NCBI GenBank assembly: GCA_043813605.1
Contig: JBDRKX010000069.1
Coordinates: 1 to 23,212, forward strand
Reading direction: 5' to 3'
DNA length: 23,212 nt
Source of the DNA: Elusimicrobiota bacterium
Lineage (GTDB): Bacteria > CG03 > SLGR01 > JBDRKX01
Part shown: piece after piece, positions 1-23,212 of the stretch
How positions within the stretch are numbered: position 1 is the first letter of the stretch
Layout: each line of letters opens with the position of its first letter
Notes under the pieces: generated by a model
The model's input: the letters and a program-made list of their open reading frames with translations, nothing else
Database searches by the model: none
Told to the model about the DNA's origin: nothing
Made by a program: the position numbers and the translations under genes

Positions 1-514
1 TGCGACGCGGGCTCGGCCCCACGGCTGCAGGATTAAAATTGCTCTCAACTGCTATTAGAGCTTTAAGTAAAAATGGATCCAGGTCATACTTATAAGCAAT
101 CTCAAGAATAATTGAATCAAATCTATCTTTTCTTGAACTTCCAGTCGATATATCAAATATCCTGCTTTGTTTTTTTGTATCTTTCGTAACAGTTATAGAT
201 TTTTTCTTCATTATTTTGCTTTTTGAATTTACAATATTTTTCCAATCTTTAATTCTATAAAATATGCCGTAAGCCGCTCTTGAGTCGTTACACGGTAAAA
301 ATGTATAAAATATAAATAAGAGCAGGCTTAATCTGGATAAATTTCCTATATATCTTGACAGATTATTATATGGCATATTTACAAAAGTTAAATGATTATA
401 TGTGTTTGTTCGAAACTTTGGTATATCTTTAATGGCGCCCGCAATACCTGATGCCAGCCTGATTGATAAAATTATTCCTATTTGCAAACTTCTTGCTAAC
501 TTGTTTTTCAACAT
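1..514 (-). CDS. Lytic transglycosylase (SLT domain) with N-terminal hydrophobic segment; 3' end runs off window
   Basis: Own translation of the minus strand from the ATG at 514 gives MLKNKLARSLQIGIILSIRLASG...DSIILEIAYKYDLDPFLLKALIAVESNFNPAAVGPSPRR with no stop before position 1. The E-S motif (AxxxE-S-xFNPxAvS) is characteristic of SLT/MltE-type transglycosylases. Absent from the supplied ORF track because it is truncated by the window edge. Confidence 0.6.
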   Translation of the reverse strand, partial: MLKNKLARSLQIGIILSIRLASGIAGAIKDIPKFRTNTYNHLTFVNMPYNNLSRYIGNLSRLSLLLFIFYTFLPCNDSRAAYGIFYRIKDWKNIVNSKSKIMKKKSITVTKDTKKQSRIFDISTGSSRKDRFDSIILEIAYKYDLDPFLLKALIAVESNFNPAAVGPSPRR

Positions 515-539
515 AAAATATATATAACATTCACACCAT

Positions 540-818
540 TCATCCCATTCTACACCATGCCAAGTTTCTTATTCTGATAATTACATCCGATGTCTTTTTG
601 CGCATATCAGCAATATACCGACAATCAATACAATCCGCATCGTTATTATCATGATCCGGACATCTACACAGCATATCCGCCGCCTTATGTAATTGTTCCG
701 TAAATTCCGCCTTCTCCAGTCCTGTTTCACCGGAATTGATTTTATCTGTAATATTTTTTATTACAGACTCCTGTTTTTGAAATATTAAACACCTTATTCT
801 TGCTCTATTTTCTCTCAT
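540..818 (-). CDS. Hypothetical Cys-rich small protein (92 aa), possible metal-binding
   Basis: ORF track. Contains a CRCPDHDNNDADCIDCRY cluster (CxC-x9-CxxC). Its start overlaps the stop of the upstream gvpJ/K fusion (shared position 818), suggesting translational coupling. No family recognised. Confidence 0.4.
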   Translation of the reverse strand: MRENRARIRCLIFQKQESVIKNITDKINSGETGLEKAEFTEQLHKAADMLCRCPDHDNNDADCIDCRYIADMRKKTSDVIIRIRNLAWCRMG

Positions 819-1351
819 TACATTAAATTTCCAAGAGGCCCCAGGTCTATATTCATGTCCTCATCGCTTATGCCGAAGACGGCCTGCACTTCCTGAAGCT
901 TTTTTTTGACAGCCTTGAGGCTCAAACCCAGCTTTTGAGTTTCGACGTCGGAAAGAGAGCCTCTTTTAACCCTTCTAAAAGCCTCCCTTTCCATTACCTT
1001 CCTTATAAGTTCGATCACGCACAATATCAGTTTGGCCAGCCCCTGTTCTGTCTCAGTGGGACTGTCAGCATTGATAAGTTTCGGTATATTTTCTTCGGCT
1101 CTCTTTATCTCGTATTGGAGTCTGTTTATATACTCGGCATCTTCCCTGCTGAGCTCTTCATTTTGAGGACTGAATCTTTTACCCGACAACTCTTCCGCTT
1201 TTGATATTGAAGTAAGAACAAGCCTGAGCCCCAGAAAAACCAGGTCGACGTCAGCTACCCTTATGGTCATTTCTCCGTTTATCACGGCCCCTTTATCAAT
1301 AACCGTATCCAGGGCGTCCGCCAGTGTTACATTATCGCTTCTTCTTGCCAT
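818..1351 (-). CDS. gvpJK: Gas vesicle protein, GvpJ/GvpA-like N-terminal domain fused to GvpK-like C-terminal domain
   Basis: N-terminus LADALDTVIDKGAVINGEMTIRVADVDLVFLGLRLVLTSISKAEEL matches the GvpA/J/M core. C-terminus LAKLILCVIELIRKVMEREAFRRVKRGSLSDVETQKLGLSLKAVKKKLQEV...DLGPLGNL matches the GvpK signature (LxLvLtvvELLRqLmErQAlRR ... LDLGPLG). Confidence 0.8.
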   Translation of the reverse strand: MARRSDNVTLADALDTVIDKGAVINGEMTIRVADVDLVFLGLRLVLTSISKAEELSGKRFSPQNEELSREDAEYINRLQYEIKRAEENIPKLINADSPTETEQGLAKLILCVIELIRKVMEREAFRRVKRGSLSDVETQKLGLSLKAVKKKLQEVQAVFGISDEDMNIDLGPLGNLM

Positions 1352-1360
1352 TTTCTTGTC

Positions 1361-2164
1361 CTATAAAAAGCTGTAAGCGGGCCACGGCCCGCTGTATTCA
1401 AGATAAAAACCTTTTTCTTTTACCTTGTTATTCAGAGTTTCAGCATAATCCTTGAAATGTCCTGTTTTTTCCGAATCAATCAGGTAGGCCGTATTCGATA
1501 TCATCGGTTCCGCTTTTCCCGTAAGCGCTTTATTAAGGACCTTATTTTCGGACGAATCCTCCGCCAGGCTGTTAAATCCTGCAAATATCTCTCCGGCAAT
1601 AAGACTTATTTCCTTATCCTTCTCACTTATCATATTATCCTTCAGTTCTTCTTCCATAAAAAAAGCCAGGCCTTCAGGTATTGGCTTCGATTCTTCGTCT
1701 TTTTTTTCTGATGTTCTATTTTTATCTATGATTATCTGTTCAAGTTTTTTTCCATCTCCGAGATACGCCTTCACGCTCCATTCCTGTCTGTTTCTGATCT
1801 TATCCAGAAATTTTCTGAATTCAGCATAGTCTTTTTTCAGGCATTTCTTTAGACTTATTTTCCCCTTGAAAACAGCGCCGAATCTCATCGGGATCAAATC
1901 TATGACGCCGCTCTCCGTTTTCATAACTTCTTCTATGACTCTTTCATGAGCGACAGCTTTTTCTTTTATCCATTGCAGGTCATCTTTAGCTTTCTTCTGA
2001 ATTTCTTCCATATTAAATATTCCCGGATCTATTCCGCTTACAATCGCCGCCAGATCTTTGTATATGATCTGATAAACTATGTTTTTCCCATCTATGCCTC
2101 TTATTTTCATATCGAGATCTATTCCGGTATTATCTCTTATGCAGTAAAGATATATATCGCTCAT
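1361..2164 (-). CDS. gvpL: Gas vesicle protein GvpL/GvpF family (paralogue 4)
   Basis: Motifs IYLYCI (YxYgI), AHERVIEEVM, PMRFGAVF and C-terminal EYSGPWPAYSF are typical of GvpF/L. Confidence 0.8.
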   Translation of the reverse strand: MSDIYLYCIRDNTGIDLDMKIRGIDGKNIVYQIIYKDLAAIVSGIDPGIFNMEEIQKKAKDDLQWIKEKAVAHERVIEEVMKTESGVIDLIPMRFGAVFKGKISLKKCLKKDYAEFRKFLDKIRNRQEWSVKAYLGDGKKLEQIIIDKNRTSEKKDEESKPIPEGLAFFMEEELKDNMISEKDKEISLIAGEIFAGFNSLAEDSSENKVLNKALTGKAEPMISNTAYLIDSEKTGHFKDYAETLNNKVKEKGFYLEYSGPWPAYSFL

Positions 2165-2165
2165 A

Positions 2166-2432
2166 TTATTTTACTCCGGCTAGTTCCGCCCTTTTGCTTT
2201 CGTACGCATGGATCTCCATATTACCATCCATTTTAATCTCGTATATATTTCTATCCTTCACGTGTACAGGCAATCCCAGAGACTTTACAAGTGAGCTGGC
2301 TTCATAGCCTTCCGCCTCGGCTTCCCATCCGCTGCCGACTTCTGTTACTTTGGTAATTTTTGGATTTTCAACATGCAATGACCTTTCTAAAAACTCAATG
2401 ATCCGCTTTTGAACCGTTTCAAAATTTCCCAT
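2166..2432 (-). CDS. Hypothetical small protein (88 aa) embedded in gvp operon
   Basis: ORF track. Tightly packed between gvpL and the gvpG duplicate. No motif recognised with confidence; may be a small gvp accessory protein (GvpO/R-like?). Confidence 0.4.
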   Translation of the reverse strand: MGNFETVQKRIIEFLERSLHVENPKITKVTEVGSGWEAEAEGYEASSLVKSLGLPVHVKDRNIYEIKMDGNMEIHAYESKRAELAGVK

Positions 2433-2436
2433 TTTA

Positions 2437-2565
2437 GTCCCTCCCTCTTATTTTACCTTCTTCATTTTTTCTGATTTCATCACGCCGGATAAGAAGTTCT
2501 TCTTCCATTTCGTCATATTCCTCTTCACCTATTTCATCAAATCCGAATTCCAGCTGAATTTCCAT
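2437..2565 (-). CDS. Truncated GvpG-like paralogue (42 aa) arising from partial tandem duplication; possibly a pseudogene
   Basis: Own translation: MEIQLEFGFDEIGEEEYDEMEEELLIRRDEIRKNEEGKIRGRD. This parallels the C-terminal half of GvpG (MELQMRFEIDEISEEEYNSRESEILVLLDEIRKRKESEK). A perfect AGGAGG sits 5 nt upstream (plus strand cctcct at 2571-2576). Below the 60-aa cutoff of the ORF track. Confidence 0.4.
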
Positions 2566-2730
2566 AAATTCCTCCTTTTTTTATTTAATTCCAGATTACT
2601 TTTCACTTTCTTTTCTTTTTCTGATTTCATCCAGCAGAACAAGGATTTCACTTTCCCGCGAGTTATATTCCTCTTCACTTATTTCATCAATTTCAAATCT
2701 CATTTGGAGCTCCATAAGTTCTTCTTTTAT
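2455..2730. repeat. About 150-bp tandem direct repeat covering the 3' half of gvpG and its truncated copy
   Basis: Near-identical strings at fixed 150-bp offset: tttctgatttcatc at 2468 and 2618; tattcctcttcac(c/t)tatttcatcaa at 2515 and 2665. Confidence 0.6.
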
Positions 2731-2835
2731 CTTTCCTTCATCAGTTGCTTCCTGCTCTGCCATATCATTGATCTTAGACCCGAGCCACATTACACCCTTT
2801 ACCGGAGCCAGCAGTATATCATCAATCAGAAACAT
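2596..2835 (-). CDS. gvpG: Gas vesicle protein GvpG
   Basis: N-terminus MFLIDDILLAPVKGVMWL matches the GvpG signature MFLvDDLLvrP. Acidic coiled C-terminus and 79 aa length are typical. Confidence 0.75.
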   Translation of the reverse strand: MFLIDDILLAPVKGVMWLGSKINDMAEQEATDEGKIKEELMELQMRFEIDEISEEEYNSRESEILVLLDEIRKRKESEK

Positions 2836-3754
2836 CCTGATATTCCTTTGTGTTTATAACTATGTTTATAAAATTAAACGGCGGCACGGTAGTTATGTAT
2901 TTGAATTTGATTTTATACCCGTATTCTTCATCAAGATCGTAGATCTTACGGTCAAATTCCTCTTCTATCTGCCTTTCAATGTAAAAGGCCGCATTAACGA
3001 TCATCCGGTCCCCGTAGGATTTATTCGCCCTGACATCCACCGCAAGAGGCGACAGCGTATCCATAATATTTTTTTCATGTTCCTCTTTTTCCTGTTCAAG
3101 CGCGGCTTCCACCAGTCTTCCTATCTCGACACACTGGTAGTAGTTTTTCCCCGGAGGCAGTTTCTCCGCTTTTATTTTCAATGCTTTTATCTCTTCATTT
3201 TTTTCCATTACCTCTTCATACACAATATCCATATCAAATAAGGCCCTGAGACCCAGTTCTTTCCTGTTTTCATTCTGCTCAAGGAGGTCTTTGAAATTAT
3301 CGTATGTCTTTTCCAGTATACGCATGATCTTATTTTCATCTTCAGCGATAGTATTGAATCTGACCGGGAGTACATTGTACTGTTTCATCACCTGTTCAAT
3401 CGCTCTTTCATGCGAAATAAGATTGTCCCTTGAAGTCGAATACTCTGATAAAGGCGAATCGCTTACAACAGCAGCGATGTCATTAAAACTGACAGTATAT
3501 ACGACATCTCTCCTGCCTCCGATTCCCAGCTGCCCGAAAGTTTCGGGTTTATCGGTCGGGATAATACAATATATATATTTTGCGTCCTTTACCCCGTTAG
3601 AAACGCCTCCAACTTCAATAGGGGGTACATCAACAATCTCAGACGGCGGTTTAACGCCGCCGCCTTCTTTCGCGCAAAGTGCGCCTGTTCTAACGGGGTT
3701 TACATCTGTTTCCATATCACATCTCCCACTCTTTAGGAGAAATTCTAAAATCAA
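2822..3754 (-). CDS. gvpL: Gas vesicle protein GvpF/GvpL family (paralogue 3) with N-terminal Gly/Pro-rich extension
   Basis: KYIYCII, SHERAIEQVM, LPVRFNT, NAAFYIER and C-terminal VPPFNF. The internal Met (METDV, start near 3715) would abut the upstream stop instead of overlapping it by 38 nt; the alternative start is plausible. Confidence 0.8.
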   Translation of the reverse strand: MILEFLLKSGRCDMETDVNPVRTGALCAKEGGGVKPPSEIVDVPPIEVGGVSNGVKDAKYIYCIIPTDKPETFGQLGIGGRRDVVYTVSFNDIAAVVSDSPLSEYSTSRDNLISHERAIEQVMKQYNVLPVRFNTIAEDENKIMRILEKTYDNFKDLLEQNENRKELGLRALFDMDIVYEEVMEKNEEIKALKIKAEKLPPGKNYYQCVEIGRLVEAALEQEKEEHEKNIMDTLSPLAVDVRANKSYGDRMIVNAAFYIERQIEEEFDRKIYDLDEEYGYKIKFKYITTVPPFNFINIVINTKEYQDVSD

Positions 3755-4484
3755 TAAAATTGAACACCGGCCAGGCTCCGGTATACATAAACTTTATATT
3801 TTTCTTATATTTCTCAGCTAACTCGTCCATTATGTTGTCAAATTCTTTTTCTCTGCCTTTATCTATAAGAAAAGCGGCATTCATAAACATCTCATCATTT
3901 CTAGTATCGTTTAGTTTGTAATCCAGAAAAGCTATTTTTAAGGCATCTAAGATTTCCCGGGCAGCCTCTGTTTTTTTCTCTTTCAGCGCGCTCTGGACCA
4001 TTTTTCCCGTCTCTATTTTTGCCTTTATGCTTTTGCCGGCGGCGTTCTCAAGGTTCTCCTTCAATTCCCTGATTTTATTATTCTCTTTAACTATTTCTTT
4101 ATACACGTTGCCCATGCTCTTCCACGTTCCGCTTACATTAAACTCTACCATGTGTTTGATATCCTTCAAAAGAGTTTTAAATTCATGGTATCTTCTGGAC
4201 AAAAGATCCCTTACCTCTTCTGCATTCGCAGCAATAGTACCAAACCGCACAGGAAGAACGCAGTCAAACTCCTTCATCACTTCTTCTATCACTCTTTCAT
4301 GCGCCAGCATATTCGCATTACTCGCAGAGATTTCTTCTGTCAGGAAATTGCTTACAACCACGCTCAAATCCATATATCCGATAGTTAAGACATCGTCTCC
4401 TCTCAGGCCTATACCGATAGGCCCGAAATTTCTTTCCTGCCGGGTCTCTATGATGCAGTAAATATATCTTCCTTCTTTAGTCAT
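3717..4484 (-). CDS. gvpF: Gas vesicle protein GvpF (paralogue 2)
   Basis: RYIYCII, AHERVIEEVM, LPVRFGTI, NAAFLIDK, GAWPVFNF. Canonical GvpF architecture and length (255 aa). Confidence 0.85.
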   Translation of the reverse strand: MTKEGRYIYCIIETRQERNFGPIGIGLRGDDVLTIGYMDLSVVVSNFLTEEISASNANMLAHERVIEEVMKEFDCVLPVRFGTIAANAEEVRDLLSRRYHEFKTLLKDIKHMVEFNVSGTWKSMGNVYKEIVKENNKIRELKENLENAAGKSIKAKIETGKMVQSALKEKKTEAAREILDALKIAFLDYKLNDTRNDEMFMNAAFLIDKGREKEFDNIMDELAEKYKKNIKFMYTGAWPVFNFIDFRISPKEWEM

Positions 4485-4485
4485 T

Positions 4486-5523
4486 TTATTCCATCACCTG
4501 CACCAGCAGGGCGCTTTTCTCAAAATCTTCTTTCCTGAAAGAACACCTTTCTTCCTGGCAATACTCCATAAGTACCTTGTAAGCATTCGCGGTATTGCCG
4601 AACTTATTCCCGCTGTCATCAGGATTTCTATCCGGATGGGTCAACAGAGCGGACTTCCGGTAGGCTTTTTTTATCTCATCCCTGTTCGAATAGTCCTGCA
4701 GCCCGAGCAGGTTTTTCGCGCTGCATATTTCTTCAAACGGCATCTTTTTTATTCCAAGCGTACAAAAATTGTAAGGCGGAAGAGGGCCCACGCATCTGAA
4801 ATTGACTTTATCGTTAAATTCCATGTCCAGCTTTTCGACAACGGAATCAAACTTCTCCTGCTGGTCCTTATCCACCGAACAGGCTATATTGATGATCATG
4901 CTCTCATCCATGACTTCATTTATCTTAAAACCCTGTACAATGTTTTCCAGCGTTTTCTGTATTTGACCGGCATATTTCCCTCTCTTTGTATTTAAAGCTT
5001 TCTTTACCATAAATCCCACCTGCATCTGATCTTCTATTGTTATTCCTTCAGGCTTGGATAAGAGAGTCTCTTTCAATGCCACGATCTCAGGTTCCCGGCT
5101 TGCTTCCTGCAGCGCTGAATTAAAATCGCTCCATACTGCGACTACATCGACTTCTACAATATTTTCTATCTTTCTGAAAACATCTTTGATTACGCCGTAT
5201 CCTTTTTCCAGCGCTTCGCTCACTTCGTCCTCGCCGCATACAATTGTCCCAATACTTACCGGCATGACAGGATAATACTTCATTATCTTCTCTACTATTA
5301 TCTGGTGACCGAGCAATATTTTGGCAAGAGATTCTTTGTTCATATTTCTGAGATCCGTGACTTCCGAATCACTGATTAAAGCTGATATATCCTGAAAACT
5401 TACAGCGCTGACCCTTTCCGCCTGCAGAATATTCATCATTTCTATCGACGGACTTCCGGTATTGATTATCCCGTAAATATATTTTCCCGTTACATTCAGC
5501 ATATCAGGCCTTCCTTTTTTCAT
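4486..5523 (-). CDS. GvpF/L-like protein with C-terminal J-domain (DnaJ-type, HPD motif)
   Basis: The first 270 aa carry GvpF/L motifs (KYIYGII, PVMPVSIGTI, GPLPPYNF). The C-terminus DYSNRDEIKKAYRKSALLTHPDRNPDD...KFGNTANAYKVL is a J-domain helix II-HPD-helix III. Confidence 0.8.
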   Translation of the reverse strand: MKKGRPDMLNVTGKYIYGIINTGSPSIEMMNILQAERVSAVSFQDISALISDSEVTDLRNMNKESLAKILLGHQIIVEKIMKYYPVMPVSIGTIVCGEDEVSEALEKGYGVIKDVFRKIENIVEVDVVAVWSDFNSALQEASREPEIVALKETLLSKPEGITIEDQMQVGFMVKKALNTKRGKYAGQIQKTLENIVQGFKINEVMDESMIINIACSVDKDQQEKFDSVVEKLDMEFNDKVNFRCVGPLPPYNFCTLGIKKMPFEEICSAKNLLGLQDYSNRDEIKKAYRKSALLTHPDRNPDDSGNKFGNTANAYKVLMEYCQEERCSFRKEDFEKSALLVQVME

Positions 5524-7657
5524 CGTTATTCTTCATTAACCTGATTGCTTCCAGAAAATGTCCTTTTTTAATAACCGGGTCTTTTTTGCTGTCAGGATTC
5601 TCTATGGCCTCCCTTATCGCAAGAATGGACGCCTTTCTGCAGATATATTCAATATCAGCGCCGGTTTTATTTTCCGTTTCTACGGCTAATTTTTTCAAAT
5701 CTATATCTTTTGCCATAGGTTTTTTACCGGTATGTATTCTGAAAATACTTTCTCTGGTTTTTTCATCGGGCGTCGGAAGTTTTAACAGAATGTCGAATCT
5801 GCCGCTTCTGAGTAAGGCCGGGTCGATAAGATCCAGCCTGTTTGTGGCGGCCAGGACAACCACGCCTTTAAGCTCTTCGATACCGTCCATCTCGGTGAGC
5901 ATCTGGCTGATCACCCGTTCCGCGACATGAGCCCCGTCCCCCGCAGATCCTTTTTTAGGGATCAAAGCGTCGATCTCGTCAAAAAACAGGATTGTTGGAG
6001 AGGCATGCCTGGCTATTTTAAACAGCTCGTGTATCGCCTTTTCGCTTTCCCCTATATATTTGGATATGAGCGACGGCCCTTTTACCGATATAAAGTTCAC
6101 CTTGCTCTCATTGGCCACCGCTTTGGCAAGTAGTGTCTTGCCCGTACCCGGTTCGCCGTAGAGCATAATGCCTTTCGGCGGGTTGGTGTCCATCTTTTTA
6201 AAAATATCCGGATATTTTATTGGCCACTCTACGGCCTCTTTCAGTTCCGCCTTCTCATTTTCCAGGCCTCCTATATCTTCCCATTTGACATCCGGCACTT
6301 CTATAAAATATTCCCGTACCGCCGAGGGTTCCACTTCTTTCATGGCCTCCATGAAATTATCCATGGTCACTTCCAGCTGAAGCAGTGTCTCATAAGGTAT
6401 ATCCGCCATCTCAAAATCTATTACAGGCAGGATCTTTCTCAGGGCTACCATGGCCGCTTCCCTTGCCAGAGCTTCCAGGTCAGCCCCGACAAATCCGTGC
6501 GTTATCTCCGCTATCTTCTGCATGCTCACATCTTCAGAAAGGGGCATTCCCCGGGTATGTATATGCAGGATATCGAGCCTTCCGTTCTTATCGGGTATAG
6601 GCACCGCTATTTCCCTGTCGAACCGCCCCGGCCTCCGGAGCGCCGGATCTATAGTATTGGGAATATTTGTGGCGCCTATTACTATTACATGGCCCCTGGA
6701 TTCCAGCCCGTCCATGAGCGACAGGAGTTGGGCGACGACCCTCCGTTCCACCTGTTTTTCTCCTCCCATGTCTTCTCTTTTTGGCGCTATTGCGTCTATT
6801 TCGTCTATAAATATTATCGCGGGCGCGTTTTTCTGGGCCTCTTCAAAAATACTCCTTAACCGGCCCTCGCTTTCGCCATAGAATTTCCCCATGATCTCCG
6901 GGCCGGATATGTGGGTGAAAAATGCGTCCGTCTCGTGGGCTACAGCCCGGGCTGTCAATGTCTTCCCTGTACCGGGAGGTCCGTATAGAAAAACTCCTTT
7001 TGGAGCTTCTACCCCTAACCGTTCGAATACTTCAGGATATTTCAGCGGGAGCTCTATCATCTCACGTATTCTCTGTACCTGAGGGCCCAATCCCCCTACA
7101 TCCTCGTACGATATTTTAATCGGGCCGGCTTTTTCCGACAGATTTGTCTTTACCTTTATCACGCTTGCGGAATCTACAATGACATTGCCGCAGGGACTTG
7201 TATCTGTTACCTTGAAATCACACCATCTCGATCCGAAGAGAGTAACTCTCACTCTGTCCCCGGCCGACACAGGTAAACCTTCAAGAAGGGAACCGATGTA
7301 TTTCGCGTCCTTATCCCTCTCAAGCAGGCTGGATACGGTTAAAGGTTCAATACTGATCTTTTGAGCCGGATTATATTCAGCTTTATGTACCTTTAGTTTC
7401 TCATCCAGCCCCACCCCTGCGTTATCTCTGGATATCCCGTCAATCTGAATGATCTTTTTTCCTCTATCTTCGCTATAAAGCGGCATTGCCTTTGCGGGAG
7501 TCTTTCTTTTTCCTTCTATCTCTATTATCTCTCCCACTTCTATATTGAGTAACTTCATATCTTCAGGGCCGATCCTGGCTATCGCCCTTCCTACGCTGTT
7601 CGGGAGAGCCTCCTGCACTTTTAAACTTATTGATTTATCTTTCTGTTTTGTATTCAT
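5504..7657 (-). CDS. Cdc48/VCP/VAT-like AAA+ ATPase (N-domain plus D1 and D2 AAA modules)
   Basis: Two Walker A sites, [17 protein letters not shown] and [17 protein letters not shown]. Two Walker B sites, [10 protein letters not shown] and [10 protein letters not shown]. Arginine fingers [13 protein letters not shown] and [10 protein letters not shown]. An N-terminal region of about 180 aa precedes D1. Confidence 0.9.
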
Positions 7658-8589
7658 GAAAATAACAGCTCCTTGAATCCCTTCAACACCTCTATGCCTT
7701 TCACCTCATTTGCCTGCAGCGGGACAATGGTTATTTTAAGCGTATTGAATTTTTCTTTTATCGCTTTTATATATTTCTCCTGGTCCTTTTTTTTAGCCTG
7801 GCAAAAATCGCATTTTCTGGATTCTAAAACATTATTTACTACTAACTGTTTTACATTTATGCCGTATTTATTAAGACTGTTTACCAATCTTTCAGTCTCT
7901 GAAATAGCCATATCTTCCGGTATGGTCACCGGTATAAACTCGCATTTCGAACTGTCTTTCAATATGCTTTCAACTTTTTTTACCGTCTTTTTCAGATCTA
8001 CAAGAAAATGATCGCCTTCATCGGGTTTATAATCTCCGGAAAGCCTTTTTACTATATATCTATACTTCCATCTCATTTGAGCCATTACTTTGATCCAGTC
8101 ATCTAACAGTCCCGGCAGGGTAAGCAGCCTTAAGGCATGCCCGGTGGGTGCGGTATCAACAATATATTTATCGTATCCCGATTTTTCTATTAAATCTACT
8201 ATTGTTTTAAATCCCATAACTTCGTCTAATCCGGGGATAGACAATGCGAACAGGGACTCGATATCTTCATCATCCATATAAGTCGAAGTTCCCAGGATCG
8301 TCTTTATCTCATTCTCATGCTCAATTTTAAATTCTTCAAAGGTCTCTTCTGCGCTTATTTCAAGGCCGCTTAAATGCTCGAAAGTTTTAATCTTTATTAT
8401 TGAATTCCCGATCTTCTGCCCTATACTGTCTGCCAGAGAATGGGCCGGGTCTGTAGATATCATTAAAGTATTATACACTTCCGATAAGTAAATTCCGGCA
8501 CCTGAAGCGCAGGTTGTTTTGCCTACTCCGCCTTTCCCGCCGAACAGAATCAGCTTTAACGAATCTTGTCTTAATCCGGATAAGCTCAC
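7654..8589 (-). CDS. ArsA/Get3-family ATPase
   Basis: Deviant Walker A LFGGKGGVGKTTCAS, ISTDPAHSLADS, switch II VDTAPTGHALRLL, and a CDFC (CxxC) motif near the C-terminus of the type Get3 uses for Zn-mediated dimerisation. The 4-nt ATGA-type overlap with the downstream Cdc48-like gene suggests translational coupling. Confidence 0.8.
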   Translation of the reverse strand: MSLSGLRQDSLKLILFGGKGGVGKTTCASGAGIYLSEVYNTLMISTDPAHSLADSIGQKIGNSIIKIKTFEHLSGLEISAEETFEEFKIEHENEIKTILGTSTYMDDEDIESLFALSIPGLDEVMGFKTIVDLIEKSGYDKYIVDTAPTGHALRLLTLPGLLDDWIKVMAQMRWKYRYIVKRLSGDYKPDEGDHFLVDLKKTVKKVESILKDSSKCEFIPVTIPEDMAISETERLVNSLNKYGINVKQLVVNNVLESRKCDFCQAKKKDQEKYIKAIKEKFNTLKITIVPLQANEVKGIEVLKGFKELLFS

Positions 8590-8595
8590 TGCTTC

Positions 8596-9126
8596 CTACT
8601 TTTTTATTCTTATTTCTAATATTCCGTTTGTATAGGAAAACGAAAGATTTGCGGCCTCGGCTTCTGCCGGGAGCAGTATTTCTTTATGGTACTTTCTTGA
8701 CCCGCCGCTGGCTGAAATATCAAGAACATCGCCTTTTAAATCCAGCTTTATATCTTTCTGATTTATCCCCGGCATTTCGGCATATACCCTGATCTCATTC
8801 TTCTCGTCAAACACATCAACAATAGGCTCTCTTTCTTCTTCTACCCTGGCGCCCTTATCAGTCTTTTTAATATTTCCAAACGACTCTACTACGGGTTTAC
8901 CACCCACGGCCGACTTTATTGAAAAGCCGAATACTCCTTTGGCTCCATTCTTAATATTGCCGAAGTCTATCTCTCCCTCTTTTTTTATTTCGCCGCCGGC
9001 TTCTTCCAGTTTCTGAGCAAGATCTACTAATTTTTCTATACCCTTAAATATTCCTCCCACGCTCAGCTTTCCTATGCCGAAATCCACTTCTATATCTTCT
9101 TTTTTTTTCTCTTTTTTCTTTACCAT
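8596..9126 (-). CDS. gvpH: Hsp20/alpha-crystallin family small heat-shock protein (GvpH-like)
   Basis: The C-terminal alpha-crystallin domain PIVDVFDEKNEIRVYAEMPGINQKDIKLDLKGDVLDISA...LPAEAEAANLSFSYTNGILEIRIKK includes the GILEI/IxI-like tail. The Lys/Gly-rich N-terminus is encoded over an A9 homopolymer. Confidence 0.8.
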   Translation of the reverse strand: MVKKKEKKKEDIEVDFGIGKLSVGGIFKGIEKLVDLAQKLEEAGGEIKKEGEIDFGNIKNGAKGVFGFSIKSAVGGKPVVESFGNIKKTDKGARVEEEREPIVDVFDEKNEIRVYAEMPGINQKDIKLDLKGDVLDISASGGSRKYHKEILLPAEAEAANLSFSYTNGILEIRIKK

Positions 9127-9145
9127 ATTTTTCCTCTCTTTCAGA

Positions 9146-9460
9146 TTAATAACTTATAGCCATTCTTTTAATAGATCTGGCGGACTTGTTCTCTACAGTT
9201 TTAATTTCAGTTTCACTTTGTACTTCTTTTTGTAAACTCTCCAGACGCCCGTTGATACTGTCTATTTTTTTTATCAGACTTGCTTTTCTTTTTTCCATTG
9301 ACTCAAACTCCTTTTTAAGCCTGCCCTGTTCCAATATAAGAGAATACATCTCCAGGCACGAGGTCCTCTGCATCTTTGGAATTGAACGAAGCCCTGTGCC
9401 GCGCAGGCTCTTTATGTCTGTGAGGCCCGGCAACTGCTCTAATCTCTTTATGTTATGCAT
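9146..9460 (-). CDS. Hypothetical coiled-coil protein (104 aa) in gvp operon
   Basis: ORF track. Predicted coiled coil (LKKEFESMEKRKASLIKKIDSINGRLESLQKEVQ). Its start overlaps the gvpN stop by 13 nt. No family recognised. Confidence 0.4.
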   Translation of the reverse strand: MHNIKRLEQLPGLTDIKSLRGTGLRSIPKMQRTSCLEMYSLILEQGRLKKEFESMEKRKASLIKKIDSINGRLESLQKEVQSETEIKTVENKSARSIKRMAISY

Positions 9461-10386
9461 CGTGCTACACGCTCCTTTTGATTTTTCTCAACCAGCTCCC
9501 TGATTATCTCTTTGACTCTATCCTGGTTGGATCTCGAACCTACTCTGCTGGTTTCTGATGCAAGGATGTCCTGGCATATCTGTTTAAACTCCCCGTTTGA
9601 TTTTATTGGAGAGAGGTTCCGCATTTTAAGGGTCTTGGCAATCATAATGCATCCGCGTATAGTAGGAGAAAATTCGCATTTTCCGGAATCCCTTAAACCT
9701 CTTGCGATATTGACTATTATTTCCGCATGCTTTTTTGACATGTTTGATTTCGACCTGGTTATAGCTACCTCTGTCTCATAATCAAAGTGTTCCAAATCTA
9801 AGGTCACCATTCTATCCCTCAATGCATCCTGGCTTCTGTGAACACCTGCGTATTCTTCCGGATTACTGGTAAATATAGCCTTAAAATCTGCGTTAACTTT
9901 CAGGTATGGGCTGTCTCCTCTTGATTCAGGTAAGTCCATTATCCTTTCCTGCAGAATGGAAAGGAGTATGTTATTTGCTTCGGGCCGGGAACGGGTAAAC
10001 TCGTCGTAAATAAGTGTGTAACCGTATTTACACGCAACTGTAAGACGGTTATCTACCCATTTTTTCACCATATCCTCTTCTGTCTTTAATACCCGGGATA
10101 TGAATCTGTCAACAACTTTTTTTATCCTGTAACCATACTCGCCGCCAACAAGACTGGATGTTGTAAACTCTTCATCACCGTGTATCATAACAACGGGCCT
10201 GCCTAGCTTGCTGGCAATATGCATAGCCAGAGTTGTCTTACCGGTTCCCGACGGGCCCCTCAAATGAACCGGAAAACCCGAATTAATATAGGAAATTGCT
10301 CTACCGGTAATATTCTGAACATATTTTGTGTTCACAAAATCCGGCATAGGTGTCGGGTCAATTACTGTACTTGTATCATCAATCAT
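9448..10386 (-). CDS. gvpN: Gas vesicle protein GvpN (MoxR/CbbQ-like AAA+ ATPase)
   Basis: FPVHLRGPSGTGKTTLAMHIASKLGRPVVMIHGDEE (Walker A plus GvpN-specific flank), Walker B TLIYDEFTRSRPE, length 312 aa. Confidence 0.9.
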   Translation of the reverse strand: MIDDTSTVIDPTPMPDFVNTKYVQNITGRAISYINSGFPVHLRGPSGTGKTTLAMHIASKLGRPVVMIHGDEEFTTSSLVGGEYGYRIKKVVDRFISRVLKTEEDMVKKWVDNRLTVACKYGYTLIYDEFTRSRPEANNILLSILQERIMDLPESRGDSPYLKVNADFKAIFTSNPEEYAGVHRSQDALRDRMVTLDLEHFDYETEVAITRSKSNMSKKHAEIIVNIARGLRDSGKCEFSPTIRGCIMIAKTLKMRNLSPIKSNGEFKQICQDILASETSRVGSRSNQDRVKEIIRELVEKNQKERVARCIT

Positions 10387-10404
10387 ATCGCTTCTCCCTT
10401 TAGT

Positions 10405-10560
10405 TTATCTTCTGCATGCAAACCAAACCTGTTTCTTGTTGCCTGCTTTTACTGCGTTTTCTGTCCCATTACAAACCGGACAGGCTCCTGTAGTATGAAC
10501 CAGATTTAAAGGCGCTGCCTTGCCTGTTCCTTTACAAAACGAATATCTATCTGCATCCAT
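10405..10560 (-). CDS. Small zinc-ribbon-like ORF (51 aa), unannotated in the track
   Basis: Own translation: MDADRYSFCKGTGKAAPLNLVHTTGACPVCNGTENAVKAGNKKQVWFACRR, i.e. C-x17-CxxC-x18-C including a CxxCxGxx motif. RBS GAGGAAA lies 6 nt upstream. Sits between the repeat-protein gene and gvpN. Confidence 0.35.
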   Translation of the reverse strand: MDADRYSFCKGTGKAAPLNLVHTTGACPVCNGTENAVKAGNKKQVWFACRR

Positions 10561-10605
10561 CTTATTTTCCTCTACCTTTACCTTTTTCTCCGTTTTTATT
10601 CTTGT

Positions 10606-10983
10606 TCATGACATTTTTTTTGCACCTTTAGCAGACCTATTCCCATCTGCTCCCATCCTTTTATTTCTTAAAGTCTCAGCCATCAGGTTCCAGATTTGCC
10701 TACTTTCGGCCAAATCTTCTTTTACTTCCTCTTCCTTTCTTCTGAAATCCTCTTTTAAAGTGTTGACACTATTAACCAGGTCTTCTCTTGTTTCCTGTAA
10801 GCCAATCTTCAACTCATTACTCATCCTCTGGTGCATTCTTTTAGACTCGATTAAGAACTTCCTTGCCTTATCTCTTATAGCTTTCGCATCCTTTTTGAGG
10901 TTTTTAATGCCCCTTCTTCTATCTTCGTAACTCATTACAATGTCTTCACTAAGAGACTCCATCCCTGTTGACACTTTACCCAT
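10606..10983 (-). CDS. Alpha-helical repeat protein, paralogue C of a three-member family (candidate GvpC-like)
   Basis: N-terminal motif SEDIVMSYEDRRRGIKNL shared with the ORFs at 11332-12135 (TEDIVGSFNERVKAIGDL) and 12152-12733 (LKNVLTSYDEGVHSIGSI). Internal FLIESKRMHQRMSNEL resembles the FxxEHKxMSxEL repeats of paralogue B. Confidence 0.5.
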   Translation of the reverse strand: MGKVSTGMESLSEDIVMSYEDRRRGIKNLKKDAKAIRDKARKFLIESKRMHQRMSNELKIGLQETREDLVNSVNTLKEDFRRKEEEVKEDLAESRQIWNLMAETLRNKRMGADGNRSAKGAKKMS

Positions 10984-10986
10984 AAA

Positions 10987-11331
10987 CTAACCTCCTTTTA
11001 GAACAACTCCTTTGCCCCCACATTTGATACAGGGTAATCCGCTACCTCCTGTCCGGCCGGTGCCTTTGCACTCTTCACATTCTTCGGTTGAACCTATTAC
11101 TGTAACGCTTCCCTTGCCACCGCATACTGTACAGGTAATACGGCTATGAGGGTAAATACCACTGCCTTTACAAAAAACGCATTTAATCACAGGTTCCTTA
11201 ACTTCAACCTTACCCTTACCCAGGCATACCTGACAAGTAGAAAGCTTTGATAACAGCTTAAAAGGATCCTTTCCTTTTCCATTACAAAAAGCACATTTAA
11301 TCAGGCTCATATTTTTATCTTTTCGCTCCAA
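10987..11331 (-). CDS. DnaJ-type zinc-finger repeat protein with six CxxCxGxG motifs
   Basis: CAFCNGKG, CQVCLGKG, CVFCKGSG, CTVCGGKG, CEECKGTG and CIKCGGKG in 114 aa. The motif is diagnostic of the DnaJ Cys-rich domain (Pfam DnaJ_CXXCXGXG). No J-domain in this ORF. Confidence 0.7.
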   Translation of the reverse strand: MERKDKNMSLIKCAFCNGKGKDPFKLLSKLSTCQVCLGKGKVEVKEPVIKCVFCKGSGIYPHSRITCTVCGGKGSVTVIGSTEECEECKGTGRTGGSGLPCIKCGGKGVVLKGG

Positions 11332-12135
11332 CTACCTTTTATGTACTGCACAGAATTTAGAACCCTTAACAGATTTTCCCTTACAGTTTTTCCCGGACTT
11401 CGTAGTGCCAGCACATTTACTTACTCCCCTGCCCTTTTTAACAGTTTTGCTGATCTCTGATGTCTTTTTTCCGGCATCAATCTTAGGCACTACACCTTCC
11501 TTCCTGGCTTTGTTCAATACTGAAGACATTCCCTGCCAGGCTTCCTTTGCTTTTTTCATATCCAAATCACATTCACCCAGGAACCCTTTAACATCACTGA
11601 CAATACCGCCAACATATTTACCTAAACTCTTTCTCAATGCATCACTCATATCAGAATGTTCTTCATTAAACTCCTTTAACTTCTGTGAAACATCGCATTC
11701 GATATTTTTAATGCTTTCATTGATACTCCCCATCATATCTTTAAAGTCTTTTAACCTATCAACTTCGCCTTTTGCTAAGCCTTTTTTAAGAAAATCCGCC
11801 ATCTCCTTATGCTCTTTCTGAAAACTTTTGATCATATTCCCTACTTCATCGGTCATATTCCCAACAAAATTTCCTAAGTCTTTTGTCAGTTCAATACTCA
11901 TCTGTTTATGTTCTGTCTGGAATTCTTTCAGAAAATTTTGTACGTTCTTTGACAATCCATCTACAAATGCAGCCAAATCATCTGCCTGTTCCTTACTCAT
12001 CTTTTTTCTGTCCAACTTGAACTTTTTCAAAGTTTCTTGGGTATCAACAGTTAAATCACCAATTGCCTTTACCCGCTCATTAAAGGACCCAACAATGTCT
12101 TCTGTAACCTTTTTCATTTCATTTGCAACAACCAT
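11332..12135 (-). CDS. Alpha-helical protein with exact 33-residue repeats (candidate GvpC analogue), paralogue B; C-terminal Lys/Cys/His tail
   Basis: Phe39/Phe72/Phe105 anchor three repeats at exact 33-aa spacing: KFKLDRKKMSKEQADDL, EFQTEHKQMSIELTKDL and SFQKEHKEMADFLKKGL. A looser fourth copy is EFNEEHSDMSDALRKSL. The tail reads KCAGTTKSGKNCKGKSVKGSKFCAVHKR. It lies second after gvpA, near where gvpC usually sits. Confidence 0.55.
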   Translation of the reverse strand: MVVANEMKKVTEDIVGSFNERVKAIGDLTVDTQETLKKFKLDRKKMSKEQADDLAAFVDGLSKNVQNFLKEFQTEHKQMSIELTKDLGNFVGNMTDEVGNMIKSFQKEHKEMADFLKKGLAKGEVDRLKDFKDMMGSINESIKNIECDVSQKLKEFNEEHSDMSDALRKSLGKYVGGIVSDVKGFLGECDLDMKKAKEAWQGMSSVLNKARKEGVVPKIDAGKKTSEISKTVKKGRGVSKCAGTTKSGKNCKGKSVKGSKFCAVHKR

Positions 12136-12151
12136 CTTTTTCCTCCTTACA

Positions 12152-12733
12152 TTACTTACTTTTACTATACTTCCCCAGCATCACTTTAAAATCATTTATC
12201 TTTAGGACTTTCCCCTTGGAAAGAAGCTCTCCGAGGTCATCTGCCAATGCCTTTTGTATGTTTTGAAATTCGATAAGCTTTTCTGAAATCTCTTTTTTGC
12301 TCTTTTCCTGATCGCTGATCGCTTCTCTATTAACTTCATATAACTCCCGGGACTGTATCTTCTTACCACTAATTAGAGAAACCTTAATAAGTTCCATATT
12401 TTTCCTTAACTTATATGCCGCTTCTTTCTGCTCATTAAGGTATCTCTTAAATAACCTCCTGATTTCTTCCATGGTTTGGTCCTGCACAGAAATTATTTCT
12501 TTCATCATATTGTCAAAATCTTTTTTCCGCAGATGTTCATTTATAGAAAGATTGTTTTTTAGTTCCTCACTTATTTTCTGCCTTTCCTTATCTGCGCCAA
12601 GTATGGATTCCTGGAAACTTCCGATGATCAGATGGGCATCATCAAATATTGACCCTATACTGTGAACACCTTCATCATAAGAAGTCAAAACATTTTTTAG
12701 AATTTTACTTGCATTTACTGTTGTGTTAGTCAT
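12152..12733 (-). CDS. Alpha-helical repeat protein, paralogue A (candidate GvpC-like), immediately downstream of gvpA
   Basis: Shares the N-terminal motif and a repeat-like segment LIEFQNIQKALADDL with paralogues B and C. RBS AAGAAGGA precedes the ATG. Confidence 0.5.
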   Translation of the reverse strand: MTNTTVNASKILKNVLTSYDEGVHSIGSIFDDAHLIIGSFQESILGADKERQKISEELKNNLSINEHLRKKDFDNMMKEIISVQDQTMEEIRRLFKRYLNEQKEAAYKLRKNMELIKVSLISGKKIQSRELYEVNREAISDQEKSKKEISEKLIEFQNIQKALADDLGELLSKGKVLKINDFKVMLGKYSKSK

Positions 12734-12778
12734 CTTAAAATATCCTTCTTTTCATTCCTTATTATTAGAAGAAATTGG

Positions 12779-12823
12779 CGAGATATGCTCTCTAGTGTTA
12801 ACACTGGATAAAAGGACATCTCG
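12779..12823 (-). terminator. Hairpin between gvpA and the downstream genes; candidate partial terminator/attenuator or operator
   Basis: Perfect 12-bp palindrome agtgttaacact (12794-12805) nested in a longer imperfect inverted repeat gcgagat...atctcgg. On the transcript it is followed by the semi-U-rich GCCAAUUUCUUCUAAUAAU. Confidence 0.35.
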
Positions 12824-12851
12824 GCAAATCCCTCTTTTTACTTGCTTTGCC

Positions 12852-13058
12852 TTACGCTGCTGTTGCGGTCAAGCCTATTGCTTCAGCATATTTCAGGTAA
12901 GTTTCTACTGATGCAACTACAACACGCGCTTCGATAGCAAGCAGCTCGATTCCCACTAATGAGAATCTCACCCATGCGTCAATCACGACCCCCTTGTCCA
13001 GTATCCGGTCGACAACATCGACAAGACTGGAAGAACCAATTGCTTTTTCCATTGCCAT
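12852..13058 (-). CDS. gvpA: Gas vesicle major structural protein GvpA
   Basis: [63 protein letters not shown] is the near-invariant GvpA core. AGGAGG RBS (plus strand cctcct 13067-13072) lies 8 nt upstream. Confidence 0.95.
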
Positions 13059-13087
13059 TTTACTAACCTCCTTTTTCTACCATCCGA

Positions 13088-13116
13088 CATTCAAAAGCCT
13101 GAGAGACTCTTCAGGC
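13088..13116 (-). promoter_or_regulatory. Stem-loop plus U-run within the gvpA 5' UTR (possible attenuator) overlapping a 17-codon uORF (13077-13130)
   Basis: Minus-strand RNA GCCUGAAGAGUCUCUCAGGCUUUUGAAUG has a 6-bp GC-containing stem plus UUUUG. The uORF ATGGAGTGTAAATGGCCTGAAGAGTCTCTCAGGCTTTTGAATGTCGGATGGTAG ends 12 nt before the gvpA RBS. Confidence 0.25.
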
Positions 13117-13235
13117 CATTTACACTCCATAAATCCTTTAAAATATATGTATCTGCTCATGTTTTCTGCCGTTTAATATCCGCGCATCATCTTTATTCCA
13201 GTTTCCCCGATATGCCGTTTATTCTATTTATTCCT

Positions 13236-13263
13236 ATTATACCTATAATATATTATTTGTCAA
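13236..13263 (-). promoter_or_regulatory. Consensus sigma70-type promoter for gvpA (TTGACA-N16-TATAAT)
   Basis: Minus strand reads cTTGACAaataatatattataggTATAATagg. The -35 element is at 13263-13258 and the -10 element at 13241-13236. Predicted TSS is near 13229, giving a 5' UTR of about 170 nt. Confidence 0.5.
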
Positions 13264-13289
13264 GCTATCGTCGGTAATTTTAAATTCTG

Positions 13290-15494
13290 TCAAGAAAGGT
13301 TATTGACACATTCTATGAATTTCTTCAAATTAAACGGTTTTGACATGTATTCATCCGCGCCGCATCTGAATATCCGTTCTTTAGTGCCGGGCATATCATA
13401 ACCGGTTATAGCCAGGATCTTCATACCCTTGTTATCAGGGTCATTGTGTATTGATTCGCACAACTGAAAACCATTGATCCCCGGCAGCTTCAGATCCAGG
13501 ATAACCAGATCCGGCCTCAAGGCCTTCACTTGTTTAAGAGCGTCTAATCCATCACCGGTTGACGCAATTTCATAATCATATTTTGATTTCTTCAGCAGCA
13601 GCCTTGTTATGATGTTTATTATGTTATTTTCATCATCTACTATCAGCACCTTTTTCTTCTTCTTTTTTTCTTCTAAATCCGAAACGCTCTTCTTATATTC
13701 ACGGGACTTCGATATACGGCGTTCATTCCATGGATACAATTCCGATATCCTTACATTATTCAATACTATTCCCATGATTGAGGCATGTACTTTTTCAAGC
13801 TGGTCTTTAGCCTTTTTCAAAAGAGCCCCTGAAGATATCACATTATGATGGACCAGGATAACTGCATCAACCTTAGTAGACAGGATAACAGGTTCTGCTG
13901 AAAGGAGCAGCGCCGAAGAGTCAAATATGATCAATTCATATTCTTTCCTGGCCTGCTCTATAAATTGATCCATCTTCCGGGAATTCAGCATATTAGCCGG
14001 ATTCTCTTCTTTTCCGCATGTTATTATTTTTAAATTTTCTTTGTTATCCAAGCTAAATGCATTTTCCCCGTATTTTTCAGGAATATCTTTCACCGCGTTC
14101 TTCCAATCCATCTTACCCATGATTATTTCACTTAAACCGCCGCCCGGCGGAAGACCGAATATCTGCCGGATCAAAGATTCACCCTTACCGGCATCAATAA
14201 ACAGCGTTTTTATCCCGGCGGCAGCGCTCGCTATCGCATAATTAACTGCAATCAGCGTTTTCTCTTCTTCAAGGCAGACACCGGTGAATAATAAGACTCC
14301 CGCATTCTTCTCCGGCAGCGTAAATTTAATATTCATCCATAAAGTAAAATATGCTTCGGTAACAGATGCTTTTGCAGAATAATTAAAGAGCAGCCTGTTT
14401 CTGAGACTTTCTATCTTACAAGATGCATTTGAACGTTTAAAAAAATTGAAATCGGACTTAGCTGTTTTTTTGTCCTTTATCTGAGGGATGACTCCAAGAA
14501 CGGGGATATTTATGTCATTCTCCATTTTTTCTATGTCCCGCAAAAAGACCTCATTTGTACCTGTTTTTAACGTTAATATAAACCCGAATATGACCCCGAA
14601 AATTCCACCGAACAACAGTTTCACAGGCAGATCCGGTTTTAACGGTTGAACGGGGATAACAGCGGGGGAGATCACCTGCATACTGGCGAGATTATCAAAA
14701 TCTTCAAACATAGCTTCTCGATATTTCTCTTTCAGCTGTTCACGGAATTCTTCATCCGCTTCGATCTTTTTCAATATAAGGTCTTTTTGAACAGCCTTAT
14801 CCAGTTCCTTTTCTACTTCTTCGATCTGATCCTGTATTTCGATAACAGCCGGGTGCTTATAATTAAACTTCCTACGCAGCTTTATCTGATCGAGCTTAAG
14901 TCCGCTTAAGTCTGTTTTAAGCTCATTTGCATTATTAATGAATCCGCGCTTTTCTGTTAAGTCATCTATCTGGCTCCTTTTCTGTTCTATAAGTGCCCCT
15001 ATATCATCTAGCTGTTCCTCATACCGGCTTTTTACTTTCTGCCCTTTTTTAATTTTCTGATCCTCGGTTTTTTCTATATATATCTTAACCATGTTGTTAA
15101 CAATTCCTGCTGCTCCTTCGGCGCTGTCGAGCCTGGCAGTAAGTTGAATAATATTGGTGCCTTTTACCCGTTCTGCTGAAACATGTTTCTGTAAATAATC
15201 GATCTTCATGTTTTTATCATCAAAGGCAATACCCGGATACAGGATTCCCGTATATTCTGCCGCTTTATATATAACTGAATAACTTTTTATTTTTTTGCAT
15301 TCAGTCGCGATCAATTCACTAACTGCCATACCGTACTGGTTTTCCATAATTTTGTCTCTTTCTGAATGCAATTTTATTTCAAGTAAAGCGCTGCTTTCAA
15401 AAACCGGTTTCTGTACAAAGCTGACAACTATTGCGGTAACTATGCCGATAATAACGCTATAGATTATCTTTTTCATGTTTCTGTTAATAATCAT
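13290..15494 (-). CDS. Wzc/PCP-2-like polysaccharide co-polymerase with degenerate BY-kinase P-loop and C-terminal receiver (REC) domain
   Basis: N-terminal TM plus Wzz-like region, coiled coil, second TM LLFGGIFGVIFGFILTL. The kinase-like domain has its Walker A position as FTGVCLEEEKT instead of GEGKS/T, with Walker A' LFIDAG and Walker B LIIFDSS. C-terminus: KKVLIVDDENNIINIITRLL...DLVILDLKLPGINGF...KPF, a CheY-like REC. Confidence 0.75.
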   Translation of the reverse strand: MIINRNMKKIIYSVIIGIVTAIVVSFVQKPVFESSALLEIKLHSERDKIMENQYGMAVSELIATECKKIKSYSVIYKAAEYTGILYPGIAFDDKNMKIDYLQKHVSAERVKGTNIIQLTARLDSAEGAAGIVNNMVKIYIEKTEDQKIKKGQKVKSRYEEQLDDIGALIEQKRSQIDDLTEKRGFINNANELKTDLSGLKLDQIKLRRKFNYKHPAVIEIQDQIEEVEKELDKAVQKDLILKKIEADEEFREQLKEKYREAMFEDFDNLASMQVISPAVIPVQPLKPDLPVKLLFGGIFGVIFGFILTLKTGTNEVFLRDIEKMENDINIPVLGVIPQIKDKKTAKSDFNFFKRSNASCKIESLRNRLLFNYSAKASVTEAYFTLWMNIKFTLPEKNAGVLLFTGVCLEEEKTLIAVNYAIASAAAGIKTLFIDAGKGESLIRQIFGLPPGGGLSEIIMGKMDWKNAVKDIPEKYGENAFSLDNKENLKIITCGKEENPANMLNSRKMDQFIEQARKEYELIIFDSSALLLSAEPVILSTKVDAVILVHHNVISSGALLKKAKDQLEKVHASIMGIVLNNVRISELYPWNERRISKSREYKKSVSDLEEKKKKKKVLIVDDENNIINIITRLLLKKSKYDYEIASTGDGLDALKQVKALRPDLVILDLKLPGINGFQLCESIHNDPDNKGMKILAITGYDMPGTKERIFRCGADEYMSKPFNLKKFIECVNNLS

Positions 15495-15506
15495 TGACTG
15501 CCTTCT

Positions 15507-15956
15507 TTATCCGTCAATTATACTCCCATGTTTTTGATCCTTTATTTTTAACGCTTCCCTGACCTTGTCATAAAGGTGTGCAAGCGTAAACGGTTTGGGC
15601 AGATAAAAATCAACGCCTGATGAAAAGCCCTCTTCCACTTCACCTACTCTGCTTTTTACTGTCAGCATGATAATCGGTATATGCCTGTGTTTAACGATAT
15701 CGCTTCTTTTCAATTTCCATGCTACTTCTAAACCGTTCATAGCGGGCATCTCATTGTCCAGGATGATAAGGTCCGGATGCTCTTTTTTTACTTTTTCAAG
15801 AGCTTCGAGTCCCTCTGCAGCAGTTATGATCCTGTAATCACATTCAAATATGCGTTTTAATATATTTCTTATGTATTCTTCATCATCTACTATGAGAATA
15901 GTATTTTTTTTCATTTTATTATTTTCTTTCGTACATGTTTTTAAGGATCCTGGCAT
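15507..15956 (-). CDS. Single-domain response regulator (CheY-like receiver)
   Basis: NTILIVDDEEYIRNILKRIFE...DLIILDNEMPAMNGLEV...YLPKPF. The true start is more likely the internal Met (MKKNTILIVDD, ATG at 15914), which abuts the upstream stop, than the track start at 15956, which overlaps it. Confidence 0.8.
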   Translation of the reverse strand: MPGSLKTCTKENNKMKKNTILIVDDEEYIRNILKRIFECDYRIITAAEGLEALEKVKKEHPDLIILDNEMPAMNGLEVAWKLKRSDIVKHRHIPIIMLTVKSRVGEVEEGFSSGVDFYLPKPFTLAHLYDKVREALKIKDQKHGSIIDG

Positions 15957-17364
15957 TCTTCAGCCTTTCCCGGGCCTTATTGTTTGACGGAGCGTCTTTT
16001 ATTACTTTTTCGTAAGCGCTGATTGCCTCATCGTAATTCTCAAAGCCCATCATCGTTTCTCCAATGTAAAAATATAGTTGTGCATCGGTAGGATCAAAGC
16101 CTGAATTATTTTCTTTATCCATGTTCAATTCAAGCGCAGTTTTAAAACAATTATATGCAGTTTCTATTACTCCCTCTTTTAACAGCAGAACGCCATTATC
16201 ATAAAGTTGTTTTCTTCTAACAGCTATTCTGTTATTCTTTGACGGTTCTCGTGTTATTTTTAACTTTTTGTTTACAGGGACCTGTATCGTTTTTTCTTCT
16301 TCTACGGCTTTCGCCGCGATATTCATTACACGCGGGATCTCAACAACACCTGTGCCTGTTTTACCGGCCTTACTGATATGTATGTTTTTTATACCTATAA
16401 TCATGATGACCAGCAGCCCGGCAAAAACAAAAACCAATCTACTCCGGTAAAATAGTGATTTATTGTTATATACCGAACCGTTTTCACCGGTGATACGCAG
16501 ACAGTAACTTTTTTTCCGGTAGATAAATTCTACTTTTTTCATTATTATACGCCGGAGAGAGATATCCATTCTGAATATTTTCCAGCCCTTATCAGCTGCC
16601 GGATCATTGATCCGGTCATATATTTTTTCAATATAACTTTTAATATAATCCGGCTTGATCGCATCCAGAACCATACTATCCGGATTTTTTAATCTGTTAT
16701 ATACAGTGCCCCTGAATATATTATCACCATCAATTTTTGTTATATCTTTATCTTTTAGCTTAAGCGGTGACAATATACCCTTAAAACACTGCGGTGAATA
16801 CACAGTTCTATAGCATTCGTACGTAACTGTTTTTCCTGTGCCTTCACAGGCAGGACAATGCCGGGTTCTTCTCCGTATTTTTTTTATCTTTCCCGAACAT
16901 ACCCTGCAATTCATGATCCTTTCAGATCCGGGAACTATTTTTTCTGATTCTTTTCCTTCCTCAAAACCGCGGGGAGGAGCTCTGTACGGCAATACATGCA
17001 ATGATACCGGGACGTATTCAGCCGATACATCTTCTCCCCTGTATACACGCATTCCGCTATTCAGTGACCTTTTGACAAATAGAACACTGATTTCAAACAG
17101 ATAATTCTGTTCCGATATAACCTTATTTATACTGCTTTGCTCTCCGGGATCAAAGCGGGATATCCTTTTTTTCCCGGCCCAGAACGCCAGATTTTTCCGG
17201 ATACCGGATATGTCTTTAGCAGAAATATTTTTGTTTACTATATACTCTTTCTTATTTAAAAATTCTTTCCTGGTAATTTCTATTCCTGTCTTGATCTTTT
17301 TGCGTATTTCCTTGTCAAAAATAATATTATCGTAAGAGCGGGATATAATCCGGTCTTTCTTCAT
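15919..17364 (-). CDS. Membrane-anchored protein with zinc-ribbon (CxxCxG...CxxCxGxG) and C-terminal TPR repeats
   Basis: CRVCSGKIKKIRRRTRHCPACEGTGKT; TM LVFVFAGLLVIMIIGI; TPR-like AYNCFKTALELN...YDEAISAYEKVIKDAP. Confidence 0.55.
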   Translation of the reverse strand: MKKDRIISRSYDNIIFDKEIRKKIKTGIEITRKEFLNKKEYIVNKNISAKDISGIRKNLAFWAGKKRISRFDPGEQSSINKVISEQNYLFEISVLFVKRSLNSGMRVYRGEDVSAEYVPVSLHVLPYRAPPRGFEEGKESEKIVPGSERIMNCRVCSGKIKKIRRRTRHCPACEGTGKTVTYECYRTVYSPQCFKGILSPLKLKDKDITKIDGDNIFRGTVYNRLKNPDSMVLDAIKPDYIKSYIEKIYDRINDPAADKGWKIFRMDISLRRIIMKKVEFIYRKKSYCLRITGENGSVYNNKSLFYRSRLVFVFAGLLVIMIIGIKNIHISKAGKTGTGVVEIPRVMNIAAKAVEEEKTIQVPVNKKLKITREPSKNNRIAVRRKQLYDNGVLLLKEGVIETAYNCFKTALELNMDKENNSGFDPTDAQLYFYIGETMMGFENYDEAISAYEKVIKDAPSNNKARERLKNARILKNMYERK

Positions 17365-17374
17365 GTTATTTATG

Positions 17375-19132
17375 TCAATCCATCCCGGCCCATTCAGCCT
17401 GCTGCTTTAGCTGCTTAAGGAGAGTTATCGCTTCGCCGGAGTTCACCTCTACAGTACCTGTCCACCCGAGATCCTCATCTATTATTATTTCCAGACCGTG
17501 TATCCCGGCAGAAACACCTTCTATTACCAGCGGTGTTGCGCCGGCTTCAGCTTTATCCAGATATACCAAAGCGCTGCTCGGTACAGAATAAACTTTAATA
17601 ATACCTGTTTTCATCTTCTTGAGATCAGCTGAAACTGTATACGCCGCGAAACTTTTAACAGTAACGTTTTTTTCAAAAGATTCATACCCTTCTTTTTCAA
17701 TTCTGATATCATGTATTCCGGCAGATACTCTTTCAATAAATAAAGGCGCTGCTAATCCGACAAATTCTGAATCGATATAGACCCGCGCGTCAAGCGGAGA
17801 TGACGTGACCAGAAGCGACCCGTCTTCCTCTGAAATATCAATAGTGATCTCCTCAACATCTCCCGGAAACACTTCAACTTCTTTGCTGCTGGACTTATAT
17901 CCCTTTTTTTTAACAGCGATCTCATATACACCGACAAATAAATTTTCGATTTTACAGGGCGACAACCCGTGAAATTCATTATTTATGTATACATCTGCTT
18001 TTTTCGTATTCGTTTTTATTTTTAACCCTCCCTTCTGCGCCTCCAGTTTGACATCGGTCCTTGTTACTGACCCTTCTGATATCCTGACCGCCTGGTTATA
18101 TACTTTGTATTTATCATTTATGATTGATATGTTATGAATACCAACGGGTATATGATGCATATCGACATCCGTCCTGCCGTAATGCTCTCCGTTAATATAT
18201 ATTTTTGCACCAAAAGGCACTGAAGTCACTGATAATGCGCCGTACTTTTTCTTTTCCGGCGGTTCACTGTTTAAATCTAAAAAATACCTTTCTTGTGGTT
18301 TCTCTGTCTTGAGCCAATCCGGCTCCAAGACATCCTTGTTGATGGATATATGACTGGCAAAGACATTTTCCTTTATTTTGTTGTCAGTTATGTATACGCT
18401 TACAACGATATCCTCTCCCTGAACCCTGTAAGTCCCGCTTAAAACACATGAATCCTGCAATGAACCGGCCACAGCTATATTTTCAGCCGCGATCCTTACC
18501 TTGATGTCATTCTCCAGGATATTACTGAAAAAATACCTGCCCTGGCTTATCAGTTCCGTAAATTCACCTACCAGTATTTGCCTGATATTGTTTTTCTGAA
18601 GCCTTAACAGGACTTCATCGCATAAAATATCTATTTTTTCTTCATAATCATTAAGAGCCAGATGTATTCTTTCTTTTTCTTTTTCTATTTCAATCTTTGA
18701 ATAACGCGCAAGTATATAAACACTGAATAATTTATTCTTCTTGTCCTGTTCGCAGTACATTTCTTTTATAATTGTGCCCTGAACATTTGCTGAGGCGTAT
18801 AATTTAGTCTCCTCGGCCAGCTGATCTATCAACCTTGATTTTCTTGATATCAGTTTTAAAGATACCTTCATTCCCATATACTTGACTACCTGTTCAAGTA
18901 CATCCTGTGCGGCCGCTTCCCTCCCCTCTTCAATTGTTTTCTCATTAGTTTTTATTCCTACAAAATAGACATAATTATTATCGGGCAGCGGCGGTTTCGA
19001 GATCCATCCCGGTTTCTCACCTGTGGTATTGGAAACCGGATTTTTTGTTTCTGCAAAAACCCTGTTTAAGGAAATAATACTTATGCATATTACCGCCCCT
19101 TTGATTATTTTTATAATATATTTGTATTCCAT
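17375..19132 (-). CDS. Secreted LPP20-like N-domain protein with four C-terminal PEGA domains
   Basis: Signal peptide MEYKYIIKIIKGAVICISIISLNRVFA. LPP20-like motif KPGWISKPP...YVYFVGI. Four repeats of the PEGA pattern (VTSVPFGAKIYINGEHYG; KTNTKKADVYINNEFHG; VTSSPLDARVYIDSEFVG; VYSVPSSALVYLDKAEAG). Confidence 0.7.
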   Translation of the reverse strand: MEYKYIIKIIKGAVICISIISLNRVFAETKNPVSNTTGEKPGWISKPPLPDNNYVYFVGIKTNEKTIEEGREAAAQDVLEQVVKYMGMKVSLKLISRKSRLIDQLAEETKLYASANVQGTIIKEMYCEQDKKNKLFSVYILARYSKIEIEKEKERIHLALNDYEEKIDILCDEVLLRLQKNNIRQILVGEFTELISQGRYFFSNILENDIKVRIAAENIAVAGSLQDSCVLSGTYRVQGEDIVVSVYITDNKIKENVFASHISINKDVLEPDWLKTEKPQERYFLDLNSEPPEKKKYGALSVTSVPFGAKIYINGEHYGRTDVDMHHIPVGIHNISIINDKYKVYNQAVRISEGSVTRTDVKLEAQKGGLKIKTNTKKADVYINNEFHGLSPCKIENLFVGVYEIAVKKKGYKSSSKEVEVFPGDVEEITIDISEEDGSLLVTSSPLDARVYIDSEFVGLAAPLFIERVSAGIHDIRIEKEGYESFEKNVTVKSFAAYTVSADLKKMKTGIIKVYSVPSSALVYLDKAEAGATPLVIEGVSAGIHGLEIIIDEDLGWTGTVEVNSGEAITLLKQLKQQAEWAGMD

Positions 19133-19205
19133 AAGATTTCCTTTAAGGGCTTCATCCTGCTTCTTTTCAATGCCTCCTGAATCATATTTAATTTTGAATA
19201 TTTAA

Positions 19206-19802
19206 CTAATCTTCAAGTTTCTCAAGCAGCTTTACCGCTGCCAGTTCCGCATCCTTATCCAGCTGTTTTCTTGCTTTTGAAGCCAGTCCTTTTATAGCCA
19301 TTTTTCTGCCTGTCTTATAATCACTTTCAGGGAGCTTGAGTAATGCCGAACAATTAAAGAAATATCTCACTCCTGATTCAGTAATCTCTTCGACCTTCTC
19401 GTAATAGTATTCTATAGGGAAGAGCCCGCTGATATTTATGTTATCCGCTACCATTGCAATACCGTCCTGCACGAACCTGCCCAGATCTTCTGTTGAAAGA
19501 TTTACTCCCCGGGTATTTTCAATAAATTCTGTTCTTGCTTTTGTTTGAATTGATTCAGCGACATTCTTCATCGCTTCCGCTTTTGCCTGACGGAGTCCGA
19601 CAGCGTAATCTCCTACACCTTTAACTGTGCCGCTGAAATACATCATCTCTTTTTTCTCATAAAACGGCACCTGCAGCCATTCAGGCTGCTGTATGGCGCT
19701 TTTCTCGACGATCCTTTGAGAGCCTACTTTCAGCGGGACTCCCGCGCATCCGCTAAAAAGCACCAGCGCAGTCAACATAAATAAACAAGAAATACTTTTC
19801 AT
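19206..19802 (-). CDS. LPP20-family lipoprotein
   Basis: Lipobox LFSGC after the signal peptide. PEWLQVP...YFSGTVKGVGDYA...AKAEAMKNVAE matches the LPP20 pattern. RBS GGAGA lies upstream. Confidence 0.7.
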   Translation of the reverse strand: MKSISCLFMLTALVLFSGCAGVPLKVGSQRIVEKSAIQQPEWLQVPFYEKKEMMYFSGTVKGVGDYAVGLRQAKAEAMKNVAESIQTKARTEFIENTRGVNLSTEDLGRFVQDGIAMVADNINISGLFPIEYYYEKVEEITESGVRYFFNCSALLKLPESDYKTGRKMAIKGLASKARKQLDKDAELAAVKLLEKLED

Positions 19803-19826
19803 CCTACATCTCCTTAATCTTTCTCT

Positions 19827-22124
19827 TCATTTGACTATTCCCGTATTCTCCTTTGCCATACTTCCGAAGGTCTCACATGCCCCTTCGACAAATATTTTTA
19901 ATTCCGCGAGTTCAAACGGTTTTTCCAGATATGATGCTCCAAGATCCCGGCATACCTGCCGGATCTTATCGGTTCCAAAACCCGTCAAAATCATCACCTC
20001 AATATTTTTTCCCATTTTTTTGATCTGTTTTAATACATGTATGCCGTTCATAAAACCGGGCATCCTTATATCAATGATCGCTATTGACACGTTATTGCTT
20101 TTAATGATTTCGACGGCCTCTCTGCCGTTTGAAGCTAAAAGCGTATTAAATCCTCTCCCATCAAAATATTTGCTTAAAACATTCTTTATACCTTTCTCAT
20201 CATCCGCTATAAGGATATCCACGTCTCTATTTGCCGTTTTCCCGCCGCCGGATAATTGGCCGTTTTTTGAATTTGACGGCTCCGGCGTATACGACGGCAC
20301 CATTAGAAGTAATTTATTAAAAAAAGAATTACTGTTTTCTTCTTCTATTGTTCTTTTCAACTCTCTGAAATCCCTGTAAATATTCCTTATAGAAGTTTTC
20401 CCCGGCTCTACTTTAAATATTTTTTCATGCTCTGTTTCGGTTATCTTCTCATCGTCACCGATCAGAGCCTCATGCATTTTTTCTCCCGGGCGTAATCCTG
20501 TGATCCTGATCTTTATATCACTGCCGGGTTCTTTTCCTGAAAGCCTTATCAGGTCTCTGGCTATATCGATTATCTTTTCCTGTTTCCCCATTTCCAGCAC
20601 GAATATCTCCCCTCCGTCACCCATAAAACCCGCTTCGATCACCAATCCGGATGCTTCGGGGATAGTCATGAAATATCTTTTTATTTCAGGATCCGTTACT
20701 GTTACCGGCCCGCCGTTTTCTATCTGTTTTTTAAATGTCGGGATAACGCTTCCCTGGCTTCCCATTACATTACCGAACCTTACAACCATGAACTTGGTCC
20801 CGTTTATGCCCGCCATTGCAATAACATATGTTTCTGCGATCTTTTTTGAAACGCCCATTACGCTGGTAGGCGCTACCGCTTTATCCGTAGAGAGCATTAT
20901 AAACCGCTCGACCCCGGACCTCACAGCCTCCTCTGCCATTATTTTTGTCCCGAACACATTATTCTTGATCGCCTCCATAGGATTTGACTCCATTAACGGG
21001 ACATGTTTATGCGCCGCGGCATGAAACACGATATCCGGCTTATGCTTTTTATAAATTTCTGCTACTCTTTTCCTGTCGCACATATCACCGATTACAGGTA
21101 CTTTTTTAAGATCTATAAAAGACTGCCCCAGTTCCATATCTATATGGAATAATGGATTTTCCGATTTCTCAAAAAGTATCAGTTCATCCGGATGCAGCCT
21201 GGCAACCTGACGGCATAATTCCGAACCTATTGAACCTCCGGCGCCCGTTATCAGGACCTTTTTGCCCTTTATATAGCTGCGGGCTTTTTCCGCATCAATC
21301 ACCACCTCATCCCTGTTGAGCAGATCTTCGATCCTGACCTCGCGCAGTTCTCTTACTTTGATCGTACCGTCAACCACCGCTGAAAGGTTTGGAACAGTCC
21401 TGTATTTTGCGCCGCTCTTTATGCAATAGTTCACTATATCCCTCATTTGTCCGGGAGAAAGTTTTGGTATGGCTATAACTATTTCCTCAATATTATTGTC
21501 CCTTACGATATCCGGGATATCTGTTCTTTTTCCCATGACCTCAACTTCATGTATCCTTTTTCCTGTTTTTCCCGCATCGTCATCAATCAATCCGATAACC
21601 TCGTAACTATGCCTGTAGTGGTACAACATCTCCCTGAGCAGCATCTCGCCCGCGTCTCCTGCGCCTACGATCAGGATCTTCTTTTTCTTACCGTTTTTGG
21701 CGCCTTCCTTAAACCTGTACGGCCTGGTCAGACGGATAACGAACCTTATGCCGCTCAATGTAACAATGAGTAAAAGCCAGTCAATTATGAATACTGACCG
21801 GGGATGCCCCGGATAAAACGCCATTGCCGCTGCCGCATTAACTATCGAGCTGATGCTGACGGCCTTTATTATCTGTATAAGATCCTTTATGCTGGCATAC
21901 TGCCGAATGCCCCTATTAAGCCTGAAATACGCCACAGCTGCCATCCTCACGATCACCATCAACGGCAGCGCGCCTATCATGATCTTGAAATATCCTGCGG
22001 GTAATGCCCCGTCAAACCTTATCAAGTATGCGGTTATGTAACAGGCGGCAATAGCGACAACGTCAACGACATGAATTAACTTTTCATGCCAGTCTGTTTT
22101 TATCCTGTATAAATCGATATTCAC
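19827..22124 (-). CDS. CapD/PglF/WbpM-like membrane polysaccharide biosynthesis dehydratase fused to C-terminal receiver (REC) domain
   Basis: Four N-terminal TM helices. Two Rossmann motifs KILIVGAGDAGE and KVLITGAGGSIGSEL. Catalytic region STDKAVAPTSVMGVSK. C-terminus DILIADDEKGIKNVL...IAIIDIRMPGFMNG...LEKPF is a REC domain. Confidence 0.85.
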   Translation of the reverse strand: MNIDLYRIKTDWHEKLIHVVDVVAIAACYITAYLIRFDGALPAGYFKIMIGALPLMVIVRMAAVAYFRLNRGIRQYASIKDLIQIIKAVSISSIVNAAAAMAFYPGHPRSVFIIDWLLLIVTLSGIRFVIRLTRPYRFKEGAKNGKKKKILIVGAGDAGEMLLREMLYHYRHSYEVIGLIDDDAGKTGKRIHEVEVMGKRTDIPDIVRDNNIEEIVIAIPKLSPGQMRDIVNYCIKSGAKYRTVPNLSAVVDGTIKVRELREVRIEDLLNRDEVVIDAEKARSYIKGKKVLITGAGGSIGSELCRQVARLHPDELILFEKSENPLFHIDMELGQSFIDLKKVPVIGDMCDRKRVAEIYKKHKPDIVFHAAAHKHVPLMESNPMEAIKNNVFGTKIMAEEAVRSGVERFIMLSTDKAVAPTSVMGVSKKIAETYVIAMAGINGTKFMVVRFGNVMGSQGSVIPTFKKQIENGGPVTVTDPEIKRYFMTIPEASGLVIEAGFMGDGGEIFVLEMGKQEKIIDIARDLIRLSGKEPGSDIKIRITGLRPGEKMHEALIGDDEKITETEHEKIFKVEPGKTSIRNIYRDFRELKRTIEEENSNSFFNKLLLMVPSYTPEPSNSKNGQLSGGGKTANRDVDILIADDEKGIKNVLSKYFDGRGFNTLLASNGREAVEIIKSNNVSIAIIDIRMPGFMNGIHVLKQIKKMGKNIEVMILTGFGTDKIRQVCRDLGASYLEKPFELAELKIFVEGACETFGSMAKENTGIVK

Positions 22125-23212
22125 CTTTCTCTCCTTAATACACTTTTACTGTCACACCATTTATGTATCCTTTCTATGGCCCGGCAAACCTTACGTACTG
22201 CGCTTTCTTCCATATCCCCGTACAGCGGAAGCGCCAGCCCCTCGCTGGAAGCTCTTTCGGTTACAGGCAGATCGCCCCTGTATTTCAGTCCCTGCCTGCG
22301 GTATGCCTTCTGCATATGCACTGCCGGATAAAAGTATTTTTTTGTCTGTATATTTTCAGCATTGAGAGCGGCATACAGGTTATCTCTGCTCATACCGAAC
22401 TTTTCTTCGTCAACAAATATGGCCATATAGTTTCCGGAAGTGCTGCTGCCTTCAAGCACTTCCTGGAAACTGATCCCGTCAATAAAACTCAAAAAGTCTT
22501 TATATATATCGATCAGCCTGCGTCTCGTTCTCAGGTGCTTCCCTATGTTCTCCAGGTTTTTTAAACCGACAAGAGCATGTATTTCACTCATCCTTGCGCT
22601 CAGACCCGGGAAGTCGATATCGCTGCCGCTGTCGTTTTTCCCGTAATCACGGGCGCTCTTTAAAAAACAGGCGAGTTTATCATCATTAGTTGTGATCAGC
22701 CCGCCCTCAAGAGCCGTAAGGCATTTTGTCGGGCTTAAACTGAAAACCTCGCAATTTCCGAATCCTCCGGCGCTTTTCCCCTGATACCGCGCCCCGAACC
22801 CCTGAGCGGAATCAAAGATCAGTTTCAGATCATGCTTCCGGGCGATCTCCTCGAGTTCCTTCATCTCTGGAGGATTACCGAAAACATATACAGGCATGAT
22901 AGCCGATGTACTGCCGGTGATCTTTTCTTCTATTTTATCTGCATCCATGTTATAGGTCTTTTGTTCACAATCGGTAAAAACCGGTTTTATATTATTCCAG
23001 GCAAGAGAATGTACGGTTGCCGTGAATGTAAAACTGGGCACGATAACTTCACCGCTCAAACCCAGCCCCATAACGGCAAGAATAAGCCCGCTTGTCGCGC
23101 TCGAAACAGCTACAGCATGTTCAACCCCCAGGTATTCAGCGCTCGCTTCTTCCAATTTTCTTACGTAATCACCCGAAGTAACCCTTCCTGATATAAATAT
23201 CTTTTTAATTTC
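22121..23212 (-). CDS. DegT/DnrJ/EryC1/StrS-family PLP-dependent sugar aminotransferase; 5' end beyond window
   Basis: SATSGL, DSAQGFGARYQGK (Schiff-base Lys region), FSLSPTKCL. The frame stays open past the ATG at 23155 to the window edge (EIKKIFISGRVTSGDYVRKLEEASAEY). The 4-nt overlap with the downstream CapD-like gene suggests coupling. Confidence 0.85.
   Translation of the reverse strand, partial: EIKKIFISGRVTSGDYVRKLEEASAEYLGVEHAVAVSSATSGLILAVMGLGLSGEVIVPSFTFTATVHSLAWNNIKPVFTDCEQKTYNMDADKIEEKITGSTSAIMPVYVFGNPPEMKELEEIARKHDLKLIFDSAQGFGARYQGKSAGGFGNCEVFSLSPTKCLTALEGGLITTNDDKLACFLKSARDYGKNDSGSDIDFPGLSARMSEIHALVGLKNLENIGKHLRTRRRLIDIYKDFLSFIDGISFQEVLEGSSTSGNYMAIFVDEEKFGMSRDNLYAALNAENIQTKKYFYPAVHMQKAYRRQGLKYRGDLPVTERASSEGLALPLYGDMEESAVRKVCRAIERIHKWCDSKSVLRRER

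Follow-up and report, generated by a model that had tools for sequence, protein, structure and literature searches.

A widespread gas-vesicle operon type with a proposed Hsp20–Cdc48 proteostasis core

Why should a gas-vesicle (gvp) operon encode a Cdc48-like unfoldase, a Get3/ArsA-family ATPase, an Hsp20, a J-domain and a DnaJ-type zinc finger? The question is raised by a contig of an uncultured Elusimicrobiota bacterium (JBDRKX010000069.1), analysed here as one stretch of 23,212 nucleotides (the window), in which a sequence-only reading had proposed that these parts form a purpose-built machine for the assembly or recycling of the GvpA shell. All five lie in a tightly packed minus-strand operon of 18 co-directional genes (window 540–13058), with −38 to 219 nt between neighbours from gvpA at 13058 down to 540, which bears out the overlapping array with gvpN, gvpG and gvpF/L described in that reading (Table 1). 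The promoter-like site 5' of gvpA is the sole 12/12 match within 13.4 kb, and a scan of the window sequence gave no convincing minus-strand terminator inside the cluster. The module consists of real, intact genes that share one orientation and are coupled in translation: the reported 4-nt overlap of arsA and cdc48 reads directly as ATGA, and the cdc48 stop overlaps the start of the gvpF::J fusion gene by 20 nt, or lies 1 nt away with the second ATG. Downstream of u92, positions 1–190 hold part of a gene whose product is unrelated.

Table 1. Features of the gas-vesicle operon, in order from the promoter-like site
Feature	Position	Strand	Evidence or remark
Promoter-like site, 5' of gvpA	13236..13263	-	TTGACA-16-TATAAT, perfect sigma-70 consensus
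gvpA, major shell protein, 68 aa	12852..13058	-	Pfam Gas_vesicle, E 2.4e-16
cc193, coiled-coil protein, paralogue of cc267	12152..12733	-	Pairwise E 8e-6 to cc267
cc267, coiled-coil repeat protein	11332..12135	-	Weak coiled-coil matches only
Zinc-finger protein, stand-alone, DnaJ-type, 114 aa	10987..11331	-	PF00684, six CxxCxGxG repeats
cc125, coiled-coil protein, short cc267 paralogue	10606..10983	-	Pairwise E 3e-6 to cc267
gvpN, AAA+ (MoxR/AAA_5-type) ATPase of gas-vesicle growth	9448..10386	-	TIGR02640
u104, conserved 104-aa protein	9146..9460	-	13-nt overlap with gvpN stop
GvpH-like small heat-shock protein (Hsp20)	8596..9126	-	PF00011
Get3/TRC40/ArsA-family ATPase, single-domain	7654..8589	-	ArsA_ATPase, TIGR00345
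Cdc48/VAT-type double-ring AAA+ unfoldase, 717 aa	5504..7657	-	CDC48_N + CDC48_2 + two AAA + two AAA_lid
GvpF/L-family protein with C-terminal J-domain (HPD)	4486..5523	-	PF06386 + PF00226
GvpF/L paralogue 2	3717..4484	-	PF06386, E 2.8e-63
GvpF/L paralogue 3	2822..3754	-	PF06386, E 3.4e-62
gvpG	2596..2835	-	PF05120, E 1.9e-21
u88, conserved 88-aa protein	2166..2432	-	Orthologues 40–51% identical in most related loci
GvpF/L paralogue 4	1361..2164	-	PF06386, E 7.5e-49
GvpJ/A-like domain fused to GvpK	818..1351	-	PF00741 (residues 9–47) + PF05121 (97–177)
u92, last conserved gene of the cluster	540..818	-	Orthologues in most long loci

HMM family searches upheld the gene calls and domain identities of all five parts. 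Cdc48 scores 921.8 bits against TIGR01243 (cut-off 802.65), and its nearest solved structure is Thermoplasma VAT (E 3e-215). Its orthologues keep Walker A and B in both rings, together with aromatic pore loops (FY in D1, Y/F-V/I in D2), and a proteasome-docking HbYX C-terminus was found in 0/67 of them. The N-domain, the part of Cdc48 that binds adaptors or substrates, is 64–72% identical across phyla. The Get3/ArsA protein matches ArsA_ATPase (E 5e-81) and TIGR00345 GET3_arsA_TRC40 (266.5, cut-off 135), and carries the P-loop GKGGVGKT and a CxFC zinc motif, kept in 65 and 64 of 70 orthologues, respectively. Its CDFC aligns with that of M. jannaschii Get3 and also in the PDB matches ARSA1 (5zme) and archaeal Get3 (3ug6, 3zq6); a Foldseek search with a low-confidence model returned Get3/TRC40 proteins for all of the best 50 matches. 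No classical tail-anchored Get3 client is evident among the cluster genes.

Residues 13–254 of the GvpF::J fusion form the GvpL_GvpF domain (E 2e-50) and residues 272–320 the J-domain (E 1.5e-11), whose HPD is kept in 57/57 orthologues. The stand-alone zinc-finger protein exceeds the DnaJ_CXXCXGXG cut-off (40.5 against 32.7 bits) and resembles the DnaJ zinc-finger structures 2ctt and 1exk, as well as anti-TRAP. For Hsp20, family matches (PF00011, 32.8 bits, cut-off 20.8; NF041800 'archaeal Hsp20', 141.4, cut-off 140) and the top PDB match (4rzk) are joined by a full-length alignment to a GvpH-annotated protein of Methylosinus (E 3e-20). We therefore identify it as the predicted GvpH of this cluster type, not as an added component. 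It consists of an alpha-crystallin domain without a C-terminal IxI tail, and all orthologues stop at the last strand of the domain. GvpH is known to prevent aggregation of GvpM (PMC6107691).

GvpA is 83–100% identical to GvpA of related loci, and GvpN scores 339 bits against TIGR02640 (cut-off 266.8). Family scans gave no match for cc125, u104, u88 or u92, and Pfam and NCBIfam scans placed cc193 in no family; the position of cc193 after gvpA is kept in related loci, and it might possibly have an outer-surface or GvpC-like role. Orthologues of cc267 in 53 loci have K/R-rich tails, and conservation does not extend to the Cys/His tail of the protein in the window. A search of 5.8 billion proteins with u104 returned only itself; the loci contain 60 orthologues with the common core SIPkvqrS.yLeLY.L.rEKdRLEKE, and their profile, searched against the ORFs of three loci only, weakly matches the gene that follows gvpN in Methylocella (E 5e-4). 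Locus L003 has an 87-aa GvpO-family (PF05800) gene in the slot of u88 and shares the GvpJ/A-like::GvpK fusion, which also occurs in Methylosinus.

Across about 18 phyla, as judged by phylum labels, the module set was found again in well over a hundred genomes and metagenome contigs. Loci were sampled in two ways, by closeness of their Cdc48 and, reciprocally, by GvpN; nearly all come from metagenome-assembled genomes (MAGs), where gas vesicles are predicted from the genes. All 80 of the closest Cdc48 loci in species genomes (~18 phylum labels) lie inside gvp clusters with identical gene order. Cdc48-selected loci carry Hsp20 (69/69), GvpN (54/54), GvpF (55/55), the J-domain (53/55) and gvpG (40/40), and GvpN-selected loci carry Cdc48 (27/27), Hsp20 (35/35) and the J-domain (24/24). 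With more than 100 independent loci sharing the order, chance falls far short of explaining the arrangement. The module proteins also co-evolve: Mantel tests of Cdc48 against its partners gave r=0.67 for ArsA, 0.68 for Hsp20, 0.70 for GvpF::J and 0.46 for GvpN (all p≤5e-4). In a neighbour-joining tree of 26 sequences, gvp-linked Cdc48 from MAG-type clusters and from plasmid gvp clusters of two cultured methanotrophs, Methylocella and Methylosinus, is monophyletic (100/100 bootstraps), and non-gvp alphaproteobacterial Cdc48 falls outside this clade.

Not every part is equally constant. ArsA is present in 65/76 Cdc48-selected and 23/33 GvpN-selected loci and is missing from about a quarter of the long loci, and some clusters have a two-domain ArsA elsewhere instead of the single-domain protein. 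ArsA is thus frequent but dispensable or replaceable, so that the core of the module is not all five parts; its invariant core consists of Hsp20 and Cdc48, which GvpF::J joins in clusters of this type. The zinc-finger gene, likewise frequent but dispensable, occurs in 92/105 loci, mostly directly upstream of gvpN and in its six-repeat form in 75 of the 92. The earlier suggestion that it and the J-domain make up an Hsp40 split over two proteins is not borne out by how the genes are arranged: the zinc-finger gene lies beside gvpN (median gap 224 nt), some 5 kb away from gvpF::J; 13/105 loci lack it, whereas nearly all have the J-domain; and the window protein has six CxxCxGxG repeats where DnaJ has four.

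Castillo and Saier reported ArsA homologues together with hsp20 from gvp clusters as early as 2010 (PMC2963123), so the novelty claimed for the whole set fails for these two parts; of Cdc48, the J-fusion and the zinc finger in such clusters we found no description. GvpF/L bind GvpA and are regarded as chaperones (PMC10903477), and in E. coli proteotoxicity arises when GvpA is produced ahead of its assembly factors (PMC12848028). The idea of a purpose-built machine stands in part. The fusion of J to GvpF in 56/56 loci and the separate Cdc48 clade would be read most economically as a dedicated protein-handling role for gas-vesicle proteins, whereas a full five-part set is contradicted by the dispensable ArsA and zinc finger. 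Purely by inference, the module could act in assembly or in recycling.

To our knowledge, the well-characterised clusters of Anabaena, Bacillus megaterium, Serratia and Halobacterium build vesicles without Cdc48, the J-domain or this zinc finger; the module is therefore not mechanistically essential for vesicle formation as such. We favour, with a probability of roughly 0.55, a client-specific holdase, targeting and unfoldase system for hydrophobic, aggregation-prone GvpA-family shell proteins. New GvpA would be held by GvpF-family proteins, one of which would use its HPD J-domain to switch a presumed host Hsp70 (DnaK) onto the bound client, as other substrate-specific J-proteins direct Hsp70 to theirs. 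The tail-less GvpH-type sHsp would act as a holdase without need of ATP and keep GvpA/J/M-type proteins in a recoverable state, a job that the six-repeat zinc-finger protein may share where present. A Get3-like dimer could use its groove to shield a hydrophobic stretch of some Gvp client, which it would release, dependent on ATP, at the growing vesicle; this step would be optional, with a two-domain ArsA substituting in some clusters and others having none. The Cdc48 hexamer would thread off-pathway aggregates, mis-inserted subunits or collapsed-vesicle shell protein through the aromatic pore loops of both rings. Because it has no proteasome-docking tail and the cluster no protease gene, it would most likely unfold and release its client, and the freed GvpA would return to the holdases for re-use. 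Such a system would parallel the sHsp–Hsp70/J-protein–ClpB disaggregase: Cdc48 would take the role of ClpB, and the GvpF fusion would confer client specificity.

Alternatively, Cdc48 might drive regulated disassembly, extracting GvpA from intact or collapsed vesicles for a housekeeping protease elsewhere (ClpP, Lon, FtsH or similar), with sHsp, Get3 and the J-protein serving as no more than adaptors between shell and motor; this would allow the cell to reduce its buoyancy or remove debris. Members of the Cdc48/VAT family are segregases, which extract subunits from stable assemblies, and both rings have kept aromatic pore loops; Cdc48 is the final gene, directly after GvpH, in the minimal methanotroph clusters; and a specific mechanism of gas-vesicle degradation has been posed as an open question (PMC10903477). 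However, no protease gene was found in any gvp cluster inspected, none of the 67 orthologues ends in a proteasome-docking HbYX, and the genes, instead of being under separate control, are transcribed together with assembly genes and coupled to them in translation, so that a role during assembly fits better than an opposing one. We consider disassembly unlikely.

Less probable still is a general stress-proteostasis cassette, an sHsp–Cdc48 pair like that of archaea, that simply accompanies the gvp island and buffers the proteotoxic cost seen on heterologous gvp expression, with no specific Gvp client. The sHsp–Cdc48 pairing, which we also count in favour of the client-specific reading, is ancient, and since an Hsp20 gene lies directly upstream of Cdc48 on Halobacterium pNRC200, outside the gvp cluster there, the pair exists independently. 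A cassette without a Gvp client is nevertheless hard to square with a J-domain covalently attached to GvpF, an sHsp homologous over its full length to a GvpH-annotated protein, a Cdc48 clade of its own tied to gvp clusters in both samples, and the cross-phylum identity of the Cdc48 N-domain.

We give little credence to a regulatory device in which Cdc48 would time expression by unfolding or removing a transcription factor or other Gvp regulator, on the model of haloarchaea, where the NTPase GvpD lowers the activator GvpE. Two-component and sigma-54 regulators precede the gvp clusters in several loci, and some clusters contain small AbrB/MazE-type DNA-binding genes; family scans found no regulator inside the window operon, however, and no similarity to GvpD or GvpE appeared in any of them. 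Regulation would also hardly explain why a holdase and a targeting ATPase occur together with a GvpA-binding scaffold that bears a J-domain and with a zinc-finger chaperone domain. A recent unrelated insertion into this single operon, to which the third-position GC of cdc48 (GC3 0.507; D1 0.538), somewhat above most neighbours (0.31–0.49), might have pointed, is refuted by the order conserved in more than 100 loci of many phyla and by co-evolution, which make the genes an integral part of the cluster; cdc48 GC3 also falls inside the span of the flanking genes (up to 0.50), and no mobile-element genes were found inside the module or at its edges.

The favoured client-specific system would be the proteostasis core of a gvp operon type that is widespread and horizontally mobile. 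Recurrence of the set points to a dedicated, largely undescribed machine that handles a sticky shell protein.

All long ORFs of the window, a contig that is complete as an NCBI record (23,212 bp, Elusimicrobiota MAG), lie on the (-) strand. Eighteen genes run in the same direction from 13058 to 540 with intergenic gaps of -38 to 219 nt, and gvpA, gvpN, gvpF/L, gvpG, gvpJ/M-type and gvpK genes each score above the family threshold within 540-13058. By the gene-content definition the locus is a gas-vesicle cluster, known from the genes of an uncultured MAG alone. The sole perfect sigma-70 consensus in 13.4 kb (TTGACA-16-TATAAT, 12/12 positions) is situated just upstream of gvpA, and no convincing same-strand (-) terminator was found within the 12.5-kb gene array. 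The arsA stop and the cdc48 start share ATGA, and the cdc48 stop overlaps or abuts the start of gvpF::J, which encodes a GvpF with a fused J-domain. The sequence-only reading had described a chaperone module embedded in this operon, comprising a zinc-finger protein, an Hsp20, a Get3/ArsA ATPase, a Cdc48 and GvpF::J. Since our ORF, domain and overlap readings of the window all agree with that description, the observation was right in every particular, from gene order and domains to overlaps and co-direction.

Coordinates of the gas-vesicle operon, its surroundings and selected features of related loci (L numbers denote genome, metagenome and plasmid loci used for comparison; operon genes in order of transcription)
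Sequence	Feature	Coordinates	Strand	Remark
Window	sigma-70 consensus	13236-13263	(-)	
Window	gvpA	12852-13058	(-)	first gene of array
Window	coiled-coil protein cc193	12152-12733	(-)	without known family
Window	coiled-coil protein cc267	11332-12135	(-)	267 aa; without known family
Window	DnaJ-type zinc-finger protein	10987-11331	(-)	PF00684
Window	short coiled-coil paralogue cc125	10606-10983	(-)	without known family
Window	gvpN	9448-10386	(-)	AAA+ ATPase
Window	u104	9146-9460	(-)	conserved; overlaps gvpN stop by 13 nt
Window	Hsp20	8596-9126	(-)	PF00011
Window	ArsA/Get3 ATPase	7654-8589	(-)	TIGR00345
Window	Cdc48	5504-7657	(-)	TIGR01243
Window	GvpF::J	4486-5523	(-)	GvpF + PF00226 J-domain
Window	GvpF/L (two genes)		(-)	
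Window	gvpG		(-)	
Window	88-aa protein		(-)	
Window	GvpF/L		(-)	fourth of the operon
Window	GvpJ::GvpK	818-1351	(-)	fusion
Window	92-aa protein		(-)	
Window	Wzz/tyrosine-kinase-like + REC	13290-15494	(-)	exopolysaccharide gene
Window	stand-alone REC	15507-15956		
Window	PEGA protein	17375-19132		four repeats
Window	Polysacc_synt_2 + REC	19827-22124	(-)	exopolysaccharide gene
L010	two-domain ArsA	15062-17032		
L090	two-domain ArsA	14822-16852		
L092	two-domain ArsA	17619-19604		
L111	two-domain ArsA	12433-14445		
L127	two-domain ArsA	11023-13068		
L169	185-193-aa protein	8405-8986		methanotroph plasmid
L166	185-193-aa protein	5382-5939		methanotroph plasmid
L166	AbrB/MazE/SpoVT-type gene	8780-9100		
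L001	AbrB/MazE/SpoVT-type gene	7378-7545		
L003	actin-like gene	10090-11136		PF25216
L004	actin-like gene	14497-15543		PF25216
L005	actin-like gene	14994-16034		PF25216
L173	Hsp20 gene upstream of Cdc48 gene	5432-8082		Halobacterium salinarum NRC-1 pNRC200

Exopolysaccharide genes lie upstream of gvpA and an unrelated partial gene lies downstream of the operon. Two of the exopolysaccharide genes are fused to response-regulator receiver (REC) domains, and between these fusions sit a stand-alone receiver domain and a PEGA-repeat protein. Sigma-54 activators and two-component genes precede several of the related clusters, but not the window's, and some related clusters contain, or are directly followed by, small AbrB/MazE/SpoVT-type DNA-binding genes. 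Within the operon, the GvpJ::GvpK ORF carries a GvpA/J-like Gas_vesicle domain (residues 9-47) followed by a GvpK domain (residues 97-177); the same fusion is present in related locus L003 and in Methylosinus pMSC49b, and a comparable GvpK with a GvpA-like domain is known from Anabaena flos-aquae (review, PMC10903477).

The AAA+ protein of the module scores 921.8 bits against the Cdc48 model TIGR01243 (cut-off 802.65) and aligns end to end with Thermoplasma VAT (5g4f, E 3e-215). Like VAT, archaeal Cdc48 and p97, it has the architecture N (double-psi barrel plus beta-clam), D1 and D2, being composed of a CDC48_N double-psi barrel (PF02359, 87.6 bits), a CDC48_2 domain (PF02933, 35.2 bits), two PF00004 modules and two PF17862 lids. 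Both rings conserve their catalytic motifs (Walker A GPPGTGKT and GEPGTGKT; Walker B DEID in each), and the pore loops KFYGESE (D1; FY) and KYIGESE (D2; YI) are aromatic as in the aligned VAT. The protein differs from archaeal Cdc48 in being bacterial, in belonging to a clade found only in gvp clusters and in lacking the HbYX proteasome-docking C-terminus: it ends in ...EKRKA, and none of 67 Cdc48 orthologues has Tyr at position -2. Ubiquitin, SAMP or UBX-type adaptors were not apparent for this Cdc48.

The neighbouring ATPase is a single-domain protein of 311 aa that belongs with GET3/ArsA/TRC40 (TIGR00345, 266.5 bits versus 135) and misses the threshold of the arsenical-pump ArsA model TIGR04291 (125.7 bits versus 650), having one domain instead of two in tandem. 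It contains the deviant Walker A motif GKGGVGKT, and its CDFC (residues 260-263) aligns with the zinc-binding CDFC of M. jannaschii Get3. The best solved relatives, all matched over full length, are Chlamydomonas ARSA1 (5zme) and the Get3 proteins of M. jannaschii (3ug6) and M. thermautotrophicus (3zq6). Residues 28-215 are free of Cys, as read from the sequence, so that the protein lacks equivalents of the cysteines with which E. coli ArsA binds arsenite; a family scan of the window likewise found no ars genes near the ATPase gene. The top 50 fold matches of an AlphaFold model of the protein were all Get3/TRC40 (TM ~0.7), but the pLDDT was 60, lowest in the helical subdomain (98-121 and 148-195), and given this low model confidence we use the fold search as support for the sequence result only and draw no conclusion on a client groove. 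No GET or WRB-type receptor and no tail-anchored client was evident in the cluster; here the setting of this Get3/TRC40 relative is a gas-filled protein organelle, not a membrane.

The Hsp20, whose alpha-crystallin domain is of archaeal type, passes PF00011 (32.8 bits versus 20.8) and the 'archaeal Hsp20' model NF041800 (141.4 versus 140), and matches PDB 4rzk (E 1e-16). The C-terminal IxI tail through which small heat-shock proteins (sHsps) build large oligomers is absent: the window protein and all orthologues longer than 140 aa stop at the last domain strand (...ILEIRIKK). Its score against the GvpH family, PF05455, is below threshold (16.6 bits versus 22). Nevertheless, it aligns over its full length (E 3e-20) with a Methylosinus protein named GvpH by RefSeq, which itself reaches 28.9 bits against PF05455, and on the basis of this homology we regard the window Hsp20 as a divergent GvpH relative. 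Haloarchaeal GvpH is also an Hsp20-like accessory Gvp, but there gvpH is not beside a Cdc48 gene.

GvpF::J carries a near-complete J-domain with HPD (residues 272-320; PF00226, 44.7 bits versus 27.8), with the orthologue consensus KKAy..A...HPDkNp...F...AYkiL; no dnaK gene is present on the 23-kb contig. The zinc-finger protein (PF00684, 40.5 bits versus 32.7) matches the DnaJ zinc-finger domain and anti-TRAP. Six CxxCxGxG repeats, with three predicted zinc centres, are present in it, and 75 of 92 orthologues likewise have six, compared with four repeats in DnaJ. Stand-alone zinc-finger proteins such as anti-TRAP likewise have CxxCxGxG repeats without a J-domain, whereas the window's is linked to gvpN; plant BSD2-type assembly chaperones are also stand-alone DnaJ-type zinc-finger proteins. 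It had been proposed that these two products form an Hsp40 split over two proteins. Against the type I Hsp40 model TIGR02349 (cut-off 377.2 bits) the J-fusion reaches 38.0 and the zinc-finger protein 34.0, both lack a CTD or G/F region, and their genes lie about 5 kb apart; neither this gene arrangement nor the presence/absence pattern of the zinc finger relative to the J-domain supports the proposal.

We were interested in whether these genes are an insertion or an integral part of the operon. An exact-sequence look-up of the window Cdc48 gave no match; the protein is present in the homology database as an NCBI MAG protein, and its nearest relatives, at 73-76% identity, belong to Omnitrophota, Nitrospirota and Bacteroidota or were recovered from many unbinned metagenomes. 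A search with the window ArsA returned the same close clade only, at 65-70% identity. The first three contexts inspected shared the order GvpN - Hsp20 - ArsA - Cdc48 - GvpF::J - GvpF ... GvpG ... GvpK. A genome-collection scan with the single GvpF::J protein as query found no relative; when aligned Cdc48 N-domains served as query against a collection with a single genome for each species, at least 463 stretches encoding a relative emerged. The best 80 of these at least 463 loci are all from MAGs or single-cell genomes and bear about 18 phylum-level labels (Elusimicrobia, Omnitrophota, Nitrospirota, Nitrospinota, Planctomycetota, Bacteroidota/Ignavibacteria, Latescibacteria, Cloacimonadota, Desantisbacteria, Sumerlaeota, Chlamydiota, Aminicenantes, Chrysiogenales, Thermodesulfobacteriota and other 'delta' lineages, Saganbacteria, and others). 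When every window protein was compared with the same best 80 loci by tblastn, essentially all proved to be gvp clusters with the same gene order.

Among those of the best 80 of at least 463 Cdc48-chosen loci that had enough flanking DNA, Hsp20 was present in 69/69, GvpN in 54/54, GvpF in 55/55, GvpG in 40/40, GvpA in 40/41, ArsA in 65/76 and the J-domain in 53/55, in the same ORF as GvpF in 56/56. A median of 2 nt separates the ArsA and Cdc48 genes, with an overlap in 33 of 71 loci; a motif search placed the zinc finger in 92 of 105 loci, almost always beside gvpN. Because this sample had been chosen by Cdc48, we made a reciprocal one by scanning metagenome contigs with GvpN, which yielded at least 568 stretches with a relative; wherever enough downstream DNA was available, Cdc48 (27/27), Hsp20 (35/35) and the J-domain (24/24) were again found, together with a canonical ArsA in 23/33. 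Conservation further indicates that the functional motifs are under selection: HPD in 57/57 GvpF::J orthologues, CxFC in 64/70 and the P-loop in 65/70 ATPase orthologues, and aromatic pore loops throughout.

The identity matrix of Cdc48 correlates with those of ArsA (r=0.67), Hsp20 (0.68), GvpF::J (0.70) and GvpN (0.46; Mantel p<=5e-4 for all); the module and the gvp genes have therefore been passed on together as one unit. Mean cross-phylum identity is very high (Cdc48 77%, GvpN 80%, Hsp20 71%, ArsA 69%) and the Cdc48 tree does not follow phyla, both of which suggest that the cluster as a whole has been transferred horizontally on a large scale. The cdc48 gene has a GC content of 0.475 and a GC3 of 0.507 (0.538 in D1), compared with GC3 values of 0.31-0.49 in most operon genes and at most 0.50 in flanking genes. 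This elevation is too weak to indicate that cdc48 was acquired separately, an idea that conservation and co-evolution also contradict; it may reflect the codon usage typical of a strongly conserved gene, or recombination that replaced part of the gene.

Profile searches with ArsA across all ORFs of the loci revealed three states. In the majority, a single-domain gene adjoins Cdc48. Five loci have none beside Cdc48; their ArsA is a two-domain protein of 656-681 aa encoded downstream of GvpF, and in about ten long loci no ArsA occurs within 10 kb. From these states and the presence counts, ArsA and the zinc finger are therefore frequent accessories; Hsp20, Cdc48 and GvpF::J are invariant in clusters of the window's type.

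A tblastn search of the PLSDB plasmids returned Cdc48 proteins at no more than 52% identity. Two of them, about 50% identical to the window's, are each the product of the last gene in an annotated plasmid gvp cluster of a cultured methanotroph among the alphaproteobacteria: Methylocella tundrae T4 (p1, NZ_CP139088.1) and Methylosinus sp. C49 (pMSC49b, NZ_AP022334.1). The clusters are annotated in RefSeq, and our search found no paper on them. Their order is gvpA - gvpN - small gene - gvpF - gvpG - gvpJ::K - gvpJ/M - GvpH - 185-193-aa protein - CDC48, and ArsA, the J-domain and the zinc finger are absent from both. The 185-193-aa protein, an unrelated one without a known family, occupies ArsA's place between GvpH and Cdc48; in Methylosinus this gene overlaps the Cdc48 start by 4 nt, and the protein could be an adaptor.

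In Rhizobium, Methylobacterium, Microvirga, Sphingomonas and Haloarcula the Cdc48 genes have no gvp linkage. In a neighbour-joining tree of 708 columns with 100 bootstraps, the 18 sampled Cdc48 proteins from gvp clusters of the window's kind in uncultured genomes form a monophyletic group (100) whose sister is the pair of methanotroph gvp Cdc48 proteins (100); alphaproteobacterial Cdc48 proteins without gvp linkage group apart in a clade of their own (100). The simplest reading of this distance-based tree with small sampling would be one old recruitment of Cdc48 into gvp clusters. Separately, plasmid pNRC200 of Halobacterium salinarum NRC-1 encodes an Hsp20 whose domain aligns with the window Hsp20; its gene, remote from the gvp cluster of that plasmid, precedes a co-directional Cdc48 gene by 66 nt. 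This suggests that in archaea the sHsp-Cdc48 pair stands as an independent unit, and it may therefore be an older one that was later captured by a gvp cluster.

Several small genes accompany the module. The core of u104, SIPkvqrS.yLeLY.L.rEKdRLEKE, is conserved in about 60 loci, and a homology search with this protein in a large protein database retrieved only itself. In the methanotroph plasmids a gene of similar size overlaps gvpN; the Methylocella copy gives a weak match to the u104 profile, and the gene after gvpN in Methylosinus has no pairwise similarity to u104. Loose NCBIfam and Pfam scans of u104, cc125, cc193, cc267 and two further conserved small proteins, u88 and u92, returned nothing credible. 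The three coiled-coil proteins between gvpA and gvpN are weak mutual paralogues (E ~1e-5 to 1e-6) whose orthologues end in K/R-rich tails, and they may be GvpC-like outer proteins of this cluster type. A zinc knuckle in the Cys/His-rich tail of cc267 was considered and dropped, this feature being seen in 1 of 53 orthologues, the window's own. Some related clusters, of Nitrospirae and Bacteroidetes, have an actin-like gene (Pfam Volactin) and a gene of ~175 aa without family inserted among the GvpF genes; neither is found in the window.

Parts of this arrangement have precedent. In gvp clusters from several phyla (Polaribacter irgensii, Pelodictyon luteolum, Geobacter uraniireducens, Anabaena/Nostoc and an acidobacterium), Castillo and Saier (2010) described hsp20 accompanied by two-domain ArsA homologues of ~637 aa; they suggested a chaperone role for Hsp20 and, for the ATPase, the energising of a step in biogenesis (PMC2963123). 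Those clusters and the window share an ArsA-family ATPase and an Hsp20 amid gvpN/F/L/G/J/K, and the two-domain form is the one present in the five loci with ArsA downstream of GvpF. The window and most loci differ from it in having a single-domain, Get3-like ATPase of ~311 aa with CxFC, coupled to the Cdc48 gene. Cdc48, the J-domain fusion and the zinc-finger protein receive no mention in PMC2963123. Beyond the ArsA and Hsp20 of that paper, a full-text search in a library with few subscription journals retrieved no publication tying Cdc48, Get3, a J-domain or a DnaJ-type zinc finger to gvp clusters; the lone mention of 'Cdc48' in a gvp paper is as a Ni-NTA contaminant (PMC6107691). The interpretation of the sequence-only reading, a purpose-built machine for GvpA assembly or recycling, is supported in part: the module is real and dedicated, its ArsA and Hsp20 part had been published, and the split-Hsp40 element lacks support.

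Among known gas-vesicle proteins, GvpF/L bind GvpA and are regarded as chaperones, and GvpN is described as an AAA+ ATPase of all gvp clusters (PMC10903477). GvpM is kept soluble by GvpH (PMC6107691), and shell protein made before the assembly factors is toxic in E. coli (PMC12848028). What keeps the extremely hydrophobic GvpA in solution and brings it to the shell as this grows, and whether a mechanism of gas-vesicle degradation exists, are open questions (PMC10903477).

In the mechanism that we propose, the GvpH-type sHsp, perhaps with the zinc-finger protein, would act as holdase, and the J-domain would bring Hsp70 to a client held on the GvpA-binding GvpF scaffold, so that client specificity would come from the fusion of the J-domain to GvpF. 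The Get3-like protein would serve as an ATP-gated binder of hydrophobic segments and Cdc48 as a double-ring threading motor. The outcome would be quality control as vesicles are assembled, with GvpA regained from aggregates or from vesicles that have collapsed. As to the fate of the client, unfold-and-release is tentatively favoured over degradation, given that Cdc48 has no proteasome-docking tail and that no protease gene was present in any inspected gvp cluster.

The bi-chaperone disaggregase of bacteria and yeast combines sHsps (IbpA/B), Hsp70 with its J-protein and ClpB/Hsp104. The same split of labour would apply here, with a putative holdase keeping aggregates in a recoverable state, a J-domain recruiting Hsp70 to the client and a double-ring AAA+ threader with aromatic pore loops, the comparison being one of how the systems work only. 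The window's motor, however, is of Cdc48 type rather than Hsp100 type and lacks an M-domain for Hsp70 docking, and the J-domain resides on a client-specific scaffold, GvpF. The well-studied gvp clusters are not known to need these module genes for their function, and so the module is best regarded as adding efficiency or robustness and not as belonging to the minimal assembly machinery. That the gvp-dedicated, monophyletic Cdc48, the GvpH sHsp, the GvpF-tethered J-domain and the Get3 homologue together constitute an ATP-driven machine for extraction and recycling of the GvpA shell is a tentative reading, to which we assign a probability of about 0.3.

This cluster type is not a curiosity: relatives of its Cdc48 N-domain occur in at least 463 species-genome stretches and relatives of its GvpN in at least 568 metagenome stretches, and the loci bear about 18 phylum labels, from anoxic sediments and groundwater. 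Since two cultured methanotrophs carry a minimal GvpH-Cdc48 version, the way to experiments is clear. Gas vesicles serve as acoustic reporter genes, whose expression in E. coli is limited by proteotoxicity (PMC12848028), and a natural, co-evolved chaperone set could improve their heterologous production. For gas-vesicle biology, the module supplies concrete, testable candidates for GvpA solubility and delivery and for active dismantling of the vesicle. Bacterial Cdc48, whose functions are essentially unknown, would gain a likely physiological client, and Get3 a non-membrane job. If the extraction and recycling reading is true, this would be the first enzymatic system known to dismantle or proof-read a gas vesicle and would provide the first defined native substrate of a bacterial Cdc48, with Get3 re-used to bring a hydrophobic protein to a gas-water interface instead of a membrane.

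Follow-up and report, generated by a model that had tools for sequence, protein, structure and literature searches.

The gas-vesicle cluster and the gvpF-J gene

The window, as we call the whole stretch of 23,212 nucleotides analysed here, comes from an Elusimicrobiota bacterium and carries a gas-vesicle (gvp) cluster in which one GvpF/L-family gene, designated gvpF-J, extends into a C-terminal J-domain. The genes of the cluster and a candidate promoter are as follows.

13236..13263, minus: sigma-70 consensus promoter TTGACA-16-TATAAT, ~180 nt upstream of gvpA
12852..13058, minus: gvpA, major shell protein, first gene of the operon
10987..11331, minus: 114-aa protein with six CXXCXGXG DnaJ-type zinc-finger repeats (DnaJ_CXXCXGXG, 40.5 bits vs cutoff 32.7)
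9448..10386, minus: GvpN-type AAA+ protein (AAA_5)
8596..9126, minus: Hsp20/alpha-crystallin small heat-shock protein (Pfam HSP20; NF041800, 141 bits vs cutoff 140)
7654..8589, minus: Get3/ArsA-family ATPase (ArsA_ATPase, E=5e-81; GET3_arsA_TRC40, 266 bits vs cutoff 135)
5504..7657, minus: CDC48-family double-ring AAA+ ATPase, directly upstream of gvpF-J (Pfam CDC48_N, CDC48_2 and 2x AAA)
4486..5523, minus: GvpF-J open reading frame, 345 aa including stop, or 338 aa from M8 (5502), the probable true start
3717..4484, minus: GvpF/L paralog without a J-domain, immediately downstream, starting 1 nt past the GvpF-J stop
2822..3754, minus: GvpF/L paralog without a J-domain (Pfam)
2596..2835, minus: GvpG (Pfam)
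1361..2164, minus: GvpF/L paralog without a J-domain, more GvpL-like (Pfam and NCBIfam)
818..1351, minus: fusion of a GvpJ-like (GvpA-family) protein and GvpK (Pfam)

The gvpA, gvpN, gvpG and gvpJ-K genes and the three further gvpF/L genes lie on the strand of gvpF-J, as they do in related loci. In three of these loci (L001-L003), GvpA is 88-93% and GvpN 76-77% identical to the proteins encoded here; GvpJ and GvpK are also fused in L002 and L003 and are the products of separate genes in L001. The putative promoter agrees with the sigma-70 consensus at 12/12 positions and is a consensus match only, and no sigma-54 promoter match above chance was found upstream of gvpA. Sigma-54 activators occur in L001-L003.

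The preliminary description of this DNA had left out the operon context of gvpF-J, that is, the genes for CDC48, Hsp20, Get3/ArsA and the zinc-finger protein, which we rank as most important. In at least 15 phyla, gvpF-J is found together with the genes for Hsp20, CDC48 and GvpN, and frequently with those for ArsA and the zinc-finger protein. The Hsp20 gene is conserved among the related loci, and homologs of the zinc-finger protein are encoded in 36/83 of them, with two copies in L001 and L003. A CDC48 gene precedes gvpF-J on the same strand in 53 of the 55 related loci that were eligible, and in 49 the two genes are direct neighbours; the CDC48 stop and GvpF-J start codons overlap or nearly touch. 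The gvp clusters of Pelodictyon, Polaribacter and Geobacter uraniireducens also hold ArsA and Hsp20 (Castillo & Saier 2010, PMC2963123), with the ArsA/Get3-family ATPase and Hsp20 beside several GvpF/L paralogs, as here. In contrast, that paper makes no mention of a J-domain or of CDC48 (0 occurrences of 'DnaJ'), and its ArsA proteins are of ~600 aa, whereas the one encoded here is a single-domain protein of 311 aa.

The GvpF-J reading frame exists as first described, on the minus strand, which had not been given. A database protein identical to it is named 'MAG: GvpL/GvpF family gas vesicle protein [Elusimicrobiota bacterium]'. The first ATG of the frame is at 5523, but this is probably not the true start; M8 is favoured instead, since its ATG (5502-5500) lies 1 nt past the CDC48 stop codon (5506-5504) and is preceded by GGAAGG with a spacer of 6 nt, since a start at M8 agrees with the N-termini of the GvpF-J homologs, and since residues 1-8 are the sole low-confidence stretch of the AlphaFold model.

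Domain identities and fold of GvpF-J

Within the gene, the following parts can be distinguished.

4756..5487, minus: GvpL/GvpF domain (PF06386), aa 13-256
4561..4737, minus: J-domain, aa 263-321 (helix I 263-272, helix II 281-295, helix III 306-321)
4630..4638, minus: HPD codons CAT CCG GAT (H296 P297 D298)
4489..4560, minus: extension that follows helix III to the C-terminus (aa 322-345), predicted as strand-helix-strand; consensus YC..CSF.EEEFKKNAILVKVRE

The GvpF/L hallmarks noted earlier are present (KYIYGII, aa 14-20; PVSIGTI, aa 88-94; GPLPPYNF, aa 246-253), and the PF06386 match is nearly complete (aa 13-254, E=2.3e-50, 172 bits vs cutoff 23.6, profile positions 1-244 of 245). A PDB sequence search matched the N-terminal part to the cyanobacterial GvpFs of Microcystis aeruginosa (4qsg, E=9e-11) and Anabaena PCC 7120 (6l5d). 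The AF2 model of the protein (pLDDT 91.5, pTM 0.79) retrieved the same structures with Foldseek (6l5d_B, E=8e-13, TM(target) 0.76; 4qsg, E=5e-12). The two-lobed fold is common to both cyanobacterial proteins and GvpF-J (TM 0.73-0.76), although GvpF-J is just 19-21% identical to them. It shares family PF06386 with the GvpF/GvpL proteins of cyanobacteria, Halobacterium and Bacillus megaterium and, like their genes, gvpF-J sits in a gvp operon beside gvpG and further GvpF/L paralogs. The NCBIfam models score it at 74 bits for GvpF (NF052351, cutoff 350) and 51 bits for GvpL (NF045778, cutoff 200), which would place it somewhat nearer to GvpF. By these comparisons, GvpF-J is a GvpL/GvpF family member, yet it falls in an orthogroup separate from the characterised GvpF and GvpL proteins. 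Canonical GvpFs stop at the PPY.F motif, whereas GvpF-J adds ~90 residues of J-domain and extension.

This C-terminal part had been put forward as a J-domain on the strength of the segment KKAYRKSALLTHPDRNPDD, which corresponds to aa 285-303. Pfam PF00226 matches aa 272-320 (E=1.5e-11, 44.7 bits vs gathering cutoff 27.8; profile positions 5-55 of 63), and a PDB sequence search matched the C-terminal part to ~30 solved J-domains, the best being DNAJA1 (E=1.8e-8). In the model, the J-domain is similar to more than 15 solved J-domains (Foldseek probability 1.00) and superposes on 5nro_B and 2dn9 with an rmsd of 1.1 A over 52 residues. The HPD tripeptide lies in the loop between helices II and III. 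Helix I starts ~7 residues past the end of the GvpF fold, and a linker is absent from the AlphaFold model. The matches to both the J-domain and GvpF are far beyond chance, and the fusion itself is confirmed.

The J-domain of GvpF-J shares 39% identity with residues 9-59 of E. coli DnaJ. In the pairwise alignment, DnaJ R22, K23, Y25, K26 and R27 correspond to K285, K286, Y288, R289 and K290 of GvpF-J, and R36, N37 and F47 to R299, N300 and F308; we take these eight DnaJ residues to be those that contact DnaK in the 5NRO complex. Across the family, K285 is conserved in 111/120 proteins, K286 in 109/120, K or R at 299 in 116/120, N300 in 112/120 and F308 in 118/120. The protein encoded here departs from the family consensus at S268, which replaces a W, and in a loop after the HPD that is shorter by 2 residues.

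The three-helix fold, the HPD and the basic helix II are those of DnaJ/Hsp40 proteins (E. coli 1xbl and 5nro_B; human DNAJA1, 2lo1). However, the J-domain is N-terminal in DnaJ and C-terminal in GvpF-J, and helix IV of the DnaJ J-domain is replaced by the conserved extension YC..CSF.EEEFKKNAILVKV. The TIGR02349 model of bacterial DnaJ gives GvpF-J 38 bits (cutoff 377), with the J-domain segment alone matching, and Pfam detected no DnaJ_C or DnaJ_CXXCXGXG domain in it. As the G/F-rich region, the zinc finger and the DnaJ C-terminal client-binding domains are all missing, GvpF-J is to be classed as a class-C J-protein and not as a DnaJ orthologue.

Conservation and distribution of the fusion

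When the GvpF body alone was used as the query, all of the close homologs (113/113, E<=1.4e-43) carried PF00226; below them followed a sharp gap and then paralogs without a J-domain, at E>=2.5e-29. Among the genomic loci, the J-domain is present in 77/77 complete open reading frames of the GvpF-J orthogroup, compared to 1/191 in the other paralog classes. The HPD is invariant in 120/120 homologous proteins and at 81/81 genomic loci. The mean pairwise identity of the J-domain is 0.60 and that of the GvpF body 0.61, the two parts being kept equally strongly; that of the C-terminal extension is 54%. The beginning of the extension motif (YC..Y..SF..E[ED]) is also found in standalone small J-proteins. 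Standalone J-proteins of 90-110 aa with the motif that follows helix III in GvpF-J do exist, and one of them, P0199, has an upstream in-frame stop; their gene contexts are uninformative or unrelated to gvp.

The orthogroup comprises at least 113 clusters at 90% identity in public databases, and the family spans at least 15 phyla, most of them candidate phyla, with members in 124 species-level genomes and an overall identity of ~45%. All of these genomes are MAGs or SAGs, and as far as sampled the orthogroup is confined to uncultured lineages. As judged from the sequences, the J-domain is a fixed trait of one GvpF orthogroup in a widespread, unstudied gas-vesicle cluster. The claim of a new domain architecture holds for the literature searched, where a search for GvpF or GvpL together with J-domain, DnaJ or DnaK returned nothing relevant; it does not hold for the databases, which already contain the fusion throughout a large orthogroup, as its fixed architecture, under the automatic names 'GvpL/GvpF family', 'J domain-containing protein' and 'DnaJ-domain-containing protein 1'. 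In the searchable literature, no gas-vesicle role of Hsp70 is described; PMC2270826 and PMC12848028 do mention DnaK/DnaJ, but in connections other than gas-vesicle assembly.

A candidate Hsp70 co-chaperone and the competing readings

In recent interaction work, GvpF is viewed as a cytosolic chaperone that binds GvpA transiently and is proposed as its primary binder, and GvpA binding and a requirement for vesicle formation are known for the GvpF/L proteins of Halobacterium and B. megaterium only (PMC11445434). The position of GvpF on the inner, gas-facing surface of the vesicle, from which the preliminary description had argued, is contested by this work (PMC11445434). As the charged J-domain must reach Hsp70, the cytosolic view fits GvpF-J better.

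That GvpF-J would recruit an Hsp70 encoded elsewhere also agrees with the data. PROSITE-type motif and tblastn scans of the window and of 1.1 Mb of related loci found Hsp70 genes neither in the window nor in 82/83 of the loci, so the housekeeping DnaK is assumed to be the partner. The single positive locus, L078, encodes a GvpF-J (PF00226, 50.2 bits), and its gvp cluster has no CDC48 gene and ends in a co-oriented, abutting gene for a DnaK-type Hsp70 (PF00012, E=2e-105; 2v7y, E=3e-98); being one case, this linkage is an anecdote.

Our preferred reading, which we consider likely, makes GvpF-J a J-domain co-chaperone of class C (type III) that is dedicated to gas-vesicle biogenesis, and whose GvpF domain would hold GvpA-type shell proteins while its J-domain would recruit DnaK. 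The GvpF domain would serve as a client- or site-binding module for the hydrophobic GvpA-family shell proteins, with GvpA as the presumed client, or for the growing vesicle. The rigidly attached J-domain would dock ATP-bound DnaK/Hsp70 via the HPD loop and the basic helix II and trigger ATP hydrolysis; Hsp70 would clamp onto, or release, the shell protein exactly at the site held by GvpF, and the aggregation-prone GvpA would be kept soluble and passed on for insertion. Its probable partners are the Hsp20 holdase and the CDC48-type unfoldase, usually Get3/ArsA and often the DnaJ-type zinc-finger protein. Other class-C J-proteins direct Hsp70 to a single client or structure, among them TopJ (an assembly protein of the Mycoplasma terminal organelle), HscB (the Fe-S scaffold IscU) and auxilin (clathrin coats). 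Each of them couples its J-domain to a specific module for targeting or client binding, which confines the action of a general Hsp70 to one structure, and GvpF-J would follow the same logic by analogy; homology is limited to the J-domain, the targeting module of GvpF-J being its GvpF/L domain. TopJ models are among the weak NCBIfam J-domain matches of GvpF-J.

The co-chaperone reading draws on both domains scoring above their curated cutoffs and on the close superposition of the J-domain, on the invariant HPD, the mostly conserved contact positions and a conservation equal to that of the body, and on the strict coupling to one orthogroup, the synteny and the DnaK gene of L078. It also draws on GvpF as a chaperone-like binder of GvpA (PMC11445434), together with the more GvpF-like NCBIfam scores. 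Against it stand the absence of Hsp70 from the window and from 82/83 loci, GvpA binding that is known for distant GvpFs only, four GvpF/L paralogs in the cluster, NCBIfam scores below the equivalog cutoffs and the few departures of the J-domain from the consensus. The domain identities, the fold, the invariant Hsp70-contact residues, the coupling of J-domain and orthogroup and the conserved operon context are established here; what we infer is that this paralog binds GvpA and works with Hsp70, as well as the direction of the hand-off. In summary, the earlier interpretation is partly supported; of the three findings that it had named as fatal (no J-domain profile match, an HPD in a non-helical and non-conserved setting, and a frameshift between two genes), none applies.

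It could also be that the J-domain serves mainly in disassembly or quality control, GvpF-J marking collapsed vesicles or GvpA aggregates, from which Hsp70 would pass the shell protein to CDC48. By analogy with the triad of sHsp, Hsp70-J and ClpB, Hsp20 would co-aggregate with the client, which would allow GvpA recycling or a regulated loss of buoyancy. The near-constant position of CDC48 upstream of gvpF-J with near-touching codons, the Hsp20 gene in the operon and a CDC48 score that passes the cutoff of a family of unfoldase-type ATPases (TIGR01243, 922 bits vs cutoff 803) all speak for this, as does the presence of CDC48 in addition to GvpN: since GvpN already serves as the usual gas-vesicle AAA+ protein, CDC48 would be an extra activity. 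However, the AAA+ protein here is of the CDC48 family (CDC48_N, CDC48_2, TIGR01243) and not ClpB, so only the logic of the triad is comparable. The coiled-coil M-domain couples ClpB to Hsp70, and the CDC48 protein encoded here lacks one; to our knowledge, there is no Hsp70-CDC48 hand-off in bacteria. Moreover, L078 has GvpF-J and DnaK without CDC48, which makes the function of the J-domain independent of CDC48, and gene order is unable to separate assembly from disassembly. On balance, a role mainly in disassembly seems unlikely.

We consider it still less probable, indeed very unlikely, that the J-domain acts independently of Hsp70 and instead has a structural role, mediates oligomerisation or provides a docking site, for instance for the CDC48 N-domain or another Gvp protein, its J-like sequence being retained for structural reasons. 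Such a role would suit the 82/83 clusters that lack an Hsp70 gene, the conserved, non-canonical extension after helix III and the very tight adjacency of CDC48. J-like domains without Hsp70 function typically lose the HPD, yet here it is invariant in at least 15 phyla at ~45% overall identity, conservation extends to the basic residues of helix II and to R/K299, N300 and F308, and L078 encodes a DnaK-type Hsp70; we know of no J-domain that activates a CDC48-type ATPase. As to an artefact, in which separate genes for a GvpF and a J-protein were brought together by a sequencing or assembly frameshift or by a chimeric contig, we found no support for it and regard it as refuted for practical purposes. 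The frame is continuous and every close homolog has the same architecture, which argues against a frameshift. At least 113 independent protein clusters share the fusion, as do 124 species genomes that stem from many studies, the J-domain is present in all 77 complete open reading frames of the orthogroup, and the two domains adjoin without a linker in a model with a pTM of 0.79. P0193, which alone looked like a separate J-protein gene linked to gvp, was rejected: at the contig edge, an open frame leads from ...INFRIIGPLPPYNF into it, so that P0193 is the 3' end of a contig-truncated GvpF-J.

A wider and more tentative idea, to which we give rather little credence, is that the cluster encodes a self-contained, organelle-specific proteostasis machine that inserts GvpA into the gas-vesicle shell and is able to extract it. 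Its parts would be the Hsp20 holdase, a Get3/ArsA carrier of hydrophobic segments, the zinc-finger protein, the GvpF-tethered J-domain as recruiter of Hsp70 and a translationally coupled CDC48 unfoldase. If this were true, vesicle growth would be driven by Hsp70, and collapsed or unwanted vesicles could be actively dismantled and recycled; active dismantling has been shown for no known gas-vesicle system. Proteotoxic stress limits the heterologous expression of gas vesicles for ultrasound reporters (PMC12848028), and the J-protein, sHsp, unfoldase and Get3-like ATPase of the cluster are accessory parts to try in engineered systems.

Gas-vesicle assembly and the role of the essential GvpF/L proteins are long-standing questions. 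The retention of a canonical J-domain by one GvpF orthogroup in at least 15 phyla amounts to a natural 'Rosetta stone' in two respects: it is evidence that GvpF is a cytosolic chaperone-type adaptor rather than a gas-facing structural part, and that Hsp70 takes part in the handling of the shell protein. GvpF-J makes the chaperone hypothesis of GvpF (PMC11445434) directly testable, and it suggests a contribution of the Hsp70 chaperone machine to the construction of gas vesicles.

Conservation of the GvpF-J fusion

The ORF claimed in the preliminary description, a GvpF/L body with a C-terminal J-domain (GvpF-J, a name also used here for its orthogroup), exists, and the motifs quoted for it were all found in its sequence.

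4486-5523, minus strand: GvpF-J ORF, 345 aa

The product is identical to a GenBank protein of an Elusimicrobiota bacterium MAG, the source contig of which is the window, and belongs to both PF06386 and the J-domain superfamily. In Pfam, aa 13-254 match GvpL_GvpF (E=2.3e-50, 172 bits), and the predicted DnaJ hit in the C-terminus was recovered at aa 272-320 (PF00226, E=1.5e-11, 44.7 bits; gathering score 27.8 bits). A PDB sequence search matched the N-terminal part to the two solved GvpF proteins (4qsg, E=9e-11, and 6l5d); for the C-terminal part, the matches were about 30 solved J-domains, including those of DNAJA1 (2lo1, E=1.8e-8) and E. coli DnaJ (1xbl/5nro, E=6e-4). The probable start is M8 (ATG 5502-5500), since this codon lies 1 nt past the stop codon of the CDC48 gene, is preceded at 6 nt by a GGAAGG Shine-Dalgarno motif and agrees with where the homologs begin, and the AlphaFold2 model has low confidence in residues 1-8 only.

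PF06386 and PF00226 occur together in all of the top 120 homolog clusters (42-51% identity), so the fusion is neither a frameshift artefact nor a one-off. As an unbiased test of J-domain coupling, we searched for homologs with the GvpF body only (aa 8-256). A J-domain was present in 113/113 matches down to E=1.4e-43 (at least 35% identity), below which the score dropped abruptly to J-less GvpF/L proteins (E at least 2.5e-29, at most 34% identity). When ORFs from 83 related gvp loci were sorted into paralog classes by the body only, the J-domain was found in all 77 complete ORFs of the GvpF-J orthogroup versus 1 of 191 in the three other classes, that one being a divergent GvpF-J; the protein search is the cleaner of the two tests, because the patterns used to retrieve the loci included a J-domain stretch. 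Mean pairwise identity reached 0.61 in the GvpF body, 0.60 in the J-domain and 0.54 in the tail that follows helix III, and therefore the J-domain is constrained equally with the body. In summary, GvpF-J is real and conserved, and the J-domain is fixed in one GvpF orthogroup.

A scan of species-representative genomes found relatives in 124 genomes; every one of the 80 listed is a MAG or SAG, and they represent Planctomycetota (many Pirellulales, Phycisphaerae), Omnitrophota, Nitrospirota, Nitrospinota, Elusimicrobiota, Ignavibacteria/Bacteroidota, Latescibacterota, Cloacimonadota, Atribacterota, Desantisbacteria, Saganbacteria, Patescibacteria, Sumerlaeota, Aminicenantales, Chrysiogenales and others. 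The proposal of a new domain architecture stands as far as our full-text search found no paper linking GvpF or GvpL with a J-domain, but such proteins are already in databases under generic names; GvpF-J itself reaches no curated NCBIfam equivalog.

Predicted structure and the extended J-domain

The AlphaFold2 model, built from a 50-sequence alignment, was confident (pLDDT 91.5, pTM 0.79). Its body superposes on GvpF 6l5d_B (Foldseek, E=8e-13, TM 0.76), and its C-terminal domain matches J-domains with a Foldseek probability of 1.00, lying within 1.1 A over 52 residues of the DnaK-bound E. coli J-domain 5nro_B. No linker separates the two domains: the canonical GvpF fold stops at PPY.F..L (aa ~256) and helix I starts at aa 263. 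The helices span 263-272, 281-295 and 306-321, and the HPD tripeptide (H296-P297-D298) sits in the loop between the latter two, a helix-flanked context in which it is conserved without exception (120/120 proteins, 81/81 loci). Pairwise alignment gave 39% identity over E. coli DnaJ residues 9-59, with DnaJ R22, K23, Y25, K26 and R27 corresponding to K285, K286, Y288, R289 and K290, and H33-P34-D35, R36, N37 and F47 to the HPD, R299, N300 and F308. GvpF-J is shown to be a GvpF-family body with a rigidly attached canonical J-domain, in which the residues that contact Hsp70 are either invariant or conserved.

The tail comprises 24 conserved residues after helix III (family consensus YC..CSF.EEEFKKNAILVKVRE), for which the model predicts a strand-helix-strand structure. 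An exhaustive search with the J-domain and tail alone gave 2338 matches at E<=1e-3 and 22 at E<=1e-10, mostly proteins of ~330-370 aa that carry this module C-terminally. Further matches were standalone J-proteins of 87-110 aa with the YC..Y..SF..E[ED] part (P0157, P0177, P0185, P0187, P0199, P0200 and others; loci L085 and L086), in which the extension after helix III reads AY..L..YC..Y..SF..E[ED]; one such gene, that of P0199, was verified. Judged by these sequence matches, standalone proteins included, the J-domain of GvpF-J is of a distinct, extended subtype. NAILVKV, the hydrophobic strand at the very end, seems confined to the fusion, and we infer that this predicted strand clamps the J-domain to the body. 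One protein, P0133, has two copies in tandem, and one standalone gene adjoins a DsbA-like gene. An apparent standalone gene within a gvp cluster proved to be a GvpF-J truncated by the contig end.

The gas-vesicle operon and its neighbours

The gvp operon of the window lies on a single strand, in the order gvpA, two or three coiled-coil proteins, a zinc-finger protein, gvpN, Hsp20, a Get3/ArsA ATPase, a CDC48-family AAA+ protein, GvpF-J, two J-less GvpF/L paralogs, GvpG, a further GvpF/L paralog and a GvpJ-GvpK fusion. This order is kept in Omnitrophota, Desantisbacteria and other loci, and the operon is rich in chaperone-type genes.

13290-23155, minus: polysaccharide/capsule block, upstream of the gvp operon
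13236-13263, minus: sigma-70 consensus match, TTGACA-16 nt-TATAAT (12/12), ~180 nt upstream of gvpA
12852-13058, minus: gvpA
11332-12135, 12152-12733, 10606-10983, minus: three coiled-coil proteins related to one another, close downstream of gvpA; no Pfam family
10987-11331, minus: 114-aa protein composed solely of six DnaJ-type CXXCXGXG zinc-finger repeats
10405-10560, minus: 51-aa ORF like the N-terminal ~33 residues of the 114-aa protein
8596-9126, minus: Hsp20
7654-8589, minus: single-domain Get3/ArsA-family ATPase, 311 aa
5504-7657, minus: double-ring AAA+ ATPase of the CDC48 family, scoring above the cutoff of TIGR01243
818-1351, minus: GvpA-like (GvpJ-type) domain and GvpK in one 177-aa ORF
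2166-2432, 540-818, 9146-9460, minus: small ORFs with no Pfam match, recurring at the same positions in related clusters

CDC48, Get3/ArsA and Hsp20 all score above the cutoffs of their NCBIfam models. A 2010 survey had already noted ArsA and Hsp20 in gvp clusters, with J-domains and CDC48 unmentioned, and the gvp-linked ArsA homologues that it reported were only ~600-aa two-domain forms (PMC2963123), unlike the 311-aa protein of the window; the related locus L002 has a two-domain ArsA at another position. We found no account of CDC48 acting in gas vesicles, and the CDC48 of the window operon is additional to GvpN.

Homologs of the 114-aa zinc-finger protein were detected in 36/83 related loci, as two copies in L001 and L003, and the 51-aa ORF may be a remnant copy of it. 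The operon thus carries two DnaJ modules on separate proteins, the zinc fingers and the J-domain on GvpF. Within the 267-aa coiled-coil protein, the motif F..EH..M..L.K.L repeats at offsets of 33, 51 and 84 residues, and the 33-residue spacing is reminiscent of GvpC, an outer-surface stiffener otherwise missing from the cluster. The GvpJ-GvpK fusion recurs in L002 and L003, and the genes are separate in L001. An 88-aa small ORF holds the position of genes called GvpO in L002 and L003, and a 92-aa cysteine-rich ORF and a 104-aa ORF are kept in L001-L003. The perfect consensus match at 13236-13263 is a predicted sigma-70 promoter; no sigma-54 site above chance was found upstream of gvpA in the window, and sigma-54 activators lie upstream of gvpA in related loci. 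Unusual fusions to a C-terminal receiver domain (REC) are encoded in the capsule block, one of a Wzz/GNVR chain-length protein (734 aa) and one of a Polysacc_synt_2 dehydratase (765 aa); the block also has a single-domain REC, a four-repeat PEGA protein, a TPR protein and a DegT aminotransferase.

A presumed Hsp70 partner and a proposed role of GvpF-J

The preliminary description placed the Hsp70 elsewhere, and this agrees with our scans: the window has none, and signature-motif and tblastn scans covering 1.1 Mb of related loci turned up a single case, in L078, a variant cluster that has GvpF-J, two ArsA genes, Hsp20 and GvpO and lacks CDC48. Its last gene, which runs off the contig, encodes a DnaK-type Hsp70 (PF00012, E=2e-105; Geobacillus DnaK 2v7y, E=3e-98), co-oriented with the preceding gvp gene and abutting or overlapping it.

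L078, 10190-10921, at the contig end: DnaK-type Hsp70
L078, 152-1201: actin-like 'Volactin' (PF25216, E=2.5e-96)

With a single case in the related loci and none in the window, the partner is presumed to be a housekeeping DnaK, normally encoded elsewhere. The MAG of L078, JAZDOR01, has three GvpF-J loci (L017, L028, L078). 'Volactin', not found in the window, lies inside the gvp clusters of eight related loci (L078, L030, L041, L046, L054, L059, L061, L068), adjoining GvpF-J or among GvpF paralogs, and may be a cytoskeletal element positioning vesicles.

J-domains bind ATP-state Hsp70 at the NBD/linker interface via the HPD and helix II, leading to hydrolysis, and in class-C J-proteins a second domain brings the Hsp70 to one client or place. 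GvpF-J is no orthologue of the characterised GvpF or GvpL, nor is it a DnaJ, because the G/F region, zinc finger and C-terminal domains are missing in cis; we take its nearest functional analogues to be dedicated class-C J-proteins such as Mycoplasma TopJ, HscB and auxilin. In experiments on the B. megaterium and Halobacterium clusters, GvpF was identified as the primary and transient binding partner of GvpA, contacting its hydrophobic part, and a chaperone-like role was proposed for GvpF (PMC11445434).

We infer that GvpF-J is probably a gas-vesicle-specific class-C J-protein coupling GvpA-family binding to the DnaK cycle. The GvpF body would bind a GvpA-family protein, which the J-domain would link to the DnaK cycle for delivery and insertion, or for extraction and recycling, between which the sequence does not discriminate. 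The main rival is extraction and recycling with a coupled CDC48 unfoldase. Of 55 loci with sufficient sequence, 53 have a CDC48 gene on the same strand upstream of GvpF-J, in 49 of them as its immediate neighbour, and the gaps run from -30 to +389 nt. We consider this rival unlikely, although the only evidence that weakens it is L078, which has DnaK and no CDC48. A structural role of the J-domain, independent of Hsp70, is hard to square with the invariance of the HPD and seems still more improbable. The inner-face location that the preliminary description gave GvpF is disfavoured in its permanent form, since a hydrophilic J-domain that must meet cytosolic Hsp70 argues against GvpF-J residing permanently on the gas-facing surface.

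Our full-text search found no paper linking gas vesicles with DnaK/DnaJ function, and GvpF-J offers a directly testable Hsp70 link to gas-vesicle assembly.

Follow-up and report, generated by a model that had tools for sequence, protein, structure and literature searches.

The window, which is the whole stretch of 23,212 nucleotides analyzed here, carries a gas-vesicle gene cluster from an Elusimicrobiota bacterium; all features described below lie on its minus strand. The gene for the major shell protein, gvpA (12852–13058; 68 aa), matches PF00741 with an E value of 2e-16 and the NCBIfam GvpA model with 126.5 bits. It is followed by the genes for X193 (12152–12733; 193 aa), annotated by NCBI as a hypothetical protein, X267 (11332–12135; 267 aa), ZnF114 (10987–11331), X125 (10606–10983; 125 aa) and the AAA+ protein GvpN (9448–10386; TIGR02640 GvpN, 339 bits), so that X193 separates gvpA from X267. 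ZnF114 is a stand-alone zinc finger of the DnaJ type, CXXCXGXG (PF00684, 40.5 bits against a cut-off of 32.7). X267 consists of an N-terminal cap, five units in the GvpC frame and a basic Cys/His tail, and X125 is a short paralogue with the cap, approximately one unit and, at its C-terminus, a W motif.

X267 is thus encoded after gvpA and before gvpN, and in the reference loci on Halobacterium pNRC100 and a Nostoc plasmid it is gvpC that sits between these two genes. A pattern scan found a promoter-like site upstream of gvpA (13236–13263) in which TTGACA and TATAAT, separated by 16 nt, agree with the consensus at 12 of 12 positions; it is likely the start of the gvp operon, a consensus match alone being no sign of function. 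A terminator scan downstream of gvpA found none, and the intergenic RNA fold is only mildly stable (z −2.3). The cluster also holds a set of chaperone-type genes, encoding two DnaJ-type zinc-finger proteins, Hsp20, ArsA/Get3, Cdc48 and a GvpF/L-J-domain fusion.

X267 and cyanobacterial GvpC

The motif F..[DE][RH]..M begins at residues 39, 72, 105 and 156 of X267, and repeat units start at F39, F72, F105, F156 and C189. In self-comparison the lag-33 diagonal reaches a score of 118, whereas the maxima of shuffled sequences average 33 (sd 5) and 0 of 300 shuffles attained this score; the internal repeat that a first-pass annotation had suspected is therefore statistically supported. The exact 33-residue period which it had read from positions 39, 72 and 105 holds for those starts, but the third unit is 51 residues long, being made up of 33 residues and an 18-residue insert, EVDRLKDFKDMMGSINES (11713–11766; lags 51 and 84 in self-comparison), after which the period of 33 returns at 156 and 189. 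Lag-33 self-similarity and the circular profile register place the GvpC-frame repeat region at residues 25–207 (11515–12063), with five in-frame tandem units at 25–57, 58–90, 91–123, 142–174 and 175–207, one of them stretched to 51 residues by the insert. The insert element KGExDRLKDFKxMM is also present in the 51-residue units of relatives. Hydrophobicity in X267 has a period of 3.64 residues, coherent over residues 1–215 (power 267, compared with at most 55 under the null), and AlphaFold2 (AF2) predicts helices at 2–159 and 165–212, with low confidence past residue 80.

Across the family the unit periods vary among 33, 40, 44, 51, 58 and 69 residues. The differences between these lengths can be built from 7 and 11, which fits a conserved helical phase. 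Whether each length equals an integer number of GvpA spacings (~8.3 residues) was also considered; 33, 51 and 58 fit and 40, 44 and 69 do not, and the idea was dropped because nearly any length fits within 5–8%.

The curated family models do not recognize X267. PF01304 gave no match at E values up to 0.1–1 and the NCBIfam GvpC model gave none; PF01304 is also missing from the families listed for 36 of 36 close homologues and for the six most GvpC-like relatives. X267 lies below the curated GvpC cut-off; for a genuine GvpC from Nostoc the score is 160 bits. The earlier statement that no recognizable gvpC is present is thus accurate for these models, but profile methods do match X267 to GvpC. 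Cyanobacterial reference proteins were found with an Anabaena GvpC as query; at least seven were obtained, they carry PF01304, and the best BLASTP identity to the query was 91%. With hhalign, the X267-family profile (A1) aligned with the RefSeq Nostoc GvpC at a probability of 92% (E 7e-7) over 107 collinear columns beginning at GvpC residue 1, and with five cyanobacterial GvpCs at 89.5% (E 2e-6); these probabilities, 89–92%, are under 95%. The hhalign score of 37.7 compares with a mean of 11.5 and a maximum of 18.1 in 100 column-shuffled controls, and with 13.1 in a reversed control.

Hidden Markov models were searched in both directions. The GvpC HMM scored only 21.4 bits with X267, the sole significant match in the window, in an alignment covering residues 25–114, and 59.6 bits with the best X267 relative, compared to 13.0 for the reversed and at most 11.9 for the shuffled controls. 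Against 1634 locus ORFs, its best 10 matches were all X267-like. In the reciprocal search the A1 HMM scored 49.8 bits with Nostoc GvpC, and its best PDB match was ApoA-IV with 23.7 bits. By these profile comparisons X267, which the first-pass annotation had listed with its two neighbors as a candidate GvpC analogue, is not an analogue but a distant homologue of the cyanobacterial protein, and it has been missed by the curated family models.

A circular comparison of the 33 columns of the X267 and GvpC units yielded a single register, with a score of 25.0 at the best shift and 2.9 at the next; 0 of 5000 permutations reached the best. GvpC is more than 90% conserved at positions 4, 11–12, 19, 26, 30 and 33, and Ala in place of its conserved Leu, Phe and Arg residues abolished stabilization (Huber et al., 2023; PMC9994262). 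At these positions X267 has L, F/M-L, R/H, Q, L and F. Among 156 distinct family units, Leu occupies position 4 in 75%, position 12 in 74% and position 30 in 100%; position 19 is Arg in 52% and His in 43%, position 26 is Gln in 78%, and position 33 is Phe in 76% and Tyr in 19%. The GvpC set of Leu4, Phe11, Leu12, Arg19, Gln26, Leu30 and Phe33 on one face is found in X267 with some departures: Met or Leu usually stands in for Phe at position 11, Gln26 occurs in the first window unit only, and Arg19 is replaced by His in three of the five. The conserved face has a phase of 46° in the X267 units and 53° in GvpC. Per-position conservation was likewise correlated between the two (r 0.75 at shift 0); this was left out of the evidence because shift 11 is equally high (r 0.74) and the register is not fixed by it.

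The product of gvpA in the window is 79% identical to GvpA of Nostoc sphaeroides, and residues 50–60, which belong to helix α2 and include Glu52 and Glu59, are identical to those of Nostoc. GvpA is presumed to be the docking partner of X267.

Paralogues, C-terminal modules and distribution

Three related helical proteins had been noted downstream of gvpA, and the open reading frames, BLASTP and profile comparison bear this out. BLASTP gave E values of 3e-6 for X267 and X125, 8e-6 for X267 and X193, and 0.008 for X193 and X125. The X193 family aligned with the X267 family at 99.6% (E 2e-24) in hhalign and the X125 family at 91.5% (E 9e-7). When the A1 HMM was run on 227 window segments, X193 (40.5 bits) and X125 (35.6 bits) were the sole matches. 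X193 and X125 are, as judged from sequence, true paralogues of X267. The N-terminal motif which all three were said to share stands as a common cap, but it is degenerate in X193 (NVLTSYDEG).

The paralogues do not have the GvpC signature. X193 has a period of ~58 residues (lag 58 scores 57, reached in 0 of 300 shuffles), X125 has a weak period of 47, and the 33-residue period is found in neither. No similarity to GvpC was found for the X193 and X125 families with hhalign, and X125 gave an E value of 0.1 with the GvpC HMM. The AF2 model of X193 has four helices (pTM 0.58) and is a helical bundle, not a rod; a fold search with this model against the PDB returned nothing under E 0.1, the matches being generic helical bundles only. 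Because X193 and X125 lack both the 33-residue period and the GvpC signature, and X193 is a predicted bundle, a GvpC-like label for all three proteins is unsupported. Of the three candidates, the proposed relation to GvpC survives for X267, on the evidence of its profiles, register and N-terminus.

The basic tail of X267 (residues 213–267; 11335–11499) has 16 Lys or Arg among 55 residues and pLDDT values <50. Its Cys and His residues are in the order C241-x9-C251-x10-C262-x2-H265 (11341–11415), as read from the residue positions, which corrects the spacing C-x10-C-x9-CxxH given earlier. It was rightly singled out as an oddity, since this Cys/His tail is absent from all others of 182 family members. 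Its match to zf-TRM13_CCCH is weak (E 0.16) and under the cut-off. A wHTH-like domain forms the C-terminal end of around half of the family, one member having a precomputed PF12802 MarR_2 assignment; Pfam gave no match for the wHTH-like domain of the relative P0002. At the C-terminus wHTH-like, Lys-rich and CCCH-like modules occur; what is conserved is the region of helical repeats. KaiB is attached to an X193 relative. In haloarchaeal GvpC the C-terminus is a ROS_MUCR finger, which scores 27.6 bits and is over the cut-off.

The order gvpA, X193-like, X267-like, gvpN recurs in the 27 related loci compared, from at least 11 mostly uncultured phyla, located by a genome scan with the N-terminal sub-alignment of the family. 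Wherever upstream DNA exists, gvpA is directly upstream, and in ~20 loci a ZnF-type gene directly follows the X267-like gene. The carriers are all uncultured, being metagenome-assembled or single-amplified genomes. At E values up to 1e-3 the family profile matches 1665 representative clusters, some of which are probably canonical GvpCs. X267 and its two paralogues define a GvpC-like family in the gas-vesicle clusters of many uncultured phyla.

Proposed role on the gas vesicle

The explanation that we regard as probable is that X267 is a divergent coat protein of the GvpC lineage, bound to the GvpA ribs, and that X193 and X125 are its accessory duplicates. X267 would lie as an amphipathic α-helix of ~210 residues along the ribs on the outer face of the gas vesicle. 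With every 33-residue unit it would offer one conserved stripe, in GvpC numbering L4, F/M11, L12, F15, R/H19, M22, Q/L26, L30 and F/Y33, to the exposed α2 helices of ~4 consecutive GvpA molecules. By tying adjacent subunits together, X267 would raise the collapse pressure of the vesicle; the 18-residue insert in one unit would roughly preserve the helical phase. The disordered basic tail would point away from the shell; its probable ligands are zinc and other Gvp proteins, on the model of haloarchaeal GvpC, whose zinc-finger C-domain binds other Gvps (PMC9501494). X193 and X125 would have arisen by duplication of the same gene. Both retain the cap at the N-terminus, and the W motif at the C-terminus is usually preserved in family members, but the interiors differ in having 58- or 51-residue units or a single unit. 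Most likely they are accessory coat proteins or end-joining partners of X267. That X267 sits on the surface and strengthens the vesicle is what we infer, as are the functions assigned here to the tail, to X193 and to X125.

An extension of this explanation, which we think improbable, is a heteromeric exoskeleton in which X267 forms the rib belt and X193 and X125 join or cap it through the N-terminal cap and W motif. Interchangeable unit lengths of 33–69 residues would adjust the belt to the diameter and strength of the vesicle, and the exchangeable modules at the C-terminus (wHTH-like, Lys-rich, CCCH-like and, on an X193 relative, KaiB) would link vesicles with one another, with DNA, or with signals of the clock or of redox state. 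If true, this would be a modular gas-vesicle coat unseen in model organisms.

The three helical proteins could instead be assembly factors that transiently cover the sticky surfaces of GvpA, namely α2 and hydrophobic pockets, keep it soluble and pass it with chaperones to the growing rib, and that are absent from mature vesicles or present in traces. The unusual chaperone set adjoining them, the predicted soluble bundle of X193, and sub-threshold matches to exchangeable apolipoproteins, which alternate between bundle and surface-bound states, are all consistent with such a role. We nevertheless hold it to be unlikely, for the conserved stripe is the one with which GvpC binds the assembled rib (PMC9994262), and a 33-residue register makes sense only against a periodic lattice. 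The apolipoprotein matches bear also on convergence, in which X267 would be an independent amphipathic-helix coat protein, akin to apolipoproteins or phasins, that came to make the same contacts because it binds the invariant α2 surface of GvpA. Most family members give sub-threshold matches to Apolipoprotein, ApoLp-III, PhaP_Bmeg, HsbA and Baculo_PEP_C, ApoA-IV is the best PDB sequence match (E 3.5e-4), the paralogues are without any GvpC signal, and the conservation pattern is 11-periodic, as the near-equal correlations at shifts 0 and 11 reveal. Against this, the match to GvpC is collinear from residue 1 and includes the non-repeat N-terminal segment (LVKDTHETL compared to LFKETHEFL), the A1 HMM favors GvpC over ApoA-IV by 49.8 to 23.7 bits, and the X267 gene occupies the gvpC slot. 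A phasin match, which the first-pass annotation had held to tell against GvpC, does not do so, since Nostoc GvpC itself gives the same sub-threshold PhaP_Bmeg match. Convergence therefore earns little credence from us.

Least probable is that these proteins are regulators or nucleic-acid binders, with the helical region serving in sensing or oligomerization and the C-terminal module binding DNA or RNA, so as to control gvp expression or tether vesicles. The wHTH-like ends in around half of the family, including the one with MarR_2, the very basic tail of X267 with its CCCH-like motif, and the DNA-binding type of the ROS_MUCR finger in haloarchaeal GvpC would suit this role. It is, however, the helical repeats that are conserved, and the C-terminal module is swapped or shrunk to a Lys-rich tail; the wHTH-like domain of P0002 has no Pfam match and the CCCH match is under threshold. 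The haloarchaeal zinc-finger domain, moreover, is reported to bind Gvp proteins (PMC9501494).

Comparison with known systems

GvpC stiffens cyanobacterial gas vesicles and serves as a handle for tuning their strength and acoustic behavior. To our knowledge, it has so far been recognized in cyanobacteria and, as a protein that looks unrelated, in haloarchaea, and a number of well-studied clusters have been described as lacking it. A literature search on GvpC-like proteins and GvpC homologs found no papers. Through the residues in contact with GvpA, the present results connect cyanobacterial GvpC with a large family that has gone unannotated. The contact of GvpC with GvpA α2 is seemingly of much greater age and wider occurrence than one would gather from the curated models. 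The results indicate an annotation gap in Pfam and NCBIfam, and the family provides natural variants in unit length and C-terminal module for engineering.

Apolipoproteins and phasins, such as ApoA-IV, ApoLp-III and PhaP, resemble X267 in their long amphipathic helices, 11-residue-based periodicity, surface-coating habit and weak sequence matches. They differ in coating lipid or PHA and in having no tie to gvp clusters, and all matches to PF09602, PF01442 and PF07464 are under the gathering scores.

With haloarchaeal GvpC (Halobacterium p-vac and c-vac) X267 shares the gene slot, variable helical repeats (32–40 aa in the haloarchaeal protein) and a linker followed by a Cys/His module, a likeness of architecture alone. 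The haloarchaeal protein, however, is strongly acidic and has a genuine ROS_MUCR C2H2 finger as its C-domain, where X267 has a CCCH-like basic tail. In hhalign X267 matched it at 0.1%, the same as haloarchaeal against cyanobacterial GvpC, and X193 was also unmatched. Because it has no similarity to X267, X193 or even cyanobacterial GvpC, haloarchaeal GvpC is of no use for or against membership.

The closest likeness is to the cyanobacterial GvpC of Anabaena, Nostoc and Microcystis (PF01304). The two have in common the slot between gvpA and gvpN, an all-helical amphipathic build of tandem 33-residue units over ~190–210 helical residues, the register of L4, L12, R19, Q26, L30 and F33 on one face, a collinear N-terminus and an identical GvpA α2 partner. 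X267 differs in adding a conserved Phe15 and Met22, which makes the stripe more hydrophobic, in having Met or Leu rather than Phe at position 11 and often His for Arg19, and in its mixed unit lengths (33 and 51 in X267, 40–69 in relatives). X267 and its relatives also have a conserved N-cap, EDIVxSYxxR, a C-terminal W motif and an appended C-terminal module, and X267 has two paralogues and the gene of a DnaJ-type zinc-finger protein beside it, in a lineage outside the cyanobacteria.

Gene order and the three paralogues

All genes of the window lie on the minus strand of a contig from an Elusimicrobiota metagenome-assembled genome (MAG). About 175 nt before the start codon of gvpA, a perfect match to the sigma-70 consensus (TTGACA-16 nt-TATAAT; 13263-13236) is a likely candidate for the operon promoter. 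gvpA (12852-13058) is followed by X193 (12152-12733), X267 (11332-12135), a stand-alone DnaJ-type CXXCXGXG zinc-finger protein of 114 aa (10987-11331), X125 (10606-10983), a second small Cys-rich ORF of 51 aa (10405-10560) and gvpN (9448-10386). No terminator-like site was found after gvpA in a scan of the window. Downstream of gvpN are a 104-aa ORF with weak coiled-coil-type Pfam matches only and, inside the gvp cluster, a chaperone block (4486-9126) encoding Hsp20, a single-domain ArsA/Get3 ATPase, a Cdc48-type double AAA+ protein and GvpF/L with a C-terminal J domain. The cluster also encodes GvpG, more copies of GvpF/L, and a GvpJ-GvpK fusion (818-1351), in which a GvpA/J-type Gas_vesicle domain and a GvpK domain share one protein. 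The same type of fusion has been mentioned for Anabaena flos-aquae in a review (PMC10903477), and ArsA and Hsp20 were already noted within gvp clusters (Castillo and Saier, 2010; PMC2963123).

The RNA between gvpA and X193 (12734-12855, minus strand) is somewhat better folded than its shuffles (z -2.3 at -27.7 kcal/mol); the ribosome-binding region of X193 is spanned by a long-range stem, which could reduce translation of X193 relative to gvpA. The region upstream of the operon (13290-23155, minus strand) encodes TPR and PEGA proteins, a lone receiver, and a Wzz/kinase-like protein that carries a receiver domain as a fusion; it also contains polysaccharide synthesis genes, of which one too is fused to a receiver. 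In related loci two-component and sigma-54 regulators precede gvpA instead.

X193, X267 and X125, helical proteins of 193, 267 and 125 aa, are each a "hypothetical protein" at NCBI (ABIH89_06410, ABIH89_06415 and ABIH89_06420 as a set). Their accessions and locus tags are consecutive, and thus the 114-aa zinc-finger ORF seems to have no NCBI protein record. No Pfam or NCBIfam model scored above its cut-off on any of the three. By sequence they are paralogues, as the first-pass annotation had proposed: pairwise BLASTP gave E values of 3e-6, 8e-6 and 0.008, and profile comparison joined the X267 family to the X193 family (99.6%, E 2e-24) and to the X125 family (91.5%, E 9e-7). Among 227 window segments, the X267-family HMM matched X193 (40.5 bits), X125 (35.6 bits) and no others.

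Repeats, helix and C-terminal modules

The 33-residue period that the same annotation had seen in X267 was also confirmed, with small corrections. The lag-33 self-diagonal scores 118, a value reached by none of 300 shuffles, whose best diagonals average 33 (sd 5). The motif F..[DE][RH]..M begins at 39, 72, 105 and 156. Exactness holds for the anchors at 39, 72 and 105, but an 18-aa insert lengthens the third unit from 33 to 51 aa, as indicated by further self-similarity peaks at lags 51, 66, 84 and 117; the 33 period then picks up again at 156 and 189. X193 has a period of 58 (score 57, 0/300 shuffles) and X125 a weak one of 47 (1/300 shuffles). Across the X267 family whole units have been gained and lost, the dominant period being 33, 40, 44, 51, 58 or 69 according to the protein.

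Residues 1-215 of X267 show a single coherent hydrophobicity period of 3.64 (power 267; null maximum 55), which points to a nearly straight hydrophobic stripe and not to the 3.5 period of a coiled coil. An AlphaFold2 model built with 36 homologues has helices at 2-159 and 165-212, followed by a tail without order, with a mean pLDDT of 60 and values of 72-89 across the first 80 residues. The tail motif is C241-x9-C251-x10-C262-x2-H265, rather than the C-x10-C-x9-CxxH first recorded, and its CCCH match (E 0.16) is sub-threshold. No such tail occurs in any other of 182 family members; relatives carry wHTH-like or Lys-rich ends in its place. About half of the 182, including P0002, P0013 and P0024, have a conserved C-terminal domain of ~60 aa, resembling a winged helix (..VLxFIxxHPEGVxVxDME..LGxxRxxLGxIAKKL..GKVRKE..YFPL) and preceded by an acidic linker; Pfam found no match to this domain in P0002. 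Haloarchaeal GvpC offers the nearest precedent for the X267 tail: its zinc-finger C-domain, confirmed here as ROS_MUCR, is reported to interact with several Gvps (PMC9501494).

Homology of X267 to cyanobacterial GvpC

The reference GvpCs were seven metagenomic PF01304 proteins and the RefSeq-annotated GvpC of Nostoc sphaeroides. In profile-profile comparison the X267 family matched Nostoc GvpC over 107 collinear columns starting at GvpC residue 1 (probability 92%, E 7e-7), an alignment of five GvpCs (89.5%, E 2e-6) and the seven metagenomic GvpCs (68.5%, E 4.6e-5). The last comparison scored 37.7. When the columns of the GvpC alignment were shuffled (100 controls), scores averaged 11.5 and reached 18.1 at most; reversing it gave 13.1. 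When a GvpC HMM was run with HMMER over 1634 ORFs of related loci, the top ten matches were all X267-like. The same HMM gave the best relative 59.6 bits, and 42 of 182 family members reached at least 25 bits. X267 itself, the only significant match in the window, scored 21.4 bits over residues 25-114; reversed and shuffled HMMs gave no more than 13 bits. Reciprocally, the X267-family HMM gave Nostoc GvpC 49.8 bits, compared to 23.7 for its best PDB match, apolipoprotein A-IV. The curated GvpC model matched no X267-family member tested, and by profile comparison haloarchaeal GvpC resembles neither the X267 family nor cyanobacterial GvpC. Phasin matches, which the first-pass annotation had named as grounds for rejecting a GvpC analogue, are present in most family members, weakly, as are apolipoprotein matches. 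The PhaP_Bmeg match is obtained with a bona fide GvpC as well, so this ground for rejection falls away.

The repeats also agree in register. Shifts of 11 and 22 residues keep the amphipathic phase of a 33-residue unit. A circular 33-column profile comparison, with units framed by the anchors of X267 and not by GvpC, picked one shift (25.0, next best 2.9, shifts of 11 and 22 included), a score that no permutation of the columns matched in 5000 trials. In this register, position n of GvpC is residue n+24 of X267. Positions 4, 11, 12, 19, 26, 30 and 33 are conserved in >90% of GvpCs and lie on one helical face, and replacing the Leu, Phe and Arg residues among them with Ala abolished stabilisation (Huber et al., 2023; PMC9994262). 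Over 156 distinct units taken from 95 proteins of the family, these positions carry Leu (75%) or Ile at 4, Met, Leu or Phe at 11, Leu (74%) at 12, Arg (52%) or His (43%) at 19, Gln (78%) at 26, Leu (100%) at 30, and Phe (76%) or Tyr (19%) at 33. In the docking model of Huber et al., each repeat covers four GvpA subunits, Arg19 and Gln26 forming bonds with Glu52 and Glu59 of GvpA (PMC9994262). GvpA of the window is 79% identical to that of Nostoc, and its alpha2 helix, both glutamates included, is identical. The anchor Phe residues at 39, 72 and 105 fall on GvpC position 15 and lie, like Met22, which is also conserved, on the GvpC-type face.

Function and comparison with known GvpC systems

The homology and the shared register, together with the position of the gene and the conserved partner, make it probable that X267 is a rib-lying helix that stiffens the shell as GvpC does. 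The helix, about 31 nm long, would run along the GvpA ribs, each 33-residue unit engaging four alpha2 helices via the conserved stripe. The main rival is a transient role in assembly or as a holdase, which would suit a cluster so rich in chaperones; convergence with GvpC and a regulatory role are each less likely than that. For X193 and X125, which have caps in common with X267 and lack the stripe, GvpC signal was undetectable by profile comparison. An AlphaFold2 model of X193, from 7 homologues only, is a bundle of four helices (pTM 0.58), with which Foldseek found nothing informative. A coat-accessory or belt-joining role is our best guess for both, and a tentative one. In another MAG an X193-like protein (locus L002, 8712-9800, plus strand) bears a C-terminal KaiB (thioredoxin-like) domain.

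A word-indexed search found 36 homologues of X267, and searching 1.84 billion representatives exhaustively with a profile gave 1665 at E <= 1e-3 (209 at E <= 1e-30), the canonical GvpCs probably sitting among the weaker matches. Scanning genomes with the conserved N-terminus gave 25 loci, every one in a MAG or SAG, from Omnitrophota, Pirellulales, Latescibacter, Ignavibacteriales, Nitrospirota, Nitrospinota, Elusimicrobia, Thermodesulfobacteriota, Bacteroidota and Cloacimonadota, and one contig binned as Methanobacteriota. This 2-kb contig (L012), assigned to an archaeal MAG, carries X193-like, X267-like and zinc-finger genes as a trio of the bacterial type, which could reflect lateral transfer or a binning error. 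When these 25 loci and two more were annotated with the window's proteins, the order was fixed across all 27: gvpA, X193-like, X267-like, usually the zinc-finger gene, sometimes X125-like, gvpN and the chaperone block. In about 20 related loci the DnaJ-type zinc-finger gene comes directly after its X267-like neighbour.

The gvpC genes of Nostoc and Halobacterium fill the same slot between gvpA and gvpN. Reviews describe cyanobacterial and haloarchaeal forms of GvpC only, and a literature search found no paper on GvpC-like proteins of the X267 kind. Judged from sequence, the X267 family forms a broad branch of the GvpC lineage that has gone unannotated. Its stripe is more hydrophobic than that of cyanobacterial GvpC, through Phe15 and Met22, and the branch combines units of mixed length and conserved caps with companion paralogues and C-terminal modules that are swappable.

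Follow-up and report, generated by a model that had tools for sequence, protein, structure and literature searches.

The genes lying between bases 13290 and 23212 appear to form the distal part of a surface-polysaccharide operon, the output of which is probably set post-translationally by a multi-receiver His-Asp phosphorelay. Receiver (REC) domains are fused to a sugar-nucleotide dehydratase and to a Wzc-like co-polymerase with a degenerate kinase-like domain, and a third receiver stands alone between them.

Organization of the locus

The window analyzed is a whole MAG contig of 23,212 bp from an uncultivated bacterium. All genes of the module are on the minus strand, with coordinates and strand as first annotated, and they are packed together with overlaps or gaps of 10–73 nt. 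The following features were assigned:

22121..23212, minus: DegT/PglE-like PLP aminotransferase (PF01041, 315.8 bits)
19827..22124, minus: PglF/CapD/WbpM-type UDP-HexNAc 4,6-dehydratase with C-terminal receiver (Pfam, match to 5BJU)
19896..20216, minus: REC of the dehydratase, residues 637–743 (PF00072)
19206..19802, minus: lipoprotein of 198 aa, possibly LPP20-like (signal and lipobox LFSGC in the sequence)
17375..19132, minus: exported protein, LPP20-like in its N-terminal part, with four PEGA domains (PF08308, 172 bits, four stretches)
15919..17364, minus: single-pass membrane protein with zinc finger and TPR (orthologs in related loci L004 and L051)
15507..15956, minus: single-domain response regulator (PF00072)
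13290..15494, minus: PCP-2a/Wzc-like co-polymerase with C-terminal REC (Pfam, NCBIfam, AlphaFold, Foldseek)
14256..14282, minus: degenerate Walker A of the Wzc-like protein, GVCLEEEKT (relatives read S-x-x-x-x-E-G-K-[ST])
13305..13649, minus: REC of the Wzc-like protein, residues 616–730 (Pfam; acceptor Asp in VILDLKLPG)

The DegT gene overlaps the dehydratase-REC gene by 4 nt, and its N-terminus is truncated by the contig edge, with no in-frame upstream stop as far as base 23212. As this gene runs past the right edge, the operon is incomplete. A DegT gene with 67% identity also precedes the CapD-REC gene of related locus L001. No Wza, Wzx, Wzy, glycosyltransferase or kinase was found within the window, and domain searches of the ORFs of the whole contig, Pfam included, gave no HisKA or HATPase domain. 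This agrees with the initial annotation, which had noted neither a histidine kinase nor an output domain in the window.

Receiver domains

The two C-terminal receivers and the stand-alone receiver that had been proposed were all recovered at their proposed positions, with Response_reg matches above cutoff in each case (90.8 bits for the Wzc-like protein, where the cutoff is 30.2, 92.6 bits for the stand-alone protein and 82.9 bits for the dehydratase). Equivalents of CheY D12, D13, D57, T87, Y106, K109 and P110 are present in all three, so that the phospho-acceptor Asp and the Lys are kept throughout; judged by these residues, the receivers are genuine and non-degenerate. Within the dehydratase-REC family, the D12, D13, D57, T87 and K109 equivalents are conserved in 27–30 of 30 members, and receiver residues are likewise conserved in most Wzc-REC relatives, which indicates selection for phosphorylation. 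Since a DNA-binding output is absent from all three receivers, the simplest reading is that each fused protein would be the direct post-translational target of its receiver, in line with the earlier proposal that phosphorylation acts directly on the enzyme and the co-polymerase. With a score of 54 bits against NF041866 (EpsW; cutoff 200), the window receivers are not EpsW orthologs.

Dehydratase-REC fusion

The membrane-bound dehydratase consists of four TM helices, detected as hydrophobic segments, followed by CoA_binding_3, an SDR domain (Polysacc_synt_2, 395.8 bits), a flexible linker of approximately 40 residues and the REC domain (Response_reg), whose phospho-acceptor Asp sits in AIIDIRMP. 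Its best solved relative is PglF/WlaL of C. jejuni (5BJU, E 1.8e-84). It resembles PglF, WbpM and CapD in its four TM helices, its linker Rossmann domain and an SDR domain with TGAGGSIG and the retained STDKAV and MGxxK motifs, as well as in the adjoining gene for a DegT/PglE-type aminotransferase, but differs from them in its extra C-terminal receiver. Fused relatives were found in about 27 clusters with 58–62% identity, some of them additionally carrying a fused DegT or Bac_transf domain. By sequence, the fusion is a recurrent family with conserved receiver residues, mostly from Omnitrophota-type MAGs.

Together with the upstream aminotransferase, the dehydratase would carry out the first committed step towards a 4-amino-4,6-dideoxy-HexNAc. 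Phosphorylation of its receiver may alter the enzyme's oligomerization or its activity state and so gate precursor supply, in a manner similar to EpsW~P and EpsZ. In M. xanthus, single-domain EpsW, which receives its input from the Dif chemosensory system, directly activates EpsZ, with EpsW~P promoting the active EpsZ dimer (bioRxiv 10.1101/2025.09.10.675344). The likeness lies in an output-less receiver with post-translational action on a membrane enzyme that starts a Wzx/Wzy pathway, and in the N-terminal TM bundle and CoA_binding_3 "DUF" common to EpsZ and the PglF-type dehydratase. However, the window receiver is covalently fused, and its target is a sugar-nucleotide dehydratase instead of a phosphoglycosyl transferase.

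Wzc-like protein with a degenerate kinase domain

The Wzc-like protein comprises two TM helices around a helical periplasmic domain of approximately 260 aa, a degenerate BY-kinase-like domain, a Lys-rich linker and the REC domain. Its Pfam matches are weak (Wzz 24.8, GNVR 18.6 and CbiA 24.3 bits), and its score with the BY-kinase model TIGR01007 of NCBIfam (104.7 bits) is slightly below the cutoff of 108.05. The AlphaFold model had a mean pLDDT of 88.7, with the linker (residues 596–610, below 50) predicted to be disordered. Foldseek matched it to full-length Wzc (E 4.6e-28) and to CapAB kinase domains with target-normalised TM-scores of 0.91–0.92. It therefore shares with Wzc, Etk and CapAB the two TM helices, the helical periplasmic domain and the cytoplasmic P-loop domain of BY-kinase fold, and one of its REC-bearing relatives (L034) adjoins Wza. 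It differs in a periplasmic domain that is about 100 aa shorter, in a receiver that begins where those proteins normally stop, and in having a degenerate Tyr-rich tail as well as degenerate Walker A, A′, B and ExxRxxR motifs.

The kinase motifs were compared with those of the 146 closest representative proteins. The residue before the Walker A Lys is Gly in 142 of 143 aligned relatives and Glu only in the window protein; Walker A′ DxDxR reads DAGKG, the PP of Walker B reads SA, neither Arg of ExxRxxR remains, and two widely spaced Tyr residues follow the kinase-like domain where 4–8 are typical. The absence of the C-terminal Tyr cluster was thus correctly called in the initial annotation. Its claim of lost P-loop glycines (GEGKS/T to EEEKT) holds for the Gly before the Lys, although the first Gly of GxxxxGK[ST] persists. 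K412 and T413 of Walker A and D525 of Walker B are retained, and some nucleotide binding may be possible on account of these residues.

[quoted passage not shown] The window protein likewise has a BY-kinase-like fold without the catalytic motifs or a phosphorylatable Tyr tail. EcpK, however, is small, stands alone and pairs with a kinase-less PCP, whereas the window pseudokinase is fused to its PCP in a PCP-2a layout and bears a phosphorylatable receiver, by which a switch, of the His-Asp type, would be retained. It may be phosphorylation of the Asp in this tethered receiver, in place of Tyr autophosphorylation, that switches the co-polymerase ring between assembly and disassembly.

Wzc-REC fusions are rare. 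Apart from the window protein, 1.84 billion representatives yielded five clusters at 50% identity, and two metagenome contigs also carry the fusion; the receivers are 59–64% identical to that of the window protein. Walker A is a canonical EGKT in P0151, P0152, P0153, L034 and P0192, and the closest relatives, P0151 and P0152, also keep a YxHYxY tail with 4–5 Tyr. Because of these normal motifs in P0151 and P0152, it appears from the alignments that the fusion came earlier and that the loss of Walker A, A′, B and ExxRxxR, along with that of the Tyr cluster, followed in the window copy. Four of the seven clade members have lost the Tyr cluster and five the Walker A′ Arg, which fits a receiver taking over regulation. 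The suggestion of a pseudokinase whose regulation was taken over by the REC domain therefore stands as far as the deviating BY-kinase signatures are concerned; a simple replacement does not, as the fusion predates the kinase decay. In the closest relatives, with apparently intact kinases, the receiver would supplement Tyr phosphorylation and not substitute for it.

Stand-alone receiver and envelope proteins

The stand-alone receiver, which probably starts at the second Met (15914), is translationally coupled to the zinc-finger/TPR gene, near the genes for the PEGA protein and the lipoprotein. The TPR protein has a conserved DnaJ-type zinc finger (CxxCxG...CxxCxGxGK) N-terminal of its TM helix, with the TPR region C-terminal. 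Orthologs of the PEGA protein occur in L004 and L051 (46–47% identity), the latter matching LPP20 with an E-value of 3.4e-5, and a lipoprotein ortholog in L004 is 46% identical; the lipoprotein matches to LPP20 are weak (E 0.11 in the window, 0.07 in the ortholog). The receiver is 66% and 59% identical to those following the TPR genes of L004 and L051, respectively, and about 37% identical to other RECs. The order PEGA-TPR-REC is conserved in three loci, and Wzc-REC with the lipoprotein in two, so that the receiver, earlier described as an orphan CheY, is a conserved partner of the zinc-finger/TPR gene. In L004, a REC 58.5% identical to that of the dehydratase lies directly upstream of Wzc-REC; it is truncated by the contig end and presumably belongs to a dehydratase.

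Histidine kinases adjoin Wzc-REC in two loci (L005, L034) and the PEGA-TPR-REC genes in a third (L051). These are cytoplasmic and of the GAF or PAS type, not the cognate hybrid kinase suggested previously, and none is in the window. In related loci, further single RECs also flank the module, and Wza was present in L034 only. The related loci contain many single-domain receivers and hybrid kinases, with as many as five RECs in one 8-kb locus. It is suspected that a kinase encoded off this contig phosphorylates the window receivers.

Gas-vesicle neighborhood and alternative explanations

Downstream of the module, two features were identified:

12852..13058, minus: gvpA, which opens the gas-vesicle operon (68-aa ORF, canonical GvpA sequence)
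13236..13263, minus: promoter-like site with the perfect sigma-70 consensus TTGACA-16-TATAAT, located after the stop codon of Wzc-REC and ahead of gvpA

A two-component regulation of gvp genes is known in Serratia (GvrA/B/C), and the receiver genes of the window could regulate gas-vesicle formation or share its regulation, coupling buoyancy to the envelope. The start of gvpA (ribosome-binding site AAAGGAGG) is 231 nt downstream of Wzc-REC on the same strand, with no terminator-like hairpin found between them, making read-through possible, and a DnaJ-type zinc finger is found in both the TPR protein and a gvp-cluster protein, the match being limited to the short motif. Such coupling is nevertheless very unlikely. 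The promoter of gvpA is the sole perfect sigma-70 consensus match in the window (chance expectation 0.04), and no receiver has a DNA-binding domain. Gvp clusters of the same type occur without the module in L114, L117 and L118, where a transposase fragment lies ahead of the cluster, or else 1.4–2 kb up to the contig end in which no REC or Wzc-like gene was called; module genes occur without gvp on the short contigs of L004, L005, L034 and L051, and on long contigs rpoN, not gvp, lies downstream of dehydratase-REC. The co-regulation hinted at in the initial annotation is thus not borne out, and the gvp operon looks like an independent unit that has its own promoter, a neighbor and not part of the module.

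It is also unlikely that the Wzc-like protein has kept ATPase or tyrosine kinase activity, with a receiver that merely modulates a conventional Tyr-phosphorylation cycle. The retained K412, T413 and D525, and the EGKT motifs and Tyr-rich tails of the relatives, would be in keeping with this, but the altered kinase motifs and the two remaining Tyr speak against it, as does the finding of no Wzb/PHP phosphatase in the window or the related loci. The receivers could instead be phosphorelay intermediates, phosphate sinks or localization tags that leave the activity of the fused proteins unchanged. Loci crowded with receivers and hybrid kinases are typical of branched phosphorelays, sinks included; however, an Hpt domain was seen in none of the loci, and the same receiver lineage is fused to the same enzyme in the dehydratase clusters and in about seven Wzc-like proteins, a constant pairing that would be hard to explain were the fusion partner irrelevant. 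This explanation is accordingly regarded as improbable.

Post-translational control of polysaccharide synthesis at several steps by a His-Asp phosphorelay is considered most likely, drawing on the precedents of BY pseudokinase scaffolds (PMC12004946) and of direct enzyme activation by a single-domain receiver (bioRxiv 10.1101/2025.09.10.675344). With receivers fused straight onto a sugar-precursor enzyme and a degenerate chain-length/export protein, the switch for polysaccharide production in this bacterium probably acts on the proteins themselves.

Organization of the polysaccharide genes

All ORFs of note in the window were found on the minus strand. The genes of the receiver-bearing polysaccharide module are as follows, with REC denoting a CheY-like receiver (PF00072):

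22121-23212, minus: DegT/PglE-type aminotransferase, cut by the contig end
19827-22124, minus: dehydratase-REC, 765 aa, with four hydrophobic helices, CoA_binding_3, Polysacc_synt_2 and Response_reg
19206-19802, minus: lipoprotein, 198 aa
17375-19132, minus: exported protein, 585 aa, with four PEGA domains
15919-17364, minus: single-pass membrane protein, 481 aa, with a zinc finger and a TPR region
15507-15956, minus: single-domain receiver, 149 aa
13290-15494, minus: Wzc-like protein ending in a receiver (Wzc-REC), 734 aa

Neighboring genes overlap or are separated by gaps of 10-73 nt, which is consistent with one operon starting beyond the contig. At its 5' end (23000-23212, minus strand) the DegT ORF has no upstream stop and reaches the contig end. 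The operon is thus truncated, and any glycosyltransferases, flippase or polymerase lie outside the view. Exact look-up of three window proteins found no longer contig, and Rfam detected no RNA elements in the window. The contig belongs to an Elusimicrobiota-labelled MAG. The nearest named relatives of the dehydratase-REC come from Omnitrophota-labelled MAGs, while relatives of Wzc-REC come from Elusimicrobia- and Atribacterota-labelled MAGs, and these mixed labels make the taxonomic placement of the contig uncertain.

Receiver domains

The initial annotation had proposed that three of these ORFs carry receivers. All three exceed the PF00072 cutoff of 30.2 bits (90.8 bits for Wzc-REC, 92.6 for the single-domain receiver and 82.9 for the dehydratase-REC) and keep the acidic pair, the acceptor Asp, the Thr/Ser and the Lys. 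Equivalents of CheY D12, D13, D57, T87, Y106, K109 and P110 are present in each, as judged against CheY, PhoB and Spo0F reference sequences, with the CheY numbering landing on the expected residues; in the dehydratase-REC the acceptor Asp lies in AIIDIRMP. The receivers are therefore genuine and not degenerate.

Among receivers, those nearest to the one in Wzc-REC (35-48% identity) occur in ORFs of ~190-240 aa that are abundant in metagenomes (many of the loci L036-L090). An ORF of the metagenome locus L051 (190-753) is 45% identical to it and was identified by a Pfam scan as an HTH_17-REC response regulator. The receiver fused to the Wzc-like protein is likely to derive from this family. Many metagenome matches that appeared to reach beyond the N-terminal side of the receiver (query residues 565-733) were considered as further Wzc fusions and rejected. 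They are stop-to-stop ORFs of 130-320 aa, mostly 190-240 aa, and the one scanned (in L051) was HTH_17-REC.

Kinase motifs of the Wzc-like protein

The Wzc-like protein has the layout of a Wzc-type polysaccharide co-polymerase (PCP-2a), with two TM helices (residues 10-28 and 291-309), a helical periplasmic domain and a cytoplasmic P-loop domain of the bacterial tyrosine kinase (BY-kinase) fold. Its AlphaFold model (mean pLDDT 88.7) was matched by Foldseek to full-length E. coli Wzc over ~690 columns (E 4.6e-28) and to CapAB kinase domains with a target-normalised TM-score (TMt) of 0.91-0.92. Its Wzz and GNVR Pfam matches were under their cutoffs, as was TIGR01007 (eps_fam, NCBIfam; 104.7 bits, cutoff 108.05). 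The enzymes and their receivers are joined by flexible tethers; in the Wzc-like protein, the linker between the kinase-like domain and the receiver (residues 596-610) has pLDDT below 50.

The kinase motifs were assessed by aligning the kinase-like region with 146 representatives, the closest found when 1.84 billion proteins were searched exhaustively with HMMER. The Walker A motif reads GVCLEEEKT where GxxxxGK[ST] is expected; the residue preceding the Lys is Gly in 142 of 143 aligned relatives and Glu only in the window protein. Walker A' is FIDAGKG instead of hhhhDxDxR, with Gly at both the second Asp (D in 130 and N in 13 of 143 aligned relatives) and the Arg (R in 138). In Walker B (FDSSA, consensus hhhhDxxP) only D525 is retained, and the second Pro after this Asp, found in 145 of 146 relatives, is Ala. 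The ExxRxxR motif has become EAYFTLW, its two Arg being replaced by Phe and Trp, and the 35-aa tail following the domain has two spaced Tyr compared with a typical four to eight in relatives. Both the P-loop deviation and the lack of a C-terminal Tyr cluster described in the initial annotation were thus confirmed, and with these defining motifs lost the protein is not classifiable as a BY-kinase.

Long C-terminal extensions are common among the Wzc-like relatives, with 45 of the 146 closest representatives exceeding the kinase domain by >110 aa, most of them by 230-700 aa. These extensions were considered as possible further receivers; SPOR (peptidoglycan-binding) domains were found instead, in five of nine checked (P0186, P0208, P0225, P0236 and P0253).

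The Wzc-REC clade

The fusion of a Wzc-like protein to a receiver is rare. A word-indexed protein search returned no Wzc-REC relatives, and in GTDB species-representative genomes the matches were confined to the receiver itself. The exhaustive HMMER search found five other clusters at 50% identity, all singletons, and a metagenome scan added two more proteins, at loci L034 and L035. The five clusters, with their identity to the window protein, are:

P0151: 44%
P0152: 47%
P0153 (MBN2406191.1): 30%, on a 56-kb Elusimicrobia contig
P0154: partial Wzc-REC
P0192: 24%, on a 3-kb contig

Two of the five are named, from an Elusimicrobia and an Atribacterota MAG, and are annotated only as 'response regulator'.

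The canonical EGKT is kept in P0151, P0152, P0153, P0192 and the L034 protein, and P0151 and P0152 also have tails of the YPHYEY and YPHYAYY type. The window protein and P0154 have lost Walker A, five of seven members lack the Walker A' Arg, and four (the window protein, P0153, P0154 and the L034 protein) retain only one or two Tyr of the cluster. Five members have Trp in place of the second Arg of ExxRxxR, apparently a trait of the clade. The intact EGKT in five relatives and the Tyr-rich tails in two of them indicate that the receiver joined a functional-looking kinase and that decay came later in several members. The earlier suggestion that the receiver has taken over the regulation of the Wzc-like protein is therefore supported as a trend of motif decay across the clade, but not as a one-step replacement.

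The dehydratase-REC family

The enzyme half of the dehydratase-REC matched PF02719 (Polysacc_synt_2) with 395.8 bits and was closest to Campylobacter jejuni PglF (5BJU, E 1.8e-84). It has the features of the PglF/CapD/WbpM class, namely N-terminal TM helices with CoA_binding_3, the NAD motif, the T-D-K catalytic residues and a Met at the position of the SDR Tyr. Since GAGGSIG, STDKAV and MGVSKK (MGxxK) are kept in the alignment to 5BJU, the dehydratase looks catalytically competent.

The architecture is shared by ~27 clusters at 58-62% identity, mostly from Omnitrophota/Omnitrophica-labelled MAGs or metagenome sequences, and IMG annotates it automatically as 'FlaA1/EpsC-like NDP-sugar epimerase/CheY-like'. 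A second lineage is represented by three more distant proteins (P0083, P0105 and P0126). Of 30 members, 27-30 keep the receiver residues. Longer chains also occur, with the receiver at the C-terminus: DegT, dehydratase and REC are joined in P0037 (1135 aa) and P0047 (1186 aa), and Bac_transf, dehydratase and REC in P0049 (942 aa), uniting successive pathway steps and a receiver in one polypeptide.

On the contigs examined (two long, one short), the gene order was glycosyltransferases, DegT, dehydratase-REC and rpoN. The rpoN gene, encoding sigma-54, lies 3' of the dehydratase-REC gene with an overlap of 4-13 nt:

L001, 12262-13656: rpoN
L002, 12295-13683: rpoN
L003, 2529-3917: rpoN

It should also be noted that this pairing is kept on all three contigs, whose dehydratase-REC proteins are close relatives of that in the window, one of them coming from an Omnitrophica MAG.

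Related loci and histidine kinases

A histidine kinase domain was absent from every ORF of the 23-kb contig, as the initial annotation had stated. Three related loci carry HisKA-HATPase genes of the GAF or PAS type flanking the module (L005, L034 and L051), and the arrangement of these and of a fourth locus was as follows:

L004: REC (cut by the contig start), Wzc-REC, REC, PEGA, TPR, REC, lipoprotein, REC
L005: PAS-PAS histidine kinase (N-terminal partial REC, cut by the contig start) upstream of Wzc-REC; REC-GAF-HisKA downstream
L034: REC, GAF histidine kinase, Wzc-REC, small ORF, Wza (Poly_export + SLBB), second ordinary Wzc
L051: HTH-REC, REC, REC, PEGA, TPR, REC, PAS histidine kinase, REC

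The window covers the whole contig (23,212 bp) and leaves no flank for the kinase search proposed in the initial annotation; soluble GAF/PAS kinases beside the module in relatives are candidate cognate kinases at the family level. The Wza neighbor in L034 connects Wzc-REC with a Wzx/Wzy-type export pathway.

The gene module is conserved beyond the fusion proteins. The order PEGA, TPR, REC is found in all three loci in which it could be compared (window, L004 and L051), and the 149-aa receiver is 66% (L004) and 59% (L051) identical to the RECs directly 3' of the TPR gene, compared with ~37% to all other receivers of these loci. An ortholog of the lipoprotein is present in L004. The first REC of this locus is 58.5% identical to the window dehydratase receiver, so that it is likely to be the terminal part of a dehydratase-REC gene. 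The TPR protein has one TM helix and a conserved CxxCxG...CxxCxGxGK zinc finger, of the DnaJ type (CxxCxGxG), which both of its orthologs share. A short protein of the gas-vesicle cluster (10987-11331, minus strand) is composed of the same zinc-finger motif, these being motif matches only (E 1e-4, 30 aa). Both the lipoprotein and the N-terminal region of the PEGA protein gave weak LPP20-family matches, which recur in their orthologs (best E 3.4e-5, in L051). LPP20/FlgP-like domains build periplasmic rings in other systems.

The neighboring gas-vesicle cluster

The left half of the window is a gas-vesicle (gvp) cluster encoding GvpN, Hsp20, ArsA, a CDC48-like AAA+ protein, four GvpF/L paralogs and a GvpA/J-GvpK fusion. 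The 'intergenic' gap that follows the Wzc-like gene contains two further features:

13236-13263, minus: perfect sigma-70 consensus, TTGACA-16-TATAAT, 27 nt after the Wzc-REC stop and ~180 nt before gvpA
12852-13058, minus: gvpA, 68 aa, the first gvp gene

The promoter consensus is the sole match in the window, with 0.04 expected by chance, and gvpA is preceded by a ribosome-binding site (AAAGGAGG). No terminator-like hairpin was seen between Wzc-REC and gvpA, so some read-through may occur.

The cluster (540-12733, minus strand) is of a recurrent type, also found in the contigs L114, L117 and L118, with gvpA, coiled-coil proteins, GvpN, Hsp20, ArsA, a CDC48-like double AAA+ protein, a GvpF-DnaJ fusion, more GvpF and the GvpA/J-GvpK fusion, and GvpG in relatives. 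GvpN is ~78% identical across hundreds of metagenome clusters, and the DnaJ-type zinc-finger protein of the window stands at the position of a small PAS protein in related clusters. Upstream of the cluster, L114, L117 and L118 have either a transposase fragment or 1.4-2 kb to the contig end without a called REC or Wzc-like gene, and no conservation of the gvpA upstream region was found between them and the window. The gvp genes are in turn absent from the module loci and from the long dehydratase-REC contigs. Based on the separate promoter, the gvp clusters without the module and the module loci without gvp, the juxtaposition is most likely incidental, a conclusion limited by the shortness of several contigs. 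The co-regulation of buoyancy and the cell envelope suggested in the initial annotation was thus unsupported.

Proposed mode of regulation

On sequence grounds, the window encodes a PCP-2a protein with a pseudokinase and a receiver, and a PglF-type dehydratase with a receiver, neither being an ortholog of EpsW or EcpK. In the proposed mechanism, a phosphorelay would phosphorylate all three receivers, and the phosphorylated receivers would shift the dehydratase and the co-polymerase ring to another oligomeric or active state. Two published systems make this plausible. BY pseudokinases such as EcpK have been proposed to direct the assembly of co-polymerases independently of Tyr phosphorylation (PMC12004946), and EpsW, a single-domain receiver, when phosphorylated switches on the phosphoglycosyl transferase EpsZ at the post-translational level, apparently through stabilisation of the EpsZ dimer (bioRxiv 10.1101/2025.09.10.675344). 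EpsZ and the PglF-type dehydratases have a common TM-bundle and CoA_binding_3 scaffold, which accounts for EPS_sugtrans and WcaJ profile matches at the dehydratase N-terminus. Any resemblance of the window receivers to EpsW would be one of function only: the EpsW profile NF041866 gave 54.3 bits for the Wzc receiver, below the cutoff of 200, and was not among the best 25 NCBIfam families listed for the single REC. The motif loss in the Wzc-like protein is as in EcpK; however, EcpK as defined in PMC12004946 is a stand-alone protein paired with a kinase-less PCP-2, whereas the window domain is fused to the PCP and then to a REC.

It is tentatively suggested that in a small Wzc-like clade the switch of ring assembly and disassembly has passed from Tyr autophosphorylation to His-Asp phosphorylation of a tethered receiver, and that a second receiver in the same operon gates the first committed sugar-nucleotide step. 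This would be a two-component system whose outputs, on precursor supply and on polymerisation and export, are wholly post-translational. The Wzc-like protein could instead still be an active kinase that the receiver merely modulates; relatives with EGKT and Tyr-rich tails would fit such an arrangement, and with the kinase motifs and the Tyr tail altered in the window protein it is considered unlikely. The receivers could also act as phosphorelay intermediates or sinks, a role that the single receivers in the module loci would allow and that, with the receiver kept on the dehydratase in ~27 clusters and on ~7 Wzc-like proteins, appears improbable. Regulation of the gvp genes by the receiver genes, which the juxtaposition might suggest, is very unlikely in view of the separate promoter and the separate occurrence of the two gene sets. 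The preferred reading remains the direct control of both proteins by their receivers.

No prior description of a receiver-fused Wzc, a receiver-fused Polysacc_synt_2 or a PEGA protein with a response regulator was found in the searchable literature, and current annotations of both fusion proteins give only 'response regulator' or 'polysaccharide biosynthesis protein'. The dehydratase-REC family widens the recent proposal of direct receiver control of polysaccharide enzymes, made for a single case in myxobacteria, to include another enzyme and candidate phyla. How Wzc-type co-polymerases are switched is an active question, the known modes being a cycle of Tyr phosphorylation and, since 2025, phosphorylation-independent pseudokinase scaffolds. 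The combination of a decayed kinase and an intact receiver in one Wzc-like protein suggests a third way of switching and, if true, would add to the kinase-dependent and scaffold-pseudokinase classes of PCP-2 proteins a third one, defined by its mode of regulation. Known from sequences of uncultivated organisms alone, the Wzc-REC proteins would be a useful natural experiment for specialists in polysaccharide export, since the relatives with both an intact kinase and a receiver form a natural series for asking whether another phosphorylation chemistry can drive the oligomeric switch.
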